Positions 1 to 64,000 of a stretch of DNA of 64,000 nucleotides are shown piece by piece. Each line of letters begins with the position of its first letter. Position 1 is the first letter of the stretch. Source of the stretch: an uncultured Spirochaetales bacterium (lineage in GTDB: Bacteria; Myxococcota_A; UBA9160; UBA6930); the NCBI GenBank assembly GCA_964615365.1, contig CAZTOU010000002.1, positions 87,160 through 151,159 on the forward strand. The letters are read 5' to 3'. The position numbers were made by a program, and so were the translations under genes. The notes below the pieces were generated by a model. It was not told where the DNA came from. It did not search any database and saw nothing but the letters and a program-made list of their open reading frames with translations.

Positions 1-2
1 TC

Positions 3-335
3 TCCCGAGACCCGGCGCTCGACGCCGTGGCGCGGGCTCACAGCGAAGACATGGTGGCGCGGAGCTTCTTCGCCCATGAGTCGCCGGAGGGCCACAACTG
101 CGTCGATCGGCTGGAGCGCTTCGGGGTCCGCGGATTCTCCCTGGCCGGGGAGAACGTGGGAATGACCGACCGGGCCGACCCCAACCGGGAGATTATGGAG
201 GGATGGCTGGCATCTCGCGTCCACCGGGAGAATCTCACCGCGCGTCCCTTCAACGCCACGGGCATCGGTATCGCGCGCACCCCGGACGGCAGGCTTCTCT
301 ACACCCAGCTCTACGTCAGCTTCCCCCGCGAGTGA
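3..335 (+). CDS. CAP/SCP-like domain protein (5' truncated by window edge)
   Basis: Frame open from base 3: SRDPALDAVARAHSEDM...FFAH...GEN(V)G...W(L)AS..HRENL...GIG, the typical CAP pattern. Confidence 0.85.
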   Translation, partial: SRDPALDAVARAHSEDMVARSFFAHESPEGHNCVDRLERFGVRGFSLAGENVGMTDRADPNREIMEGWLASRVHRENLTARPFNATGIGIARTPDGRLLYTQLYVSFPRE

Positions 336-345
336 TGGGCTGGCT

Positions 346-1194
346 CTAGAGGAACCGGGCGGCGATCCGGCGGTCGTTCCAGTAGATGTCGAGCTCGGTG
401 GCGAGGTCGATCTGCGCGGGGAGGACCGCGTATCCGAGGACCAGCTCGTTTGCCTGCAGCGATCCCAGGCGTCCCTGCAGGACTCCGAGCTGCCGGGCAC
501 TGGCGGCGTCGGGCTGGAAGGTCAGGTGGCCCTGAACGAAGGTGAAGTTCGCGTAGAACTCCTCGGGCCGCTTCGAGAGCGCCGCAAACAGCAGCACCCG
601 ATTTCCACCCAGGCCCCCGCGCGACGCCCAGGCTTCCCGTAGCCGCTTCTCGAAGGCCGCGGAGTGAGCCACGAACACCTCGAAGATACCGGCTCCGTCC
701 GCTGTCTCGCGGGCGAAGCAGGCGGGCGTGTAATCCTGGGAGAGCTGGACGATCTGAAAGAGGTCGCGAAGCTCCTGATCGGCGAGACCCAGATCCAGCG
801 GACCCACCTCCGCCGAAGGCTTCACCAGAGCGCGCTTCTCCGCCTCCGGTCCGGTCCCAACCGCCGGAAGCTCCGTCGCGGCACCCTCTTCTCCGCCATC
901 CATGGCGCGAATCTGCCGCGCGGCGTCGATCAGGTTGTAGGGGTTGTTCGGATTTCGAGTTTCGTTGTACACCTGCCACGTGTAAGGCGACGGGAGGTAT
1001 TCGGGGCGCAGCGGCGGGACCTCATTGGGGTCGACCAGCTTCGCTCCCCGGCAGGGAATCGCCGCCGCGCTCTGAACGACGAAGACGCTGCCGTCTGGAC
1101 AGAGCCCCGTGAGAGCCGCAAGGGCTTCACCCGCGCCGGCAAGGGCCAGCGCGACCACCAAAGAGAAGAGGGAGACGCAGCGCAGCTTCGGCAT
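346..1194 (-). CDS. Hypothetical exported protein (282 aa)
   Basis: Hydrophobic N-terminal signal-like segment (SLFSLVVALALAGAGEALA); fills the gap between flanking genes; has its own promoter-like motif. Confidence 0.7.
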   Translation of the reverse strand: MPKLRCVSLFSLVVALALAGAGEALAALTGLCPDGSVFVVQSAAAIPCRGAKLVDPNEVPPLRPEYLPSPYTWQVYNETRNPNNPYNLIDAARQIRAMDGGEEGAATELPAVGTGPEAEKRALVKPSAEVGPLDLGLADQELRDLFQIVQLSQDYTPACFARETADGAGIFEVFVAHSAAFEKRLREAWASRGGLGGNRVLLFAALSKRPEEFYANFTFVQGHLTFQPDAASARQLGVLQGRLGSLQANELVLGYAVLPAQIDLATELDIYWNDRRIAARFL

Positions 1195-1228
1195 CTAGAG
1201 CACCCGTGAGGTTCTCAGAGTGAGTTGC

Positions 1229-1258
1229 ATCGTATAGGAAAAAGTAACCTAGAATCAA
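1229..1258 (-). promoter_or_regulatory. Putative sigma70-type promoter for the 346-1194 gene
   Basis: Minus strand TTGATT-18 nt-TACGAT in an AT-rich patch about 35 nt upstream of the ATG. Confidence 0.45.
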
Positions 1259-1294
1259 TGAGATCGAGAGAACCTCTCGACTGGCTTCTAGGTT
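1239..1294 (-). terminator. Putative intrinsic terminator after rluB
   Basis: AACCTAGAA/TTCTAGGTT outer stem (1246-1254 with 1286-1294) plus TCGAGAG/CTCTCGA inner stem, followed on the minus strand by ACTTTTT. Confidence 0.5.
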
Positions 1295-2058
1295 TCGCCG
1301 GAGAATCGATCGCGCTTCTGCCCAGTTCCGTCCGAACTTGCACGAGGTAGAGCCCGCCGCTCCCGGGCGGTGAGCGGCCGAGCCTCCCGGGGACGGAGGC
1401 GGCCCAGCCGAAGGGGTCCCATGCGGATCCGGATCAGTCGCATCACGGGATGACCTCGCGCCGCCAGCGCACGCCGGATCAATCTCTTCCGCCCCTCCCG
1501 GAGCGTCAGGTGGAAGGTCGAGGCGTCCCTCTGCGGATCGTATCGGACCCTTTCCAGACGACACGGTGCCATCGGACCGTCGTCCAGTTCGACTCCCGCG
1601 GCGAGAGATCGCGTCGTCTCCCGCGAGAGCCGACCGCGGGCGGTGACGCGGTACTCCTTCTCGCAGCCGAGCGAGGGATGGAGCATCGCCTGTGCGACCT
1701 CCCCGTCGTTGGTGAGGAGGAGGAGGCCCTCGGAGTCGAGATCCAGGCGGCCGACCGGAAACAGGCGCCCGCCCCGCGCCTCGGCGGGCAGGAGGTCGAG
1801 CACGGTGGGGCGTCCCTCGGGATCACGCACCGTCGTGACGACGCCTCGCGGCTTGTGGAGGATCCAGTAGGCGCTCGGCTGCGCGGCCACGGGCCTTCCG
1901 TCCAGCGAGACGTGATCCCTCTCTGGATCGACGGTCGTCCCCAGCGACGCCGCGACGCCATTCACGCGGACTCGCCCGGCGCGAATCAGATCCTCGGCCT
2001 TGCGCCGGGAAGCCAGCCCCGCCCGGGCCAGGAGCTTCTGGAGCCGTACCTGGCTCAG
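1288..2058 (-). CDS. rluB: rRNA pseudouridine synthase, RluB/RsuA family with S4 domain
   Basis: RLQKLLARAGLASRRKAE (S4), HKPRGVVTT, VGRLDLDSEGLLLLTNDG (catalytic Asp), EKEY, LREGRKR; located after scpAB; probable start at CTG 2058. Confidence 0.9.
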   Translation of the reverse strand: MSQVRLQKLLARAGLASRRKAEDLIRAGRVRVNGVAASLGTTVDPERDHVSLDGRPVAAQPSAYWILHKPRGVVTTVRDPEGRPTVLDLLPAEARGGRLFPVGRLDLDSEGLLLLTNDGEVAQAMLHPSLGCEKEYRVTARGRLSRETTRSLAAGVELDDGPMAPCRLERVRYDPQRDASTFHLTLREGRKRLIRRALAARGHPVMRLIRIRMGPLRLGRLRPREARPLTARERRALPRASSDGTGQKRDRFSGET

Positions 2059-2732
2059 TGGAGTTCGCCGCGCTCTCCCTCGCCCTCCGCGGTCGCTTCC
2101 ACGGGTTCCGGCGGGGGCGCCTCCGAGGAGGGATCGACGGCTTCCCCCCCGGCGGCCTTCTCTCTCGCCGTCTCCTCCGTCGGAGCGCCACCGACGAGCT
2201 CGGGAAGCACGAGCTCGTCGATCTCGCGCAGGGTCGGGAGATCTTCCAGGCGCGAGAAGCCGAAGACCTCGAGAAACCGCTTGGTCGTCGCGTAGAGGAG
2301 CGGGCGTCCCGGCACCTCCCGGTGGCCGGCGATGCGCACCAGCTTGCGCTCCACCAGACTCCGGATCACCGCGCCCACATCGACGCCGCGAACATTCTCG
2401 ATCTCCGCCCGCGTCACCGGCTGCCTGTAGGCGACCACGGCGAGGGTCTCCAGGGCAGCTCGTGAGAGCCGGAAGGAGTGCTCGCGCTGGAGCTGACGCA
2501 CGTAGCTCGCGTACTCGGAACGGGTCCGAATCTGGAACCCGCCACCGACCTCCCAGAGCTCGAAGGCTCGATCCTGGCGCTGGTATTCGAGCTCGAGCTC
2601 CTTGACCAGCTCCTTCACCCCTGATGGCGTACACCGGGGCACGATCTCGGCAATCCGGCTCGCCGAGATCGGCTCCCGAGATCCGAGAACCAGCGCCTCG
2701 ACGATCTTCTTCTGTTGATCGCGCTCCATCAT
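2055..2732 (-). CDS. scpB: SMC-Scp complex subunit ScpB
   Basis: IVEALVL, LSRAALETLAVVAYRQPVTRAEIENVRGV, GRPLLYATTKRFLEVFG; GAGGA RBS before ATG ATG at 2732/2729. Confidence 0.95.
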   Translation of the reverse strand: MMERDQQKKIVEALVLGSREPISASRIAEIVPRCTPSGVKELVKELELEYQRQDRAFELWEVGGGFQIRTRSEYASYVRQLQREHSFRLSRAALETLAVVAYRQPVTRAEIENVRGVDVGAVIRSLVERKLVRIAGHREVPGRPLLYATTKRFLEVFGFSRLEDLPTLREIDELVLPELVGGAPTEETAREKAAGGEAVDPSSEAPPPEPVEATAEGEGERGELH

Positions 2733-2737
2733 CTTCC

Positions 2738-3580
2738 TCACGTGATCGCGGAAACGTATTGTCGCCATTCCCCGCTCTGGCTCGCGTCGGCCGGGCGGAG
2801 GTGAATCGGACCCTCGGGTACCCCGTTCTCTCCCAGTCCCTGGTAGATGCTGAGGGCGTTGAGTCGCACCAGCTCGAGAATGGCGAGAAACGTCACCACG
2901 ACCACGGTTCGGCTCGGCGAGACCTCCCCGTCGGTGTGGAAGACCTGCTCGAACTCGATCACCTCCCGGGCGCGAAGCGCGTCCATCACGGCGATCATCC
3001 GCTCGCGCACCGAGATCACCTCGGTCTCCACTTCGTGCCGCAGCTCCGCGCTCTCGACGGCGTGGAGCACCTTCCGGAAGGCCTCGAGGAGCTCGATCAG
3101 ACCGACCTCGATCTCGCGCTCCACCTCGGGCGGTTTCTCGGGGGACGGACCTCGGGCTTCGAAGACGTCGCGGCCGAGGATCTGACGTTCCCGCAGCTCC
3201 TCCGCCACTTCCTTGAATCGCTGGTAGTCGAGGAGGCGCGCAATCAACTCGGCACGGGGATCGGCACCCTCGTCCTCGTCCTCACCCGGGGCCGGCGGAA
3301 GCAGCATGCGAGACTTGATCCACGTCAGGGTCGCGGCCATCAGCAGATACTCGCCGGCCACGTCCAAGTTCAGCTCCCGCATCAAGTCGAGGTACTCGAG
3401 GTACTGGGTGGCGATCAGCGAGAGGGGGATGTCGGTGATGTCCACCTCGTTCAGGCGAATCAGGTGGAGCAGCAGATCGAGGGGACCCTCGAACACGGAG
3501 AGCTTCACCGCGCAGGGCAAGCCCGATTCGGCAGCCCCGAACTCGAGGGAGTCTCCGAGCGAACCGCTGGATTGCATCAC
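2738..3580 (-). CDS. scpA: Segregation and condensation protein ScpA
   Basis: FEGPLDLLLHLIR..EVDITDI, AGEYLLMAATL..IKSRMLLP, DPRAELIARLLDYQRFKE, VVTFLAILEL. Confidence 0.95.
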   Translation of the reverse strand: MMQSSGSLGDSLEFGAAESGLPCAVKLSVFEGPLDLLLHLIRLNEVDITDIPLSLIATQYLEYLDLMRELNLDVAGEYLLMAATLTWIKSRMLLPPAPGEDEDEGADPRAELIARLLDYQRFKEVAEELRERQILGRDVFEARGPSPEKPPEVEREIEVGLIELLEAFRKVLHAVESAELRHEVETEVISVRERMIAVMDALRAREVIEFEQVFHTDGEVSPSRTVVVVTFLAILELVRLNALSIYQGLGENGVPEGPIHLRPADASQSGEWRQYVSAIT

Positions 3581-3654
3581 TGCTCCGCGGAGGCGGGAAT
3601 CTTCTCTGTCACCGGGGGGGACGCCCCGATTATCGGGGATCCGAGGCGCAGGGG

Positions 3655-4983
3655 CTAGCCCTTGCGGGTCGCAGCCCGCCTCTTTTCCGCCCGGCGTGCG
3701 ATCTCCCGGGCCAGGGCCAGCGCCTCATCCCGGTCGCGCACCGCGCGGTCCAGGAAAGCGATGCGGATACGCGCCAGGGCTCGGCCCACCGCCGGTCCGC
3801 GAATTCCGATCTCCAGCAGATCGTCTCCGCTGATGGGAAGCGCCGCGACGCGATCCTCGCGCGCGTAGCGCTCGATTCGCCGGCGCAGATTGGGCGGTGC
3901 CCAGGCGAGCAGCGCCAGCAGCTCCTCGTCATCGGCCCCGCTGAGGGCGGCGTCGGTGGTTCCCCGCCCACGAGCGCCCCCGATCTTCCGGATCCACTGG
4001 TCTCGCGCCTTCGGAAACGCGCCGATCTTCTTGGCGACCTCGCCCCGGACCGCGAGCCGATGCAGGGCCCTCCGGCGCAACGAGGCATCCAGCGGCGCCA
4101 TCCACACCATCAGCCCGGTGACCCAGGGTCGCCGGAGCTTCGTCGCCCAGGGCGGATCCGCGATGGCTCGTCCCAGCCGGCGCAGCGGCGCCACCGACGC
4201 CGGGGGGAGCTCGAGACCCGGTTCGAGAGCGGGGAGCACGTGCCAGTCGGCCAGCAGGCGAAGCGCGCGCGAGGGATCGAGTTGGTGAACGGGGTCTTCG
4301 AAGACCCGCCCGATCTCCGCGCGAAGTCGCTCTCCGCTGACGGCCCCGAAAGCGCCGTCCCGGAGCGCGGAGCGCAGCGCCGAGCGGGATCCCCGCGACA
4401 TCGTGAAGCCGAGCCGAGGGGCCAGGCGAGCGGCGCGCAGCGCGCGGGTCGGGTCGTCGTGAAAGCTCCGCCTGTGGAAGACGCGGAGCACCCGATCCGT
4501 GAGATCGCGCAGGCCCTCGCCCGGATCCACGATCGCGGGGCGGCCCCGCCGAGCCACCGGGGTCAGCGGGATCGCCAGCCCGTTCACCGTGAAGTCCCGT
4601 CGAGCGAGATCGTCCTCGAGGCGGCCGCCGCGAACCGTCGGAAGGGCTCCGGGACGCTGGTAGCTCTCGGCCCGCACCGTGGCCAGGTCGACCACGGCGC
4701 CCTCGGCCTCCAGGCGGACGGTCCCGAAGCGGGCGTGGGTGACCACGCGCACACCGTCGTGCGCGATCGCGTCGGCGAGCTCCTTCGCGCCGCACCCCCG
4801 ATCAGGCTCGACGATCAGGTCCACGTCGCGGAGCGGCCGACCGAGGAGGAGATCGCGGACCGGGCCGCCCACCAGCAGGACGCCGAGCTCGGCGCGCTCC
4901 CCCTCCTGGAGGAGAGCGCGCACCAGCGCGCCCGCTCCCTCCGGGATGGCGAGCAGGACCTGCTGGGCAGTGAGGCGCTTCAC
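3655..4983 (-). CDS. tRNA nucleotidyltransferase, class II (CCA- or A-adding)
   Basis: LVGGPVRDLLLG..LRDVDL, DLARRDFTVNGLA, SFHDDPTRALRAAR, SGERLRAE. Confidence 0.85.
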   Translation of the reverse strand: MKRLTAQQVLLAIPEGAGALVRALLQEGERAELGVLLVGGPVRDLLLGRPLRDVDLIVEPDRGCGAKELADAIAHDGVRVVTHARFGTVRLEAEGAVVDLATVRAESYQRPGALPTVRGGRLEDDLARRDFTVNGLAIPLTPVARRGRPAIVDPGEGLRDLTDRVLRVFHRRSFHDDPTRALRAARLAPRLGFTMSRGSRSALRSALRDGAFGAVSGERLRAEIGRVFEDPVHQLDPSRALRLLADWHVLPALEPGLELPPASVAPLRRLGRAIADPPWATKLRRPWVTGLMVWMAPLDASLRRRALHRLAVRGEVAKKIGAFPKARDQWIRKIGGARGRGTTDAALSGADDEELLALLAWAPPNLRRRIERYAREDRVAALPISGDDLLEIGIRGPAVGRALARIRIAFLDRAVRDRDEALALAREIARRAEKRRAATRKG

Positions 4984-5915
4984 GGCTTTCGGCCCGCCTC
5001 GCCGCCGCCGCGGGGATGGCGTGTCTCGACGACGTCGCGGAGCCGAGCCCGGCTCACGTGCGTGTAGATCTGCGTGGTCGAGAGGTCTGCGTGGCCGAGC
5101 ATGGCCTGGACCGAGCGAAGGTCGACCCCACCCTCCAACAAATCCGTCGCGAAGGCGTGGCGGAGCACGTGCGGGGAGACCTGCTCGCTTGGAACTCCCG
5201 CCAGCTCCGCGAGCCTCCGCAGCCGCGTGAAGAAGTTCTGTCGCGTCATCGAAGCCCCGCGACGCGACAGGAACATCGCGTCGGTCGCCTCGCGATCCGC
5301 GCGGAGCAGAGCCGGGCGCCCCTCTTCGAGATAGAGCTCGACGGCGGCCAGGGCCGGCTCACCGAGCGGAACCAGCCGCTCGCGCCGCCCCTTTCCGAAG
5401 ACCCGGAGCACGCCCGCCCGGGAGTCGAGAGCGCCCAGCGGAAGCGTGACCAGCTCCGTCACCCGCAGCCCCGCGCCGTAGAGCACCTCGAGCATCGCGC
5501 GATCCCGCAGCCCGATGGGGGTGTCGGGTGCCGCCGCCGCAAGCAGCGCCGCAGTCTCGTCCGGCCGCAGCACCTTGGGGAGCGGCTGGCCGAAGCGAGG
5601 GGTGGCGACTCCCTCCATCGGATCTGTCGCGAGCTCCTCGGTGGCGAGGAGAAAGCGGATCCAGCGGCGAGTCGCCACCAGAATTCGCGTCCGGCTCCTT
5701 GCCGAGAGTCCCTCCGCCTCGAGAGCGCGGGCGAACCCGGTCACGTGCGGACGGCGGAGCGATCGCGGAGTCTCGACGCCGGCTTCCGAGAGCCAGCGGC
5801 CGAACCGGGCCAGGTCGCCGGCGTAGGCCTCGATGGTCTTGGGGGCGAGCCCTCTCTCCAATGCCGCCTGGGCGAGGAAGGCGTCGATGGCGCCGTCGAT
5901 TCCAGCGCTAGCCAT
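4980..5915 (-). CDS. xerD: Site-specific tyrosine recombinase XerD
   Basis: LRDRAMLEVLYGAGLRVTEL, GKGRRERLVP, SPHVLRHAFATDLLEGG.DLRSVQAMLGHADLSTTQIYTHV; N-terminal SAM-like domain. Confidence 0.9.
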   Translation of the reverse strand: MASAGIDGAIDAFLAQAALERGLAPKTIEAYAGDLARFGRWLSEAGVETPRSLRRPHVTGFARALEAEGLSARSRTRILVATRRWIRFLLATEELATDPMEGVATPRFGQPLPKVLRPDETAALLAAAAPDTPIGLRDRAMLEVLYGAGLRVTELVTLPLGALDSRAGVLRVFGKGRRERLVPLGEPALAAVELYLEEGRPALLRADREATDAMFLSRRGASMTRQNFFTRLRRLAELAGVPSEQVSPHVLRHAFATDLLEGGVDLRSVQAMLGHADLSTTQIYTHVSRARLRDVVETRHPRGGGEAGRKP

Positions 5916-8628
5916 TCGCGTGATGCTCGGCGGCCACTTGGAGGAGATCCTCGCGCAGCGCCTCGATGAGTTGGGGATCCGTGAGCTTCTTGCCTTCCCG
6001 GTCTTTCAGGTAGAAGGTGTCCGCCACCTGGTCCACCACCGTCGTCGCCCGGGAGAGAAAGATCTCGAGCCCGTGGTCGGCGATGGTACGCGTCAGGTCG
6101 AAGAGCAGTCCGAGCCGATCGTTCGCCGTCACATCCAGGACGGTGTAGAAGTCCGAAACCTCGTTCGAGATGACGACGCTGGGAGGTCTGGGGGAGGGGG
6201 CGACGCGGCGTCCGATCGGCCGCCGGAGGAGCTGGACCATGGCACCGAGCTCGCGGCGTCCCGACAGCACGTCCCGGAGGGTGCGGTCCAGATTCTCCCA
6301 GACCGCGCGCCGCTCCTCCGCACCCCCGCTGGGCGTCGACACCCGGTAGATCTCCAGCGCCATTCCCGCCCGCATGGTGTAGACCTGGGAGGTCAGGATG
6401 TTGATCCCCACGCCCGTCAGGCAGCCCGCCACCTTTCCGTACAGACCGTGCTGGTCTCGCGCGCACAGGATGAAGAGGCTGACTCCATCCGGCGTCTCGC
6501 GGACGGAGGTGGAGATGAGCCGATCGGATCCGAAGGAGAACACCACCACGGCGTGTTGCGCGATCTGCGGCGCCGTGTGGTTGACGAAGTAGCGTCGCGG
6601 CATCGCGTCGAAGTAGCTATCGATGCGGCTCTCGGCGATGCCGCGCAGGCGAAGCTCGCGCTTCGCCTCGTCGCCGTGGAATTCGATGTGCGCCTCCATC
6701 TGCTCCGCGGCGCGCTGGGGATCGTCACGGCCCGATTCGAGGAACTCGGAGGTGCGCTCGAACAGCTCCCAGAGCGATGCGCCCTTCCATTCGGTCCACG
6801 CCGCCGGAGACGAGGCGCGCATGTCGGCGTAGGTGGCCAGGTAGAGGTTCCGCAGGTTCTCTCGATCACCGACGATCCGAGCGAAATCGACGATCACCTT
6901 CGGATCGCTGAGATCGCGCCGCTGTGCCACGTGGGCCATCCACAGGTGGTGCCTGACGATGAAGACCGCCCGTGCCAGGCGCTCTCGCGAGAGACCGAGC
7001 CGCTCGAGGCAGCCCCATGCGAGCCTCGCCCCGATCTCCGGGTGATCTCCGCCCCTTCCCTTCCCGACGTCGTGGAGCAGGCAACCGAGGTAGAGGACCA
7101 GGAGATCGCTCACCGAGCGCATCAGATCGGTGAGCTCCGGGAAGGCCCTCTCATGGGTCCCGCGCCACAGCCGCCTGAGCTCCTCGACCAGGAAGATCGA
7201 GTGCACGTCGACCGTGTAGGTGTGATAGATGACGTGCTGCCAGCGGCAGACGATGTGCTCCCACTCCGGGAGATAGCGGCCGAGGATGCCGATCTCGTTC
7301 AACGCGGTCAGCGTGCGCCCCACCCGGTGCTCGGACTCCAGGATGCGAAACAGGGTTGCGGCGGCCTCGGGATCGCTCTGGAAGTCTTCGTCCACCAGGC
7401 GGAGGTTCTCCCGGACCAGCCGTTGCGACCTCCGCGAGAGGGGGACGTCGTGGGCCTGGGCGAGCTCGAAACAGCCGAGCAGCCGCAGGGGTCGCTCTCG
7501 GAGGTGCGCGGCGTGCGGGATCTCGAGTTGGCCGACGGAGATCTGGAAGCCGTCGCCCGCCTCCCGCACCTCTTGCGGTTGCGCCTGCGGGTTGCAGCGC
7601 GCCTGGCATTGCTCGATCACGATCTGCGAGAAGCTCTGGACGGATCGCGCATGCCGATAGTAGTCGCCCATGAAGCGCTCCACCGGGAGCTCGAGCTCCC
7701 CCTCCTGCGGGGGCTCCGTCATCTCCGCGGCGACCTCCTCCTGGAGCTCGAAGCTCATCTGATCGGCCTTGCGAGCGGCGAGCAGATGAAGCTGGTTGCG
7801 AACCCTCCAGAGGAACTGGAGGCCTTCCCGGTACTGCTCCATCTCCAGCTCGCTGAGAAGGCCGACGTGCAGGAGGTCCTCGAGCGTTCGGACCAGGGGC
7901 TGGGTCGCGCGAGCCACCCAGAGCGCCGTGTGATAGTCGCGCAGGCCGCCGACTCCGTCCTTCAGGTTCGGCTGCAGCAGGTAGAGGGATCCGCCGTACT
8001 TCGCGTGACGTTCCGCCAGCGCTTCGGCCTGGGTCCGGACGAAATCTCCCGGGTTCGCCAGCAGGTCGTTTCGAACCGCCGTGCTGAACTCGTGAAAGAG
8101 CCCGACGTCTCCTCCCAGGAAACGCGCCCCGATGATGGCCGTGAGAACGCTCGGTTCACTCCGGCAGAGCGAGAGGGTCTCTTCGATGGTGCGGACCGCA
8201 CCGCTGACCTCTGCGCGCGCATCCCAGAGCCACTGCTGGATCCGCTCGGCGACGTGGGCGGCCAGCGGGCTCATCTCACCGGCGTGGAGGAAGAGCAGAT
8301 CCACGTCCGAAGCGAGGGACATCTCGCGCCGCGCATAGCCACCCACGGCGATCATGCTGACTCGCGCCCCCGCCGCGCCCCCCTCCGCGAAATGCTCGAA
8401 CTCGGAGAGCCCGTAGAGGCGACGGAGCAGGCGGTCGAGGGCGTCCGAATTGGCCTCGTTGACTCGCTGTCCCGATTCCCCGGCGCGCTGCCGGGCGGCC
8501 AGGAACTCACGAACACTTCCGAGATAGGCGCGCGCCGCGGAAGCGATCTCGGCGGCCTCGTCCTTCCAGGTTTCCCGGCGCGGGTCGAATTCGGGAAGGT
8601 ATTGATCGAGCGACGGGGGGGTACTCAT
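5908..8628 (-). CDS. glnD: [Protein-PII] uridylyltransferase/uridylyl-removing enzyme
   Basis: AVGGYARREM..ASDVDLLFL (NT), LQPNLKDGVGGLRDYH, HTYTVDVH..LLHDVGKG (HD), two C-terminal ACT domains; ATG 8628 overlaps the amidase stop (ATGA). Confidence 0.95.
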   Translation of the reverse strand: MSTPPSLDQYLPEFDPRRETWKDEAAEIASAARAYLGSVREFLAARQRAGESGQRVNEANSDALDRLLRRLYGLSEFEHFAEGGAAGARVSMIAVGGYARREMSLASDVDLLFLHAGEMSPLAAHVAERIQQWLWDARAEVSGAVRTIEETLSLCRSEPSVLTAIIGARFLGGDVGLFHEFSTAVRNDLLANPGDFVRTQAEALAERHAKYGGSLYLLQPNLKDGVGGLRDYHTALWVARATQPLVRTLEDLLHVGLLSELEMEQYREGLQFLWRVRNQLHLLAARKADQMSFELQEEVAAEMTEPPQEGELELPVERFMGDYYRHARSVQSFSQIVIEQCQARCNPQAQPQEVREAGDGFQISVGQLEIPHAAHLRERPLRLLGCFELAQAHDVPLSRRSQRLVRENLRLVDEDFQSDPEAAATLFRILESEHRVGRTLTALNEIGILGRYLPEWEHIVCRWQHVIYHTYTVDVHSIFLVEELRRLWRGTHERAFPELTDLMRSVSDLLVLYLGCLLHDVGKGRGGDHPEIGARLAWGCLERLGLSRERLARAVFIVRHHLWMAHVAQRRDLSDPKVIVDFARIVGDRENLRNLYLATYADMRASSPAAWTEWKGASLWELFERTSEFLESGRDDPQRAAEQMEAHIEFHGDEAKRELRLRGIAESRIDSYFDAMPRRYFVNHTAPQIAQHAVVVFSFGSDRLISTSVRETPDGVSLFILCARDQHGLYGKVAGCLTGVGINILTSQVYTMRAGMALEIYRVSTPSGGAEERRAVWENLDRTLRDVLSGRRELGAMVQLLRRPIGRRVAPSPRPPSVVISNEVSDFYTVLDVTANDRLGLLFDLTRTIADHGLEIFLSRATTVVDQVADTFYLKDREGKKLTDPQLIEALREDLLQVAAEHHANG

Positions 8629-9809
8629 CGTCCCAGCTCCGCGACGGTCATGCCGCTCTCCCGGCGGTAGGTGGAGAGCGCGCGGGAGATCTGCTCGGCG
8701 AGGACATCGATGTAGAAGTCGCCCCGGAGACGCCTGGCCTCGGTGCGGTTGGTCAGGAATCCCGCTTCCAGCAGGATCGAGGGCATGTTGGAGAGGAAGA
8801 GGACGAAGAACGGCCCTCGCTTCACGCCCAGGTCTTCGACCGACCCGTGGGTCCTGCGAACCCCGTCGATGACCTCGTCCTGAATGGTTCGCGCGAGTCG
8901 CGCCGAGTGGACCGACACCTCGGAGACGCGGAGCTGCCCGACAATGCGCTGCAGCGCGTCGAGGCGGTCCGCCGGGACCCCGTTCTCCCGGGCCGCGACG
9001 CGCTGCGAGTGCCGTTCGTGGCTCTTGTCGAGATAGTAGGTCTCGATTCCCCGGGCACCGCGGCGTTTCGAGGCGTTGGTGTGGAGAGAGATGAAGACGT
9101 CGCCACCGACTCCCTCGGCGAAGGCGGTCCGTTCCTCGAGCGAGAGCGTCTCGTCCCCGTCCCGGGTCAGCACCACGCGAAAACCGCGGGTCACCAGCCG
9201 GGGACGAAGTGCCCGGGCCAGTCGCAGGGTCACGTTCTTCTCCTGCAGTCCGAACGCGCCGAGCGCCCCCGGATCGCGGCCGCCGTGGCCGGGATCGAGG
9301 ACCACGGTGCGGACCGGGCGCAGACCAGGCGGAAGCTGCCCCTCCGCGGAAGGGGCTCTCCGCGTTCTCCGACCCGGCGACACCGAGGCGCGAGCCCGGG
9401 CGCCGTAGACGTCGACGACGACCCGGTTCGGCTCCGACAGGAAGAAGAGGCGGTGATGGTCGTAGCGCTTGAGATCGATCACCACGCGGGTGGTGGTGAG
9501 GTTGTTCTGCCCCAGCCGGATTCCATCGAGGAGACCGTCCCCCACCGGAATCGGATCCGCATAGCGCAGGCCGACCCATACACCCGACAGGTCCAGGTAC
9601 AGGCGATCCGGCTTCTGCTGGGTGGGATCGGCGCCCAGCCGCTTGATCTCGGTCGTCACCGGTCGCGTGACCTCGACGACCACACGGGTGTACTCGGGAT
9701 AGGACCAGTGACGAACCGCCGTCACGTCGGAGAGGCCGGGGGGCCGCTCGATTCCGAGCAGCACGGGCAGCGCCAGCAGGATCGGGAGGATTCCGGCGAC
9801 CGGCCGCAT
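8625..9809 (-). CDS. N-acetylmuramoyl-L-alanine amidase (AMIN + Amidase_3)
   Basis: Signal peptide; AVRHWSYPEYTRVVVE (AMIN); VVLDPGHGGRDPGA, EK, FISLHTNAS, SILLEAGFLTN. Confidence 0.9.
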   Translation of the reverse strand: MRPVAGILPILLALPVLLGIERPPGLSDVTAVRHWSYPEYTRVVVEVTRPVTTEIKRLGADPTQQKPDRLYLDLSGVWVGLRYADPIPVGDGLLDGIRLGQNNLTTTRVVIDLKRYDHHRLFFLSEPNRVVVDVYGARARASVSPGRRTRRAPSAEGQLPPGLRPVRTVVLDPGHGGRDPGALGAFGLQEKNVTLRLARALRPRLVTRGFRVVLTRDGDETLSLEERTAFAEGVGGDVFISLHTNASKRRGARGIETYYLDKSHERHSQRVAARENGVPADRLDALQRIVGQLRVSEVSVHSARLARTIQDEVIDGVRRTHGSVEDLGVKRGPFFVLFLSNMPSILLEAGFLTNRTEARRLRGDFYIDVLAEQISRALSTYRRESGMTVAELGR

Positions 9810-12502
9810 CACGAATCCGCCCCTTCCCCGCGGAGCCGGCCGGTGAGCCTCGCCAGAAGCGCGAGTGCATCGATGGGCGTGGTGCGATCCGGATCGAGTG
9901 CGCGAAGCTCGTCGAGTACCGCGGTCTCCTCCGGGCTTCGCGGCGCCGGTGTCCCGAAGAGCGCCATCTGCCCGTCTTCGGGTCTCGCGCTCTCCCCGTC
10001 CGCCGTCCCGTGTTCGGCGAGGCGCGGTCGCCCGTCCTCGCCGAGCTCCTCGCTCTCGAGGTTGTGGAGGATCTCCCTGGCGCGCTCGAGCACGGGGGTG
10101 GGGAGACCCGCGAGCTGCGCCACCTGGATGCCGTAGGAACGGCTCGCCGCGCCCGGCACCAGTCGGCGCAGAAAGAGGACCTCCTCCCCCCACTCCCGAG
10201 CCTCGAAGTGCGCGTTGCGGACTCCGCTCCGGGTCCGAGCCAGGTCTGCGAGCTCGTGGTAGTGCGTCGCGAAGAGGGTGCGGGGGCCCAGGCCGGGGGT
10301 GTCGTGGAGGTACTCGGCGACCGCCCAGGCGATGGAGAGCCCGTCGAAGGTGCTGGTGCCCCGGCCGATCTCGTCGAGGAGGATCAGGCTGCTGCTCGAC
10401 GCGTGGGCCAGGATCTCGGCGGTCTCCCGCATCTCCACCATGAAGGTGGATTCTCCCCGGGTCAGCCGGTCGGTGGCCCCGACCCGGGTGAAGATTCGGT
10501 CGACGATGCCGACGCGGGCGCCGTCGGCCGGGACGAAGCTGCCGATCTGGGCGAGCAGCACCAGCAGCGCCACCTGCCGCAGGTAGGTGCTCTTGCCCGC
10601 CATGTTCGGCCCGGTGATGAGCAGGATCCGGGTAGAGGCCGGATCCAGATCGGTGTCATTGGGCACGAACTGCTCACCGGTGCGTTCGGCCAGCAGGGGC
10701 TCGACCACCGGGTGCCGCCCGGCGCGAATCTCCAGCAGGTCGCCCTCCTCCACCACCGGACGGACCCAGCCATCCCGGCGGCCGACTTCCGCAAGGGACT
10801 GGAGCGCATCGAGATCGGCGACGGCCTCCGCGGCGGCCCGGATTCCCGCCGCCCCCGCCAGCACCAGCTGCCGGACGCTCTCGAAGACCTCGCGTTCCAG
10901 CGCCGCCGCCCGTTCGTTGGCGCCCCGCACCTTCGACTCCATCTCGCGAAGCTCCGGCGTGGTGAAGCGCTCGGCGTTGGCCAGGGTCTGCTTCCGCTCG
11001 TAGTCTTCGGGGATCCGCCCCAGCTGCGCCTTGCTGACCTCGAGGGAGTAGCCGTGGACGGGGTGGAAGCGGACCTTGAGGTTCGGCACACCGGTCCGTT
11101 CGCGCTCCCGCAATTCGAGGCCGGCGATCCACTCGCGACCCTTGCGCGCGCTGTCCCGGAGCGCATCCAGCTCGGGCCGGAACCCCTCGCGGATGTAGCC
11201 GGTCTCGTTGGCGCCGCGCGATCCTCTGGGAATCACCGGCGGATCCTCCACGATGGATTCCCGGAGGAGCTGCTCCATCTCGGGGAGCGGCTCGGGAGGA
11301 ACCAGCCCGAGACCCGGGGATCCCGGGTCGGGGAGCAGGTCCCCACCCTCGTCCCCAAAAGCCGCGGCGACACCCGGCAGAGCCGATACGGAGCTCCGCA
11401 GCGCGGCCAGATCCCGAGGTTGCGCGCCGGGGCGCGTGACCTTGGCGAGAATCCGCTCCAGGTCGCGCACACCGGCGAGGGCGCTTCGCAGCCGGGCCCT
11501 GGTGCGATCCCGCTCCGCGAGACGAGCGACGGCCTCCTGACGGCTGCGAATTTCCTGGCAGTCGAGCAGCGGATAGGCGACCCAGCGCGCCAGACGACGC
11601 GCTCCCAGGGGCGTCATGGTCTGGTCGATCCGTTCGATCAGCGTGCCCTTGCGGGAGCGGTCCTCGAGGCTCTCGAACAGCTCGAGGTGGGTGCGCGTCG
11701 CCGCGTCCAGCACCATGGCGTCTCCCAGCCGGTAGCGGCGGAGCTGCGGCGCGTGCCGAAGCGCAAAGGGCTGGTGGATCTCGAGAAAGCCGAGGATCGC
11801 CGATGCGGCCCGGCCACCGGCGTCCGACCCGACCCGACGCGGGTCGCGCGCTTCGAAGATCGCGGGATCGACCGGAGTCAGCGCGGCTTCCGAGAGGCGC
11901 TCCCCGATCCGCGCGCGCAGCGCCTCGGCAGACGGGGCCGGAACCAGCACCTCGCGAGGGGCGATCCGTTCCAGCTCTTCGAGCAATGCGGCGGACAACA
12001 GCTCCTCGCCGTCGCAGCGCACCTCGGTGGCCCGAAAGCTCCCGGTGGAGGCGTCGAGGGCGGCGACGCCCGCCGCACCGAGCACCCCGCCGGGCGCGAC
12101 GGCCGCGACGATCAGCTCTCGAGCGGCGTCCAAACCCTCCGGATCGCCGACCAGACCGGGGGTCACCACCTCGACCACCTCGCGTCGCACCAGGCGCTGA
12201 CCGCCGGTGTGCTTCGGATCTTCCACCTGCTCGCAGATGGCGACGCGGTGTCCCAGCTCGGTCAGGCGCTTCACGTAGCCGTCTGCGCTGTGCGCGGGGA
12301 CGCCGCACATGGGAACCGCGTCGGGCTTCCCGCGGTCCCGGGTGGTGAGAGCGATGTCGAGCAGCGGCGCCACCCGCTCCGCATCCTCGAAGAAGAGCTC
12401 GTAGAAATCCCCCATTCGGTAGAAGATGAACGCGTCCGGATGGCGGGCCTTGATGCTCAGGTACTGGCGCATCATCGGGGTGTCGCGGGCGGAGCGGCTC
12501 AT
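9809..12502 (-). CDS. mutS: DNA mismatch repair protein MutS
   Basis: TPMMRQYL.IK, FYRMGDFYELFFEDA, ITGPNMAGKSTYLRQ, GESTFMVEM, LDEIGRGTSTFDG, ATHYHEL, SYGIQVA; ATG 12502 in an ATGA overlap. Confidence 0.97.
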   Translation of the reverse strand: MSRSARDTPMMRQYLSIKARHPDAFIFYRMGDFYELFFEDAERVAPLLDIALTTRDRGKPDAVPMCGVPAHSADGYVKRLTELGHRVAICEQVEDPKHTGGQRLVRREVVEVVTPGLVGDPEGLDAARELIVAAVAPGGVLGAAGVAALDASTGSFRATEVRCDGEELLSAALLEELERIAPREVLVPAPSAEALRARIGERLSEAALTPVDPAIFEARDPRRVGSDAGGRAASAILGFLEIHQPFALRHAPQLRRYRLGDAMVLDAATRTHLELFESLEDRSRKGTLIERIDQTMTPLGARRLARWVAYPLLDCQEIRSRQEAVARLAERDRTRARLRSALAGVRDLERILAKVTRPGAQPRDLAALRSSVSALPGVAAAFGDEGGDLLPDPGSPGLGLVPPEPLPEMEQLLRESIVEDPPVIPRGSRGANETGYIREGFRPELDALRDSARKGREWIAGLELRERERTGVPNLKVRFHPVHGYSLEVSKAQLGRIPEDYERKQTLANAERFTTPELREMESKVRGANERAAALEREVFESVRQLVLAGAAGIRAAAEAVADLDALQSLAEVGRRDGWVRPVVEEGDLLEIRAGRHPVVEPLLAERTGEQFVPNDTDLDPASTRILLITGPNMAGKSTYLRQVALLVLLAQIGSFVPADGARVGIVDRIFTRVGATDRLTRGESTFMVEMRETAEILAHASSSSLILLDEIGRGTSTFDGLSIAWAVAEYLHDTPGLGPRTLFATHYHELADLARTRSGVRNAHFEAREWGEEVLFLRRLVPGAASRSYGIQVAQLAGLPTPVLERAREILHNLESEELGEDGRPRLAEHGTADGESARPEDGQMALFGTPAPRSPEETAVLDELRALDPDRTTPIDALALLARLTGRLRGEGADS

Positions 12503-13539
12503 CCCGTGAACTCCCGTCGCTCCAGCGCGACGCTCCGTTCGAGCAGGTCCACCAGCTCCCCGAGCTCCGCAATCCCTTCGGTCTCTCTTCCCGCGGCGAG
12601 AAGCACCCGCGACAGCACCACGTGCGCCTGCAGGTTCTCCGCATCCCGCTCCAGGATGGCGCGAACCTCGGCAATCGCGGCATCCGTATCGCCCCGAGCC
12701 GCCAGGGCGCGCGCCAGGGCCAGGCGGGCGTCCACGTCTCCCGAGCGCGTTTCCAGTAGCTCGCGCAAGAAGTCCTCGAACTCCCGGGCGCGACCGATGG
12801 CCGCGTAGGTGGCCTCGAGGCGCGGGTAGACCTCGGCGCCGCTGCGCCTGTCGAGTTCCGGAACCCTGCGCCAGGCGGCCAACGCCCGCTTGGATCGACC
12901 TCGTTCCGCCTCCCACGCGCCGAGCTGGATCCAGGCGCTCGCGCAGCGCGGGTCCTTGCGCAGCGCCCGCCGCAGCGCCCGCCGCTCCTGGTCGCTCCGT
13001 CCCTCGGCGTGAGCCGCTTCCGCCATCTCCACCAGCAGCCGGGCTTCTTCGCTGCGACCGTCCCGCCCTTCGGAACGGGACAGCTGCCGCTGCAGCTCGA
13101 GGGCCCGAGGATGATCCCGCACATCCGCCCGGAGGCGGACCAGCGCGCGAAGCGCGCCCTGATGGCCGGGACGACGCGCCAGCAGCTCCTCGTAGGCCGC
13201 GATGGCGCGCTGCAGGAAGCCGCCTTTGCGGAAGTCTCCGCCGAGCCCCAGGAGCGCCTCGTCTCGCTGGTCGGGCCGGAGGTCGGTACGCAGGAGCAGA
13301 TTCTGGTGGAGCCGAACCGCCCTTCCGACCTCGCCGCGCAACCGGTACAGCCGTGCGAGAGAGAGGTAGGCGTCGACCTGATCGCCGTCGAGCCGCACGA
13401 CGCGTCCGAGCAGGTCTTCGGCGCCGGCGAGATCGCCCTCGAGAACGCAGCGCAGCGCCTCTCGCAGCGCCCTGTCCACGTCTCTCTGTGTGCGCTTCTC
13501 GCCCCGGAACCAGCGCCGGAACCGGTTCATCGACCTCAC
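12499..13539 (-). CDS. lapB: LapB-like tetratricopeptide-repeat protein
   Basis: AYLSLARLYR.RGEVGRAVRLHQNLL, LGGDFRKGGFLQRA match LapB TPRs; follows lapA and ihfB; no C-terminal rubredoxin motif. Confidence 0.7.
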   Translation of the reverse strand: MRSMNRFRRWFRGEKRTQRDVDRALREALRCVLEGDLAGAEDLLGRVVRLDGDQVDAYLSLARLYRLRGEVGRAVRLHQNLLLRTDLRPDQRDEALLGLGGDFRKGGFLQRAIAAYEELLARRPGHQGALRALVRLRADVRDHPRALELQRQLSRSEGRDGRSEEARLLVEMAEAAHAEGRSDQERRALRRALRKDPRCASAWIQLGAWEAERGRSKRALAAWRRVPELDRRSGAEVYPRLEATYAAIGRAREFEDFLRELLETRSGDVDARLALARALAARGDTDAAIAEVRAILERDAENLQAHVVLSRVLLAAGRETEGIAELGELVDLLERSVALERREFTG

Positions 13540-13913
13540 GCGCTCCGGCTTGCGAGCCCGCCACCTTCGCCCTCGCGCCCCTCGGCGCCGGCGCCCGAGG
13601 GCGAGGCGGACTCAGGAGCGGCGAGGGGCAGGTTGCGGAGTTGGTGGATCTCCGATTCGAGACCCCTGACCGCCTTTCGGTAGCGCCTCGCGACGAGGTT
13701 CTTCTTGATCACCAGGTAGCAGAGGGAGAGACCCGCCGATAGCACACCGAGGCCGAAGGCGATCAGGAGCACCACCCAGATCGGCTCCGCCGGGGTCTGG
13801 AGGACGAGAAGATCGACGGGGATCTCGGTGGCGTTCATCGAAGCGAACCGCCAGACGACGAAGAACAGCCCCGCGAAGAGAAACAGTGCCATCAGGCGAC
13901 GGACGGTCTGCAT
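13536..13913 (-). CDS. lapA: LapA-family membrane protein
   Basis: Two hydrophobic segments with N...V.L between them, then RRYRKAVRGLESEIHQLRNLP; position ihfB-lapA-lapB. Confidence 0.75.
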   Translation of the reverse strand: MQTVRRLMALFLFAGLFFVVWRFASMNATEIPVDLLVLQTPAEPIWVVLLIAFGLGVLSAGLSLCYLVIKKNLVARRYRKAVRGLESEIHQLRNLPLAAPESASPSGAGAEGREGEGGGLASRSA

Positions 13914-13931
13914 GAGATCCTCGCCGCGAGC

Positions 13932-14258
13932 TCAGCCGACCGGGCCGGAGGCGGCCACCTTGTCGGTCGTCGTCGAGCGGGCCTCATCCACCTTCTCCTT
14001 CAGCTCCTTGCCGACCTTGAAGAAGGGCGTCCGCTTGGCCGGGATCTGCACTTCTTCCCCGGTCTTCGGGTTTCGGCCCTCGCGGGCCTCCCGAATCTTC
14101 ACCTGGAAGCTCCCGAAGCCGCGAATCTCGATCCGACCGCCCTGCTTCAATGCTTCGGTCATCGAGTCGAAGATCGTGTTGACCACGACCTCGGTGTCCT
14201 TCTTCGAAATGTGCGGAGTCAGCTCCGCGACCCTCTCGATGAGCCCGCTCTTTGTCAT
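13932..14258 (-). CDS. ihfB: Integration host factor subunit beta
   Basis: MTKSGLIE, RIEIRGFGSFQVKIREAREGRNPKTGE.V.IPAKRTPFFKVGKELKE; downstream of rpsA; GGGGAG RBS. Confidence 0.92.
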   Translation of the reverse strand: MTKSGLIERVAELTPHISKKDTEVVVNTIFDSMTEALKQGGRIEIRGFGSFQVKIREAREGRNPKTGEEVQIPAKRTPFFKVGKELKEKVDEARSTTTDKVAASGPVG

Positions 14259-14277
14259 CGGTCTCCCCAAGTGCTCG

Positions 14278-14313
14278 GGTCCCGGCCCGGTGCTTGCGCT
14301 CCAGGCCGGGACC
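14278..14313 (-). other. Stable hairpin between rpsA and ihfB
   Basis: Minus-strand RNA GGUCCCGGCC-U-GGAGC-GCAA-GCACC-G-GGCCGGGACC; GNRA loop; no U tract. Confidence 0.55.
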
Positions 14314-14319
14314 TCACTG

Positions 14320-16020
14320 CTATTCCTCGGACTTCTCGGCGAGCTTCTCCTTGAGAAGATCGCCGAAAGTCGTCGTCTGGGTCTGCGACTGCTGAGCCGA
14401 CAGGTTCCTCAGCGCCGCGCGCTGCTCGCGGTCCGAGACCGCCTTGATCGACAGAGAGATCTTCTGGTCGATCGGAGCGATCTTGGTCACCAGCGCCGTC
14501 ACGGTCTGGCCGACCTCGACGGCGGCCGATGGCTTGTCGATGGCCTCCGCCGACAGCTCCGAGCTGTACACCAGACCCTCGATGCCGTCCTCCAGTCGAA
14601 CGAAGGCGCCGAAGTCGGTGACGTTGGTGACCTCTCCCGTGACCTCCGTGCCCAGCGGGTACCTCTCCTGGATCCCGTCCCAGGGATTGGCCTCGAGCTG
14701 CTTGATGCCGAGCGAGAACTTCTCGTTCTCCCGATCGATCTTGAGAACGACCGCTTCGATCTCGTCCCCCTTGTTGAACTTCTCGCTCGGGTGCTTGATC
14801 TGCTCCGTCCACGAGATGTCCGAGACGTGCACCAGCCCGTCGATTCCCTCTTCGAGACCCACGAAGACGCCGAAGTTGGTGATGTTCCGGACCGTCCCGC
14901 CCACCTTCGTGCCGATCGGGTACTTCTCCTCGATCACGCTCCACGGGTTCGGCTCGATCTGTTTGATTCCCAGAGAGATCTTCCGGTTCACCTCGTCGAC
15001 GGCGAGAATCACCGCCTCGACCTGGTCTTCGATGGCCACCACCTTGGAGGGATGCTTGATCCTCTTGGTCCAGGACATCTCCGAGACGTGGACGAGCCCT
15101 TCGATACCGGGCTCCAGCTCGATGAACGCGCCGTAGTCGGTGAGCGAGACCACGCGGCCCCGAATGCGGACACCGATCGGATAACGCATGGCGGCGTCCA
15201 CCCAGGGATCGGGCTGGATCTGCTTGAGGCCGAGTGAGACCCGCTCGGTCTCCGCGTCGAACTTCAGCACCCTCACCTTGATCTCGTCACCGACGCGGAA
15301 CAGCTCGCTCGGATGATTCACCCGGCCCCACGACATGTCCGTCACGTGCAGCAGTCCGTCGATCCCACCGAGATCGATGAAAGCTCCGTAGTCGGTGATG
15401 TTCTTGATGACGCCGTCGATGATCTGGCCTGCCTCGAGCGTCTCCAGCGTCGAAGCGCGCATCTTCTCGCGCTCCTTCTCCAGGAGAGCCCGCCGGGAGA
15501 GAACGATGTTCCCCCGTCGCTTGTTGAACTTGATGATCTTGAATTCGAGCTTCTCTCCGAGGAGATTCTCGAGATTCCGCACCGGACGCAGATCGACCTG
15601 GGAACCGGGCAGGAAGGCCTTGACGCCGATGTCGACGGAGAGCCCTCCCTTCACGCGGGAGAGCACCTTGCCCTCCACCGGCTCGTCCGCCTCGTAGGCA
15701 TTGCTGATCTCGTCCCAGATCTTGAGGCGGTCGGCCTTCTCCTTGGAGAGGACGATCCGGCCGTCGTCGTCCTCGGTCTCCTCGATCAGTACGTCGATCT
15801 CATTACCGACCTCGATCTGGAGATTGCCGGCCTCGTCCATGAACTCCCAGGTGTCGATGAATCCCTCGGACTTGAAGCCGATGTCCACCTGGACGTGGTC
15901 ATCGTCGATCGAGAGGATCTTCCCCTTGACGACCTCCCCTTCCTTCAGCTTTCTGACGCTCTGTTCGAACAGCTCGGCGAAGCTTTCTTCGCCGCTGGTG
16001 TTGCTGGTTTGTTGATCCAT
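14320..16020 (-). CDS. rpsA: 30S ribosomal protein S1
   Basis: Repeated S1 domains (VDIGFKSEG, FLPGSQVD, ITDYGAFIDLGGIDGLLHVTDMSW, DGLVHVSDISW). Confidence 0.97.
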   Translation of the reverse strand: MDQQTSNTSGEESFAELFEQSVRKLKEGEVVKGKILSIDDDHVQVDIGFKSEGFIDTWEFMDEAGNLQIEVGNEIDVLIEETEDDDGRIVLSKEKADRLKIWDEISNAYEADEPVEGKVLSRVKGGLSVDIGVKAFLPGSQVDLRPVRNLENLLGEKLEFKIIKFNKRRGNIVLSRRALLEKEREKMRASTLETLEAGQIIDGVIKNITDYGAFIDLGGIDGLLHVTDMSWGRVNHPSELFRVGDEIKVRVLKFDAETERVSLGLKQIQPDPWVDAAMRYPIGVRIRGRVVSLTDYGAFIELEPGIEGLVHVSEMSWTKRIKHPSKVVAIEDQVEAVILAVDEVNRKISLGIKQIEPNPWSVIEEKYPIGTKVGGTVRNITNFGVFVGLEEGIDGLVHVSDISWTEQIKHPSEKFNKGDEIEAVVLKIDRENEKFSLGIKQLEANPWDGIQERYPLGTEVTGEVTNVTDFGAFVRLEDGIEGLVYSSELSAEAIDKPSAAVEVGQTVTALVTKIAPIDQKISLSIKAVSDREQRAALRNLSAQQSQTQTTTFGDLLKEKLAEKSEE

Positions 16021-16064
16021 ACCTGTTGGTGTGACTCCTTGGCGGCCGTCCCCTTTGGGACAGC

Positions 16065-16955
16065 CTAGATTTCCGGGTTTGCGCCCCCGGATCGGGCGTG
16101 ATTCGAACCGCGCGCGAGATTTGCGCGCCCGTCGTCGATGAACTGCTCCAAAGCCTCCGCATCGCCCTGCTCCACCATGCGGGCCAGCGCTCCGAGGCGC
16201 TCGCCGGCCTCCCGGAGCGGAGCGGCGAGGGCCGCGCGGTTGGAGACGAGGATGTCCGCCCAGACGCTGGGATCGCTCCGCGCGATCCGCGTGAAGTCGC
16301 GGAAGCCGGGGCCCTGGACCAGGGCGGCCCCCGGCGGAGAAGCGCCCAGAGCGTGGGCGAAAGCGAAGGCCATGGCGTGGGGAACGTGGCTCACCCAGCC
16401 GACCTCCGCGTCGTGGACGGCCGGATCCCGCAGGAGCACCCTGCCGCCGAGAGCGGACCAGAAGGCCGCCACCCGCTCCACCCGGTCGCGGGGCGTTCCC
16501 GGTAGCGGCGACACGATGCAGACCGCCCCCTCGAAGAGATCGCCTCGCGCCTGCGCGTACCCGGTCTGATCCCCTCCCGCCATCGGATGGGATCCCACGT
16601 AGGTCGCGCCCGCGGGAAGGGCGGCGGGGAGGCTCTCGGCGAGAACTCCCTTCACGCTGCCGATGTCACTGACCAACGCGCCCGGGGCGAGATGCGGTGC
16701 CGCCTTGCGCAGGACCTCGGGCATCGCGAAGACCGGTGTCGCGAGCACCACGAACTCCGCACCGCGAACACCCTCGGCGAGATCGCTGCCGGCGGCGTCC
16801 ACGGCGCCGTCGCGCGTTGCGGCCTCCAGGGTCTCGGGACGTCGCGTCACGCCGACGACGGTCCCGGCGACTCCCCGGGAGCGGGCCGCCATCGCCATCG
16901 AGCCCCCGAGAAGCCCCAGACCGATGATGGTGATCCGCTCGAAGAGCTGCGTCAC
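16065..16955 (-). CDS. tyrA: Prephenate/arogenate dehydrogenase
   Basis: ITIIGLGLLGGS (Rossmann), DIGSVK, GSHPMAG, HDAEVGWVSHVPH, GPGFRDFTRIARSDP..W.DI. Confidence 0.9.
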   Translation of the reverse strand: MTQLFERITIIGLGLLGGSMAMAARSRGVAGTVVGVTRRPETLEAATRDGAVDAAGSDLAEGVRGAEFVVLATPVFAMPEVLRKAAPHLAPGALVSDIGSVKGVLAESLPAALPAGATYVGSHPMAGGDQTGYAQARGDLFEGAVCIVSPLPGTPRDRVERVAAFWSALGGRVLLRDPAVHDAEVGWVSHVPHAMAFAFAHALGASPPGAALVQGPGFRDFTRIARSDPSVWADILVSNRAALAAPLREAGERLGALARMVEQGDAEALEQFIDDGRANLARGSNHARSGGANPEI

Positions 16956-18049
16956 CGGGTTCCCTCCCGGATCTTTCGGAGCGCCATCAGCAGCTTCTCG
17001 TTCTCCTTGGCGGTCCCGATGGTGATCCGCACGTGCTCGGGGAGCCCGAAGCCAGCCAGGGGGCGCACGATCACGCCCTCGAGGAGGAGCTTCTCATAGC
17101 TCTCGGCGCCGGTCCTGGCGAGCAGGAAGTTCGCGTCGGTCGGCCAGACCTCGATGCCGAGGGCCTCGAGCCCGCGGCTGAGGACCTCCGCTCCCTCGCG
17201 GTTCGTCCGCAGGGTCCGCTCCACGTGCTCCTCGTCGTCGAGTGCGGCGAGCGCGGCGGCCTCGGCGAGCAGGTTCACGTTGAAGGGATGGCGGGCCCTC
17301 TCCAGGTAGCTGGCCATCTCCGCATCCATCATCCCGTAGCCGACCCGAAGTCCGGCCAGACCGTAGATCTTCGAGAAGGTCCGCAGCACCGCGGTTCCGG
17401 GGCGTCGCGACACCCAGCCGAAGGAGTCCGGGAAGTCGTCGCGCCGGACGAACTCGAAGTAGGCCTCGTCCACCACCAGGATCACGTCCTCCGGAAGGGA
17501 CGCGGCGAAGCGATCGAAGGCCTCGGCGCCGACGCTGGTCCCGGTGGGGTTGTTCGGATTGCACACCAGCACCAGTCGGGTTCGCTCTCCGATGGCGTCC
17601 GCCATGGCGGACAAGTCGTGGACCATGTTCCCGTTCAACGGTACCGCGATCGGTGTCGCACCCATCCCCTTCACGACGATCGGGTACATGGCGAAGGACG
17701 GCCAGGCGAAGACGGCCTCGTCACCGGGCCCGAGAAAGCTCTTGGCGAACAGCTCCAGCATCTCGTCGGCGCCGGTGCCGAAGACGAGCTGGTTCTCCGG
17801 GATCCCCAGTCGCTTCGAGAGGGCCTGGCGCAGGCGGAAGCTCGCCCCGTCGGGATAGCGGTTCACGCCCTCGAGCGCGGCCCGGATCGCCTCGACGGCC
17901 TTCGGCGAAGGGCCTAGCGGATTCTCGTTGGAGGCGAGCTTCACCGAGCCCTGGATTCCGAGCTCGCGCTCCAGCTCCTCGATCGGCTTCCCGGGCTGGT
18001 AGGGATCCAGCTCGGCGATGTGCGGCTTCACGATTCGCGAGAGCGCCAT
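16952..18049 (-). CDS. hisC: Histidinol-phosphate aminotransferase
   Basis: YQPGKPIEEL, KLASNENPLGPSPKA, NRYPDG, CNPNNPTG, VVDEAY, RTFSKIYGLAGLRVGY. Confidence 0.93.
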   Translation of the reverse strand: MALSRIVKPHIAELDPYQPGKPIEELERELGIQGSVKLASNENPLGPSPKAVEAIRAALEGVNRYPDGASFRLRQALSKRLGIPENQLVFGTGADEMLELFAKSFLGPGDEAVFAWPSFAMYPIVVKGMGATPIAVPLNGNMVHDLSAMADAIGERTRLVLVCNPNNPTGTSVGAEAFDRFAASLPEDVILVVDEAYFEFVRRDDFPDSFGWVSRRPGTAVLRTFSKIYGLAGLRVGYGMMDAEMASYLERARHPFNVNLLAEAAALAALDDEEHVERTLRTNREGAEVLSRGLEALGIEVWPTDANFLLARTGAESYEKLLLEGVIVRPLAGFGLPEHVRITIGTAKENEKLLMALRKIREGTR

Positions 18050-18052
18050 GCC

Positions 18053-19213
18053 CTAGGCCTCTCCGGTGGCGCCGCGGATCGGCGCGACCGCCCGAGGGAA
18101 GGAGCCGAAGACTCGGCAGAAATTGGCGCAGCGAGCCGCCTCTGCGAGCGCCCGCTCCACGCGCGCCTCGCTCCGGTGCCCCTCGAGATCGATGAAGAAC
18201 ACGTACTCCCAAGGCGCACCCTTGAGGGGGCGGGCCTGAATGCTGGCGAGATTCACCTGGTGGCGGGCGAAGGGCTCGAGCAGGCGGTGGAGCGCCCCCG
18301 CCTCGCCCTTTCGCACGGTGAAGGCGACGGAGGTGAGATCGTTCCCGCTCGTCGCCGGGGGCTCTCCCCCGAGCACCACGAAACGGGTGGTGTTGTCGGA
18401 ACGGTCCTCGATCGACTCGGCGATGACGAGGAGCCCCACGATCTCCCCACCGAGCGAGCTTCCCACCGCGGCCACCTCCGGCTGCTCGGCCGCGAGCCGT
18501 GCAGCGGCTGCCGTGCTCGGCATCTCGAGGCACTCCACGCCGGGGAGGTGTCGCTCGAGCCAGGTCCGGCACTGGGCCAAGGGCTGCGGCTTGGAGGCGA
18601 CTCGCTTCACGTCCTCGAGGCGCCCGGACTGGGACATCAGCTGGAGGGAGATCCTGAGCAGACTCTCGCCGCAGATCGAGAGCTCGGAGTCGACCAGTGC
18701 GTCCAGCGTCTCGGTCACCACGCCTTCCGTGGTGTTCTCGACGGGAACGATCCCGTGATCCACCTCGCCGCGCTCGACGGCTTCGAAGACCTCGCGAATC
18801 GACGAGACCGCGACGCCCTCACCCAACGCACCGAAGATCCGGCGGGTGGCGAGGTGCGAGAAGGTCCCTTCCGGACCGAGGAACGCCACGCGGAGTCGCG
18901 CCTCCAGCGAGCGGGTTGCGGAGATGATCTCGCGAAAGACGTGGGGAAGTGCGGAACTCGGGAAGGGGCCCGGATTCGCCTCGACGAGGCCGGCGACCAA
19001 GTCCCGCTCACGCGCCGCATCGTACACGGGCGCGCGTCGCGACATCTTGGACCTGCCGATCTGCTGGACCAGTCGCGCCCGCTCGTTCAACTTCTCGAGC
19101 AGTTCCCGATCCACCACGTCGATCGCTTTTCGCAAGCGCTCGATCGCGGCGGCAAACTCCGCATTCGAGTCCGACGCAGCCGTCGCAGAATCACCGGAAC
19201 CGGGCTCGTTCAT
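18053..19213 (-). CDS. pheA: Bifunctional chorismate mutase/prephenate dehydratase (P-protein)
   Basis: LRKAIDVVDRELLEKLNERA (CM), VAFLGPEGTFSH, GIVPVENTTEG, DNTTRFVVL, ESRP-like IQARP and ACT domain. Confidence 0.93.
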   Translation of the reverse strand: MNEPGSGDSATAASDSNAEFAAAIERLRKAIDVVDRELLEKLNERARLVQQIGRSKMSRRAPVYDAARERDLVAGLVEANPGPFPSSALPHVFREIISATRSLEARLRVAFLGPEGTFSHLATRRIFGALGEGVAVSSIREVFEAVERGEVDHGIVPVENTTEGVVTETLDALVDSELSICGESLLRISLQLMSQSGRLEDVKRVASKPQPLAQCRTWLERHLPGVECLEMPSTAAAARLAAEQPEVAAVGSSLGGEIVGLLVIAESIEDRSDNTTRFVVLGGEPPATSGNDLTSVAFTVRKGEAGALHRLLEPFARHQVNLASIQARPLKGAPWEYVFFIDLEGHRSEARVERALAEAARCANFCRVFGSFPRAVAPIRGATGEA

Positions 19214-19324
19214 TGTTCCTTTCGCCGCGATCCGGGCCCCGACCACCGGCCACGGGACATCCGGTGGGTGTGGCACAGGTCCGGACTGGTGGAAATCCGC
19301 CTAACCCCTCGAAAAGATTGGTGC

Positions 19325-19353
19325 AATATATCCGAGAGCCCTCGGGCGGTCAA
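19325..19353 (-). promoter_or_regulatory. Sigma70-type promoter of the pheA-led operon
   Basis: Minus strand TTGACC-17 nt-TATATT, about 110 nt upstream of the pheA ATG. Confidence 0.7.
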
Positions 19354-19606
19354 ACACGGAATCGAGATTCCTTCGCGCTTCCGGGCAGTTACCGCGCTAC
19401 CGCGCCAGCCGAACGGCCGCTCCGCAGCGATCTCTCAAGCATCCGAAAAACTTGAAGATTTCTCGCTCCCGCCCTCGGGACCAGGGTTCAAGGCGCAACC
19501 CTGATCTGTCGATAGCTGCGGGGAGTCCACCTCATCGGAGAGCAAGCTCATCTCGAGTCCCCTGCTGCGAAGGCAGCCGCTCAGCGGCCTGGCCGCGAAG
19601 ATCGTC

Positions 19607-21232
19607 TTGGTGGTCTTCGTATCGACCCTACTGACGGCCCTGGTCGTCAGCTGGATCTCCGTGTACTCGGCGCATGGATTCCTGCGCGGGAGGATCGAGC
19701 GGGAGTTTCCCTCCGTCCTCGCCGAAACCTCGGAGAACATCGCGGGCTGGCTCCGCGAAGGCCGCTCCGAGCTGGAGCGACTCGCCTCGGACCCCTCCGT
19801 GCGACGAGCGCTGAGCCAGAGGAATCCCGCGGGGGGCAGGGAAGCCCTCTTGGACCAGGCCCTCCACCGGACCGACACCTTCGACACCCTCGCCATCGTC
19901 GATTCCTCCGGAGAGACGGTGGCGATCGCGACCCGGGGCGATTCTCCTCCTCCGCTCGCACCGCTCGCGGTTCTGGCTGCCGAGGCGGAGGGAGCCGTGA
20001 TCGGGGCGATCCCGTCTGCCGGCGATGCGACCACACCAGCCGCCGCGATTCGTCTGGTGCAGCGCAGCGGCCGGGCTCTCGGAACCCTCTGTGGCGTGTT
20101 CCACCGCAGCGGGCTCCGCGAAATGCTCGCCACCGTGGCGATCGGAGCTGGGGGCAACGTCCTGCTGGTCGACGAATCCGGGCGGGCACAGGTCGGAGCC
20201 GCCGAGGCCGGGAGCGGAGGAGTTCCCTTGCCCGCGCAGCTTCTGGAGGCCACGCGGGGCGAGGTCCAGGACTTCCGGAGCCACGCGGGCAAGCGGATGG
20301 TCGGTGCCGCCCTGCCCCTCGGCGAGCTGGGCTGGACGCTCGCGGTGCAGCAGCCCTTCGAGGACGCCTTCAAGCCGATGATCCGGCTGGCGATGCGGCT
20401 GTTGACGATCGACCTCTCCGTCCTCCTGCTCTTCGGCCTCTTCGCCTACCGGGTGACCACGACGGCGATGCGGCCGATCGAGGCGCTCTCCAAGGGCGCC
20501 CGGCGGATCTCCTACGGCGAGCTCGACGTCGAGATCCCGGAGAGCCCGGGTGGTGATGAGATCGGACTGCTGATCCACACCTTCAACGACATGACTCGCA
20601 AGCTCCACCACCAGCGGACCGAGATCGAGCAGGCGAACCACAAGCTCGTCGCGCAGAACGACGAGCTTCAGCAGGCCAACGAGGTCCTCGAACAGCTCTC
20701 GATCACGGACGGCCTGACCCGGCTCCACAACCACCGATTCTTCCAGGAGCACCTGACCCGCGAGATCAAGCGGGTGGATCGCAGCAGAGAGCCCCTCTCG
20801 CTGCTCCTGCTGGACATCGATGATTTCAAGCAGCTGAACGATCAGTTCGGGCACGTCGCGGGCGACGAGCTCCTGATGGGCATCGCGCGGGTTCTCAATC
20901 AGGCGATGCGTGACAGCGATCTGCTCGCACGCTACGGCGGCGAGGAGTTCGCGGTCCTGGCCTCCAACACCGACCTCAAAGGAGCCGCCCACCTCGCCGA
21001 GAAGATCCGCACCGCCGTGGCCGAAGCCGCCTTCATCGTCGACGACTTGATGCGACCGACGAGAATGACGATCTCGATCGGAGTCGCTCAGTACCGAGGC
21101 AGTCGAAAGCAGCTGCTTCGCGCCACGGACCGGGCCCTCTACCGCGCCAAGGGCAACGGCAAGGACTGCGTGGAGGCCGACGATCTCGACCCATCGAGCT
21201 CGAGCTACGGGCTGCCCCCCCGGGAGACTTGA
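19607..21232 (+). CDS. Diguanylate cyclase with TM-dCache-TM-HAMP-coiled coil-GGDEF architecture (true start probably upstream)
   Basis: SITDGLTRLHNHR, LLLDIDDFKQLNDQFGHVAGD, RDSD I-site (RxxD), RYGGEEF, ADRALYRAK-like; HAMP DEIGLL..FNDM. Confidence 0.9.
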   Translation: MVVFVSTLLTALVVSWISVYSAHGFLRGRIEREFPSVLAETSENIAGWLREGRSELERLASDPSVRRALSQRNPAGGREALLDQALHRTDTFDTLAIVDSSGETVAIATRGDSPPPLAPLAVLAAEAEGAVIGAIPSAGDATTPAAAIRLVQRSGRALGTLCGVFHRSGLREMLATVAIGAGGNVLLVDESGRAQVGAAEAGSGGVPLPAQLLEATRGEVQDFRSHAGKRMVGAALPLGELGWTLAVQQPFEDAFKPMIRLAMRLLTIDLSVLLLFGLFAYRVTTTAMRPIEALSKGARRISYGELDVEIPESPGGDEIGLLIHTFNDMTRKLHHQRTEIEQANHKLVAQNDELQQANEVLEQLSITDGLTRLHNHRFFQEHLTREIKRVDRSREPLSLLLLDIDDFKQLNDQFGHVAGDELLMGIARVLNQAMRDSDLLARYGGEEFAVLASNTDLKGAAHLAEKIRTAVAEAAFIVDDLMRPTRMTISIGVAQYRGSRKQLLRATDRALYRAKGNGKDCVEADDLDPSSSSYGLPPRET

Positions 21233-21396
21233 GCCCACCCCACCAGCCGTGCGATCCTGCCCGCGGCCTTCCATCGAGCGGAGAGGTTCGATGGAGAGGC
21301 CGCCGATTGACAACAGAGGGCTTCGAGGAGCACTCAGGGCAGGTGAAGGCGCCGACGGTGCCCCTCTTCCGGCCCCGACCCGACGGGTGAGCGAGA

Positions 21397-22518
21397 ATGC
21401 TGAATCGCCAGGACGATTTCCCGATCCATCAGACGCCCGATCCGGTGGCCGTACCGGCTACCGGCAACCGGAATGTCTACGACCGGTTCTTCTTCAACGG
21501 CTACAGCCGGGACGGCGCGCTCTACTTCGCCGCCGCGATGGGCCTCTATCCGAACCGGAACGTGCTGGACGCTTCCTTCAGCGTGGTGCGCGGGGGGGTG
21601 CAGACGTCCGTCCACGCCTCTCGACGGGCGCCTCTGGAGAGAACCGAGACGCGGGCCGGACCGATCACCGTGGAGGTGCTCGACGCCATGCGTTCGCTTC
21701 GCCTCCGCGTGGCGGACAACGAGATCGGGGTTCGCGCGGAGCTCCAGTTCGACGCCCGCACGGTTGCGGTCGAGGAGCCGCGTTTCACGCGGCGATTGGG
21801 AACCCGGGTGATGATGGACACGACCCGCTTCACCCAGTGGGGGACCTGGAAGGGATTCGTCGCGGTGGATGGAGAGCGCATCGAGGTCGATGCGAGCCAG
21901 GTGCTCGGCACGCGGGATCGCTCCTGGGGGGTCCGACCGGTGGGGGAGCCCGAGGGCGGAGCACCGGGCGCGACGCCCCAGTTCTTCTGGCTCTGGGCGC
22001 CCCTTCACTTCGACGACCTCTGTGCCCACTTCGACGTCGTCGAAGACGGCGAGGGGAGGGTCGAGAACCAAAACGGAAGCACCGTACCGATCCTGGCCGG
22101 GCCGCGAGACGAGAGCATCGACTACGGCGGGAATGTGGCCGAGAAGATGGTGTCGGTCTCCCACAGGGTCGGGTGGCGGCGCGGGACCCGGCGCGCCGAG
22201 TCCGCGGAGATCGTGCTGGTGCCCTTCCGGGGCGAAGAGCGGCTCATCACGCTCGAACCGATGCTCACCTTCCAGATGCTGGGCCTCGGCTACCTGCACC
22301 CGGAGTGGGGGCACGGGATCTGGAAGGGTGAGGAAGAGGTCGGATGCGAGCAGTGGAAGCTCGCAGACCTGAACCCCCTGGACCCGCGCCACATCCACGT
22401 CCAGGAGCTGTGTCGCGCCCGCATGGGCGAACGCGAGGGGATCGGCATCCTCGAGCAGCTCGTCATCGGCCCGCACCAGCCCTCTGGCTTCGAGGGACTC
22501 TTCGACGGGGCCGGCTAG
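21397..22518 (+). CDS. Conserved hypothetical protein, predicted beta-rich (AttH/CrtC/tocopherol-cyclase-like fold, tentative)
   Basis: 373-aa ORF with good codon pattern; DDFPIHQTP..YDRFFFN, RDRSWGVRP motifs; fold assignment is inference. Confidence 0.65.
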   Translation: MLNRQDDFPIHQTPDPVAVPATGNRNVYDRFFFNGYSRDGALYFAAAMGLYPNRNVLDASFSVVRGGVQTSVHASRRAPLERTETRAGPITVEVLDAMRSLRLRVADNEIGVRAELQFDARTVAVEEPRFTRRLGTRVMMDTTRFTQWGTWKGFVAVDGERIEVDASQVLGTRDRSWGVRPVGEPEGGAPGATPQFFWLWAPLHFDDLCAHFDVVEDGEGRVENQNGSTVPILAGPRDESIDYGGNVAEKMVSVSHRVGWRRGTRRAESAEIVLVPFRGEERLITLEPMLTFQMLGLGYLHPEWGHGIWKGEEEVGCEQWKLADLNPLDPRHIHVQELCRARMGEREGIGILEQLVIGPHQPSGFEGLFDGAG

Positions 22519-22540
22519 TCACTGGGGACGTCCCCACTGC

Positions 22541-23353
22541 CTATGAGCGGGCCTGGGTGGCTTGGAGCGGCGCCTTCAGCTCCGAGACGAAGCGGGCGAC
22601 CGCATCCACCGCGGCTTCCGCGGATGGGGCGGCCTCGATCCGGTCCACGATCGCGCTGCCCACCACGACGCCGTCCGCGAAGCTTCCCACCAGCCGGGCG
22701 TGATCGGCCGTGGAGATTCCGAAGCCCACGCAGACCGGCACGTCGGAGTGATCGCGGATGCGCCCCACCTCGGACTCGAGATTCCGGGAGAGCTCCGTGC
22801 GGGCGCCGGTCACTCCCGTGAGCGAGACATAGTAGAGGAATCCGCGCGTGCGCTCTGCCAGCATCTCGAGGCGGCTGTCCACCGTGGTCGGTGCCGCCAG
22901 CAGGACCGGGTCGATTCCGTGGCGCTCCGCCTCCTGGAAGAACGCCTCTCCCTCTTCCGGAGGGAGGTCCGGCACGATGATCCCGTCGATCCCGACCTCG
23001 GCAGCCGCCCCCGCGAAGCCCTCGGCTCCCATGGCGTAGAATGGATTCGCGTAACCCATCAGGAGCAGCGGTACGTCCACCTGAGAGCGCAGCCTCTTCA
23101 CCCGCTCGAGGATGCGCCGGAGCGTTGCGCCGCGCGCCAGCGCCCGTTCGCTCGCACGCTGGATCGTCGGGCCCTCGGCGGTCGGATCCGAGAAGGGCAC
23201 GCCGATCTCGATCAGGTCGGCGCCGGACTCGGCCATTGCCAGCACCAGCTCCTCGGTGGTGTCGAGATCCGGGTCGCCGCCCGTGACGAAGGGGACGAGT
23301 GCTCGCTCGCGAGCGGCTCGGAGTCGCGCGAAGGTCTCTCCGATTCTCCCCAT
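22541..23353 (-). CDS. trpA: Tryptophan synthase alpha chain
   Basis: FVTGGDP, IEIGVPFSDPTAEGPTIQ, LMGYANP, YYVSLTGVTG, VGFGIS, DGVVVGSA. Confidence 0.97.
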   Translation of the reverse strand: MGRIGETFARLRAARERALVPFVTGGDPDLDTTEELVLAMAESGADLIEIGVPFSDPTAEGPTIQRASERALARGATLRRILERVKRLRSQVDVPLLLMGYANPFYAMGAEGFAGAAAEVGIDGIIVPDLPPEEGEAFFQEAERHGIDPVLLAAPTTVDSRLEMLAERTRGFLYYVSLTGVTGARTELSRNLESEVGRIRDHSDVPVCVGFGISTADHARLVGSFADGVVVGSAIVDRIEAAPSAEAAVDAVARFVSELKAPLQATQARS

Positions 23354-24609
23354 CAGCGAGCCTCCGCGTCCCTGGGGGGGAGGATGTCGCGCACCTGCTC
23401 CGCGTCCTTGTCACCGCGACCCGAGAGATTCACCACGACGATCGCGCCGCGGTCGAGCGTCGGCACCAGCGCGCGCAGGTGGGCGATCGCGTGGGCGGAC
23501 TCCAGGGCGGGAATGATCCCCTCCTTTCGCGAGAGAAACTGGAACGCCTCCAGTGCCTCCCCGTCGGTGACCGGAAGGTATTCGACCCGCCCGGTGTCGC
23601 GAAGATGGGCGTGCTCGGGGCCCACCCCCGGGTAGTCGAGCCCGGCGGAGACGGAGTGAGCGGGGAAGATCTGCCCATCGTCGTCAGAGAGCACGATGGT
23701 GCGCTTGCCATGGAAGATGCCGGGGACGCCGGTGGTCAGTGTGGCGCCGTGCCGGCGCGTGGTCACACCTTCGCCACCGGCCTCGACGCCGATCATGCGC
23801 ACGCCCGCATCCTCCAGGAAGGGATGGAAGAGCCCGATCGCGTTGGATCCGCCTCCCACACAGGCCACCAGCACGTCGGGAAGCCGACCCTCCAGCTCGA
23901 GGATCTGCTGCCGGACCTCGACGCCGATCACGCGCTGCAGGTCGCGTACCAGGGTCGGGTAGGGGTGGGGGCCCATTACCGAGCCGATGCAGTAGTAGGT
24001 GGTCCGGATGTTCGTCACCCAGTTGCGCATCGCCTCGTTGATCGCATCCTTGAGGGTCCGCGACCCGGAGGTGACCGGGTGGACCTGGGCGCCGAGGAGC
24101 TCCATCCGGAAGACGTTCAACGCCTGCCGGGCGACGTCTTCCTCACCCATGAAGACTTCACAGTCCTGCCCCAGAAGCGCGCAGGCCGTCGCCGTTGCGA
24201 CGCCGTGCTGACCGGCCCCCGTCTCCGCGATCACCCGGCCCTTGCCCATGTACTTCGCCAGCAGCGCCTGGCCGAGGACGTTGTTCACCTTGTGCGCTCC
24301 GGTGTGGGCCAGATCCTCGCGCTTCAAGTAGATCTTCGCCCCGCCGAGCTCCTCGCTCAGTCGTCGCGCGTGGTAGAGCGGCGTCGGACGGCCGGCGTAG
24401 CTCGAGAGCAGGCCGTCGAGCTCTGCGCGGTACTCGGGGCTCTCCATCACCCGCGGAATCGCGCTCTCCAGCTCGTCGAGTGCCGCAATCAAGGTCTCGG
24501 GGACGTACCGTCCGCCGTACTCTCCGAAGTACCCGGGTCGATCTCGAGCTTCGCCCGGCTTCGACTCGCTGCGCTCGCTCTGGGCCCGCTGCCCGGCCTT
24601 CCCCGTCAA
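23353..24609 (-). CDS. trpB: Tryptophan synthase beta chain
   Basis: [31 protein letters not shown] (PLP Lys), [34 protein letters not shown]; TTG start overlapping the trpF stop, GGAGG RBS. Confidence 0.97.
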
Positions 24610-25235
24610 GGAGCCTCCTCGGCCTCGCGAACCGCTTTGATGAACGCATCGATGCGCGCCCGATCCTTTCGATACCCGTCTGCCTCGACGCCGGTCGCGA
24701 CGTCCACGCCCCAGGGAGGCAGACCTCCGAGATTCAGCAATGCCTCGCCCACGTTCTCGGGATCGAGTCCCCCCGCGAGGATGATGTCGTAGCCCTCGGC
24801 GATCAGCTCGGTGGCCTCGCTCCAGTTCCAGGGCTTCCCCTCCCCACCCCGTCCCGTCGGATGATCGAGGAGCAGGAGCGCTCCGGGGTAGGCCATTGCC
24901 GCCTCGCGGTCCGCCCCGCGCACCGCCTTGATGACCGGGAGATCGACCATCTCCACCTCGTCCTCGGACTCGTCGCCGTGGAACTGGATCCGCTCGAGCT
25001 CGATCCGACGGGCCACCATCTCGACCTCGTTCCAGGGGGCGTCGCGGAACACCGCGACCCGTTCCACCTGTCCCGACGCCCGCTCGGCGATCGCCTCCGC
25101 CGTTTGGAGGTCGAGCTTCCGAGGCGACCCTGGAACGAAGTTCAGTCCGATCAGATCCACGCCCGCGTCGATCGCCGCGGCCGCATCGTCCGGGTGCGTC
25201 ACCCCACAGACCTTGATCCGAATGCCTCCCGTCAC
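24606..25235 (-). CDS. trpF: Phosphoribosylanthranilate isomerase
   Basis: [12 protein letters not shown]...[30 protein letters not shown]. Confidence 0.95.
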
Positions 25236-26017
25236 ATTCTCCCCCGTAGTCGCCGAAGAGCGAGACCGACATCGGCCTCCCTCATCAGCGATTCGCCCAC
25301 CAGAAAGGCATCAACTCCAGCGCCCTCCAGTCGGCGGATCTCTCCGTGGCTGAAGATACCGCTCTCTGCGACGATCAGGGCCTTCCCGGCCGCCAACGGC
25401 GCGAGCCGCTCGCTCACCCCCAGATCGGTCTCGAAGCTGCGCAGGTTGCGGTTGTTGATCCCGATCAGGTCCGCTCCCGCCGCCAGAGCGCTCTCGAGCT
25501 CGTCCTCGTCGTGGACCTCCACCAGCGCGTCCAGTCCCAGCGAAATGGCGTGCTGCCGCAGGCGCCCGAGCTCCTCTCCGGACAGGGCCGCCGCGATCAG
25601 CAGGACCGCGTCGGCGCCGCTCACGCGCGCCTCGTCGATCTGGTAGGGATCGATCACGAAGTCCTTTCGCAGCAGCGGAAGCTCCACGGCGGATCGCACC
25701 GCCGGGAGAAACTCCAACCGTCCGCCGAAGTAGCGCTCGTCAGTCAGAACGGAGATCGCCGCCGCGCCCGCCTCGGCGTAGGACCGGGCGCACTCCACCG
25801 CGTCGAAGTCGGCGCGGATCTCCCCCTTGCTCGGCGAACGGCGCTTGATCTCCGCAATGACCCGCGGCCCGGGCCCCGCCGCGAGTGCCGACCGAAATCC
25901 GCGCAGCGCTTCCCCACTTCCCCGGGCCCGTTCCGCCACCCGAGAGACCGGAGCGCGACGCTTCGCCTCGGCCACCTCGCCGCGCTTGTGCTCGAGAATC
26001 TCGTCCAGGATCGTCAT
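25232..26017 (-). CDS. trpC: Indole-3-glycerol-phosphate synthase
   Basis: [56 protein letters not shown]. Confidence 0.97.
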
Positions 26018-26021
26018 CGCC

Positions 26022-27050
26022 TCAGTCCCGGGCGGCGATCCCGGCAGTGACCCGGATCAGCTCCTCGAGCCGCGCTGCCGCCGCACCCGAGTCGATGCTC
26101 TGGCGGGCCAGCTCGATTCCCGCTCCCAGGTCCTCGGCCGCCTCGGCCACGAGGAGTGCCGCGCCCGCGTTCAGCACCACGATGTCGTTCCTCGGCCCCG
26201 GCTCTCCGCCGAGGACCGACCGGGCGATCCGGGCGTTCTCCTCCGCGTCGCCGCCCGCCAGCGCCCTCTTCTCCACCCGCTCGATTCCGAAGTCCCGTGG
26301 ATCGATGCGAAGGGTGGTCACCGCTCCGTCGGCCAGCAGCGCCGCGTGGGAGCAGGCGGTGGTGGTGATCTCGTCCAGCCCGTCGTCACCGTGCACCACC
26401 AGGGCCCGCTCGGTGCCGAGATCCCCCAGAACCCGGGCCAGCGTCTCGACCAGGCGCCCTTCGTAGACTCCGATGAGCTGACGCTTCGCGCCCACCGGGT
26501 TCAGGAGCGGCCCCATGCAGTTCATCACGGTTCGAATCCCGAGCTCCTGCCGGACCGGCGCGACGAAGCGCATGGCGGGATGGGCGCGGCGCGCGAAGAA
26601 GGGTGCGATGCCCACCTCCGCGAGAACCCTCGCCGCGTCGCCGATCGGGAGGTCTGCGTGGACGCCCAGGGCCTCGAGGAGATCGAAGCTCCCGGCTCGG
26701 CTCGACGCCGCCCGGTTTCCGTGCTTGGCCACCGGGAACCCTGCGCCCGCCACCACGAAGGCCGCCACGGTGGAGATGTTGAAGGTACCGGCGCCATCAC
26801 CGCCGGTTCCGCAGGTGTCGACGGTCCGAGGGTCGACGAGCGGCGCCGTATCGGCCCGCGCCCGCAGCACGCGCGCCGCCGCGGTGATCTCCCCGACCGT
26901 CTCCCCCTTGGTGCGCAGCGCCACCAGGAGCGCGGCGATCTGCACCGAGGATGCCTTCCCGTCCATGATCTCCGCGAACGCCTCCTCGAGGACCGACGGC
27001 GGAATCTCCTCGCCGAGGGTGGCGGTCTCGATCGCTTCCCGAAGGCTCAT
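26022..27050 (-). CDS. trpD: Anthranilate phosphoribosyltransferase
   Basis: [46 protein letters not shown]. Confidence 0.97.
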
Positions 27051-27637
27051 CGGGGCCGCCTCTCCCCACAGCGCGAGAGAAAGTTCGCGAGCAGACGCTT
27101 GCCGTCGGGCGTGAGGATCGATTCCGGGTGAAACTGCACGCCTTCGACCGGAAGCCCCTGGTGACGGAGACCCATGATCTCACCGTCCGGGCAACGGGCG
27201 CTGACCTCCAGAACCGGGGGACACGAGTCCGGATCCACCACCAGGGAGTGGTAGCGGGTCGCGTCGAGGGGAGTGGGAAGTCCCTCGAAGATGCCGCTCT
27301 GGTCGTGGTGAATCGCCGAGGTCTTGCCGTGCATGAGGGTCCGGGCCTGCGCGATCCGCGCTCCGAAAGCCTCACCGATGGCCTGGTGGCCCAGGCAGAC
27401 GCCGAGAACGGGCGTTCCCCGGCGCGCGAAGGCCTGCACGGCGGCGATCGATACGCCGGCCGCGTCCGGCCTCCCGGGGCCGGGCGAGATCACCAGCCCC
27501 GCTGCCCCCCGCTCCAGCATCGCCTCGACCGACGCGGCGTCGTTGCGAAGCACTTCGGTCTCGGCGCCCAGCTCGCCCAGGTACTGCACCAGGTTGTAGG
27601 TGAACGAGTCGTAGTTATCGATCATCAGGAGCCGCAT
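27047..27637 (-). CDS. trpG: Anthranilate synthase component II (glutamine amidotransferase)
   Basis: [42 protein letters not shown]; TGATG overlap with trpE. Confidence 0.95.
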
Positions 27638-29127
27638 CAATCGGCACCCTCGCGGGCCAGGTCGATGGCCTGGATCAGGGCCTGGGCCTTGTTCAGGGAC
27701 TCCTGATACTCCGCCTCGGGATCCGAATCCGCCACCACGCCGCCGCCGGACTGGAGGTGGATCGCGTCGTCCTTCACCAGCATGGTTCGGATGGTGATCG
27801 CCATGTCCATGTTGCCGGAGTAGTCCACATAGCCGACGCAGCCGCCATAGGGACCGCGCCGCAGCGTCTCGAGCTCGTCGATGATCTCCATGGCCCGCAC
27901 CTTCGGCGCACCGGACAGGGTGCCCGCCGGGAAGGTGGCGCGCAGCAGATCGAGCCAGTCGAGGTTCTCCCGCAGCCTCCCGCGCACATTCGAGACGATG
28001 TGCATCACGTGCGAGTAGCGCTCGATGGAGGCGTACTCGTTCACCTCCACGGATCCGATCTCGGCGACGCGCCCCACGTCGTTGCGACCCAGATCGACGA
28101 GCATCACGTGCTCCGCCAGCTCCTTCGGATCCGCGAGCAGCTCCTTCTCGAGGGCGACGTCCTCCTCCGGAGTCTTGCCCCGCGGTCGGGTCCCGGCGAT
28201 GGGGCGCAGGTCGATCTGACCGCTCTCGACCCGCACCAGGATCTCCGGTGAAGAGCCGATGATCACCGCGCCTTCGCAGCGGAGGAAGAAGAGATACGGG
28301 CTCGGATTGATCCGTCGGAGCTGGCGATAGAACTCGAACGGGTCGACCTGAAGTGCGATCTGGAAGCGCTGGGAGAGCACGACCTGGAAGATGTCGCCCG
28401 CGCGGATGTAATCCTTCGCCCGCTTCACCATCTCCCGGTAGGCTTCGCGGGTGATGCTCCGCCGGACCTCCATCGGCCGCTGCACCGGGACCGGCCCTGG
28501 CTCCGGCGGAAGGGGCTCGCGGAGCCGGCTCACCGTGGCCGCGATCGCCTCCTCCGCCCGCCGGTAGCAGTCCGCGACGTCGTCCTGCTCGCCCACGGCG
28601 ATCTCGCGGATCACCATCGCCGAATGGCGGACGTTGTCGTAAACCACCACCGTCTCGGGAAACACGAAATAGAGATCCGGGGCTTCGAGCTCGTCGGGGT
28701 TGTCGTCCGGAATCCGTTCGATGAAGCGGATCCAGTCCCAGCTGATCATGCCCACCGCGCCGCCCGAGAACCGTGGCAGCTCGACTCCCTCGGGAGATAC
28801 AGGCCGATACCGCGAGAGTCGCTCGCGCAATACCTGCAGGGGATCGCCATCGACGCGGAAGGAACGGGTCTCGCCGTTCTCGGTCCACTCCACCTGATCG
28901 CCCCGCGCGCGGAACATCGCGCGGGCCCCCACCCCCATGAAGCTGTAGCGGGCCCACTTCTCGCCTCCCTCGACCGACTCGAGGAGGAAGGAGGTCCGAC
29001 CGTCGTCCAGGCGCCGGAACAGCGAGAGCGGCGTGTCCATGTCGGCGACGATCTCGCGCACCACGGGAATCAGATTGCCCCGGGAGGCGAGGCTCTCGAA
29101 TTCTTCCTGCGAGGGGCGAAGGGTCAC
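27637..29127 (-). CDS. trpE: Anthranilate synthase component I
   Basis: [74 protein letters not shown]; start is GTG 29127 or 29175. Confidence 0.95.
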
Positions 29128-29180
29128 TGTCTCGTCTGGCGCGGCCGGCGCCGATGAAGAACACCCAGCGGACACCGCTT

Positions 29181-29207
29181 AGTATCAAAGGGCCCCGAGA
29201 GCGTCAA
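29181..29207 (-). promoter_or_regulatory. Putative trp operon promoter
   Basis: Minus strand TTGACG followed by GATACT (15-nt spacer) or TACTAA (17-nt spacer); spacing imperfect. Confidence 0.4.
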
Positions 29208-29226
29208 GCGAGGGCGGCATCTCCCC

Positions 29227-31809
29227 TCAGTTCTGTGACCCCGAGTAGGGGTCGCGGGTGGCGCGGCTCCTTCCGCGGGCGAAAGGCCGGACATCGTCGT
29301 CGCCGAGTCCGATCAGCACCCACCGGATGTTGAAGTCGAAGCCGCCGGAGCGGTCGTCACCGACCTCCACCCGGATCGCCCAGCAGCGACACTCGGAGAT
29401 GTACTCCACCCCGGCCCGATTGGTCAGGACGATGTCGCCCTCGAAGGAGTAGCGAAGGGCGTGGCTGATCGCCCAGTTCCGCGTGAGGGGCAGCCGCCCC
29501 CTGACGGCGATCTGGTTGATCCTCTGGAAGCCCTGTTCGAAGTCCTCGTAGCGGTTGTCGCTCTCGTCGAAGCCCCGGAAGGACTCGAAGAAGCGCGGGA
29601 TCTCACGCAGGTAGCGATAGCTGAACCCGAGGTCGTGTCCCTCCTCGGTCGAGTACCGTGCCTCCAGGAGACCCTCGCTCCACTGGGTATCATCGAGGTC
29701 GAATCCCAGATTGAACCGCACGGCGAGATTCTCGATGGGATAGACCGACCCTTCGACGTAGAAGCTGCTCAGATCGGTGTTTCCGAAGTCGTGCTGGGTC
29801 GAGAAGGCGAGATCGGCGAAGAGCTTGGGCGGTCCACCCTCCTCCCCCGGAACGTAGAAGCGATTGCCGAGCCCCGCCGTCACGGCGTTCACGCTCTCGA
29901 TGCGATCCGAGGGATTTCGCGTGACGTTCCACAGCTCGAACTGACGGATCCGCTGCTGGGCCACCCCGGGTCGCGGGACGAAGAGGGGATTGTCCCCCTG
30001 AGAGGTGCTGGTGACCCCCGTGTAGACCAGGCGCGGCTCCATCAGGTGGACCGCCCTTCCCAGGTCGAAGGGGAGATCCACCCCTCGGCGCAGCCGCATG
30101 CGAGTGTCCAGCATCGCGGTGAAGAGGCCTCGAAAGTCCGTGCTCCTGGTGCCGCTTTGATAGAAGGTGCCGTCGAAGCCGACCTCGGGGTATACCTCGA
30201 CCACGTCGGCGATCCGGAAGGGCATCCCGATCCGCGGGTTCAGCACCAGCCGCTGACCCTGATCGGCGAGGGGCTCTCCCACCTGGAACCTTCGATCGTT
30301 CTCGGGACCCAACGGGGCGTTGTCCAAGTGCCCGTCCGGGCTGAGCAGGGGCCTCGTGGAGCCGGGGGGGAGGTTGGCGAGGTATTCCGCCGCCGTCAGC
30401 ACGCTCCCATCCTGCCTGATCACGTCGCCGTCGAGGGTCACGATGTTGCCGTCCGTGTTGCGCTCCTCGCCATCGGGGATCGCATCGATGCCGGTGTCGA
30501 GGAACAGGCCGCCGCCCCCGAGATTCGCCCTCGGAAAGACGTCGTCGGCGTCCTCCCGCGCGAAGAAGTGCGTGAAGTCCGCGTCGAAGGAGGCGTAGAG
30601 CCCCCGGGCGAAGCCCGGGAGCGGCTGCGGCAGACCGGTGAGCTGCAGCTCGGGGAGTCGCTGGAGCAGGTAGTCGTCGCGATCCAGATCGTCCGGGTTC
30701 TGCAGATCGTCCGCCCAGCGTACTCCCCCCAGGAACCCGTACCGATCCAGCGGACCGAAGCGCGTCTCCACGAACGTCTTCGACTCGAGATAGCGGTTGT
30801 CCTCGTAGCTCCCGAACTCGTTGAAATCGCGTGCGAAGAGGTTGTCGGAGAAGAGCGTCGCGTCCACCTTGGCGCGCCAGCCCCCGGGGAGATGGTGATC
30901 GTGGATCCACTCCAGGGCCCAGCGCCGGGAATCGAAGGGGGTATCGACGCTGTCCTCGTCGATGTCGTCGTCGTCGATGATAGTGGCGAACAGGCTGCCG
31001 TAGGACCGCTCGCCGAAGACGTACTCGACGTCGAGCTCGGGCTTGAAGCCCCTCTCGAAGAGATAGTTGGGGGTGATGGTGACGTTCAGGTTCGGCCGGG
31101 CGGCCCAGAAGAACGGGAAGCCGATCCTGGCCCCGCTGTCCCCCGAGACGCTGAAGGTCGGAAGTAGAAAGCCGGTCTCGCGTTCGGTCTTGACCGGGTA
31201 GCGCATCCAGGGGAACCAGATCACCGGAACCCCCAGAATGTCGAAGCTCGTGTTCCGAGCGGTGGCGTATCCCCCCACCTCGACATCCGCCTTCTTGGCA
31301 CGGATCTGCCAGGGAGACTCGTCTTCCTCCTGCGGACAGTGGCAGGTGGTAAAGGTGCCCTCGTCGAAGACGTAGGTCTCTTCCCCGGTCCGCCGGACCG
31401 TCTCACCGGTCATCTCGAAGCCGCTGCCGCGAGCGTCGAGAAAGCCCTCCAGCACCACGCCCTTCATCGTATCGATCTCGAAGCTCAGCACTTCGGCGTA
31501 GAGGATGTCGTTCGCTTCGGAGAAGACGACGCTCCCGGTGGCGATGCCCTGCCGCGTCACGTTGCTGAAGGCCACCCAGTCCGCGGTCAGGGTGCGGCCC
31601 GGCTGGCTGATGAGGACGTTGCCGCGTGCGACGTAGACGTTCCGCTGACTCTCGTACTCGATCGAATCAGCGGTGATGTCGAACGGCGCGTCGGAATCCG
31701 ATCCGCCGCCGTCGAGGATCCCGGCCCCCGCGCCGAGCGGGAGCCCGATGGCCAGCAGAAGGAGCGCGGCGCAAAGCCGTTTCCAGCTGGAGAGACAAGA
31801 CTGACGCAC
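29227..31809 (-). CDS. lptD: LPS-assembly protein LptD
   Basis: Signal peptide; OstA-like ITADSIEY..A.GNV; FTTCHCP; W.I.A; P.FW.P.P.KT.RETGFLLP; amphipathic beta strands; C-terminal CRCW. Confidence 0.88.
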   Translation of the reverse strand: MRQSCLSSWKRLCAALLLLAIGLPLGAGAGILDGGGSDSDAPFDITADSIEYESQRNVYVARGNVLISQPGRTLTADWVAFSNVTRQGIATGSVVFSEANDILYAEVLSFEIDTMKGVVLEGFLDARGSGFEMTGETVRRTGEETYVFDEGTFTTCHCPQEEDESPWQIRAKKADVEVGGYATARNTSFDILGVPVIWFPWMRYPVKTERETGFLLPTFSVSGDSGARIGFPFFWAARPNLNVTITPNYLFERGFKPELDVEYVFGERSYGSLFATIIDDDDIDEDSVDTPFDSRRWALEWIHDHHLPGGWRAKVDATLFSDNLFARDFNEFGSYEDNRYLESKTFVETRFGPLDRYGFLGGVRWADDLQNPDDLDRDDYLLQRLPELQLTGLPQPLPGFARGLYASFDADFTHFFAREDADDVFPRANLGGGGLFLDTGIDAIPDGEERNTDGNIVTLDGDVIRQDGSVLTAAEYLANLPPGSTRPLLSPDGHLDNAPLGPENDRRFQVGEPLADQGQRLVLNPRIGMPFRIADVVEVYPEVGFDGTFYQSGTRSTDFRGLFTAMLDTRMRLRRGVDLPFDLGRAVHLMEPRLVYTGVTSTSQGDNPLFVPRPGVAQQRIRQFELWNVTRNPSDRIESVNAVTAGLGNRFYVPGEEGGPPKLFADLAFSTQHDFGNTDLSSFYVEGSVYPIENLAVRFNLGFDLDDTQWSEGLLEARYSTEEGHDLGFSYRYLREIPRFFESFRGFDESDNRYEDFEQGFQRINQIAVRGRLPLTRNWAISHALRYSFEGDIVLTNRAGVEYISECRCWAIRVEVGDDRSGGFDFNIRWVLIGLGDDDVRPFARGRSRATRDPYSGSQN

Positions 31810-31890
31810 GACCCCCCTTCCGCAGGCATGGCCACCCCGGTTCGGACGACGCTAACAAAGCGATCGGAGGTGGGGCAAGCCGGCCGGGGG

Positions 31891-32544
31891 TCAGTCGGCC
31901 TCGTCCAGGCAGGCGGAGAGGGACTCCAGGTCGGGGATGACGAGAACGTCGTCGATGAGCCGAACCAGCTTCCGATCCAGGAGCTGACCGAGCGCGCGGT
32001 GGGCTTCGAGGGGGGCGAGGCCGGCCTCCGCGGCGAGCTTTCGGAGGGTGGTGTCGAGCCTCCCGCCGGCCCCGTCGCGATCGGCGCGCCGCACCAGGAC
32101 GCGGACGATCGGGCGGAGCAGGTCATCGACGCCCAGGGCTGCGAGCCGCTGCTCCAGGTCGATCACGCGAGCGGCCAGGCGCTGGATCACGCGGATCGCG
32201 ATCTCCGGCTGCGCCACGCACATCTCCTCGAAGGTCGCCGCGTCGAGCTCGATCAGCCTCGAGTCGCTGACGGCCACCGCGCGGACCGAGCGGGGCTGGC
32301 CCAGCAGGACGCCCATCTCGCCGAAGAACTCTCCCGGCGAGAGACGGGCGACCAGACGAGCACCATCGGGTCCGGAACGCATCAGCTCGACCATCCCGGC
32401 CTGGATGACGTACAGAACCGAGCCCGGGTCACCCTCGTCGAATACCGTCTGACCGGCCTCGAAGCTTCGCTCGAAGGCACGCCGGACGCGAAAACGGGTG
32501 TCTTCGCGGCGTGCGCCTCCGGACGTCTGTGAGCACTGCTCCAC
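31891..32544 (-). CDS. Crp/Fnr-family cNMP-binding protein
   Basis: VFDEGDPG..LYVIQAG.V, GEFFGEM...PRS; C-terminal winged-helix-like segment. Confidence 0.85.
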   Translation of the reverse strand: MEQCSQTSGGARREDTRFRVRRAFERSFEAGQTVFDEGDPGSVLYVIQAGMVELMRSGPDGARLVARLSPGEFFGEMGVLLGQPRSVRAVAVSDSRLIELDAATFEEMCVAQPEIAIRVIQRLAARVIDLEQRLAALGVDDLLRPIVRVLVRRADRDGAGGRLDTTLRKLAAEAGLAPLEAHRALGQLLDRKLVRLIDDVLVIPDLESLSACLDEAD

Positions 32545-32583
32545 GGAAGCGGTTTCGACCGTCGCCGCTTGCGACTTTAGAGC

Positions 32584-33108
32584 TCATCTCAGAAGCTCGG
32601 ACCGGTCCAGTGCCGCGGCCAGGACCTCCTCGAGCTCCGCCTCGGTGATGACCCCGACGTGCTTCGCAGCGATGGTGCCGTCGGGCGCGATCAGGTAGAG
32701 GGTCGGAAAGCCGAAGGCGCCGTACCTCTCCGCCAGGAACTCGTCGCCGACCAGCACCGGGTACCGGATGTCGTGCTCGACGGCGAAGGCAGCCACCACC
32801 TCGATTCCCTGGGCGTCGACGGCGATCCCGAGCACCCCCACCTCTCCGTAGTGAGTGGCTTGAAAGGCGTTCAGCACCGGGATCTGCCTCACGCAAGGCG
32901 CGCACCAGGTCGCCCAGAAATCGACGATCAACGGCTGTCCGCGGTGATCCGCGAGTGAGACCAGGTTTCCGAACAGGTCGGGAAGGGCGAACTCGGGCGC
33001 GGGTGAGCCGATCACGCCCCAGCGGGCCCCGGGCTCGCCCTCGATCCGACAGGCCAGGCTGAGCAGAGAGAGCGCCAGGACCAGCACGCCGTCGCGGGGC
33101 CACCTCAC
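32584..33108 (-). CDS. TlpA/ResA-like thioredoxin lipoprotein
   Basis: Lipobox-like LSLLSLAC; APEFAL.DL.G; FWATWCAPC; FPTLYLI; GTGA overlap with the ccdA stop. Confidence 0.88.
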   Translation of the reverse strand: MRWPRDGVLVLALSLLSLACRIEGEPGARWGVIGSPAPEFALPDLFGNLVSLADHRGQPLIVDFWATWCAPCVRQIPVLNAFQATHYGEVGVLGIAVDAQGIEVVAAFAVEHDIRYPVLVGDEFLAERYGAFGFPTLYLIAPDGTIAAKHVGVITEAELEEVLAAALDRSELLR

Positions 33109-33884
33109 AGCAGCCACTGCTCGACGGCCTCCACGACCCGATTCAGGAACGAGAAGTAACGGTTGAGGGCGGTGAGGCGATTGGTTGCCACGAGGACGCC
33201 CAAGGCGATCAGCAGCAAGCCGGAGAGGATCTCGATGCGGTGCAGGTGGCGCTTCATCCGCTGGGTGGATTCGAGCAGAAACTCGATGCTCCAGCCGGCC
33301 GCGAAGAAGGGCAGCGCGAGACCCAGCGAATAGACGGCCAGGAGCGACATGCCCTGGTAGACGGTCTCCCGCCCGCCGGCAATGGTGAGGATTCCGCCCA
33401 GGATGGGGCCGACACAGGGCGACCACCCGAACGCGAAGGCGGCACCCACCAGGTACGTGCCCACGGCTCCCCTGGGCTTGAACCGGGAATGGAAGCGGGT
33501 GTCCCGGTACAGGGCCTGGATCGGGAGCAGCCCGGTCAGATGGAGGCCCATCAAGACGATCACCACGCCGGCCACCTGGACGGCGCCGACCTCGACGCCC
33601 AGCAGCTCCACCCGCCAGGTCTGAAGGGCACGACCGATGGCGGTGGCGGAGGCACCCAGAAGGATGAAGACGGTCGAGAAACCCGCCACGAATCCGGTGC
33701 AGCCCAGCAGCACCGTGCGCCGCGTGCCCGCCTCGCCCTTCCCTTCCCTCATCTCCTCTACGGTGATCCCGGAGATCAGGGAGAGGTAGGCGGGCATCAG
33801 CGGCATCACGCAGGGGGAGAGAAACGAGATCACTCCCGCTACGAATGCGGCCCCAAAAGAAGCGATCGAGAGTTCGTCAGCCAC
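33105..33884 (-). CDS. ccdA: CcdA-family transmembrane electron transporter
   Basis: GVISFLSPCVMPLMPAYLS and FGWSPCVGPILG, the two conserved PC motifs. Confidence 0.92.
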   Translation of the reverse strand: MADELSIASFGAAFVAGVISFLSPCVMPLMPAYLSLISGITVEEMREGKGEAGTRRTVLLGCTGFVAGFSTVFILLGASATAIGRALQTWRVELLGVEVGAVQVAGVVIVLMGLHLTGLLPIQALYRDTRFHSRFKPRGAVGTYLVGAAFAFGWSPCVGPILGGILTIAGGRETVYQGMSLLAVYSLGLALPFFAAGWSIEFLLESTQRMKRHLHRIEILSGLLLIALGVLVATNRLTALNRYFSFLNRVVEAVEQWLL

Positions 33885-33980
33885 GATCCACTTCCCCGTA
33901 CGACGGGCGAATCACGGGGGTTCCCGCACGGCCACGGCCAGGTGTTTCCCCGCGGGGAGGTGCGGCGCGGAAAGGGATCT

Positions 33981-34400
33981 TCAGAAGCCCTCGTCGACTC
34001 CCTCGTCCTCGTCGAATTCCTCGTCCTCGAAGTCTTCCAGCGGCTCGGACTCCATGACCTCGAGGTGCTCCGGTGAGCGCCCGATGAACGTGAACGGTCT
34101 GCGACCCAGCAGCTGGTCTGGCGCCAGCGTGTAGTCCCCCCGCATGGAAGCATCCCAGATCGGTCGCGCCACGTCGGAGTTTCCGGCGGAGAAGACCCAC
34201 GCCAGGCCCGACACGATTCCGCCGCCCGTGGCGTAGAGAGCCTTGGCCGGCCCGTAGACCAGATTGACCAGCACGCAGCTGATCCCGATCCCGTACTCCG
34301 CCGCGGCGGACCTCGCGTTCGCCGAAGCGGGCGTGAGCGCGAAGGTAGCGGTCACGGCCAGCGCGATCAGCGCCGACCGGATCGAAGTGTGAATGTGCAC
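33981..34400 (-). CDS. Hypothetical exported/membrane protein with acidic tail
   Basis: GAGAGG RBS then GTG 34400; signal-like N-terminus; Gly-rich hydrophobic core; EDFEDEEFDEDE tail. Confidence 0.65.
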   Translation of the reverse strand: MHIHTSIRSALIALAVTATFALTPASANARSAAAEYGIGISCVLVNLVYGPAKALYATGGGIVSGLAWVFSAGNSDVARPIWDASMRGDYTLAPDQLLGRRPFTFIGRSPEHLEVMESEPLEDFEDEEFDEDEGVDEGF

Positions 34401-34487
34401 GTTACCTCTCCTCTCGACGGCGACTTCCGTCGTCCCCCAATCGGGGAGTTTCCGGCTTCGCTGTCTCGGGGTCAAGAGGAGTGGGGG

Positions 34488-34937
34488 TTAGAAGACCCTT
34501 TCGGTGTCGAGGAGAATCGTCACCGGGCCCGCGTTCAGGAGCTCCACGTCCATCATCGCCCGGAAGCGACCCGTGATCACGCTCACGCCGGCCGCAGAGG
34601 CAGTGTCGATCACGGCGCGGATCAGGGGCTCGGCCCGTTCGGGCGGAGCTGCCCCGGTGAAGGACGGTCGTCTCCCGCGCCGCGCGTCTCCGAACAGGGT
34701 GAACTGGGACACCACGCCGAGCTGACCGCCCGTCTCGAGCAGTGATCGATTCATTCGCCCCTCTTCGTCGTGGAACACGCGAAGATGAACCAGCTTGCGG
34801 GCGAGTTCCTCGGCCTGTGCCGGACCGTCTTCTCGTCCGACGCCCACCAGCGCCAGGAGCCCCTCCCCCATCTCGCCGACGGATTCGCCCTTCACCCGGA
34901 TTCGGGCGGAGCGAACCCGCTGCACCACGGCCCGCAC
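34488..34937 (-). CDS. dtd: D-aminoacyl-tRNA deacylase
   Basis: MRAVVQRV, G.MNRSL, VSQFTL, GRFRAMMDVEL.N.GPVT. Confidence 0.95.
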   Translation of the reverse strand: MRAVVQRVRSARIRVKGESVGEMGEGLLALVGVGREDGPAQAEELARKLVHLRVFHDEEGRMNRSLLETGGQLGVVSQFTLFGDARRGRRPSFTGAAPPERAEPLIRAVIDTASAAGVSVITGRFRAMMDVELLNAGPVTILLDTERVF

Positions 34938-34940
34938 CGC

Positions 34941-35453
34941 TCAGAGCTCGCTCTGCTCGGCGAAGGATCCTCGATAGACCGCCTCACCCTCGGTCCGGAA
35001 CAGCACGATCTGGCAGAGACGGGTACCGGGGTGGATCTCCAAGGAGCGCCCGGCGACGTTGCTGATCTCGAGGACCTGGTGATTCGAGACACCCGGCTGC
35101 ACGAAGGCCGAGGTGACGTGGATCATGAGGCCGAGCCGGGCGAAGCGACTCCGCCCCTCCAGGAATCCACAGAGATCCGGCGGCAGGGTGAGGCGCTCGC
35201 GGGTGATGCCGTGGATGGTGGTTCCCGGCTCCAGGACGAAGGGTTCATCCAGGCTCTGATGCCGGGTGAAGCTCCGGTAGTCGACCTCGGCCCGAATCGG
35301 AATCGCCTCGGCGCCGGGCACGATGACCCGGATCTCGTCGCCGAGCGTCAGATCGATCGAGGCGGGGCCCACCTGATCCGCGGCAAACGGATCGATGACC
35401 AACCTCCCCGCCTCCATCTCGGCGAGGATCGCATCCCGCGTCAGCACAGCCAT
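34941..35453 (-). CDS. dcd: dCTP deaminase
   Basis: QVGPASIDLTLG, EGRSRFARLGLMIH, LEISN, RLCQIV. Confidence 0.9.
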   Translation of the reverse strand: MAVLTRDAILAEMEAGRLVIDPFAADQVGPASIDLTLGDEIRVIVPGAEAIPIRAEVDYRSFTRHQSLDEPFVLEPGTTIHGITRERLTLPPDLCGFLEGRSRFARLGLMIHVTSAFVQPGVSNHQVLEISNVAGRSLEIHPGTRLCQIVLFRTEGEAVYRGSFAEQSEL

Positions 35454-35463
35454 CGGGCGCGGC

Positions 35464-35473
35464 ATGATACCGT
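35464..35473. promoter_or_regulatory. Overlapping divergent -10 elements between dcd and GDPD
   Basis: Plus strand TG-a-TACCGT (35465-35473), 7 nt before ATG 35481; minus strand TATCAT (35469-35464), 10 nt before ATG 35453. Confidence 0.5.
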
Positions 35474-35480
35474 ATGCAGC

Positions 35481-36290
35481 ATGAGACACCCCTTCTTCGA
35501 CCTGCCGACGCCGATCGTCTTCGGGCATCGGGGCGCGAGCGGTGAACTCCCCGAGAACACCCTCCCGGCCTTCGCCCTCGCCGTCGCCCAAGGGACGGTG
35601 GTGCTGGAAACCGACGCACACCTGACCCGGGATGGCGAGATCGTGCTCTCGCACGATCCGAGCGTGGACCGCACCACGGAGGGGTCCGGCGCCATCGACG
35701 AGTACACTCTGGCCGAGCTGCAGCGCCTCGACGCCGGGTATCGCTTCAGTCCGGACGGCGACTCGAGCTTCCCGCACCGGGGGCAGGGGATGCAAATCGC
35801 CTGGCTGCGCGAGGCATTCGAGCAGTTTCCCGGAATCCGCTTCAACATTGAGATCAAGCAAGACTCCCCCGCCTTGATCGACGGGGCGGTGCGGCTGGTC
35901 GCCGAGGCGGGACGCGAGGAGACCACGCTGCTGGCGGCCGCCGACGACGACACCATGGCGGCGCTCCGAACGCGAATCGAGGAAACCGGTCTTCGCTGCG
36001 CGATGGGGGCGGCCACCGGCGACGTGGTCCGCTTCGTCCGCGCGGCCGCGGCGAACGAAACCCCGCCTCCGGGGCCGATGGCCCTCCAGATTCCACCCAG
36101 CTTCGGCGGGAATCCTCTGGCGACCGTGGAGCTCGTGGAGTTCGCCCACCGCCACGGCGTCCAGGTTCACGTGTGGACCATCAACGAAGAGGAGGAGATG
36201 CACCGGCTGCTGGACCTCGGCGTGGACGGGTTGATGAGCGACTTCCCGGGTCGGCTTCGGAAGGTCGTGGACGCGCGTGGCCGTCCCTGA
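35481..36290 (+). CDS. Glycerophosphodiester phosphodiesterase
   Basis: FGHRGASGELPENTLPAF, LETDAHLTRDGEIVLSHD, FNIEIK, VHVWTIN, GVDGLMSDFP. Confidence 0.92.
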   Translation: MRHPFFDLPTPIVFGHRGASGELPENTLPAFALAVAQGTVVLETDAHLTRDGEIVLSHDPSVDRTTEGSGAIDEYTLAELQRLDAGYRFSPDGDSSFPHRGQGMQIAWLREAFEQFPGIRFNIEIKQDSPALIDGAVRLVAEAGREETTLLAAADDDTMAALRTRIEETGLRCAMGAATGDVVRFVRAAAANETPPPGPMALQIPPSFGGNPLATVELVEFAHRHGVQVHVWTINEEEEMHRLLDLGVDGLMSDFPGRLRKVVDARGRP

Positions 36291-36831
36291 TTCCGAACCC
36301 TCGGAGTTCTTCCGATCCCGAGAGGATCTGCTGCTGCAGGCGGGTCGCCTGGGACCAGTCCTGGATCTCGCCTGTGGATCCGGTCGCCACAGCCTGGCGG
36401 CTGCGCGCCTCGGCCTCCCGGTCCTCGCCCTGGATCGCGACCCGAAGGCGCTACGGACCCTTCGAGAGAAGGCTCCGCCTCGGGTCCAATGCGTTCGGAC
36501 CGACCTCGAGGCCGGCTTCGACCTCCCCGTGGCGCCGGCGAGCTGCGGCGCGATCCTGGTCTTCCGCTTTCTCTTTCGGCCGCTCTCCCGGGCGATCGTC
36601 GAAGCGCTCCGGCCGGGCGGTCTCCTGCTCTACGAGACCTTCACGATCCACCAGAAGAATCTGAGTAAAGGCCCCAAGAACGCTGCGTTTCTTCTCGCGC
36701 CAAACGAGCTGCCGAGGCTCTTTGCCGCGCTCCAGACGATCGCCTACGAGGAGCTCGTCACCGAGGGGGAACGCCCCGCGGCGCTGGCGCGGCTCGCGGC
36801 CCGGAGACGCGTGAGCGCCCAGGCGGCGTGA
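36277..36831 (+). CDS. Class I SAM-dependent methyltransferase (TehB-like)
   Basis: VLDLACGSGRH motif I; ALRPGGLLLYETF. Confidence 0.85.
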   Translation: MAVPDSEPSEFFRSREDLLLQAGRLGPVLDLACGSGRHSLAAARLGLPVLALDRDPKALRTLREKAPPRVQCVRTDLEAGFDLPVAPASCGAILVFRFLFRPLSRAIVEALRPGGLLLYETFTIHQKNLSKGPKNAAFLLAPNELPRLFAALQTIAYEELVTEGERPAALARLAARRRVSAQAA

Positions 36832-37844
36832 TCCGCCAGAAGGGGATCGTCCCCGTCGGCGCGACGCCGAAGCGCGGGAATCAGGGACGGATCTCCGCTG
36901 TTTCCCGCTGCGACGAGCGCGTTCCGGAGCAGTTCCCGAAGGCCCGGGCGTCGCATCGCCGTTCTCCGCGTCGCCTCTCGCCAGCTCTCCTGATCCAGGC
37001 TCAGCAGCCACTCGAGGGCGGGGGCACGCCACTCCGCGAGCGGCGCCAGCCGCTCGCGGAGCCGTCTGGGATCCGGGGGCACCCTTCGCTTCGGTCGCGT
37101 GTTCCAGGGGCAGACCTCCTGGCAGGCGTCACACCCGAAGACGCGATTCCCCTGAGCCTCCCGCATCGCTTCCGGAATCGCCCCGCGTTGCTCGATCGTC
37201 GCGTAGGAGAGACAGCGGGTGGCGTCGAGGACATAGGGCTCCGGAAACGCGCGGGTCGGGCATGCGTCGAGGCAGGCACGGCAGGTCCCGCAGTGGTCGG
37301 GCTCCGCAGAGCTCGCCCGAAGAGCGAGGTCGGTGATCACCACTCCGAGGAACAGCAGGGAGCCCAGCTCGGGATCGATCAGGCAGGTGTTCTTGCCGAT
37401 CCATCCCAGCCCGGCGATCGCCGCGTACGCCTTCTCCTGGACGGGCCCGGTGTCGACGTAGCTCTTGCAGCGGATCGGCCGTCCCGCCAGGACCTGGAGT
37501 CCGGTCTCGTAGGCGCGCAGGCGCTCCTGCAGCACCTCGTGGTAGTCATCGCCCCGGGCGTAGCGGGCAACGGCTCCGCGCGCCCCCTCCCCCGGCGCGT
37601 CCTCGACTCCCGAGTCGTAGACCAGGGACACGGCGACGATGCTCCGAGCGCCCTCGAGCACCCGTCGCGGATCCACCCGCTCCGGGAGCCGGCGGACCAG
37701 GTACTTCATCTCGCCGGCGTACCCGCGCGCGACCCAGCTGCGCAGGAACTCCGTCCGGGGAGTCGGCTCGGCCGGCGCCACGCCCACGCGGTCGAAGCCG
37801 AGTTCCGTTCCCAGCGCGAGCACAGCGTCGGTCAGGTCCGTCAA
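36828..37844 (-). CDS. queG: Epoxyqueuosine reductase
   Basis: GYAGEMKYL, VARYARGDDYHEVL, YVDTGPVQEK, GWIGKN, CGTCRACLDACPT, FGCDACQEVCPWN; TTG start overlapping the exosortase stop. Confidence 0.93.
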
Positions 37845-38692
37845 CCCGACCTCTCCAGTCGTCGCAGCAGGCCCCCCAGAGCCAGCATCAGGCCACAGGC
37901 GACCACATAGGTGAGCAGCCCGGCCGCCTCGTGCGGCGGTCCGGTGGTCGCGCGCTCGGTCCCGATCTCGATCGCGGCCACGACCGTCGCCACCACCCGC
38001 GCCAGGTTGCCCGTCATCGCCAGGGGAACCACCGCCGCATACAGGATCAGACGCGAACCCCAGCCCCGAAGCGTGAAGTGCGCGAGGAGCACCGCGAGCG
38101 GCAGGAGCGTGATGATCGAAGTCACCCCACTGCACGCCTCGGCGACGAAGAGGGTTTCGCCACCCGGCAGAATCAGGACGTTCCCATCCCGTGTCACCGG
38201 GAACGTGAAGGCCTGGAGGAGCGCGATCGAAGCCGACGAGACCACGAGCTGGAGACGCACGATGGCGGGCGTGATCCAGCTCGACGGCGGCGGCACCATG
38301 AAGATCAAGAAGCCGACGGGAAACGCCAGCGCCCGGAGCCAGCGCGCCCCTCGGCTGTAGAGCACCAGCCCGGCCACGGAGGCGACCAGCGCGACGCCCT
38401 GGAGCGTGATTTCTCCGGCCATCAGGCCCACGAGATAGGTGGCGAGCGCGAGCCCCAGAACCCCGAGACCGCGCCGGTCCGGAGCGGCCTCGAGCCCCGC
38501 CCGACGGGGACGCTCCCGGTAGAAGGCCCAGAGCGCCACCACGGGAACCAGGAAGCCGTGCGAGAGATAGTCGACCCGGGTCCAGACCTGGACGAGCGTC
38601 ACCAGCGTGGGAGCGAAGACCGCCAGCAGCAGCCCGGCCAGCAGCCACTCCCGCGGCTGCATGTTCGGCATCACCGTGACCCGGTCCGACAT
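37841..38692 (-). CDS. Exosortase/archaeosortase-family membrane protein
   Basis: Multi-TM; YLSHGFLVP, VAEACSG (Cys), N(L)ARV (Arg), HEAAG (His). Confidence 0.88.
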   Translation of the reverse strand: MSDRVTVMPNMQPREWLLAGLLLAVFAPTLVTLVQVWTRVDYLSHGFLVPVVALWAFYRERPRRAGLEAAPDRRGLGVLGLALATYLVGLMAGEITLQGVALVASVAGLVLYSRGARWLRALAFPVGFLIFMVPPPSSWITPAIVRLQLVVSSASIALLQAFTFPVTRDGNVLILPGGETLFVAEACSGVTSIITLLPLAVLLAHFTLRGWGSRLILYAAVVPLAMTGNLARVVATVVAAIEIGTERATTGPPHEAAGLLTYVVACGLMLALGGLLRRLERSG

Positions 38693-38866
38693 GGTCAGCG
38701 GATCGGTCCGATTCCGCGGAAACGTGACATCGAGTAGAAGGCTAGTCGAAAGGCCGCCCGGGTCCACGTCGACTTCGCCGGCAGGAGGCGTACCCTGCAG
38801 GAGTCCGGCCGCTGGCATGGGGCGGTGGCATCCGAGCACGGCCTCCAATCCCAGGGGCGGCGCCGA

Positions 38867-38872
38867 TACAAT
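38867..38872 (+). promoter_or_regulatory. -10 element for the DUF502 gene
   Basis: TACAAT about 22 nt upstream of the start, followed by GGGAGGAG RBS. Confidence 0.5.
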
Positions 38873-38894
38873 ACTCCGGCGGGAGGAGAGCCCA

Positions 38895-39593
38895 TTGGTC
38901 TCGCGATGGATGACCGGAATCCGCAGGTTCCTCGGCCGCTACCTCGTAGCCGGCGTGCTGACCTTCGCGCCCATCGGAATCACGGTCTGGGCGATTGCCT
39001 GGATCATCCAGAGGCTCGACAGCCTCTTCCTGCCCCGGGTGCTTCGGCTTTTCTATCCCCACCTCGAGGAGCCACCCAACGTTCCCTTCCTCGGCGCGAT
39101 CTTCACCCTCCTCGTGATCCTGCTCTTCGGCGTCGTCGCCCGCCACCTCTTCGGCCGGGAGATCGTTCGGCTCTGGGAGCGACTGCTCTCCCGGGTGCCG
39201 GTCGCGCGAAACATCTACGCCGCGGTGAAGCAGCTCCTGGACGCGATCTTCGTCGCTGGCTCGCCGAGCAACTTCCGTCGCGTGGTTCTGGTGGAGTACC
39301 CGCGAAGAGGGGTCTACGCGCTGGCCTTCACCACCGGTCCCTCCCGCGGACCCTTCGAACAGCTCGGGGTAGACGACCTCGTCAACGTGTTCGTCCCCAC
39401 CACACCGAACCCGACCTCGGGCTTCTACCTGCTGGTGCCGGAGAGTGATCTGACACCCCTGGAGCTATCCGTGGAGCAGGCCTTCAAGCTGGTGATGTCG
39501 GCGGGCCTGGTGGCGCCGGGGGATTCGCCGCCCGGCGAGGCGCCCGAGAACGCACCCGCGGGAGTGCCCCCCCCCGCTCCCGAGACCCGCTAG
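38895..39593 (+). CDS. DUF502-family membrane protein
   Basis: AGVLTFAPIGITVW, P.ARNIYAAVKQL, VVLVEYPR.G, VFVPTTPNPTSGF, EQAFKLVMSAG. Confidence 0.88.
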   Translation: MVSRWMTGIRRFLGRYLVAGVLTFAPIGITVWAIAWIIQRLDSLFLPRVLRLFYPHLEEPPNVPFLGAIFTLLVILLFGVVARHLFGREIVRLWERLLSRVPVARNIYAAVKQLLDAIFVAGSPSNFRRVVLVEYPRRGVYALAFTTGPSRGPFEQLGVDDLVNVFVPTTPNPTSGFYLLVPESDLTPLELSVEQAFKLVMSAGLVAPGDSPPGEAPENAPAGVPPPAPETR

Positions 39594-39883
39594 CCGGCTT
39601 CGTCCTGCCCCTTCGACAGGGACGCGGCGCGGCGTTCGCGAATCGCCTTGGCGGTGAACCAGATCGCGAGCACCGAGAAGATCGCGGCGCCGACCCGATT
39701 GAACTTGATCCACTCCATCTCCGGGTTCAGCCATCCGTCGTAGATGAACCAGAGCGAGAAGCCGATCAAGAGCACGGGCAGGAAGAAGGGATTGTCGAAC
39801 GGAGTCGGGGCGTGCTCCTCGTCGGAGTCGGCGTCGCCCTGGCTCGCGGCGTCCAGATCGCTGGGCTCTTCGCGTTCGGTCAC
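39590..39883 (-). CDS. Small hypothetical membrane protein (97 aa), probably leaderless
   Basis: Acidic N-terminus and two hydrophobic segments; TG-c-TAAGGT lies 6 nt before the GTG. Confidence 0.7.
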   Translation of the reverse strand: MTEREEPSDLDAASQGDADSDEEHAPTPFDNPFFLPVLLIGFSLWFIYDGWLNPEMEWIKFNRVGAAIFSVLAIWFTAKAIRERRAASLSKGQDEAG

Positions 39884-39973
39884 GGCGCGACCTTAGCAGT
39901 TGTCTCCTCGAGGCCGCACAAGCCGCCGTGGGAGGCGACCCGCCAGGGGGAGCGCGAAGGATCGGGAGACCCC

Positions 39974-40028
39974 GGTGCAGCAGGACGACTGCACCTGAAG
40001 CCTCCTCACTGCAGGGCGGTCGCTGCAG
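39974..40028. promoter_or_regulatory. Two palindromic sites, putative enhancer (UAS) for a sigma54 activator
   Basis: GGTGCAG-N8-CTGCACC (39974-39995) and CTGCAG-N8-CTGCAG (40009-40028); centres 34 bp apart, about -108 and -74 from the predicted +1. Confidence 0.65.
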
Positions 40029-40066
40029 CGCGGTCCTAACCCCTTGAATTTCCGACGATCCACCCA

Positions 40067-40081
40067 TGGCACGCGGCTTGC
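40067..40081 (+). promoter_or_regulatory. Sigma54 (-24/-12) promoter
   Basis: TGGCACG-CGGC-TTGC matches the TGGCACG-N4-TTGC consensus with exact GG-to-GC spacing. Confidence 0.85.
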
Positions 40082-40170
40082 GATGGCCCCTCCGCATGAG
40101 GATCATGGGAATCGGTCGCACATCGGCTCATCATCTCGATAGGGCCTGCGCGGCGAGGGAAGAAGATCCG

Positions 40171-41316
40171 ATGTCGCCTTCCTGGGATGATTCCGAAAGG
40201 GAACGCGGTCGCCGCGGTCGTGGCAGGCCGCGTCTTCGTGAGCTCGAGCTGGAGCAGCCCGATGCGGCAGATTCCGGCCTCCACCGGGCTCCGGCCTCTC
40301 CCCCGGCTTCCCGGCCGCGGCGCAAGGGCCGGCGCAGCCTCACACCGGAGGAGCGCGCCTACCGGGAGGCCCGCAGGGCGGCGAACCGGAAGATCGGCTT
40401 CCTGAGTCACCTGGTTCCCTACGCCGCCGTCTGCCTCTTCCTGCTCTTCGTCACGGGGTTCGGGGTGGCGACGATCGTCGCTCTCAGCTGGGGCATCGCG
40501 GTCGCCCTCCACTACTTCTTCGCCATCCTCGCACCTCGGCTGCGGCAGGAGATCATCCAGCACGAGGTGCGGCAGCAGGTTCAGAGCGACGTCTCGGAGC
40601 AGAAGAGAACCCTCGAGGGCCGGCACGCGCAGCACGTCGAGGAGCTCTCCGCCTCCATCGCCCACGAGATCCGCAACCCGATCACGGCAGCCAAGAGCCT
40701 GGTTCAGCAGATGGGTGAGGATCCCGCGTCCCCCGACAACGTCGAGTACGCCAACGTCGCGCTGGAGGAGCTCCAGCGGGTGGAGAAGAGCATCTCCCAC
40801 CTGCTTCGCTTCGCTCGCGAGGAAGACGTGGAGATCACCGACGTCTGCCTGGCGGACGTCGTGGACTCCGCGCTGGAGACCTTCCGCGATCGGATCGCGG
40901 AGGCCGGGGTGCGGATCGAGCAGGAGCTGTCCGCGGTCACCGCAATGCGCGGCGACCCGGACAAGCTGCGGCGGGTGATCATCAACCTGGTGGGCAACGC
41001 GCTCGACGCCTTCGAGGGTCAGGACGTCCCCTCCCCTGCGCTGCAGATCCGCTCCGGAGAGAACCTGGCCGGCACCGAGATCTGGATTCGCGTGAAGGAC
41101 AACGGGCCGGGCATCACGCCGGAGAAGCTCGACAAGATCTTCAGCCCCTTCTACACCTCCAAGTCCTCGGGTACCGGCCTGGGGCTCGCCATCTCCAAGA
41201 AGCTCGTCGATGCTCACGGCGGCTCGATCGAAGCCCAGTCCTCCCCCGGCTCCGGGACCGAGTTCTTCCTGACCTTCCCAGCGCACAGCAGCGAGGCGGC
41301 GGAGCGCGAGACGTGA
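40171..41316 (+). CDS. Sensor histidine kinase 1 with N-terminal 2TM-type domain
   Basis: KIGFLSHLVPYAAVCLFL..WGIAVALH (2TM-like); SASIAHEIRNP (H box); NLVGNALDA (N); DNGPGI (G1); FSPFYTSK (F); GTGLGL (G2). Confidence 0.9.
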   Translation: MSPSWDDSERERGRRGRGRPRLRELELEQPDAADSGLHRAPASPPASRPRRKGRRSLTPEERAYREARRAANRKIGFLSHLVPYAAVCLFLLFVTGFGVATIVALSWGIAVALHYFFAILAPRLRQEIIQHEVRQQVQSDVSEQKRTLEGRHAQHVEELSASIAHEIRNPITAAKSLVQQMGEDPASPDNVEYANVALEELQRVEKSISHLLRFAREEDVEITDVCLADVVDSALETFRDRIAEAGVRIEQELSAVTAMRGDPDKLRRVIINLVGNALDAFEGQDVPSPALQIRSGENLAGTEIWIRVKDNGPGITPEKLDKIFSPFYTSKSSGTGLGLAISKKLVDAHGGSIEAQSSPGSGTEFFLTFPAHSSEAAERET

Positions 41317-42419
41317 GTCTCCCGCGATCCGACGGAGGCGCGGCGATGGGGAGGGGCGACCGGGAGAGTGAGCGGATGCGCGAGAAGGGTCGGCATCGCC
41401 ACCACCGAAGCCGCCGGCGGCGACGCAGGCTGCCGCCCGAGCCCGAGGCGGATCTGACTCCGGAGGAGCAGGTCTACCGGGAGGCGAGGAGGCACGTGGC
41501 CGCCAAGGCGAGGCTGGTCCGCGATCTCATCCGGTACGCGGTCGTGGTGGGAGTGCTGGCCCTCGTGGCGAGCCGCGCCGCCTGGATCGTCGGAATCTGC
41601 TGGGGCGTCTTCCTCGCCGGGAACGTCTTCCGGACCTATGTCGAGCCCGCGCTGCGCCAGCGTTGGATCGACCGGGAGGTGGATCGCCGACTCGACCGCA
41701 CCGTCTCCGCCAGCCGGCGCGAGATCGAAGGCGAGCACACCCGCCGCATCGAGGAGATCTCGGCCTCCCTCGCCCACGAGATCCGCAATCCGATCACCGC
41801 GGCCAAGAGTCTGGTTCAGCAGATGGGCGAGGACCCGCGTTCGCCGGAGAACGTCCAGTACGCCGACGTCGCGCTCACGGAACTGGACCGGGTCGAGAAG
41901 AGCATCTCCCACCTGCTTCGCTTCGCCCGCGAGGAAGATGTCCGGATTTCCGAGATGCGCATGGCCGACGTGATCCCCTCGGCGGTGGAGTCCTTCCGGG
42001 ACCGTCTCGACCGGACCGGCGTCGAGGTGGCGATGGCGATCGACGCGAACGGCGCGATGCGCGGGGACCCGGAGAAGCTGCGGCGGGTGCTCATCAACCT
42101 GCTCTCGAACGCGCTCGACGCGCTGCTGGAGAGCCAGATCGACGAGCCCCGAATCGAGATCCAGAGCGGAGAGAACCTGGCGGGCACCGAGGTATGGCTG
42201 CGGGTTCGGGACAACGGCCCCGGGATCGATCCGGAGCGCCTCCAAGCCATCTTCAGCCCCTTCTTCACCTCCAAGGAGAGCGGCGCCGGCCTCGGGCTCG
42301 CGATCTCGAAGAAGGTCGTCGACGCCCACGGCGGGTCCATCGAGGTCGACTCGACCCCCGACCGAGGCACGGAGTTTCTGCTGACGTTTCCGAAACAGCA
42401 AGACCGCGGGAAGGCATGA
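41313..42419 (+). CDS. Sensor histidine kinase 2, paralog with divergent 2TM-type domain
   Basis: SASLAHEIRNPITAAKSLVQQMGEDP nearly identical to HK1; NLLSNALDA, DNGPGI, GAGLGL; GTGA overlap with the HK1 stop. Confidence 0.9.
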   Translation: MSLPRSDGGAAMGRGDRESERMREKGRHRHHRSRRRRRRLPPEPEADLTPEEQVYREARRHVAAKARLVRDLIRYAVVVGVLALVASRAAWIVGICWGVFLAGNVFRTYVEPALRQRWIDREVDRRLDRTVSASRREIEGEHTRRIEEISASLAHEIRNPITAAKSLVQQMGEDPRSPENVQYADVALTELDRVEKSISHLLRFAREEDVRISEMRMADVIPSAVESFRDRLDRTGVEVAMAIDANGAMRGDPEKLRRVLINLLSNALDALLESQIDEPRIEIQSGENLAGTEVWLRVRDNGPGIDPERLQAIFSPFFTSKESGAGLGLAISKKVVDAHGGSIEVDSTPDRGTEFLLTFPKQQDRGKA

Positions 42420-42422
42420 TCC

Positions 42423-43820
42423 ATGACGGCACGAATCCTCATCGTCGAAGACGAGCGGGCCATCCGGCTCGCGCTCTCCGGCCTTCTGCGCAGGGAGGGA
42501 CACGAGACCGATCAGGCCCAGAGCGGGGAGGAGGCAATTCGGGCCCTGGACAGGCAGTCCTTCGACTTCGTGCTGACGGACCTGGCATTGGGCAGCGGAG
42601 CGAGCGGAATGGACGTGCTGCGGAGCGCCAAGGAGCTCCAGCCCGAGACCCCGGTGGTGATGATCACCGCCCACGGCAACGAGAAGATCGCGGTCGAGGC
42701 GATGAAGCTCGGGGCCGACGACTACGTCCCCAAGCCCTTCGACAACGACGAGATCCGCCTCGTGGTGAAGCGCGCCCTGGAGCGCACCCGACTCGCCCGG
42801 GAGAACCGGATGCTCCGCGCCCGGGTCGAGAGGGATTTCGGTTTCGACAACCTGATCGGCTCCGGGACCGCCATGCAGCGCGTCTTCGAGACGATCCAGA
42901 AGGTCGCGGAGACGGACCTGACGGTGCTGATTCGCGGGGCGAGCGGGACGGGCAAGGAGCTGGTCGCCCAGGCGCTCCACCAGCACAGCTCCCGCAAGAG
43001 CCAGCCCTTCGTGGCGGTGAACTGCGCCGCCATCAGCCGGGAGCTGGTGGAGAGTGAGCTCTTCGGACACGAGAAAGGGGCTTTCACGGGCGCGGACGCG
43101 CGCCGCGCCGGGCGCTTCGAGGCTGCGGACGGTGGCACCGTCTTCCTCGACGAGATCGGCGACATGGCGCCGGAGACCCAGGCCAAGGTACTGCGGGTCT
43201 TGCAGGAGCACTCTCTCGAGCGGGTCGGTGGCACCCAGCCCATCGAGGTGGATGTGCGCGTCGTCGCAGCGACCCATCGGGACCTGGAGGCGGAGGTCGA
43301 GGAGGGCCGTTTCCGCGAGGACCTCTACTACCGCCTCAAGGTGGTGGAGATCGAGCTGCCGCCGCTTCGAGAGCGCACCGAAGACCTGCCCGCCCTCGTC
43401 CAGCGCTTCCTCGACCAGGTGGCGGAACGACTCGGACGCGACAAGAAGCGCCTCACCGACCAGGCTCTGGCCCGCCTGATTCGTCACTCCTGGCCGGGAA
43501 ACGTTCGCGAGCTTCGCAACGTGATCGAGCAGGCCGCCGTGCTCGCTCCCGGCGAATCCATCGAAGAGGCGGACCTCCATCTCTCCGGAAAAGCCGACGG
43601 CGCCGCGGCTCCCGGGACCGATCTCGCCGACGTGCCCTTCAGCGACGCCAAGAAGCGAGTGATCGAGGAATTCGAGCGCAGCTTCCTGCTGCGCGCGCTG
43701 CGAGACAACGACGGAAACATCTCCCGGACCGCGGAGGCGATCGGAATGGTTCGCCAGAGCCTGCAGCAGAAGATCCGGGAGCTCGAGCTGCGCGACGAGG
43801 ACTGGAGAAAGCCCGTCTAG
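42423..43820 (+). CDS. Sigma54-dependent response regulator (NtrC family: REC-AAA+-HTH)
   Basis: ILIVEDE/LTDL/KPF receiver; GASGTGKE; ESELFGHEKGAFTGA; LDEIG; FREDLYYRL; WPGNVREL; Fis-type HTH. Confidence 0.95.
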   Translation: MTARILIVEDERAIRLALSGLLRREGHETDQAQSGEEAIRALDRQSFDFVLTDLALGSGASGMDVLRSAKELQPETPVVMITAHGNEKIAVEAMKLGADDYVPKPFDNDEIRLVVKRALERTRLARENRMLRARVERDFGFDNLIGSGTAMQRVFETIQKVAETDLTVLIRGASGTGKELVAQALHQHSSRKSQPFVAVNCAAISRELVESELFGHEKGAFTGADARRAGRFEAADGGTVFLDEIGDMAPETQAKVLRVLQEHSLERVGGTQPIEVDVRVVAATHRDLEAEVEEGRFREDLYYRLKVVEIELPPLRERTEDLPALVQRFLDQVAERLGRDKKRLTDQALARLIRHSWPGNVRELRNVIEQAAVLAPGESIEEADLHLSGKADGAAAPGTDLADVPFSDAKKRVIEEFERSFLLRALRDNDGNISRTAEAIGMVRQSLQQKIRELELRDEDWRKPV

Positions 43821-43857
43821 GCGGCGCGCACCCCAGGAACCACGGAGGACCCTGACC

Positions 43858-44595
43858 ATGTCACGACGACCCGGATTGATCGCGCGATTCACCGGACTGT
43901 TTCGCGGCTGGGCGGCCGGCTGGCTGCGAGATCGCGAGGAGGAGAGCCCGCGCGCCGTCTACGAGCACGCCATCGCCGAGCGCATCAAGCAGTACCGCGA
44001 GCTCAAGGAGGCGGTCGCCGGCATCCTCTACATGAGAAACAAGCTGGAGGGCGAGCTCGAGCAGCGGCGCAACGAGCTGGCCCGAACCCACGGGGACATT
44101 CGCCGGGCCGTCAAGCGCGGCGACGACCAGGTCGGCCTCGCCCTGATCTCCCACAAGCAGCTCCTGGTGGGTGACATCGAGCGGGCGGAGAGGGAGTACG
44201 AGAGCCTGCGAGCCGAGGCCGAGGAGGCCAAGACCAACCTGATCCACTTCCGCGAGGAGATCCGGGTCCTGGAAAGGGAGAAGGGGCGAATCGTGGTGAC
44301 CCTCGCCAACGCGAAGGCGCGCCGTCGCATGACCGAGGCGCTCGACGGACTCTCGGTGGACGCGGACATGCGCGCCCTCGAGAACGTGCGCGAGCACGTC
44401 GCCCGCCTCGCCACCGAGGGCGACCTCGACAAGGAGCTCGGCACCGACCAGGGGCTCGCGGCCCGTGTCCGCGAGATCCGGGAGGAAGCGAATACCGACG
44501 CCGCCAAGAAGGAGCTGGAAGAGATCAAGCGTCAGCTCAACCCGGCGGAAATCCCGGCCCGCTCCAGCGAGGTCGCCTCCGCGACGTCGATCTGA
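43858..44595 (+). CDS. PspA/IM30 (Vipp1, ESCRT-III superfamily) protein
   Basis: Amphipathic N-terminus GLIARFTGLFRG; P..VYEHAI.E; long coiled coils; TLANAKARRRM; C-terminal ELEEIKRQL; GGAGG RBS. Confidence 0.85.
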   Translation: MSRRPGLIARFTGLFRGWAAGWLRDREEESPRAVYEHAIAERIKQYRELKEAVAGILYMRNKLEGELEQRRNELARTHGDIRRAVKRGDDQVGLALISHKQLLVGDIERAEREYESLRAEAEEAKTNLIHFREEIRVLEREKGRIVVTLANAKARRRMTEALDGLSVDADMRALENVREHVARLATEGDLDKELGTDQGLAARVREIREEANTDAAKKELEEIKRQLNPAEIPARSSEVASATSI

Positions 44596-44661
44596 GTCGC
44601 GCGGCTTCGGGGCGCAGCGGTCGCCCCCCGAGCCGCTCTTCCCCGGTGAGGGAGCACGAAG

Positions 44662-45135
44662 ATGGAACCGACGATCACGATGCGAAACCCACGGACCGTT
44701 CCGCGGGCCGACGAGCGGGAGTTCCAGAGCCTGTTGCGGCACTACGAGGTCCGCGAACGGGTGGAGGGTCGCGTCCGGACCCTCGGCCGGCTCTACCTGG
44801 CGATCTCGGCGCTGGGGATCCTCTCCGCCTGCATCGCCTTCCTGGCGATCGCACCCTGGGGCCTGCTCTCCGGGGATCCTACCGCCACCGCGCTGCTCGC
44901 CGGCCTGGGAGGCGCGATCGCCGCGGTGCTGCTGGTGATCTCGGCCCCGGGGCTGATCGGCGGCCTCGCCCTCCTGACGGGGCGCTCCTGGGCCAGGCTC
45001 TACGCGATGGTCCTCTCCGGCGTGCTCCTCCTCTGGTTTCCGCTCGGAACGATTCTGGGAACCTACTCCCTCTACGTCCTGCTGCAGCCGGACACCCGCT
45101 TCTACTTCGAGCGCCGGCGGGCGCAAGCTCGCTGA
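44662..45135 (+). CDS. Hypothetical multi-pass membrane protein
   Basis: 157 aa with about four hydrophobic segments; W(A)R..LLLWFPLGTILGTYSLYVLL motif. Confidence 0.75.
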   Translation: MEPTITMRNPRTVPRADEREFQSLLRHYEVRERVEGRVRTLGRLYLAISALGILSACIAFLAIAPWGLLSGDPTATALLAGLGGAIAAVLLVISAPGLIGGLALLTGRSWARLYAMVLSGVLLLWFPLGTILGTYSLYVLLQPDTRFYFERRRAQAR

Positions 45136-45157
45136 CGGGGATGCAGGCTAGGAGCCG

Positions 45158-46180
45158 CTAGTAGGCCTTGCCGATCTCGTCCTGGTCGTAGCGGGGCAGC
45201 TCCACCTGCCGCCCGCCACTCAGCAGCGTGACGCCGCGCGAGGGGTCGACGGCGGTCGCGATCCTCGCGCAGGCGATCCCTTCTGCGGCGCAGGCGCCAG
45301 CGACCCGGTCGGCGTCGTCAGCCGCCACGGCCACCAGGAGCGCCCCCGACGCGATCATTCCCAGGGGATCCATCCCGAAGTGCGCGCTGAGCGGTCGGGC
45401 CTGCTCGAGCACCGGAATCGACTCCTCGTCCACCAGCAGACCGACGTCACTGGCGCGGGCGAGCTCCCAGAGGGCCGTGGCGAGGCCCCCCTCGGTCGGG
45501 TCGTGCATGGCGTGAACCGGAGCCACCGCGCAGGCGGCACGGGCATCCCGAAAGACCGAGATCCCGGGCACGTGCAGCAGATCGGCGAGTCCGGCGAGAA
45601 CCCGCGGGGCGAAGCCCGCCGCCAGCAGCTCGTCGCGCTTCTCCCGGGCGAGGATGGCGCATCCCTCGATGGGAACCTCCTTGGTGCACAGGATCGCGTC
45701 ACCGATCGCCACGTCAGAGCTCCGGATCAGCGAGTCCTTCGCCACCTCGCCCACCATCGACCCCGCAATCACGACTCTGCGGACCGCGCTCGTGACCTCG
45801 GTATGGCCGCCCACCAGAGTGACTCCGTAGCGGTTGCAGGCGACGCGGATCGCCTCGAAGAGCGAATCCACCTCTCTCGCCGTGGTCTCGGACTCGGGGA
45901 GGAGCAGGGTCGCCAGGAACCAGCGCGGCGTTCCCCCGGCGGTGGCGATGTCGTTCACGTTCACCGTCACCGCATAGTGGGCGATCTCGTCGGTGGCAAA
46001 GGTGATCGGGTCGCTCTTCAGGAGCCAGTACCGGTCCCCACCCGCGTCGACGACCGCGACGTCCCGGCCGATCCCCGGCCCCAGGACGACGCCGCTCCCC
46101 GTCTCCGGCGCTGCCAGCAGTCCGGCCAGGAGCTCCATCCCGAGCTTTCCCGCCGGCAGGGGCTTCGCTTCCTCGGCCAT
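45158..46180 (-). CDS. AIR synthase-related (PurM/HypE/ThiL superfamily) protein
   Basis: KSDPI, VNVNDIATAG, LVGGHT, AMHDPTEGGL. Confidence 0.85.
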   Translation of the reverse strand: MAEEAKPLPAGKLGMELLAGLLAAPETGSGVVLGPGIGRDVAVVDAGGDRYWLLKSDPITFATDEIAHYAVTVNVNDIATAGGTPRWFLATLLLPESETTAREVDSLFEAIRVACNRYGVTLVGGHTEVTSAVRRVVIAGSMVGEVAKDSLIRSSDVAIGDAILCTKEVPIEGCAILAREKRDELLAAGFAPRVLAGLADLLHVPGISVFRDARAACAVAPVHAMHDPTEGGLATALWELARASDVGLLVDEESIPVLEQARPLSAHFGMDPLGMIASGALLVAVAADDADRVAGACAAEGIACARIATAVDPSRGVTLLSGGRQVELPRYDQDEIGKAY

Positions 46181-46209
46181 CGGCCGATCGTACCACTCCT
46201 GGGCGCGGG

Positions 46210-47739
46210 CTAACCGCCGGCCTTGAGAACGATCTCGACCGGCAGCTTCAGATCCTCCCCGTCGAGGTCGGCGAGCGCGGCGCGAATGGGCCCCGGGAGA
46301 TCCTCGGCGCGGACTCTGACCTCGAAACGGAGCATCCCGTCGCTCTCGATCGGCGGTCCGGGATCTTCGATCTCGGACGGCGGAGGAGACGTCACCTGGA
46401 CCTCGACGAGCTCCTCCTCCTTGGCCTCCTCCGGCTCGAAGAGCCCACCCTCCCCCATCTCGACCGTCACCGGATCGCCGGAAGGGACTGGGGGCTCCGG
46501 ATCGGCGTTCGCATCGGTGCGGGTCGAAGTGCTGGCGGAAGGAATGGGCAGCACCGCGTCGATCAGGGTCATGTTGAAGCCGCTCTCGGTCTCCGCTGCG
46601 GCCGGCGCTTCGAGCTCATCGGTCTTGACTTCGCTGGCGATCGGCTGCCGGTCCAGCAGGAAGGTCAGCTCGAACTCTTCGATGCTCACCACGTCCCCCA
46701 GCTCGAGGTCGCGGCGATGGATCTTCTCGCCGTTCACCCGGATGCCGTTGATCGAATCGAGGTCGCGCACCTCGTAGCGCTCCGCATCCCGCACGAACAT
46801 CGCGTGCCGACGGGAGACCTCGGGCTGCTCGAGAAAGATCTCGCACTCGCGAGAGCGGCCGGCGACGAGCCGATCCTGATCCCAGCTGAGGATCCGCTCG
46901 AGCCTTCCCTGATTCTGGATGATGAGACCCGCGTACCAGGTCGGCTCTCCGGCGGCCTCCTCCTCCGCAACCGGCGCTGCGGCGATCGAGACGGTCTCCT
47001 CGCCGCCATCCTCCGCCTCCTCCTCCGTCAGCTCGACGTCGTAGTCTCGCGGATCGACCTCGGTCTCGTCTCCCGGCACCGCGCCGGCGAGATCCGCTCC
47101 GTCTCCGAATTCGAAGGCTCCTCTGCCGCTCTCCGGGGCCGCTTCGGCCACCTCGATCGGCTCCAGCGCGCTCTCGATCGCCTCCTCGTCCGGCAGTGGT
47201 GCCAGATCCTCCGGCGGCGGCGCAGGGATCTCCTCCGGTGGCGACGTGTCGGCCACCTCCTCCGCATCGCAGAGGGGAGGCGGCTCGCCTTCGGGCTCGG
47301 ATTCGTCCGCGGCCTCCGCCTCGGATCTCGCGCCCTCGAGCATCTTCGCCTGGGTATCCACGCCGACGAAGTAGGTGTTCGAGGCGTCCCAGGCGTCGCT
47401 CTTCTCCCGCGTCGCCTCCTCCAGGACGGGAAGATCCTCGTCACCCGCCTCGGTCAGCACCAACTGGTGCTTTCCGATCACGACCTCGTCGCCCGGCTGG
47501 AGCTCGACGCTGTCGACGATCCGGCTGCCGTTCACGAAGCAGCCGTTCTCGCTCCCCGAGTCCTCCAGGATCACCCGTCCGTCCTCGTGCTTGAGCAGCG
47601 CGTGGAAGCGGCTCACGGAAGCGTTGTTGATCGCGATGTCGTTTTCCTTCATGCGGCCGATGCGGAGCACCCTTCCCTGGAGCGGCAACGTCTGCACCAC
47701 GCGACCCTTGAGCCGAAGCTGAATGACCGGAGAGTCCAT
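46210..47739 (-). CDS. Protein with two FHA domains and an acidic linker
   Basis: IGR..NDI..VSRFHA..DSGSENGCFVNG and AGRS..VSRRHA..DLDSINGIRVNG, separated by about 200 E/D/P/A-rich residues. Confidence 0.88.
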   Translation of the reverse strand: MDSPVIQLRLKGRVVQTLPLQGRVLRIGRMKENDIAINNASVSRFHALLKHEDGRVILEDSGSENGCFVNGSRIVDSVELQPGDEVVIGKHQLVLTEAGDEDLPVLEEATREKSDAWDASNTYFVGVDTQAKMLEGARSEAEAADESEPEGEPPPLCDAEEVADTSPPEEIPAPPPEDLAPLPDEEAIESALEPIEVAEAAPESGRGAFEFGDGADLAGAVPGDETEVDPRDYDVELTEEEAEDGGEETVSIAAAPVAEEEAAGEPTWYAGLIIQNQGRLERILSWDQDRLVAGRSRECEIFLEQPEVSRRHAMFVRDAERYEVRDLDSINGIRVNGEKIHRRDLELGDVVSIEEFELTFLLDRQPIASEVKTDELEAPAAAETESGFNMTLIDAVLPIPSASTSTRTDANADPEPPVPSGDPVTVEMGEGGLFEPEEAKEEELVEVQVTSPPPSEIEDPGPPIESDGMLRFEVRVRAEDLPGPIRAALADLDGEDLKLPVEIVLKAGG

Positions 47740-47813
47740 CAATCGTTTCACCTGTAGAAAAACGGGACCATCCCGTTGATTCCCCTTTCTTTTCGCACTC
47801 CCCGGCGCCAGAC

Positions 47814-47849
47814 TTGAACGGAGGCAGCGACAAGTCGACACTGTGTCGA
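47814..47849 (+). promoter_or_regulatory. Putative WS/DGAT promoter overlapped by a palindromic operator
   Basis: TTGAAC-17 nt-GACACT; TCGACAC-T-GTGTCGA (47835-47849) covers the -10. Confidence 0.45.
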
Positions 47850-47890
47850 TTTCGCTCATTGACGCGATGCGTCATCAAGGAGGGGCCAGC

Positions 47891-49378
47891 ATGCCCCGGT
47901 ACTCCTACGAACGGCTCACCGCCCTGGACCACTCCTTTCTCCTCCTCGAGAAGCCCAACGCCTTCATGCACGTGGCGTCCTCGGCCATCTACGAACTCGG
48001 GCCGCTCAAGACACCGGAGGGCGGCGTCGACATCGAGCTGGTCCGGCGTGGAATCAACGGCATCCTCCACCGGATCCCGCGCTACCGGCAGAAGCTCGCC
48101 TGGATTCCCCTGGAGCGTCAGCCGGTCTGGGTGGACGACGACCGCTTCAGCCTCAACTACCACCTTCGCCACGCCAGCCTGCCCCGCCCCGGTGACGAGC
48201 TACAGCTCAAGCGTCTCTCGGCCCGCATCATGGCCCAGCGCCTGGATCGCACCCGGCCGCTCTGGGAGATGTGGATCGTCGAGGGTCTCGAGGGGGATCG
48301 CTTTGCCGTGATCAGCAAGGTTCATCACTGCATGGTCGACGGGGTCTCCGGTGTGGACCTGATGACGGTTCTGATGAGCGCCCAGGCCGACGCGGAGATT
48401 CCCGAGGCCCCGCCTTTCGTCCCCCGTGCCGAGCCGAGCGGCTTCGAGCTGCTGCGCAACGAGATCGGACGCCGCCTCCGGCTGCCCTTCGAAGCGGCTC
48501 GGGACGTCCGGAACTTCGCGAACGAGGCGAGGGATGCCCGCCGGGAGTTCCTCTCCCGTCTTCGCGCCATGGTCGAGACGATCGGCGCCACCCTTCGGTC
48601 GGCCTCCGCGACTCCGCTGAATCAGCCGGTCGGTCCCCACCGTCACTTCGACTGGGCGACGATGCCGATCGACCAGATCAAGGAGCTGCGCAGGACGCTC
48701 AAGGGAACCCTGAACGACGTGGTGCTCGCCATCGCGACCGGGGCGGTGCGCCGCTTCCTCCAGCACCGGAGGGTCGACCCCACCGACCTGGACTTCCGGG
48801 TTCTCGCTCCCGTGAGCGTTCGGACCCAGGAGGAGGGGGGGAAGCTCGGCAATCGGGTCTCCGCCTGGATCGTTCCGTTGCCGGTGGGCGAGTCCGATCC
48901 CCTGGAGCAGATGAGGGCGATCTCCCGGACCACCGCGGAGCTCAAGAGCTCGAAGCAGGTCGTCGGTGCGGAGGTGCTGACCCAGGTCGCGGAGTGGACC
49001 CCCGCGACGCTTCTGTCCCTCGGCGCGCGGAACGCCACCCGCCTGCTTCCCTTCAACCTGGTCGTCACCAACATCCCGGGTCCGCAGGTTCCGCTGTATC
49101 TGCTCGGCGCGAAGATGGAGCAGGTCTTTCCCTACGTGCCGCTTGCGGACAACCTCGGCCTGGGAATCGCCCTCTTCAGCTACGACGGAACCCTGGCCTG
49201 GGGCTTCAACGCCGACTACGAGCTGGTCCCCGATCTCGACCAGTTCGTCCAGGCCATCCGGGATTCCTTCCAGGCGCTGCGCGAGGCCGCGGGAGTCGTG
49301 AGCACCGTCCCGAGGAGGAAGAAGCCGGCGCGCGCCGGCAAGGCGTCCCGGGCGAATGGCGGGAGCGTACCTTCCTAG
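47891..49378 (+). CDS. Wax ester synthase/diacylglycerol acyltransferase (WS/DGAT)
   Basis: RLTALDHSFL, LDRTRPLWE, KVHHCMVDG (HHxxxDG), NDVVLA, NLVVTNIPGP. Confidence 0.93.
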   Translation: MPRYSYERLTALDHSFLLLEKPNAFMHVASSAIYELGPLKTPEGGVDIELVRRGINGILHRIPRYRQKLAWIPLERQPVWVDDDRFSLNYHLRHASLPRPGDELQLKRLSARIMAQRLDRTRPLWEMWIVEGLEGDRFAVISKVHHCMVDGVSGVDLMTVLMSAQADAEIPEAPPFVPRAEPSGFELLRNEIGRRLRLPFEAARDVRNFANEARDARREFLSRLRAMVETIGATLRSASATPLNQPVGPHRHFDWATMPIDQIKELRRTLKGTLNDVVLAIATGAVRRFLQHRRVDPTDLDFRVLAPVSVRTQEEGGKLGNRVSAWIVPLPVGESDPLEQMRAISRTTAELKSSKQVVGAEVLTQVAEWTPATLLSLGARNATRLLPFNLVVTNIPGPQVPLYLLGAKMEQVFPYVPLADNLGLGIALFSYDGTLAWGFNADYELVPDLDQFVQAIRDSFQALREAAGVVSTVPRRKKPARAGKASRANGGSVPS

Positions 49379-49863
49379 CCGGATTCGCCCCCCGGATCCG
49401 TGTAGCGGATGGCGATCACCGTGTAGGTGGCGGGGCCCTTGGGGCGACGGAGCACGAACTCGTCGCCCTCTTCCCTGCCCATCAGCGCCCGCCCCATCGG
49501 CGACTCGATGCTGATCCTCCCCGCAGCGACGTCGAACTCGTCGGGACCCACCAGCCGGTACTCGCGGACGACTCCGCTCTCGTCTTCCAGGGTCACCCAG
49601 GCTCCGAAGTAGACCCGCCCCTCCTGCTCTGGCGACGGACTCACCACCGTCAGCGAATCCAGGCGCTTCGAGAGAAAGCGCAGGCGCCGGTCGATCTCTC
49701 GCAGTCGCTTCTTCCCGTAGATGTACTCGGCGTTCTCCGACCGGTCGCCGAGCGCCGCCGCCTCGCTCACCTCGTGGGTCACCCTGGGGCGTTCGATCCT
49801 CCAGAGATGCTCGAGCTCCTGCTGGAGCTTGCGAAATCCCTCCGGCGTGATGTAGCTGGCCAT
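49375..49863 (-). CDS. greB: Transcription elongation factor GreB
   Basis: YITPEG..L..EL..LWRIERP, AAALGDRSENAEYIYGKKRLREIDRR, IS.ESPMGRAL. Confidence 0.93.
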   Translation of the reverse strand: MASYITPEGFRKLQQELEHLWRIERPRVTHEVSEAAALGDRSENAEYIYGKKRLREIDRRLRFLSKRLDSLTVVSPSPEQEGRVYFGAWVTLEDESGVVREYRLVGPDEFDVAAGRISIESPMGRALMGREEGDEFVLRRPKGPATYTVIAIRYTDPGGESG

Positions 49864-49913
49864 CGCCGGGAACCATGGCACGTCCTGGCACGCCTCACTA
49901 GCCTCGCGAGAAG

Positions 49914-52829
49914 GTGCAGGATCTCTTCGAAGCCGTTCGCGACCGGGCAACCCGCTCCGCCTGGTCGAGGGGAGTGGAGCTCGCCCGAGCCGATGCGGTG
50001 GTCGGCGAGCACGCCGACCAGACCGAGATCCTGCTCCGCGTCCAGTCCTCGGGAAGCGTGGTCCATCCCACCGTCATCCTCTACCCGCAGGACTGCGAGT
50101 GGGAGTGCGATTGTGGGAGCTCCGAGGATCCCTGCGCTCACGTCGCCGCCGCCGCCATCGCGGTGCGGCGAGAGGGTGGGTCTCTTCCCAGCGGACCATC
50201 CGGAGGCGCGCAGCTCGGCTATCGCCTCACCCGCGAGGAAGGGGGGCTCGCCTTCGAGCGCGTGCTGGTGACCCCCGACGGCGAGACCCCGCTCCGGACC
50301 ACGCTGACCGCGCTCGCCTCGGGGCGCGTGCAAGGGCCCGGCGTGCTCGCAACCCAGGCGGACATCGCCGCCGAGCGGGCCCTGGGATCCAGGCTACGCG
50401 GTCTCATGCCCCGCGGCATTCTGCGCAACCTGCTCAGGGCCCTCCAGAACTGCTCCGACCTCCGCCTCGACGGACGGCCCGTCACGACCTCGCCGGAGCC
50501 CGTCGGTCTCCGCGCGCGCCTGGTCGATGATCCCGCCGGATTTCGCCTCTTCGTGGAGCGGAACCCACCCGAGTGCGCCGAGGTCTGCGACGGGTTCGTC
50601 CTCTGTGGCGACACCCTCCGGGAACTCGGCGAGAGCCAGCTCACCGGTCGCGAGCTTCAGGATCTCCGGCCCGGACGGATCTTCACCCCGGATCAGATCA
50701 CCGAGCTCCTGACCGAGGTGCTGCCCTCGCTCCGCGACCGGATTCCCGTCGGGGTCGAGACGGAGCGCCTGCCCTCGACCCACTCGGTTCCTCCCCGCAT
50801 CGTGCTCCAGACCGGGCGCGAGCAGGACCGACTCATCGTGCTCCCGACCCTCGTCTACGGAGAGCCCCCGAACGCGCGAGTCGACGGGGGACGGCTGACC
50901 CACCTGCGCGGACCCATTCCCCTGCGCGACGAGGCGGCGGAGCGGGTGCTGATGCGAAGCCTTCGAAGCCGTTTCGGCCTGATCCCCGGTCACCGGGTCA
51001 CGCTGGATCCCGAAGAGGCCGTCGCCTTCACCGCGCAGCTCGAGGGCTGGTCGGGGGAGGTCGTGGGGCGGGATCACGAAGCGTTCTTCCTGGCGCCACC
51101 CCTCGTCCCCGAGATCCGCGTGGAGGAAGAGCGCTTCGAGTTGCGCTTCCACTCCCGAGCGCCCGTCGCAGCGGGGGAAGCGGAGGCGTCACGCGGCAGC
51201 GCGGATCCGGACCGCGTGCTGCGGGCCTGGCGTTCCGGGGAGTCGCTCGTCCCCCTTCTGGAGGGCGGGCTGGCTCCTCTGCCCCGCGACTGGCTCGCGC
51301 GGCTCGGCCCGCTGATCCAGGACCTGCTCGCCGCCCGTGGCAGCGAGGGCACCCTTCCGCGCAGCGCGATTCCCGATCTGGCCCGGCTCTGCGACGCGCT
51401 CGACCAGCCCCGCCCCCCCTCCTTCCGAGAGCTGGAGCGCCTCGTCGGCAGCTTCCGAGGGATTCCCGAGGCGCCCCTCCCCGCCGATCTGCGTGCCACT
51501 CTGCGCGACTATCAACGCGTGGGGGTGAACTGGCTCTGCTTCCTGCGCGAGGCAGGGCTCGGTGGGCTCCTCGCCGACGACATGGGGCTCGGCAAGACGC
51601 TGCAGGCGCTGTGCGCGCTGCGCGGGCGTACCCTGGTGGTCTCGCCCACCAGCCTGCTCCACAACTGGTCCGACGAGATTGCCCGCTTTCGCCCGGACCT
51701 GCGCGTCCAGATCTTCCACGGCAGGGGTCGCGCCATCGAGCCCGAGGCGAACGTCACCTTGACCACCTACGCGCTCCTCCGTCTCGATCGAGAGGTGCTG
51801 GGCCGAGAGAGCTGGGAGACGCTGATCCTCGACGAGTCCCAGGCGATCAAGAATCCCGAGAGTCAGGTCGCGCAAGCCGCCTACCAGCTCCGCGCGGGCT
51901 TCCGGATCGCGCTCACCGGGACCCCCGTCGAGAACCGGCTCGACGAGCTCTGGAGCCAGTTCCACTTCATCAACCCCGGTCTCCTCGGCGGGCGGCGGGA
52001 TTTCGAGAGCCGATACACCCGACCCATCGCAGAGGGGGGTACCGAGACCGCAGAGCGACTTCGCGAACGCATCCGCCCCTTCGTGCTACGGCGACGCAAG
52101 GGAGAGGTCGCACCGGAGCTCCCACCCCGCACCGACGTGGTGCTGCATTGCGTCCTCGGCGATGCGGAGCGAAGCCTCTACGATGCGATTCGCGCCACCA
52201 CCGCAAGGGACGTGATCGCCCGACTCGAGGCCGGTGGAAGCGTGCTGGCCGCCCTCGAGGCGCTCCTGCGTCTCCGACAGGCCTGCTGTCATCCGGCACT
52301 GGTGCCGGGGCAGGACGCCGAGGACTCGGCGAAGCTGTCGCTGCTCCTCGACCGGCTCGACACCGCGGTGGCCGACGGGCACAAGGCGCTCGTCTTCTCC
52401 CAGTGGACCGCCCTGCTCGACCTGGTGGAGCCGCGACTGGAGGAGGCCTCCATCCCCTACACGCGCCTGGACGGGACGACCCGCGATCGAGCTTCCGTGC
52501 TGCGCCGCTTCGAGCAGGAGAGCGGACCGCCGGTCTTCCTCGTCTCCCTCAAGGCCGGGGGAACCGGCCTCAACCTGACGTCGGCGGATCACGTCTTCCT
52601 CCTCGACCCCTGGTGGAACCCTTTCGTGGAAGAGCAGGCCGCGGACCGGGCTCATCGGATCGGCCAGGAGCGGCCCGTCTTCGTCTACCGGATGGTGGCC
52701 GAGAACACCGTCGAAGAGCAGATCCTCGCCCTCCAGGAGAAGAAGCGATCGGTATCCGAGCTGGCCCTGGGCGAGTCGGACGCCGCGCACCGCATCACCC
52801 GCGACGATCTGATCACCCTGCTTCGCTGA
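49914..52829 (+). CDS. SNF2-family helicase/ATPase with N-terminal SWIM zinc finger
   Basis: [12 protein letters not shown] (SWIM); [10 protein letters not shown]; LDESQAIKN; LTGTPVEN; LVFSQW; [11 protein letters not shown]; [11 protein letters not shown]. Confidence 0.93.
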
Positions 52830-52937
52830 TCCCGGATCGAGAGACGGCGTCCTCCGCGTCGGGTAGCGGGATCGATTGATTCGTTGGATCATGATCCGAT
52901 GATTCGCGTCACTCTCCCGGCCGGCGGGTGACCCGGG

Positions 52938-53837
52938 GTGCATTCGCACGCTCAGGACGACCACGCCCGCAGTCGCACCGAGGACCGCCGCCGCCTCACG
53001 GTGACGCTCGCCCTGGTGGCCACCTATCTGATCGCCGAGGTGGTGGGCGGCCTCTGGGCGGGCTCGCTGGCGCTCCTGGCGGACGCGGGGCACATGTTCT
53101 CCGACGTAGGTGCCCTGGCGCTCAGCCTCTTCGCCATCTGGCTGGCGCAGCGGCCCAGCTCCGTGGAGCGCACCTTCGGCTATCACCGGGTGGAGATCCT
53201 GGCGGCACTGGCCAACGGTGTGGCGCTGGTCGCGGTGGCCCTCCTGATTCTCCGAGAGGCCGTGCTGCGCGTGAGCGCGCCACGGGAAGTCCTCGGCGCA
53301 CCGATGCTGATCGTCGCGGTGGGAGGTCTGATCATCAACCTCGCCGGCCTCTTCATGCTCCACGGGGGAAAGGACTCGAACCTGAACGTTCGCGGGGCCT
53401 GGCTCCACGTGCTGAGTGACACCCTCGGCAGCATCGGGGTGATCGCCGCCGCCTTGCTGGTGTGGGCCTTCGGCTGGACCCGGGCCGACCCGATCGCATC
53501 GATCGGCATCGCGCTGCTGGTGATCTACGCGTCCTGGAACCTGATCCGGGAGACCGTCGGGGTACTGATGGAGGCGGCCCCGGGACACATCGACGTGGAG
53601 GAGGTGCGCCGGGCGCTCGGCGAGACACCGGGGGTGCTCTCCATGCACGACCTCCACGTCTGGACGATCACCAGCGGCTTCGTCTCCCTGTCCTGCCACG
53701 TCGAATCCTCCCATCAGGTGCCGAACCGCGACCTGCTGACGGCGCTCCAGGAACTCCTGCGGGAGCGCTTCGGGATCGATCACGTCACCATCCAGATCGA
53801 GCCCGCCGGCTTCGAGGGAAAAGCGAGGATCTGCTAG
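52938..53837 (+). CDS. Cation diffusion facilitator (CzcD/ZitB-like Zn/Co/Cd exporter)
   Basis: SLALLADAGHMFSD, TFGYHRVEILAA, LHVLSDTLGS, HDLHVWTI, HVTIQIE. Confidence 0.93.
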   Translation: MHSHAQDDHARSRTEDRRRLTVTLALVATYLIAEVVGGLWAGSLALLADAGHMFSDVGALALSLFAIWLAQRPSSVERTFGYHRVEILAALANGVALVAVALLILREAVLRVSAPREVLGAPMLIVAVGGLIINLAGLFMLHGGKDSNLNVRGAWLHVLSDTLGSIGVIAAALLVWAFGWTRADPIASIGIALLVIYASWNLIRETVGVLMEAAPGHIDVEEVRRALGETPGVLSMHDLHVWTITSGFVSLSCHVESSHQVPNRDLLTALQELLRERFGIDHVTIQIEPAGFEGKARIC

Positions 53838-53901
53838 GAATCTCCGTCGGCGCGCCGGTTCGTTAGACTTCGAGTTCGCATCCCCACAGGAGGAGAATCC
53901 C

Positions 53902-54384
53902 ATGGCAAGCAAGGCTGAAGCCGCGCTCGAGATCTTCAAGAAGAACCTTGGGTCCGACGACGGTGTCGGCGACTGGCACACCGTCGACCAGGACCAGATC
54001 AACCTCTTCGCCGACGCGACGCTGGACCACCAGTTCATTCACGTCGATCCGGAGAAATCGGCTCAGGTCTCTCCCTACAAGGTGACCATTGCCCACGGGT
54101 TCCTCACCCTCTCCCTGGTGGTGCACCTCCAGAAGACCGTTCCCCAGAGCAACCCCGAGGCCTACGAGGGCTTGATCATGGGGGTGAACTACGGCCTCGA
54201 CCGGGTGCGCTTCCCGAATCCCGTGAAGGTGAATGCGCGCGTGCGCGCGCGCCGGGAGCTCTTGGAGGCGGAGCTCAAGTCGCCCACCACCATCCAGGTC
54301 AAGCAGCGGGTCACCGTCGAGATCGAGGGCGAGGAGAAGCCCGGCTGCGTCGCGGAGACGCTGGCGCGCCTCATCTACGCCTAG
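53902..54384 (+). CDS. MaoC-family dehydratase
   Basis: INLFADATLDHQFIHVDPE, TIAHGFLTLSL, NYGLDRVRFP.PV. Confidence 0.92.
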   Translation: MASKAEAALEIFKKNLGSDDGVGDWHTVDQDQINLFADATLDHQFIHVDPEKSAQVSPYKVTIAHGFLTLSLVVHLQKTVPQSNPEAYEGLIMGVNYGLDRVRFPNPVKVNARVRARRELLEAELKSPTTIQVKQRVTVEIEGEEKPGCVAETLARLIYA

Positions 54385-54389
54385 CTCGG

Positions 54390-54426
54390 GGTTTCAGGAT
54401 CCCTCGTTTCGAGGGATCCTGAAACC
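54390..54426. terminator. Perfect 17-bp inverted repeat after maoC (terminator or processing hairpin)
   Basis: GGTTTCAGGATCCCTCG-TTT-CGAGGGATCCTGAAACC. Confidence 0.55.
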
Positions 54427-54485
54427 TCCGGAGCCACCGACCGACACGCCGCGAGACGGCCAGTGAACGGGAAGGGAACCATCCA

Positions 54486-54953
54486 TTGCGCCTCTTCCTG
54501 CTCTTCATCGTTCTGCCCGCCGTCGAGCTGGCGCTGCTGATCGAGATCGGCCGGTACGCAGGGACCCTGGCCACGCTGGGCCTGATCGTCGTGACCGGCG
54601 CCCTGGGCGCCGGCATGGCGCGCCATCAGGGCTTGCGGGTGCTGGCGGATGTCCAGCGCGAACTCGCCGAGGGACGGCTACCGGCGGGTTCGATGGTGGA
54701 TGGAGTCTTGATTCTTCTGGCAGCCGCGGTGCTGGTGACGCCGGGAGTGCTCACCGACGCCTTCGGCTTTCTCTGCCTCACGCCGGGCTTTCGCTCCCTG
54801 GTGAAACGGGAGGTGCAGCGGCGCTTCGAGCGCGCGGTGACGGAGCAGCGGGTACATCTCCACGTGCAGGGTCACCCGCCCTACCCTGGCAGCGGCGGCG
54901 GCCCGATCATCGACGTCACCCCGTCTCCCGACGACGAACCGCGCGATCGCTGA
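54486..54953 (+). CDS. fxsA: FxsA-family membrane protein
   Basis: LFI.LP.VEL.LLI.IG, LARHQG-like, LLV.PG.LTD..G.L.L.P, GPIIDV tail. Confidence 0.88.
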   Translation: MRLFLLFIVLPAVELALLIEIGRYAGTLATLGLIVVTGALGAGMARHQGLRVLADVQRELAEGRLPAGSMVDGVLILLAAAVLVTPGVLTDAFGFLCLTPGFRSLVKREVQRRFERAVTEQRVHLHVQGHPPYPGSGGGPIIDVTPSPDDEPRDR

Positions 54954-54995
54954 CCGGCCGGTAGCGCCCTCTGAAGCCGATCCCGGCGCGCCGCC

Positions 54996-55517
54996 TCAGA
55001 AGACCCCGACGAGATCCTGGGGCAGCGCGAAGCTCCGTTGGTCCATCTCCCGGTCGAGCAGGAAGAGCCCGCCCTCGGTCTTCTCCACCAGCTTGAGCTT
55101 CTGGACGACCTCGTCGGCGGTTGCCTCCTCCTCCACCTGCTCGCTCACGAACCACTGAAGAAAGCTGACACTGGCGTGGTCGCTCTTGGAGAGAGCCAGG
55201 TCCATCAGCTTGTTGATGAGACCGGTCACGTGCACCTCGTGCGCGTAGACGGCTTCGAAGACCTCCAGCGGTGATTCCCATTCCGTGGCAGGTGCCTCGA
55301 TCGGCTGCAGCAGCACCCGGCTGCCGCGATCGTGGAGGTAGGCGAAGAACTTCTGAACGTGGGTCATCTCCTCCAGCGCCTGCACGCGCAGCCAGTGACA
55401 AAATCCCTTCAGGCTCAGCGACTCGAAGTACGCCGCCATGGAGTAGTAGAGATACGCCGAGTAGAGCTCGGCGTTGATCTGATCATTGATTCCCTTGCCA
55501 ATCTCGTCACTCAGCAT
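54996..55517 (-). CDS. ftn: Ferritin (non-haem)
   Basis: INDQINAELYSAYLYYSM, EEMTH, HE..VT..I, FLQWFVSEQVEEE; perfect minus-strand TATAAT at 55573-55578. Confidence 0.93.
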   Translation of the reverse strand: MLSDEIGKGINDQINAELYSAYLYYSMAAYFESLSLKGFCHWLRVQALEEMTHVQKFFAYLHDRGSRVLLQPIEAPATEWESPLEVFEAVYAHEVHVTGLINKLMDLALSKSDHASVSFLQWFVSEQVEEEATADEVVQKLKLVEKTEGGLFLLDREMDQRSFALPQDLVGVF

Positions 55518-55711
55518 CTCTACTCCTCCCGGGACTTTCCGATGCTCATGGATCTCGTGCTCTTGGAGGTGGATTATACCGAAGCGGCCCACGGCGGGGG
55601 CAGCGCCGGCCCCGGCCCGCGGGGGCTCTTCGGGCCCCTGGAGGCTCTATTCGGGAGAACCCTGTCTGCTATGCTGCCCGCCGAAAAATTCCAGACGAGA
55701 GGAGAGACACC

Positions 55712-56164
55712 ATGCCCGAGGGCAATCTGGAGGAGATTCTGGACTTCGCCATCGAGAGAGAGCAGGAAGCCCACGACTTCTACGTGGACCTGGCAAAGAG
55801 GGCGGAACGCCCGGGGATGGAGGGGCTCTTCAGCCAGTTCGCCCGAGAGGAGATGGGGCACAAGAAGAAGCTCGAGAACATCAAGAAGGGCACCCGATCC
55901 TTCGCCCCCGCCAAGCAGGTGGTGGACCTCAAGATCGGTGACTACCTGGTCGACGTGGAGCCCTCCGGCACCGTGACCTACCAGAACGCGCTGATCCTGG
56001 CGATGAAGCGGGAGAAGGTGGCGTTCCAGCTCTACACCGACCTCGCGGCCGAGACCGCCGATGCGGAGATCAAGGCGATCTTCGAGGGCCTGGCCCAGGA
56101 AGAGGCCAAGCACAAGCTCCGCTTCGAGGTCGAGTACGACGACATGATCCTGACCGAGAACTGA
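55712..56164 (+). CDS. Ferritin-like / rubrerythrin-domain protein
   Basis: AIEREQEAHDFY, EEMGH, AMKREK..LY, EEAKH di-iron four-helix pattern; extended -10 TGcTATGCT at 55667-55675. Confidence 0.88.
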   Translation: MPEGNLEEILDFAIEREQEAHDFYVDLAKRAERPGMEGLFSQFAREEMGHKKKLENIKKGTRSFAPAKQVVDLKIGDYLVDVEPSGTVTYQNALILAMKREKVAFQLYTDLAAETADAEIKAIFEGLAQEEAKHKLRFEVEYDDMILTEN

Positions 56165-56170
56165 GCCCGG

Positions 56171-57343
56171 TCAGGCGCTCCTGTAGAGCTTGGTCAGCAC
56201 GAACTCCCGGTGTCCCAGCGCCTCCGCCGCGGTGACCCGGCCGTTGCTGGTGCGGAGGGTCAGATCGATCAGCGCGTCCCCCGCCTGGTCGAGATTCATC
56301 TCCCGTCGCAGGATTCCCGAGACGTCCAGGTCGATGTGCTCCCCCATCGTCCGCACCGTGCGCGGGTTGGCGCTGAGCTTGATGACCGGCTCGATCGGGT
56401 TGCCGACGATGTTGCCCTGCCCGGTCGGAAAGAGATGGACCACGAAGCCGGCGGCCGCCTGCAGCGTGACGCACTCCGCCGCCGCGGATGAGGTATCCAT
56501 GAAGTAGAGGCCCGGCCCCTTCGACGGGGCCTCCGCCGGCTCGAGGACGTCGATGTATCGGGCCTCCTTCCCGATCTTTTCGAGGTTGCCGAAGGCCTTC
56601 TCCTCGATGGTGGTGAGGCCGCCTTCGATGTTGCCCTTGGTGGGCTGGCTCTCCGACAGATCGGAAGTCTTGTGGGGCTCGATCACCTCGTCCATGTAGG
56701 CCTTGAAGGTTCGCATGAACTTCTCACCGACCTCGGGCGTCTTGGCCCGGTCCCGGCACTCCTGCTCCGCCCCGGTCAGCTCGGAGGTCTCTCCGAAGCA
56801 GCTGGTGACCCCCAGCGAATCGAGCTTGTCGATGGCGTTTCCCACCGTCGGGTTCGACGCTAGCCCGGAGGTCGTGTCCGACTCCCCGCATTTCACCGAG
56901 ACCCACAGGTCGGAGATGTCGCACTCCTCGCGCTGAAGCTCGGTCGCCCGGTGCACGTACTCCTTGGCTTTGCGCGACGCCGCGGCAATGGTCTGGAGGT
57001 CTCCGTTCTGCTCGATGGCGAAGCCGGCCGCGGGCTTCCCCGTCTCGGTGATGCCGTCGACCACGCGTTTGGTCCAGCCGGGCTCGATTCCGATCACTAC
57101 CACTGCGGCGACGTTCGGATTGCAGCCGGTCCCGATCAGCGATCTGAAGTGCAGGTCGAGGTCGGCCCCGAACTGCAGCCGCCCATAGGGATGGGGAATC
57201 GCCAGCGAACCCTTGATGTTGTTGCCCACGGCTTCGCAGGCTGCGTTGGAGATGTCGTCGAGGGGCAGGATGATCACGTGGTTTCGGATTCCGACGCGGC
57301 CGTTCTCGCGCCGGTAGCCGAGGAAGGTCCTATCGCTGCTCAT
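56171..57343 (-). CDS. suyB: UxaA-family lyase, probable (2R)-sulfolactate sulfo-lyase beta subunit
   Basis: [59 protein letters not shown] matches the SuyB subgroup as I recall it; [10 protein letters not shown]. Confidence 0.75.
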
Positions 57344-57346
57344 TCT

Positions 57347-57634
57347 CTACCACCTCTTCGTCTTGACGTTGTGAACGTGGGCGTGGCCGCCCTTCAGGAT
57401 GTCCGCGACCGCCTTGCCGATGTCGTGACCGTACTTGACGATCGTATCGCCGCTCCGGATGTCTCCTAGCGCGAGCTTGTGGCCGAGGGGAATGTCGTCC
57501 TTCGCCGTGACGGCAATGGTCTCGTCCGTCTCCATGACCCAGCCGGTCAGCTCCTTTCCCGAGGCGGCATCCTCCGTCACGACCACTCCCACCGTGTCGG
57601 ATACCGCGTGTACCAGGAAGTCCGTTCTGCTCAT
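57347..57634 (-). CDS. suyA: SAF-domain protein, probable sulfolactate sulfo-lyase alpha subunit
   Basis: FLVH..DTVGVVV, DIPLGHKLAL, IVKYGHDIGKA, HVHNVKTKRW; directly upstream of suyB. Confidence 0.75.
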   Translation of the reverse strand: MSRTDFLVHAVSDTVGVVVTEDAASGKELTGWVMETDETIAVTAKDDIPLGHKLALGDIRSGDTIVKYGHDIGKAVADILKGGHAHVHNVKTKRW

Positions 57635-57692
57635 CTCGATCTCTCCTTCGTGGCCAATCTCTTCCCGGGCCGGGCCGTGATCCGGCGGCGCT

Positions 57693-58505
57693 TCAGTCGG
57701 CCCAGAATCTCTCGATGAAGACGTTGCCCGGTTCCCTGCGGCTGTGGATCTTGAATCCCTCGCCGAGGAGCATCTTCTCCATGCCCTCGATCATCAAGGG
57801 GTTGCCGCAGAGAAACACGCTCGTCTTGTCGGGATCCAGACCGTGCCCGAGAATGCGGGAGACGGTGCCATCGTCGATGTATTCGGAGACGAAGCCGACC
57901 TTCCCGGGCCATTCGGGATCGCGTTCGATCTCGTCGATGATCGGAAGATAGTGGAAAGCGGGCCAGCGCGCCGCGAGGGCGGACAGCTCCCGCGAGTAGC
58001 CGAGGTCCCAGGAGACCTTCGCCCCGTGAATCACCACTGTCTGGTGTCGGACCTCGAACCGGTAGCCGGAACGAAGCATGGACAAATAGGGGGCCAGGCC
58101 GGTCCCGGTCGCGACGAAGAGGATGTCGTGGCCGGGTGCGGCGTCCTCGAGGGTGAACATCCCGACGATCTTCTTGCCCAACCACACGCGGTCGCCTTCC
58201 CGGAGGGCGAAGAGACGCGGAGTCAACGCGCCCGAATGCACCAGGGCCACGTAGAACTCCAGGTACTCTCCCTCCAGGCTCGACGATGCAATCGAGTACG
58301 CGCGCTTGATGAGCTTGTCCGGATCGGCAACGGGGTCCTCCGGATCGGCGTAGTCGACCCTGGCCAGGGAGCCGGGTAGAGCCAGCACCACGTACTGGCC
58401 GGCCTCGAACTGCGGGAGCGCGAAGTCGGGACGGACCCGCAGAACCAGCAGACCGTGGTTGATCTCGTCTCTCCTGGAGACGGTGGCGTTCATCTCGACC
58501 GGCAT
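57693..58505 (-). CDS. Ferredoxin/flavodoxin-NADP+ reductase
   Basis: FEAGQYV, RAYSIAS, G.LTPRL, ATGTGLAPY, FLCGNP.M, ERFW. Confidence 0.9.
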   Translation of the reverse strand: MPVEMNATVSRRDEINHGLLVLRVRPDFALPQFEAGQYVVLALPGSLARVDYADPEDPVADPDKLIKRAYSIASSSLEGEYLEFYVALVHSGALTPRLFALREGDRVWLGKKIVGMFTLEDAAPGHDILFVATGTGLAPYLSMLRSGYRFEVRHQTVVIHGAKVSWDLGYSRELSALAARWPAFHYLPIIDEIERDPEWPGKVGFVSEYIDDGTVSRILGHGLDPDKTSVFLCGNPLMIEGMEKMLLGEGFKIHSRREPGNVFIERFWAD

Positions 58506-58646
58506 CGAGCGCAACTCCTTTGCCGCGGAAGCCCGGGCGCGAGCCCCCGAACCATAATCACAGAGTTCGGAGGTCGCAAAGAACCGGCGCGCCGTTCGGC
58601 CCGTGGCGCTCGCTCCGCAGGGCAAAGACCGTTCCCGGCCCTGGCC

Positions 58647-59552
58647 TCAGCCCGGGTCTCCCACCAGGTGCCACCGCATCCCGCCGGCCTCCTCGCCGCC
58701 CTCGCGGGTGGCATGCGTCGCCACCCGACAACTCCCCGCCCGCGCCGTGACCTCGCGGGCGAAACGCTGCACCAGACCCAGGAGCTCCGCCAGCAGCTCT
58801 GGATCGGCGGTGAGAAGGGAGACCGCGCCGTCGAGGGGCTCGATGACCACGTGCTCGACGGCCATCGGTCGCGCCGGCCGATAGGCGCGCGCCCTCGCGG
58901 TCTCCGCGAGGATCTCCCGGCCCGGTGCGGTGGGGACCGCCTCCGGGTCGAGCAGGACGGGGGTTTCGCCGGAGAGATCCCGCATCAGGCTCTTCCGCGT
59001 GGCGGGCGAGAGCTCGGTCTGCGCGCGGTAGTTGGCGTGCTCGATGCGCACTCGCAAGAGCGGATCGGAAGCGAAACGCTCCTGCTGGCCGGGGCTCAGG
59101 GGGAAGCGCACGTAGTGGACCGCGGAGATGCGATCCTCCTCGAGCTGGCGCTCGTCGAAGTGGCCGCGAATCCTCTCTTCCCGGTCCTCTTCGCCGATCA
59201 CGATGAACACGCATTCGTCGATACCGACCAGCCGGTCGAGCTCGGGCTTCACCTGGGTGAGCTCGGAGATCTCGATGAAGAGCGTGGCCGAGAGCTCCCC
59301 GGGCCGGGGGATCAGATCGCCGTAGGCGTCGATCTCGCGCTGGATCTTGTCGGGCTCGCGGATCCGCTCCACCCGCGCCATCTCCTGGATCTGGTAGCGC
59401 ACGGTCTCGCGATCCTCGAACAACATGGTGGCCTTCTCTCCCACCGCCACCCGCCGGACCAGCTTGTGTTCGAGAACGCGCGCCCGGTAATCCCCGCGCA
59501 CCAGCTCGTAGCGGTCGAGCTCCAGGATGTCGCCGAGCGCGAGGCCCCTCAC
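58647..59552 (-). CDS. DUF3501-family protein with C-terminal degenerate HIT-like domain
   Basis: RRVAVG...LFEDRETVRYQIQEM..ERI, ELSATLFIE, SAVHYVRF (DUF3501); about 100 extra residues follow the HIT pattern. Confidence 0.85.
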   Translation of the reverse strand: MRGLALGDILELDRYELVRGDYRARVLEHKLVRRVAVGEKATMLFEDRETVRYQIQEMARVERIREPDKIQREIDAYGDLIPRPGELSATLFIEISELTQVKPELDRLVGIDECVFIVIGEEDREERIRGHFDERQLEEDRISAVHYVRFPLSPGQQERFASDPLLRVRIEHANYRAQTELSPATRKSLMRDLSGETPVLLDPEAVPTAPGREILAETARARAYRPARPMAVEHVVIEPLDGAVSLLTADPELLAELLGLVQRFAREVTARAGSCRVATHATREGGEEAGGMRWHLVGDPG

Positions 59553-60847
59553 CCGCCCTCCCCTTCGCCGCCCAGTCCGTAGGCGTGGTGGAGGAGCACC
59601 ACCGGGTGGACGGCCTTTCGCCCCGTCCCCTGCTCGATGCGCAGGGCGGAGAGCGGGCAATCGGTCGCCACGTGATCGGGCTGGAACTCCTCGATCCGGC
59701 CCAGGAGCTTGCTGGCAACCTTCATCGACTCCTCGTGAAAGCGCGCCTGCATGCCCCAGGTGCCGTCGACCCCCGAGCAGGCGTCGATGAGCTCCACCTC
59801 CGCACCCGCCAGCTTGAGCAGCGCGCGGGTGGGGAAGCCGACGTTCTGATGGCGCAGGTGACAGGGGGCGTGATAGGCGACCTTCCCGAGCTCCCGAGAG
59901 AACTCCCGGTCGAGCTTCTTGGCCCGCCCCAGCTGGAAGAGGTACTCCATCAGGTCCCGGGTGTTCTCGGCCACCCTGCGCGCCGCCTCGGTGCCGAGGA
60001 GCTTCGGGTACTCCTCCTTCATGAGCAGCGAGCAGGAGGGCCCGGGGACCACCACCTCCGCCCCGGCCTCGACGAAGGGGAGCAGGTCGGCCACGTTGCG
60101 CTCAGCGTGGCGGCGGGCGGCATCCAGATTGCCAGTGTCGGTATAAGGCATGCCGCAGCAGCGCTCGTAGCAGAGCTCCACCTTGACGTCGCTTCGCTCC
60201 AGCACCTCGACCGCCGCACGACCTACCCCTGGATCGCTGTAGTTGACGGTGCAGGTGCTGAAGAAGACGGCGCTACCGTTGCCTCCTGCTGTCACCGGCT
60301 TCCGCTTTCGGAACCAGCGATCCACCGTTTCCGAGTAGTAGGTGGGTTGCACCCAGTCGCGATGGATGCCGATGGTCTTCTCCATCATCAGCCGCGAGAA
60401 GCGGTTGGTGTTGGCGAGGTTCATCAGCGCCGGCGCCGCGCTGCCGATCTTCCCGATCAGGTCGGTCTGGGTGGTGAGCTTTCGTGCGAGCGGGGTGCCG
60501 TCGCGCCTCGAGCGCATCAGCTGGTGGCGCCGCATCAGGAAGGGGAAATCCACGTCCCACTCGTGGGGCGGTGTGTAGGGGCAGTGGTTGTAGCAGAGCT
60601 TGCAGTGGAAGCAGAGCTCGTTGACCTCCTCGAAGCCGGCCATGGAGACGCCCGCCACCTCCCGGTCGGTGGCGTCCACCAGCTCGAAGAGCTTTGGGAA
60701 GGACGGACAGAGCGGGAGACAGCGGCGACACTGGTGACAGATGTCTCCCACCCGCCGCAGCTCGCGCTCGATCTTCTCCAAATCCCAGAAGTCGGAGTCG
60801 TCGTAGGACCACTCGGCCGACGGCTTCTCGGGGGCTTCACTCGTCAT
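59549..60847 (-). CDS. Fe-S oxidoreductase (2x[4Fe-4S] plus CCG domains), rubrerythrin-associated
   Basis: [42 protein letters not shown]. Confidence 0.9.
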
Positions 60848-60959
60848 GCTCTCGTCCTAATTGGGCTCTCGGTGACGCTAGCACCGTCCGCACCAGGCGA
60901 TGGGCGCGACCTCGATCTCGAGGCCGCGCCTGCCCGGAACCCATCGGCTGGAGCAGGGA

Positions 60960-61385
60960 CTAGAGCTCTTCGAGGGAGTCGAGGGCCTTCTGGAAGCGCC
61001 CCGCGTGAGACTTCTCGGCCTTGGCCAACGTCTCGAGCCAGTCGGCGACCTCGCCGAACTTCTCCTCGCGCGCCGTCTTGGCCATGCCCGGGTACATCTC
61101 TGTGTACTCGTAGGTCTCGCCCGCCACAGCCGCTTCCAGGTTTTTCTCCGTGCTGCCGATCGGCTTGTCGGTGGCGGGATCCCCTGCCGACTTCAGGAAG
61201 TCGAGGTGACCGTGGGCATGGCCCGTCTCCGCCTCGGCGGTGTCGCGGAAGAGGCCCCCGACGTCGGGATAGCCCTCGATGTCTGCCTGCTTGGCGAAGT
61301 AGAGGTAGCGACGGTTCGCCTGCGACTCTCCCGCAAAGGCGGCCTTCAGATTCTCGTGGGTCTTGGATCCCTTCAACTCAGCCAT
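60960..61385 (-). CDS. rbr: Rubrerythrin (short type lacking the rubredoxin domain)
   Basis: [50 protein letters not shown]. Confidence 0.92.
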
Positions 61386-61489
61386 GTCTTCCTCCCGTGG
61401 TGAGCCGGCTCGGTGTTGCAGCCGGGCCGGCTGGATGCGCCAGTGACCGGATTCGATCACGGATTGCACCAATGGTGAAGGAGATCTGG

Positions 61490-61515
61490 CAATAAGTAAA
61501 ATCGATAATATCTAT
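61490..61515 (-). promoter_or_regulatory. AT-rich LysR/OxyR-like site upstream of rbr
   Basis: Minus strand ATAG-N7-CGAT-N7-ATTG, which contains T-N11-A. Confidence 0.45.
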
Positions 61516-61663
61516 TCAGTGATAGACACGCTCTCTCGAGGCCCTGCCACGCCAGGGCCGCGGCCCCGAATCCGCACCGCCCTTCTCCTCGCCATGAGAC
61601 TCGCGGCGGCCGGGCGAGGAGGCTCGCGCAGGGCGCAGAGGGATTTCGAGTGATTGAATAGAG

Positions 61664-61691
61664 AAGGCGCCGCAAGCCCACGCAGCGCCTC
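61664..61691 (-). terminator. Hairpin downstream of tRNA-Gly
   Basis: GAGGCGCUGCG-UGGGCU-UGCGGCGCCUU, then CUCUAUUC. Confidence 0.5.
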
Positions 61692-61700
61692 GGGAAATTC

Positions 61701-61776
61701 TGGAGCGGGAAACGGGACTCGAACCCGCGACCCCGAGCTTGGGAAGCTCGTGCTCTACCAACTGAGCTATTCCCGC
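61701..61776 (-). tRNA. tRNA-Gly (anticodon CCC), CCA encoded
   Basis: GCGGGAA/TTCCCGC acceptor stem, TAGCTCAGTTGGTAGAGC D arm, CGAGC-TTCCCAA-GCTCG anticodon arm, GGTTCGAGTCC T arm, 3' TCCA. Confidence 0.97.
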
Positions 61777-61948
61777 CTGGACTTTGAGACTAGCAGAATC
61801 TCTCCCCCCGCAGCCTCCACCCCCGTATGACCCTGCTCATACCGGCGACCGGCTCGAAGCGGATCAATCTCGCCAAACGGGTGAAGGCAGGGCCGGTCCG
61901 ACGGCGGAGCTCGCGGCTTCTCCCCGGCATCAGCGAAGGAGAGGCGGA

Positions 61949-64000
61949 GTGACGGGAGTCGGCGGCACGTGGGCGGATCGCTATCGCAGCAAGTGGACCT
62001 GGGACGCGGTGACCTGGGGCGGTCACGAGGTGGACTGCTACCCGGGCGGCTGTCCCTTCCGCGTCTACACCAAGGACGGGAAGATCCTCCGCGAGGAGCA
62101 GTCGGGCACCCTCTCCCCGGTCGAGTCCGGCATCCCCGACAACAACCCGATGGGCTGCCAGAAGGGGGCCTGCTGGAGCCACTGCCACTACTCGCCGGAC
62201 CGCGTCACCAAGCCCCTGAAGCGGGTCGGCGAGCGGGGTAAGGGCCAGTTCGAGGAGGTCTCCTGGGACGAGGCCCTCCGCGACATCGCGGAGGCGATCC
62301 TCGACGCCATCCAGGAAGACGGCCCGGAGTCGGTCCTCACGTTGCTGACGCCCGAGATGGGCGCCCTGCCCGCCCGGCAGTTCGCCAACGTGCTCGGGAC
62401 CCCCACCACCGACGGAAATGCCGAGTTCCAGGACTTCAGTCCCGGCTACCACCTGACCTGGGGTCTCTACAACCCGACCGCCTCGATGGACGACTGGTTC
62501 CTGGCGGACCTCACCCTGATCTGGCACGCCAATCCGGTCTACACCAACATCCAGTGGTACCACTACCTGGCCGAATCCCGATACAACGGCGGCGAGGTGG
62601 TGACGATCGCCCCGGACTACAGCCCCTCGGCCGTCCACGCCGACTACCACCTTCCGGTGCGGATCGGCACCGACGCGGCGCTGGCCTTGGCGATGTGCAA
62701 GGTGATCATCGATGCGGGCCTCTACCAGAAGCAGTTCGCGCAGGAGCAGACCGATCTTCCGCTGCTGGTACGCAAGGACAACGGCCGCTTCCTGCGCGGG
62801 TCCGATGTCGTGGAGGGGGAGCGGGAGGACCAGTTCTACTGGTGGGACACGCTCACCGGGACCCTGACGCCGGCACCACGCGGCACGCTGGCCACCACGG
62901 GCGTGGATCCGGCCCTGGAGGGGAACTTCTCAGTGCTCCTCAAGGACCTGACCACCGTGGAGGTGGAGCCGGTCTTCGCGAAGCTGCGCCGGCATCTGGA
63001 GGACTACACGCCGGAGAAGGCCGGTGAGATCTGCGGGATCCATCCCGACAACATCCGCAGCCTGGCGCGCAAGGTGGCGACGCGGAAGACCAAGATCTTC
63101 ATCGGCTGGAACTCGGGGAAGTACTACCACGGGGACCTGATGGAGCGGTCGATGGCGCTGCTCCTGGGTCTCACGGGCAACTGGGGCAAGAAGGGCACCG
63201 GCACCCGCTCCTGGGCCATCATGGGGCTGGACGGTCAGGTGTTCCTGTCCCGCAAGGAGGCGCCGGGCCAGGAGGCGGCCCAGAAGCACATCTCCGGGAT
63301 CATCGCGATGCGCCGTCTCCTCGCTCAGGAAGACCCGACGCTGACCACCGAGATGATCCAGAACCTCGGCGCCGCGATGGCGGTCGAGCTCGGCGGCCTC
63401 GGCAGCGCCACGCCCCCGGCCTTCCTCTGGTACCACCAGTACGGCTACAAGGAGCGCTGGAACGATCCGGAGAACAACGACCCCTCGATGAAGCGCAGCT
63501 TCGACGAGTACGTCCAGGAGGCCACCGAAAAGGGCTGGTGGGATGACAGCTACGCCAAGGGCTACCAGCAGGTCGCGCCCCGGGTGCTCTACGAGGCCGG
63601 GGGCAACCTGCTGCGCCGCCAGCGGGGCGGGCAGAAGCTGCTCCTCGAGCACCTCTGGCCCAAGCTCGAGATGATCGTCTCGGTCGACTACCGCATGACC
63701 ACCACCGGGCTCTACTCCGACTACATCCTGCCCGCGGCGCAGCACTACGAGAAGCTGGGCTGCAGCACCCGCTCCGTGCACCACCTGAACGTGGTGCTCT
63801 GCGACCGCGCCGCGCCGCCTCGGGACCAGGCGCTGCCCGACTGGGAGATCGGCGTGCGGATGGTCGAGAAGATCGAAGAGCGGGCTGCCGCGCGGGGCAT
63901 GAAGTCCTTCACGGACGCACGGGGCAACCTGCGAAGCCTCGAGAACCTGACCGCCGAGCTCACGCTGAATGGCGCGCTTCGGGACGAGGAGAAGCGCTTC
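61949..64000 (+). CDS. Molybdopterin oxidoreductase catalytic subunit, DMSO reductase family type II (EbdA/steroid C25 dehydrogenase/NarG-like); 3' truncated
   Basis: Open frame from GTG 61949 (MTGVGGTWADRYRSKWTWD); H-x3-C-x4-C-x34-C (HEVDCYPGGC..GCQKG); PLKRVGERGKG.F..SWDEA; QDFSPG; IAPDYSPSA.HAD; GTDAALAL. Confidence 0.88.
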   Translation, partial: MTGVGGTWADRYRSKWTWDAVTWGGHEVDCYPGGCPFRVYTKDGKILREEQSGTLSPVESGIPDNNPMGCQKGACWSHCHYSPDRVTKPLKRVGERGKGQFEEVSWDEALRDIAEAILDAIQEDGPESVLTLLTPEMGALPARQFANVLGTPTTDGNAEFQDFSPGYHLTWGLYNPTASMDDWFLADLTLIWHANPVYTNIQWYHYLAESRYNGGEVVTIAPDYSPSAVHADYHLPVRIGTDAALALAMCKVIIDAGLYQKQFAQEQTDLPLLVRKDNGRFLRGSDVVEGEREDQFYWWDTLTGTLTPAPRGTLATTGVDPALEGNFSVLLKDLTTVEVEPVFAKLRRHLEDYTPEKAGEICGIHPDNIRSLARKVATRKTKIFIGWNSGKYYHGDLMERSMALLLGLTGNWGKKGTGTRSWAIMGLDGQVFLSRKEAPGQEAAQKHISGIIAMRRLLAQEDPTLTTEMIQNLGAAMAVELGGLGSATPPAFLWYHQYGYKERWNDPENNDPSMKRSFDEYVQEATEKGWWDDSYAKGYQQVAPRVLYEAGGNLLRRQRGGQKLLLEHLWPKLEMIVSVDYRMTTTGLYSDYILPAAQHYEKLGCSTRSVHHLNVVLCDRAAPPRDQALPDWEIGVRMVEKIEERAAARGMKSFTDARGNLRSLENLTAELTLNGALRDEEKRF

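Follow-up and report, generated by a model that had tools for sequence, protein, structure and literature searches.

In this work, a block of five co-oriented genes behind a sigma-54 promoter was analyzed in a stretch of DNA of 64 kb, referred to here as the window. The block encodes two histidine kinases (HKa and HKb), an activator of the REC-AAA+-HTH type, a PspA protein and a 157-aa membrane ORF. The palindromes, the -24/-12 promoter and the five genes described in an earlier note on this DNA were each recovered in place, and its spacings of 3 nt between the second kinase gene (HK2) and the activator gene and of 37 nt between the activator gene and pspA were correct on recomputation. HKa is encoded at 40171-41316 (+ strand). 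A start of its gene (HK1) at ATG 40066 was rejected because it overlaps the promoter; the real start is ATG 40171, which has GAGGGAAG just upstream and agrees with independent gene calls of 381 aa. The GTGA overlap that the earlier note had placed between HK1 and HK2 probably does not exist, as HK2 (HKb, 41346-42419, + strand) most likely starts at ATG 41346 with GGAGG in front, leaving a gap of 29 nt to HK1. Rfam and tRNA scans across the locus gave no matches, and rpoN is absent from the window. Contigs identical to this DNA are present in JGI 3300009320, 3300013119 and 3300013117 and in ENA ERZ23498658, and OZ245002.1 and OZ252299.1 are complete relatives.

HKa is a histidine kinase with Pfam 2TM, HisKA and HATPase_c matches. 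Its disordered, Arg-rich N-terminal tail is followed by a 2TM hairpin (approximately residues 75-120), a DHp domain with H165 and a CA domain. The kinase has one hydrophobic stretch only, at about residues 75-123. In the AF2 model, computed with database homologues, helices 59-95 and 97-183 are separated at G96 alone, TM2 passes without interruption into DHp helix 1, and neither a HAMP nor a PAS domain is present. The residues H80, W107, G108, and H114 of the membrane module are invariant, with His80 and His114 at equal depth in the hairpin. HKb, a paralogous kinase of 357 aa with the same Pfam matches, has the same architecture and retains every catalytic motif, with a divergent 2TM module. 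A two-helix membrane region lacking a periplasmic sensor had been proposed for both kinases, and the Pfam 2TM match, the single hydrophobic stretch and the AF2 helices agree with this; neither a periplasmic nor a cytoplasmic sensor domain was found in the kinases by Pfam or AF2. With two predicted TM helices that are connected outside by a very short linker, and in the absence of an extracytoplasmic domain, they may be classed as intramembrane-sensing histidine kinases. A relationship of the 2TM module with PspC or PspB was rejected (hhalign probability of 0.9% and 4%, respectively). Some of the kinases bear the annotation HydH at JGI.

The kinase tree splits cleanly into an a and a b branch (48 vs 48), and the two paralogues within one locus are 77% identical in the DHp domain and 23% in the 2TM module. 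As read from the sequences, the twin kinases are products of one ancient duplication; they are ancestral, and some lineages were reduced to a single kinase by loss. Because the DHp domains of HKa and HKb are almost identical, both kinases would address a common regulator and might pair as heterodimers. The strong divergence of their membrane modules makes it probable that they feed two inputs into one output. However, the sensory role of HKb is uncertain because its membrane module is poorly conserved.

The activator (42423-43820, + strand, 465 aa) shows Pfam matches to Response_reg (1.8e-28), Sigma54_activat (6.9e-76) and HTH_8 (6.5e-08). [quoted passage not shown] These features place the activator among the group I bacterial enhancer-binding proteins (NtrC class). 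Its best NCBIfam matches are NtrC, AtoC, NtrX, and ZraR, each below the equivalog cut-off. The AAA+ domain shares 48% identity with E. coli PspF, but the PspF equivalog score is 286 bits against a cut-off of 444, and Lys occupies the position of PspF Trp56, where SSRKSQPF aligns with SSRW56QGPF.

The PspA/IM30 protein of the ESCRT-III superfamily (43858-44595, + strand, 245 aa) is preceded by a GGAGGA ribosome-binding site. It matches PF04012 over residues 28-225 (E 3.9e-18, 66.3 bits vs a cut-off of 33.9). On TIGR02977, the proteobacterial PspA equivalog, it scores only 16.7 bits vs 243, and it is therefore not an orthologue of E. coli PspA, to which BLAST detected no similarity. Among solved structures, its sequence is nearest to Vipp1 and cyanobacterial PspA. 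Helices 31-87, 90-193, and 200-227 were predicted in the AF2 model (mean pLDDT 80), and the top 17 Foldseek matches of this model in the PDB were all Vipp1/PspA (6zvr, 7o3w, 7abk, 4whe; probability 1.00). The model thus suggests an ESCRT-III-like helical hairpin with further C-terminal helices. The N-terminal helix at residues 7-29, a candidate amphipathic alpha-0, was predicted with a pLDDT of just 51-55; this N-terminal segment is conserved across the clade with G6, R10, and G17 invariant.

The putative sigma-54 promoter TGGCACgcggcTTGC at 40067-40081 (+ strand), with GG at -24 and GC at -12, exactly matches TGGCAC-N5-TTGC and is the one exact match on both strands of the window. Transcription would start near 40092-40094. 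Three upstream activator sites (UAS) precede the promoter. The distal palindrome GGTGCAG-N8-CTGCACC (39974-39995) is centered 82 nt 5' of the start of the -24 element, the middle site TGAAG-N8-CTGCA (39996-40013, one mismatch) has an offset of -62, and the proximal palindrome CTGCAG-N8-CTGCAG (40009-40028) has an offset of -48. With at most one mismatch allowed, TGCAG-N8-CTGCA occurs at three sites in the window, all 40-90 nt 5' of the promoter. The proposed promoter and enhancer-like palindromes were phylogenetically footprinted among related loci. A -24/-12 element with at most one mismatch lies 5' of the first kinase in 55 of the 68 loci with enough upstream DNA (background 0.046 per kb). 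The other 13 have no promoter match at this threshold, and at least one of them (L079) has a version with two mismatches. Palindromes at the fixed offsets -82/-62/-48 were found in all 56 promoter regions examined, 43 of them with an exact copy; in most related loci TGCAG-N8-CTGCA stands at about -82, its spacer having diverged, and the -62 position recurs across these loci. The GG/GC spacing together with the upstream activator sites points to a sigma-54-dependent promoter. Single consensus matches do arise randomly (1.7 expected per window at one mismatch), and the juxtaposition of the genes or the promoter match might then be due to chance, with no functional link. This is scarcely credible here, since no second exact match exists in the window, the one found falls in the expected intergenic region, and at least 55 independent lineages have kept it together with the palindromes at constant offsets; by this conservation, chance appears to be already effectively refuted.

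The earlier note had named transcription of pspA independent of the sigma-54 promoter as a finding that would contradict its proposal. A sigma-54 promoter of pspA's own was rejected, as the 250 nt 5' of pspA contain no -24/-12 element with up to two mismatches in any of 80 loci (background 0.22 per kb). No terminator-like structure was found in the 37-nt gap between the activator gene and pspA. Based on the short gaps and the lack of detectable promoters and terminators, we infer that pspA is co-transcribed with the kinase and activator genes, although sigma-70 promoters are unpredictable in a genome of 68% GC, which limits the result that pspA has no separate promoter. The proposed five-gene operon stands with regard to the co-oriented kinase, activator and pspA genes, but not to the fifth gene (44662-45135, + strand), whose 157-aa product has about three TM segments. 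This lineage-restricted accessory gene is not part of the core, because it follows pspA in only 11 of 80 loci, all from the closest relatives, and has 46 homologues among 5.8 billion proteins. Neither the fifth gene nor the divergent 97-aa gene could be assigned to a family in Pfam or NCBIfam, even with E raised to 10, and the gene 3' of pspA differs from relative to relative. Between pspA and the fifth gene lies a GC-rich hairpin (44600-44635), for which a role as attenuator was rejected, as the hairpin does not exceed shuffled sequence in stability (z = -0.7).

The linkage of kinase, activator and PspA, for which a neighborhood search had been suggested, was kept. The kinase gene or genes and the activator gene lie directly 5' of pspA in 77 of 80 species-level genomes anchored on PspA, and both activator and PspA are present in all nine loci found by way of the kinase. 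A generic H-box pattern was applied when metagenomes were scanned with the kinase alignment; most of the kinases returned were unrelated, the family members being only L088-L091. In L079, the UAS, promoter, kinase and pspA are kept while the activator gene is elsewhere. In L030 and L035, a gene is inserted before pspA, and a second palindrome and sigma-54 promoter stand in front of the inserted gene. These data also bear on the alternative that the locus is an ordinary Ato/Zra-like system, responding to a signal, soluble or metal, that has nothing to do with membrane integrity, with PspA as a co-expressed passenger. The best-scoring NCBIfam models of the kinase cores are AtoS and ZraS, those of the activator include NtrC, AtoC, and ZraR, and the HydH label agrees with such an origin. 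However, none of the scores comes near its equivalog cut-off (AtoS 191 vs 646 and ZraS 154 vs 479 bits for the kinase; AtoC 454 vs 714 and ZraR 404 vs 760 bits for the activator), which argues against ZraSR/AtoSC membership at the equivalog level, and the kinases lack a sensor domain on either side of the membrane. Furthermore, the linkage to pspA is maintained over PspA identities from 88% down to 46% while the flanking genes change, and where pspA is separated from the activator it still keeps a UAS and sigma-54 promoter. We therefore regard an Ato/Zra-like system as very improbable.

We hypothesize that in an uncultured clade of Myxococcota the locus functions as a self-contained envelope-stress module, and we consider this likely. 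One or two kinases, whose sole input would be the membrane hairpin of two helices, linked to the phospho-acceptor His through a single unbroken helix, may respond to a perturbation in or at the cytoplasmic membrane by phosphorylating Asp53 of the NtrC-class activator. The phosphorylated activator would assemble on the TGCAG-N8-CTGCA sites approximately 70-110 bp 5' of the transcription start and spend ATP to open the sigma-54 promoter ahead of the operon. Expression of kinase and activator would rise by positive autoregulation, and that of PspA by read-through, and PspA would polymerize on the damaged membrane and stabilize it. The signal, the phosphotransfer, the induction, and the effector role of PspA are what we infer here, and membrane stress as the stimulus is suggested by analogy with Psp and Lia. 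At the level of comparative genomics, the core of the earlier proposal (kinases of the intramembrane type and a receiver-bearing sigma-54 activator in an operon that regulates itself, with PspA as its output and no PspF/B/C or LiaF) is supported.

Several natural variants bear on the role of PspA itself. In L030 and L085, degenerate kinase paralogues that keep the 2TM module and lack the H-box adjoin pspA on its 5' side and have their own sigma-54 promoter; in L086, a comparable kinase-like gene is found 5' of pspA. L085 also has a receiver-less, PspF-type activator. In one subclade, a second UAS and promoter precede the gene for a 79-aa membrane protein, and the regulon can therefore exceed the operon. 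PspA might thus be mainly a feedback regulator, binding the membrane/DHp scaffold of the kinase or the activator and switching signaling off as in PspA/PspF or LiaF/LiaS, until stress draws it to the membrane and releases the system; the physiologically important targets may then sit elsewhere in the genome. The minimal conserved set without a third regulatory protein, the H-box-less or kinase-like genes beside pspA and the second UAS-promoter of the subclade are in line with this. On the other hand, the PspF-type PspA-binding determinant Trp56 is Lys here, and no further palindrome or promoter was found in the window. A mainly regulatory PspA is thus unlikely in our view, and feedback would be compatible with an effector role rather than exclusive of it.

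Within the envelope-stress module that we favor, a further reading can be offered tentatively, and as a whole it is rather doubtful. The 2TM-DHp scaffold could be the membrane receptor of PspA, or it could sense proton-motive force or bilayer stress directly via His80/His114. If so, the kinase would be joined with PspA in a closed loop of sensor and effector without a PspB/C- or LiaF/LiaI-like adaptor, the kinase-dead paralogues that some lineages have beside pspA would serve specifically to anchor PspA, and the clade would record a transition between PspF-type control of PspA (receiver-less, as in L085) and two-component control.

PspA/Vipp1/ESCRT-III proteins serve universally as machinery for membrane repair. 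To our knowledge, the way in which the need for them is sensed is understood in three model wirings only: PspF-PspBC, LiaFSR, and ClgR. The locus would define a fourth wiring, conserved and minimal, of membrane-hairpin kinase(s), a sigma-54 response regulator and PspA, with a predictable enhancer motif and natural variants that have one or two kinases, kinase-dead paralogues or a receiver-less activator. As the module consists of three or four genes and uses sigma-54, which is present in E. coli, it could be rebuilt heterologously. This would allow testing how a bare two-helix hairpin reports the state of the membrane, a question common to intramembrane-sensing kinases generally.

By comparison with the classical Psp system, in which PspF has no regulatory domain and is inhibited by PspA at Trp56, the activator here has a receiver, partner kinases, and Lys instead. 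The Psp regulator gene is divergent from pspA, whereas here it lies 5' of pspA in the same direction and is probably co-transcribed. PspB and PspC are encoded with pspA in Psp, but no Pfam match to either was found among the called genes within 10 kb on both sides, and a tblastn search of the window with the two E. coli proteins gave chance-level matches only. Toastrack, DUF2154, and LiaI-like families are likewise missing from the gene list over the same 20 kb, in agreement with the earlier claim that no pspF/B/C or liaF occurs in the window. The locus thus appears to lack the defining features of classical Psp. In ZraPSR of E. coli and Salmonella, a kinase and a REC-AAA+-HTH regulator activate sigma-54 promoters of their own genes and of an envelope-protective effector. 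The ZraS/AtoS-like kinase core and the REC-AAA+-HTH regulator are shared with the present locus. However, ZraS has a periplasmic sensor domain, which the kinases here lack, the effector is the periplasmic chaperone ZraP instead of PspA, and the operons are divergent, unlike the co-oriented block. In the actinobacterial three-component systems with PspC-fused histidine kinases, a Psp-related membrane module is the two-component input (PMC9239133). There the input is PspC, while the 2TM module here is unrelated to PspC/PspB, and the regulator class and sigma factor differ as well. In LiaFSR-LiaIH (and VraTSR), an intramembrane-type kinase and a regulator control their own expression and have a PspA homologue as the principal target that they induce (PMC9239133, PMC11237479). 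The present locus resembles Lia in its intramembrane-type kinase and response regulator with a PspA homologue as output. In contrast, LiaR is of the NarL/wHTH type and works on a sigma-A promoter, a HAMP domain occurs in LiaS where TM2 is predicted here to enter the DHp directly, and the integral inhibitor LiaF and anchor LiaI have no conserved LiaF/Toastrack/LiaI-type counterpart nearby, so that assignment to the Lia type is not indicated. The earlier note knew of no characterized example, and an architecture like this was found described neither in PSP context surveys nor in the further literature searched on PspA regulation. Judged by the genomic comparison, the locus is a conserved variant of PspA regulation in which Zra/Lia logic is placed on a Psp effector.

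In this work, a PspA-alignment scan over one genome per GTDB species gave 80 loci, all MAGs labelled mostly Myxococcota or Deltaproteobacteria, whose PspA is 51-88% identical to that of the window and whose gene content was read from tblastn searches using the proteins of the window. In 77 of these loci, pspA is immediately preceded on its own strand by the NtrC-type activator (EBP), and this in turn by one or two 2TM kinases. In two others the contig stops within the activator, and in the last one (L079) kinase and pspA are present with no activator gene nearby. Two kinases occur in 51 loci and one in 26, the latter number including several loci on truncated contigs. In the reverse test, (kinase-)activator-PspA was found downstream in all six kinase homologues picked solely by the size of their contigs, and the same holds for three more distant kinase-anchored metagenome loci with PspA 46-54% identical. 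The genes flanking the unit vary among the compared loci, so the linkage proposed in the earlier note, kept in 77/80 PspA-anchored and nine kinase-anchored loci, is well supported by gene neighbourhood as a conserved unit of kinase(s), activator and PspA. In one kinase-anchored locus, a second kinase gene follows pspA (L171:8508-9476; order HK-EBP-PspA-HK).

The GC content of the window is 68%. Identical copies of the locus occur on metagenome contigs, and the closest relatives with a name are uncultured Myxococcota MAGs. As described before, five co-oriented genes occupy 40171-45135 (+). They encode HKa and HKb (each 2TM + HisKA + HATPase_c; 59% identical), a 465-aa response regulator (Response_reg, Sigma54_activat, AAA_lid_14, HTH_8), a 245-aa PspA_IM30 protein and, ending at 45135, a hydrophobic ORF of 157 aa with no family assignment. 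This fifth gene had been counted as a system component; it was seen in only 11 of the 80 loci, with just 46 homologues in a collection of 5.8 billion proteins, and is an accessory gene among the closest relatives of the window. A long ORF from 40066 runs over the sigma-54 promoter; the true start of HKa is ATG 40171 behind GAGGGAAG, and independent gene callers chose the same start (381 aa). For HKb, the most probable start is ATG 41346, preceded by GGAGG, which replaces the reported GTGA overlap of the two kinase genes with a 29-nt gap. The gaps of 3 nt from HKb to the activator and of 37 nt from there to pspA stand as reported; the latter holds a GGAGGA ribosome-binding site and no terminator-like structure, its folding being weaker than that of shuffled sequence.

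The upstream intergenic region (39884-40170) contains both the promoter and the enhancer-like palindromes that had been noticed there. The window has just one exact match to the TGCCAC-type -24/-12 pattern (TGGCAC-N5-TTGC), the promoter TGGCACgcggcTTGC at 40067-40081, and all three TGCAG-N8-CTGCA matches of the window (39976-39993, 39996-40013 and 40010-40027) fall in this region. The only other near-match to -24/-12, TGGCACCGAGCTCGC at 6240-6254 (+), deviates within the -12 TTGC, has no palindromes in its vicinity and is probably due to chance. In the relatives, the 560 nt preceding the first kinase contain a -24/-12 element (GG and GC fixed, no more than one mismatch elsewhere) in 55 of 68 loci with enough upstream sequence, the background over all locus DNA being 0.046 per kb. 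Among inverted repeats upstream of these promoters, TGCAG-N8-CTGCA is much the most frequent, being exact in 43 of 56 promoter regions and, with one mismatch allowed, present in one to four copies in every one of them. Its copies concentrate around positions -82, -62 and -48 relative to the -24 element, and their 8-nt spacers have diverged. This is the signature of activator sites, and the palindromes are thus predicted to bind the co-encoded activator, i.e. to serve autoregulation. The activator has D53, T82 and K104 in its receiver and GAFTGA in its AAA+ domain, which is 48% identical to that of E. coli PspF. It carries Lys at the position of PspF Trp56, a residue required for PspA binding (PMC6003685). 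Its best model scores are for NtrC, AtoC, NtrX and ZraR, each under the equivalog cut-off.

Two genes at 38910-39883 flank the enhancer region, one for a DUF502 membrane protein (+) and a divergently transcribed one for a 97-aa two-TM protein (39590-39883, -). They keep this position in closer relatives (DUF502 also in L168), not clade-wide, and three loci (L023, L030, L074) have a divergent sigma-54 promoter that shares the palindromes. In more distant relatives, none of the following neighbours is linked to the operon: the genes for exosortase EpsH (37841-38848, -), for a protein combining two FHA/Yop-YscD_cpl domains with a long acidic linker (46210-47859, -) and for a wax-ester synthase/DGAT (47843-49378, +). 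The sole RNA gene detected in the window is tRNA-Gly(CCC) (61701-61776, -).

Independent transcription of pspA had been named as one point that would speak against the system; the 250 nt before pspA contain no -24/-12 element in any of the 80 loci, even at two mismatches. Only two loci, L030 and L035, have an extra gene between activator and pspA, and there a second palindrome and sigma-54 promoter precede the inserted gene and pspA. L079, with its activator encoded elsewhere, has the palindromes and a promoter with two mismatches ahead of kinase-pspA. Together, these arrangements would tie pspA expression to this activator and sigma-54. The gene between activator and pspA in L030 (6998-7972) is a kinase-dead paralogue that keeps the 2TM module. 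In L085 (4184-8744), a degenerate kinase paralogue, its 2TM module retained and its H-box and ATP-binding motifs lost, lies directly before pspA behind a sigma-54 promoter, and a receiver-less, PspF-like activator is encoded about 3.6 kb upstream of pspA; a comparable kinase-like gene precedes pspA in L086 (tblastn). The dead paralogue and receiver-less activator of L085 hint at transitions between PspF-type and two-component control. In L021, L031, L040, L067, L069 and L041, a conserved gene on the opposite strand, 3.7-7.2 kb past pspA, encodes a 79-aa two-TM protein that weakly matches DUF5683 (11382-11700, -, in L040). In the first five, this gene has a TGCAG-N8-CTGCA palindrome and a -24/-12 element to itself; in L041, the gene alone was seen. 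It probably belongs to the regulon of that subclade as a second member, and the window has no counterpart with such a promoter.

None of the H, N, G1, F and G2 boxes is missing from either kinase. First-position and second-position kinases, 48 of each, separate without exception in a neighbour-joining tree, and this clean split indicates a single ancient duplication with gene order fixed since; of the single kinases, 17 fall into group 'a' and 9 into group 'b'. Paralogues from one locus share 77% identity in the phospho-acceptor domain (DHp), 55% in the catalytic domain (CA) and 23% in the pre-TM/2TM module. Among orthologues, the membrane module is 55% conserved in HKa and much less, 31%, in HKb. 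H80, G96, W107, G108, H114, F116 and P122 are invariant in that of HKa, with H80 and H114 about 16 residues to each side of the turn. In the AF2 model of HKa (pLDDT 77), residues 1-43 are disordered, a helix spans 59-95, and a second one (97-183) continues TM2 without a break through the phospho-acceptor H165; the model contains neither a HAMP nor a PAS domain. Several kinases are named 'HAMP domain-containing sensor histidine kinase' at NCBI and some 'HydH' at JGI (P0209, P0242, P0274, P0275). There is no Pfam HAMP match, and with a continuous helix in the model at the would-be HAMP position these names look like generic transfers. No relationship of the 2TM module to PspB or PspC was found. 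The window PspA is remote from its E. coli namesake, to which BLAST gives no significant match, and nearer to Vipp1 and cyanobacterial PspA; the top structure matches of its AF2 model are all Vipp1 and PspA.

We hypothesize, as the best-supported model for this conserved unit, that the hairpin kinases detect a membrane-level signal and phosphorylate the activator, which from the three palindromes would open the sigma-54 promoter, so that the kinase and activator genes are amplified and PspA is produced. The near-identical DHp domains indicate that HKa and HKb address the same regulator and could heterodimerise, and their divergent hairpins suggest two inputs. Feedback of PspA onto the kinases is a plausible addition, since dead paralogues keeping the 2TM module lie right before pspA (L030, L085; comparable in L086). 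No other conserved regulatory partner was found among the compared loci.

Surveys of PSP contexts report PspF without a receiver, NtrC-like regulators with ACT/PAS and a kinase with REC-wHTH (PMC9239133, PMC11237479). A REC-AAA+-HTH regulator with kinases beside pspA, the architecture which the earlier note proposed to compare with such surveys, is in neither of these two large ones, which by their own statement did not systematically search two-component and PspF-like regulators (PMC9239133, PMC11237479). No equivalent was found in further literature outside subscription journals, and an earlier description may exist. The combination of kinase(s), sigma-54 REC-EBP and PspA appears new as a variant of PspA control, with a mechanism that we infer from the sequences. 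It has sigma-54 and the EBP in common with enterobacterial Psp, an intramembrane kinase, regulator and PspA with Lia, and a kinase, REC-EBP, sigma-54 and an envelope effector with ZraPSR, but it fails defining features of each of the three.

Follow-up and report, generated by a model that had tools for sequence, protein, structure and literature searches.

A predicted three-site enhancer of TGCAG-N8-CTGCA palindromes, with a candidate bending site, precedes the sigma-54 promoter of a kinase-activator-PspA operon in an uncultured myxobacterium

In enteric bacteria, NtrC (NR-I) acts at glnAp2 through paired dyads with a TGCA core, located ~100–140 bp upstream of the −24/−12 promoter. NtrC is a REC-AAA+-Fis-HTH regulator, and its gene is part of the operon it activates. 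In E. coli and Yersinia, membrane stress induces pspA through PspF, from a sigma-54 promoter that is preceded by activator sites, with an IHF site lying in between (PMC11237479). LiaFSR-liaIH (and BceRS-BceAB) of Bacillus subtilis represents an autoregulated two-component system that sits beside a PspA homologue and induces it (PMC11237479). Within Myxococcus xanthus, the Nla28S/Nla28 kinase-activator operon activates itself from a sigma-54 promoter via tandem upstream sites; the Nla28 half-site is the 8-bp CT(C/G)CG(C/G)AG, arranged in tandem with variable spacing, and its regulon relates to starvation and development (PMC9765219).

The locus analyzed here belongs to an uncultured myxobacterial MAG (5.54 Mb, 67% G+C, 123 contigs). 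Its features are listed below by position in the window, i.e. the whole stretch of 64,000 nucleotides under study.

13989-14258, minus strand: IHF beta subunit gene (NCBIfam NF001222, 128.6 bits versus a cut-off of 115)
39590-39883, minus strand: small divergent gene for a 97-aa membrane protein, no family match
39974-39995, no strand: site A, GGTGCAG-N8-CTGCACC with 7-bp arms, the distal and best-conserved predicted activator site
39996-40013, no strand: site B, TGAAGCCTCCTCACTGCA, i.e. TGAAG-N8-CTGCA, one mismatch to the motif
40010-40027, no strand: site C, TGCAGGGCGGTCGCTGCA, an exact TGCAG-N8-CTGCA
40037-40049, plus strand: candidate IHF-like bending site, TAACCCCTTGAAT, 1 mismatch to YAA-N4-TTGATW
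40067-40081, plus strand: sigma-54 promoter, TGGCACGCGGCTTGC, a perfect TGGCAC-N5-TTGC (−24 GG, −12 GC) with exact spacing
40171-41316, plus strand: sensor histidine kinase 1 (Pfam 2TM, HisKA, and HATPase_c), first gene of the operon
41313-42419, plus strand: sensor histidine kinase 2 (Pfam), a tandem paralogue 57% identical to kinase 1
42423-43820, plus strand: NtrC-family response regulator/enhancer-binding protein (Pfam REC, AAA+ (Sigma54_activat), and Fis-type HTH (HTH_8))
43858-44595, plus strand: PspA/IM30 homologue (Pfam PF04012), 38 bp 3' of the activator gene
44662-45135, plus strand: membrane protein of no family (no Pfam match), syntenic in family-level relatives only

We confirm that the palindromes are real and that they form part of a predicted activator-binding enhancer of three sites, which is followed by a candidate bending site and a sigma-54 promoter. 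The original prediction placed two TGCAG-N8-CTGCA palindromes upstream of the −24/−12 box, with centers 34 bp apart and ~108 and ~74 bp before a +1 near 40093. Both palindromes are exact and where they were expected, at 39976-39993 (TGCAGCAGGACGACTGCA, the core of site A) and at 40010-40027 (site C), and their centers lie 108.5 and 74.5 bp upstream of the predicted +1, i.e. 34 bp from one another. Allowing one mismatch reveals site B between them. Relative to the −24 box, site A starts at −91, site B at −71, and site C at −57, so that B starts 20 bp from A and 14 bp from C; all three are located within a 287-bp divergent intergenic region. There is a 4-bp overlap between B and C, which have a CTGCAG hexamer in common, and because of this overlap the three sites are not obviously fillable in the same way.

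The exact motif is present twice in the 64-kb window (sites A and C only), compared with a mean of 0.07 in shuffled sequences, and none of 100 shuffles reaches two copies. Genome-wide, the exact dyad has 14 copies in 5.5 Mb, a number of the same order as that of dyads with other spacer lengths (0–14), and the only pair of exact dyads in the genome is the one at this locus. A lone exact copy is thus uninformative, and a single-site genome scan was rejected as a means of finding the regulon; only a model with paired sites works for this purpose.

The box at 40067-40081 is the only perfect −24/−12 match in the window and one of 28 in the genome, and the pattern YGGCAC-N5-TTGCT is kept 5' of the orthologous kinase gene in relatives. 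The genome also encodes rpoN (on contig C7) and an activator with both GAFTGA and a DNA-binding domain, while dyads at conserved positions are found ~80–150 bp upstream (−91, −71, and −57 from the box). Altogether, some 24 sigma-54 activators accompany the 28 perfect TGGCAC-N5-TTGC boxes in 5.5 Mb—i.e. the use of sigma-54 in this genome is unusually heavy, which is typical of Myxococcota.

Between the palindromes and the promoter, an AT-richer patch (CTAACCCCTTGAATTT, 40036-40051) had been put forward as a place where a bending protein could act, and this suggestion fits with a candidate IHF-like element at −30, in one orientation, and with the IHF-beta gene in the window. The element was matched to YAA-N4-TTGATW, i.e. 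to the IHF consensus WATCAA-N4-TTR as read on the complementary strand. With up to 1 mismatch, it is found in only 20 of 78 orthologous promoters, nearly always at −29 to −32, and none of the 78 has a match in the opposite orientation; the AT content of these promoters peaks at −30 to −15. The genome holds two HU/IHF genes, i.e. IHF-beta in the window and a second member of the family on contig C29. Since the element is fixed in position and orientation among orthologues, it is plausible that IHF acts at this candidate site.

The predicted transcript has a leader of ~78 nt ahead of kinase 1, and one kinase 1 orthologue aligns starting at residue 1. The start of kinase 2 overlaps the stop of kinase 1. 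The activator (42423-43820) contains the GAFTGA motif, its C-terminal DNA-binding domain spans about residues 395–465, and its closest solved structures are those of Aquifex NtrC4 and NtrC1. It falls under all NCBIfam equivalog cut-offs, including those of NtrC (473.9 bits, cut-off 558.6), PspF (286.1 bits, cut-off 443.55), AtoC, and ZraR. PspA is likely the effector output of the promoter, and the membrane protein at 44662-45135 is possibly the last gene of the operon. The kinase-kinase-activator-PspA module is kept in ~68 of 80 loci, where pspA follows the activator gene, and the activator is 70–90% identical across the syntenic loci. By contrast, the divergent gene, which has a GTG start at 39883, ~90 bp from site A, is syntenic only in a few close relatives, so it is probably outside the conserved circuit.

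A promoter of its own for pspA was considered in the window and rejected, as the 38-bp gap upstream of the gene has no box; such promoters are found in some relatives only. A terminator scan of 39500-45400 yielded terminator-like sites no more numerous than in shuffles. The activator-pspA spacer has other elements in certain relatives. For example, in L039 it carries about six tandem units of 12–13 bp at ~8640-8720 (GGAACCTTTGCA / GGACCCTTTTGCA) that contain TTGCAGG. In one clade (L062, L084, L088, L089, L091, L092, and L093), a G+C-rich element is conserved in this spacer just 5' of the pspA ribosome-binding site (..CCGCGTAGGCGCG..GGGCAAsCGCGGCGC..GCGCGCCGCACGGAGGA), and could act as a structured leader RNA or as a site of processing. 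Separately, in a congener (G003:C4:237904-238906) the kinase 1 orthologue appears split, with a TGA in frame, next to an intact enhancer, promoter, and kinase 2; either pseudogenization or an error of assembly may explain this.

For phylogenetic footprinting, kinase 1 orthologues were gathered from 20 relatives and 80 species-level genomes, all of which are MAGs of uncultured Myxococcota or "delta proteobacterium"; in total, roughly 347 genomes carry the kinase. The promoter of each orthologous locus was picked without regard to the palindrome, and sites were then sought within 140 bp upstream. The footprint holds: a position-specific site with up to 1 mismatch is present in 74 of 78 loci, compared with 0.29 loci in shuffles and 0 in the coding control. 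An unbiased 6-mer count gives the same picture, with CTGCAG in 50/78 upstream regions versus 0/78 and 0/75 control regions. L078 is an apparent exception, in which an additional gene intervenes and the site and its box are found 1.1 kb further upstream.

The positions of these sites are sharply bimodal, with starts at −93 to −88 and at −73 to −66 relative to the first nucleotide of the −24 box. The first peak corresponds to site A, an equivalent of which (up to 1 mismatch, −96 to −86) is found in 55/78 loci, and the second is the position of site B. Equivalents of site C (up to 1 mismatch, −59 to −57) are restricted to ~9 of 78 loci, mostly from close relatives. These peaks and the rarity of site C indicate that the conserved core is A plus B, and that C is a lineage-specific addition. 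The enhancer first described from two palindromes is thus conserved as far as the palindromes are concerned, but its conserved pair consists of A and the site that had been missed, B, 20 bp apart. Likewise, the 34-bp spacing recurs (as 33–34 bp) in a subgroup of loci with sites at about −104 and −71, but it is not the main conserved spacing.

Across the aligned sites, the arms are 84–100% invariant while the spacer is near background. Invariant arms with a free spacer are the signature of recognition by a protein, whereas the arms of an RNA or DNA hairpin would covary. The helix-turn-helix of the activator, GN(I/V)SRTAEaIGMVRQSLQQKIREL (recognition helix MVRQSLQQKIREL), is essentially invariant in 72 orthologues and so parallels the invariant half-site. 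One locus, L072, departs from both: it is without TGCAG-N8-CTGCA, its sigma-54 box is instead preceded by a CTGTCAG...CTGACAG dyad (about 4520-4570), and its activator carries the variant recognition helix GLARQSLQQKIKEL. This single case may reflect co-variation between protein and DNA.

Other evidence also ties the motif to the activator encoded at 42423-43820, as had been proposed. Specifically, a scan of 41 related genomes, 28 with the module and 13 without it, finds the site-plus-promoter pattern in 20 of the former and in none of the latter (Fisher P = 1.6e-5), while a reversed control pattern gave 1 match over the same 41 relatives. In addition, the module itself contains a further sigma-54 box, accompanied by this motif, in three relatives (L073, L075, and L094); the box precedes a small 2TM protein and then pspA in L073 and L075, and it is directly ahead of pspA in L094. 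The nearest helix-turn-helix in the genome belongs to a paralogous activator on contig C36 (C36:32168-33088, NISRTAEGIGMARESLSRKVR; 58% identical over 43 residues), which makes this protein a candidate for cross-talk at sites A–C. Given this similarity and the ~24 activators in the genome, adjacency and co-occurrence are the basis on which the sites are assigned to the activator of this operon, and we regard the 42423-43820 protein as their presumed binder.

The genome was searched with a paired model, defined as site A with up to 1 mismatch followed 19–22 bp later by TGNNS-N8-CTGCR. It returns four loci in 5.5 Mb, all 76–91 bp upstream of sigma-54 boxes, and 0 in the reversed genome.

Locus 1, C2:127135: this operon (sites A and B)
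Locus 2, C6:158241: MacAB-like exporter operon, HlyD-ABC-FtsX-FtsX
Locus 3, C53:15754: PMT_2/ArnT-like glycosyltransferase, then an acyltransferase
Locus 4, C98:3671: Acyl_transf_3 membrane protein

Because every one of the paired loci (4 of 4) precedes a sigma-54 box, the motif does give the handle on the regulon that the original prediction expected of it, and this regulon is envelope-related. Together, the four promoters would define a small envelope-stress regulon. The C98 enhancer includes a 25-bp stretch, CTGCACCTGAAsCCTCCTCrCTGCA, that is near-identical to 39989-40013. At the MacA promoter, the motif is conserved across three genera; it is kept in three congeners, and an exact A site together with a B site is found in two genomes of another genus. 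The other two targets are less widely traced, i.e. relatives of the ArnT-like protein are only 40–48% identical, and the Acyl_transf_3 target has an orthologue in one relative only, where it is without a sigma-54 box.

The pattern is found in front of further genes in relatives, namely HlyIII genes (three congeners), Toastrack/DUF4097 genes (three genomes of another genus), genes for small membrane proteins, and a P450-like gene, the latter identified by eye only. Toastrack is a recognized partner domain of Psp and Lia systems (PMC11237479). In the genome itself, an exact TGCAG-N8-CTGCA is found at C16:37790-37807, ~450 bp upstream of a Toastrack (DUF4097)-like region; no sigma-54 box follows it.

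In our view, it is highly probable that 39974-40081 represents the upstream activator sequence and core promoter of a sigma-54 operon whose own activator would bind there, resulting in positive autoregulation and induction of PspA. From the elements, their statistics, positions and conservation, and their co-occurrence with the module, we infer which protein binds, what phosphorylation does, that IHF loops the DNA, and which way regulation runs, as follows. The 2TM kinases would sense membrane stress and phosphorylate the activator, leading to the assembly of an active AAA+ ring. Dimers of the activator would bind the TGCAG-N8-CTGCA dyads A and B (and C) via the Fis-type helix-turn-helix. A bend at the IHF-like element (~−50 from +1) would then carry the ring to the closed sigma-54 holoenzyme at TGGCAC-N5-TTGC, where ATP hydrolysis would open the promoter near 40093. 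As a result, kinases, activator, and PspA would be made together, which would provide both positive feedback and an effector output, and the other three promoters would be co-induced.

Because the activator gene is within the transcript, the circuit would be positively autoregulated; autoregulation would be only part of what the design achieves, as the operon also carries PspA. The overlap of sites B and C, the ~24 activators of this class with the C36 paralogue among them, and the match to the IHF consensus in only 20 of 78 loci count against this model, as does one further point. A strictly activator-dependent promoter needs a basal source of activator, and a scan of 39500-45400 for sigma-70 promoters found no promoter-like sites.

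The enhancer could be genuine and yet be bound by another activator, e.g. the C36 paralogue, in which case the operon would be the target of a cascade and would not be autoregulated. The genome offers many such proteins (~24 activators), the helix-turn-helix of the C36 paralogue shares NISRTAEgIGM with that of the operon's activator, and cascades of activators have been documented in Myxococcus for Nla28 (PMC9765219). We nevertheless consider this reading unlikely, given that the motif stays with the module in 74 of 78 loci, is absent from the 13 relatives without the module, and is used by the extra promoters inside the module, and that the recognition helix of the C36 protein differs (MARESLSRKVR versus MVRQSLQQKIR). 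It is more improbable still that an unrelated dimeric regulator, for instance a repressor, uses the palindromes as its operators and thereby controls the divergent gene at 39590-39883 or modulates the sigma-54 promoter. The sites do lie in a divergent intergenic region of 287 bp, with the GTG start codon of the divergent gene (39883) ~90 bp away, but that gene is syntenic in only a few close relatives, whereas the sites are found lineage-wide at a constant distance from the −24 box and recur before other sigma-54 boxes that have different neighbors.

That the palindromes have no regulatory role at all, and arose by chance or represent a hairpin, a terminator, or a restriction-modification sequence (CTGCAG is the PstI site), seems very hard to credit. 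A single exact copy is indeed no commoner than dyads of other spacer lengths, and a stem of 5–7 bp with an 8-nt loop could form; however, the conservation in 74 of 78 loci is position-specific, the arms are invariant and do not covary, and the sites are upstream of the predicted start with no T-run after them. As for restriction, avoidance of CTGCAG in the genome is unremarkable (observed/expected 0.84). The comparative data thus effectively refute this explanation, and among these possibilities an enhancer for the operon's own activator remains our preferred reading.

Beyond the locus, it is an evenly balanced question whether these promoters reflect an undescribed, lineage-wide envelope-stress regulon of uncultured Myxococcota. 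Under this proposal, an NtrC-type activator controlled by phosphorylation, together with twin 2TM kinases, would replace PspF or LiaR, and PspA would be co-induced with a MacB-type exporter, Toastrack, HlyIII, and membrane enzymes that modify lipids or glycans. In this reading, the neighboring dyads A–C could serve as the template on which three dimers form one hexamer. If true, the regulon would amount to a counterpart, built on sigma-54, of the Lia/Bce response to antimicrobial peptides.

Compared with NtrC at glnAp2, the locus presents the same general layout, i.e. paired dyads with a TGCA core and a REC-AAA+-Fis-HTH regulator encoded in its own predicted target operon. The resemblance to paired NtrC sites with a different spacer, as originally noted, therefore stands with regard to the paired dyads, but these are not NtrC sites: the half-site, the spacing, and the score of the regulator all differ. 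Specifically, the motif here is TGCAG-N8-CTGCA (18 bp) versus TGCACC-N5-GGTGCA (17 bp) for NtrC, sites are spaced by 20 and 14 bp versus ~32 bp, and the predicted targets are envelope genes rather than nitrogen genes. As such, neither the NtrC consensus nor an NtrC equivalog score is found at this locus.

The likeness to PspF and pspA lies in a sigma-54 promoter with upstream sites and a candidate IHF-like site ahead of a PspA-family gene; in L094, pspA even has a box and motif of its own. PspF, however, has no receiver domain, is restrained by PspA, and is transcribed divergently from a sigma-70 promoter, whereas the activator here has a REC domain, scores below the PspF equivalog cut-off, is accompanied by two 2TM kinases, and is encoded in an operon co-oriented with pspA. 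With LiaFSR-liaIH, the locus shares a two-component system that adjoins pspA, as well as Toastrack and FtsX/MacB-type ABC transporter targets. By contrast, LiaR belongs to the NarL type and works at a sigma-70 promoter, where it uses another inverted repeat, and the regulator here is an NtrC-type AAA+ protein; no homologue of LiaF or LiaI was seen at this locus. Without a NarL/LuxR-type LiaR, LiaF, or a sigma-70 promoter, only the logic of the Lia system is shared. Like Nla28, finally, this is a myxobacterial kinase-activator operon with predicted self-activation from a sigma-54 promoter, and its enhancer is made of TGCAG-N8-CTGCA dyads and not of tandem 8-bp half-sites.

A literature search for the TGCAG-N8-CTGCA motif returned only the unrelated motif table of Nla28 (PMC9765219), and the text of a broad Psp survey describes no REC-AAA+-HTH activator with 2TM kinases driving PspA for this lineage (PMC11237479). 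What is new is thus the 18-bp motif, the architecture of the sites, and a predicted regulon of four promoters for an uncharacterized activator subfamily whose members are found in uncultured Myxococcota (at least 78 species-level genomes). An anonymous kinase-kinase-activator-PspA cluster becomes a testable circuit, which would respond to membrane or envelope stress by producing PspA, a MacAB-like exporter, and enzymes that modify the envelope. Since the design is textbook, the value of these findings lies in annotation and in an experimental handle rather than in a new principle. As judged from its sequence, the architecture is that of a textbook sigma-54 enhancer, which would work like those of NtrC/glnAp2 and PspF/pspA while being a member of neither system, and it would represent a third route, after PspF and LiaRS, by which PspA is wired into transcription, here through a two-component system and sigma-54.
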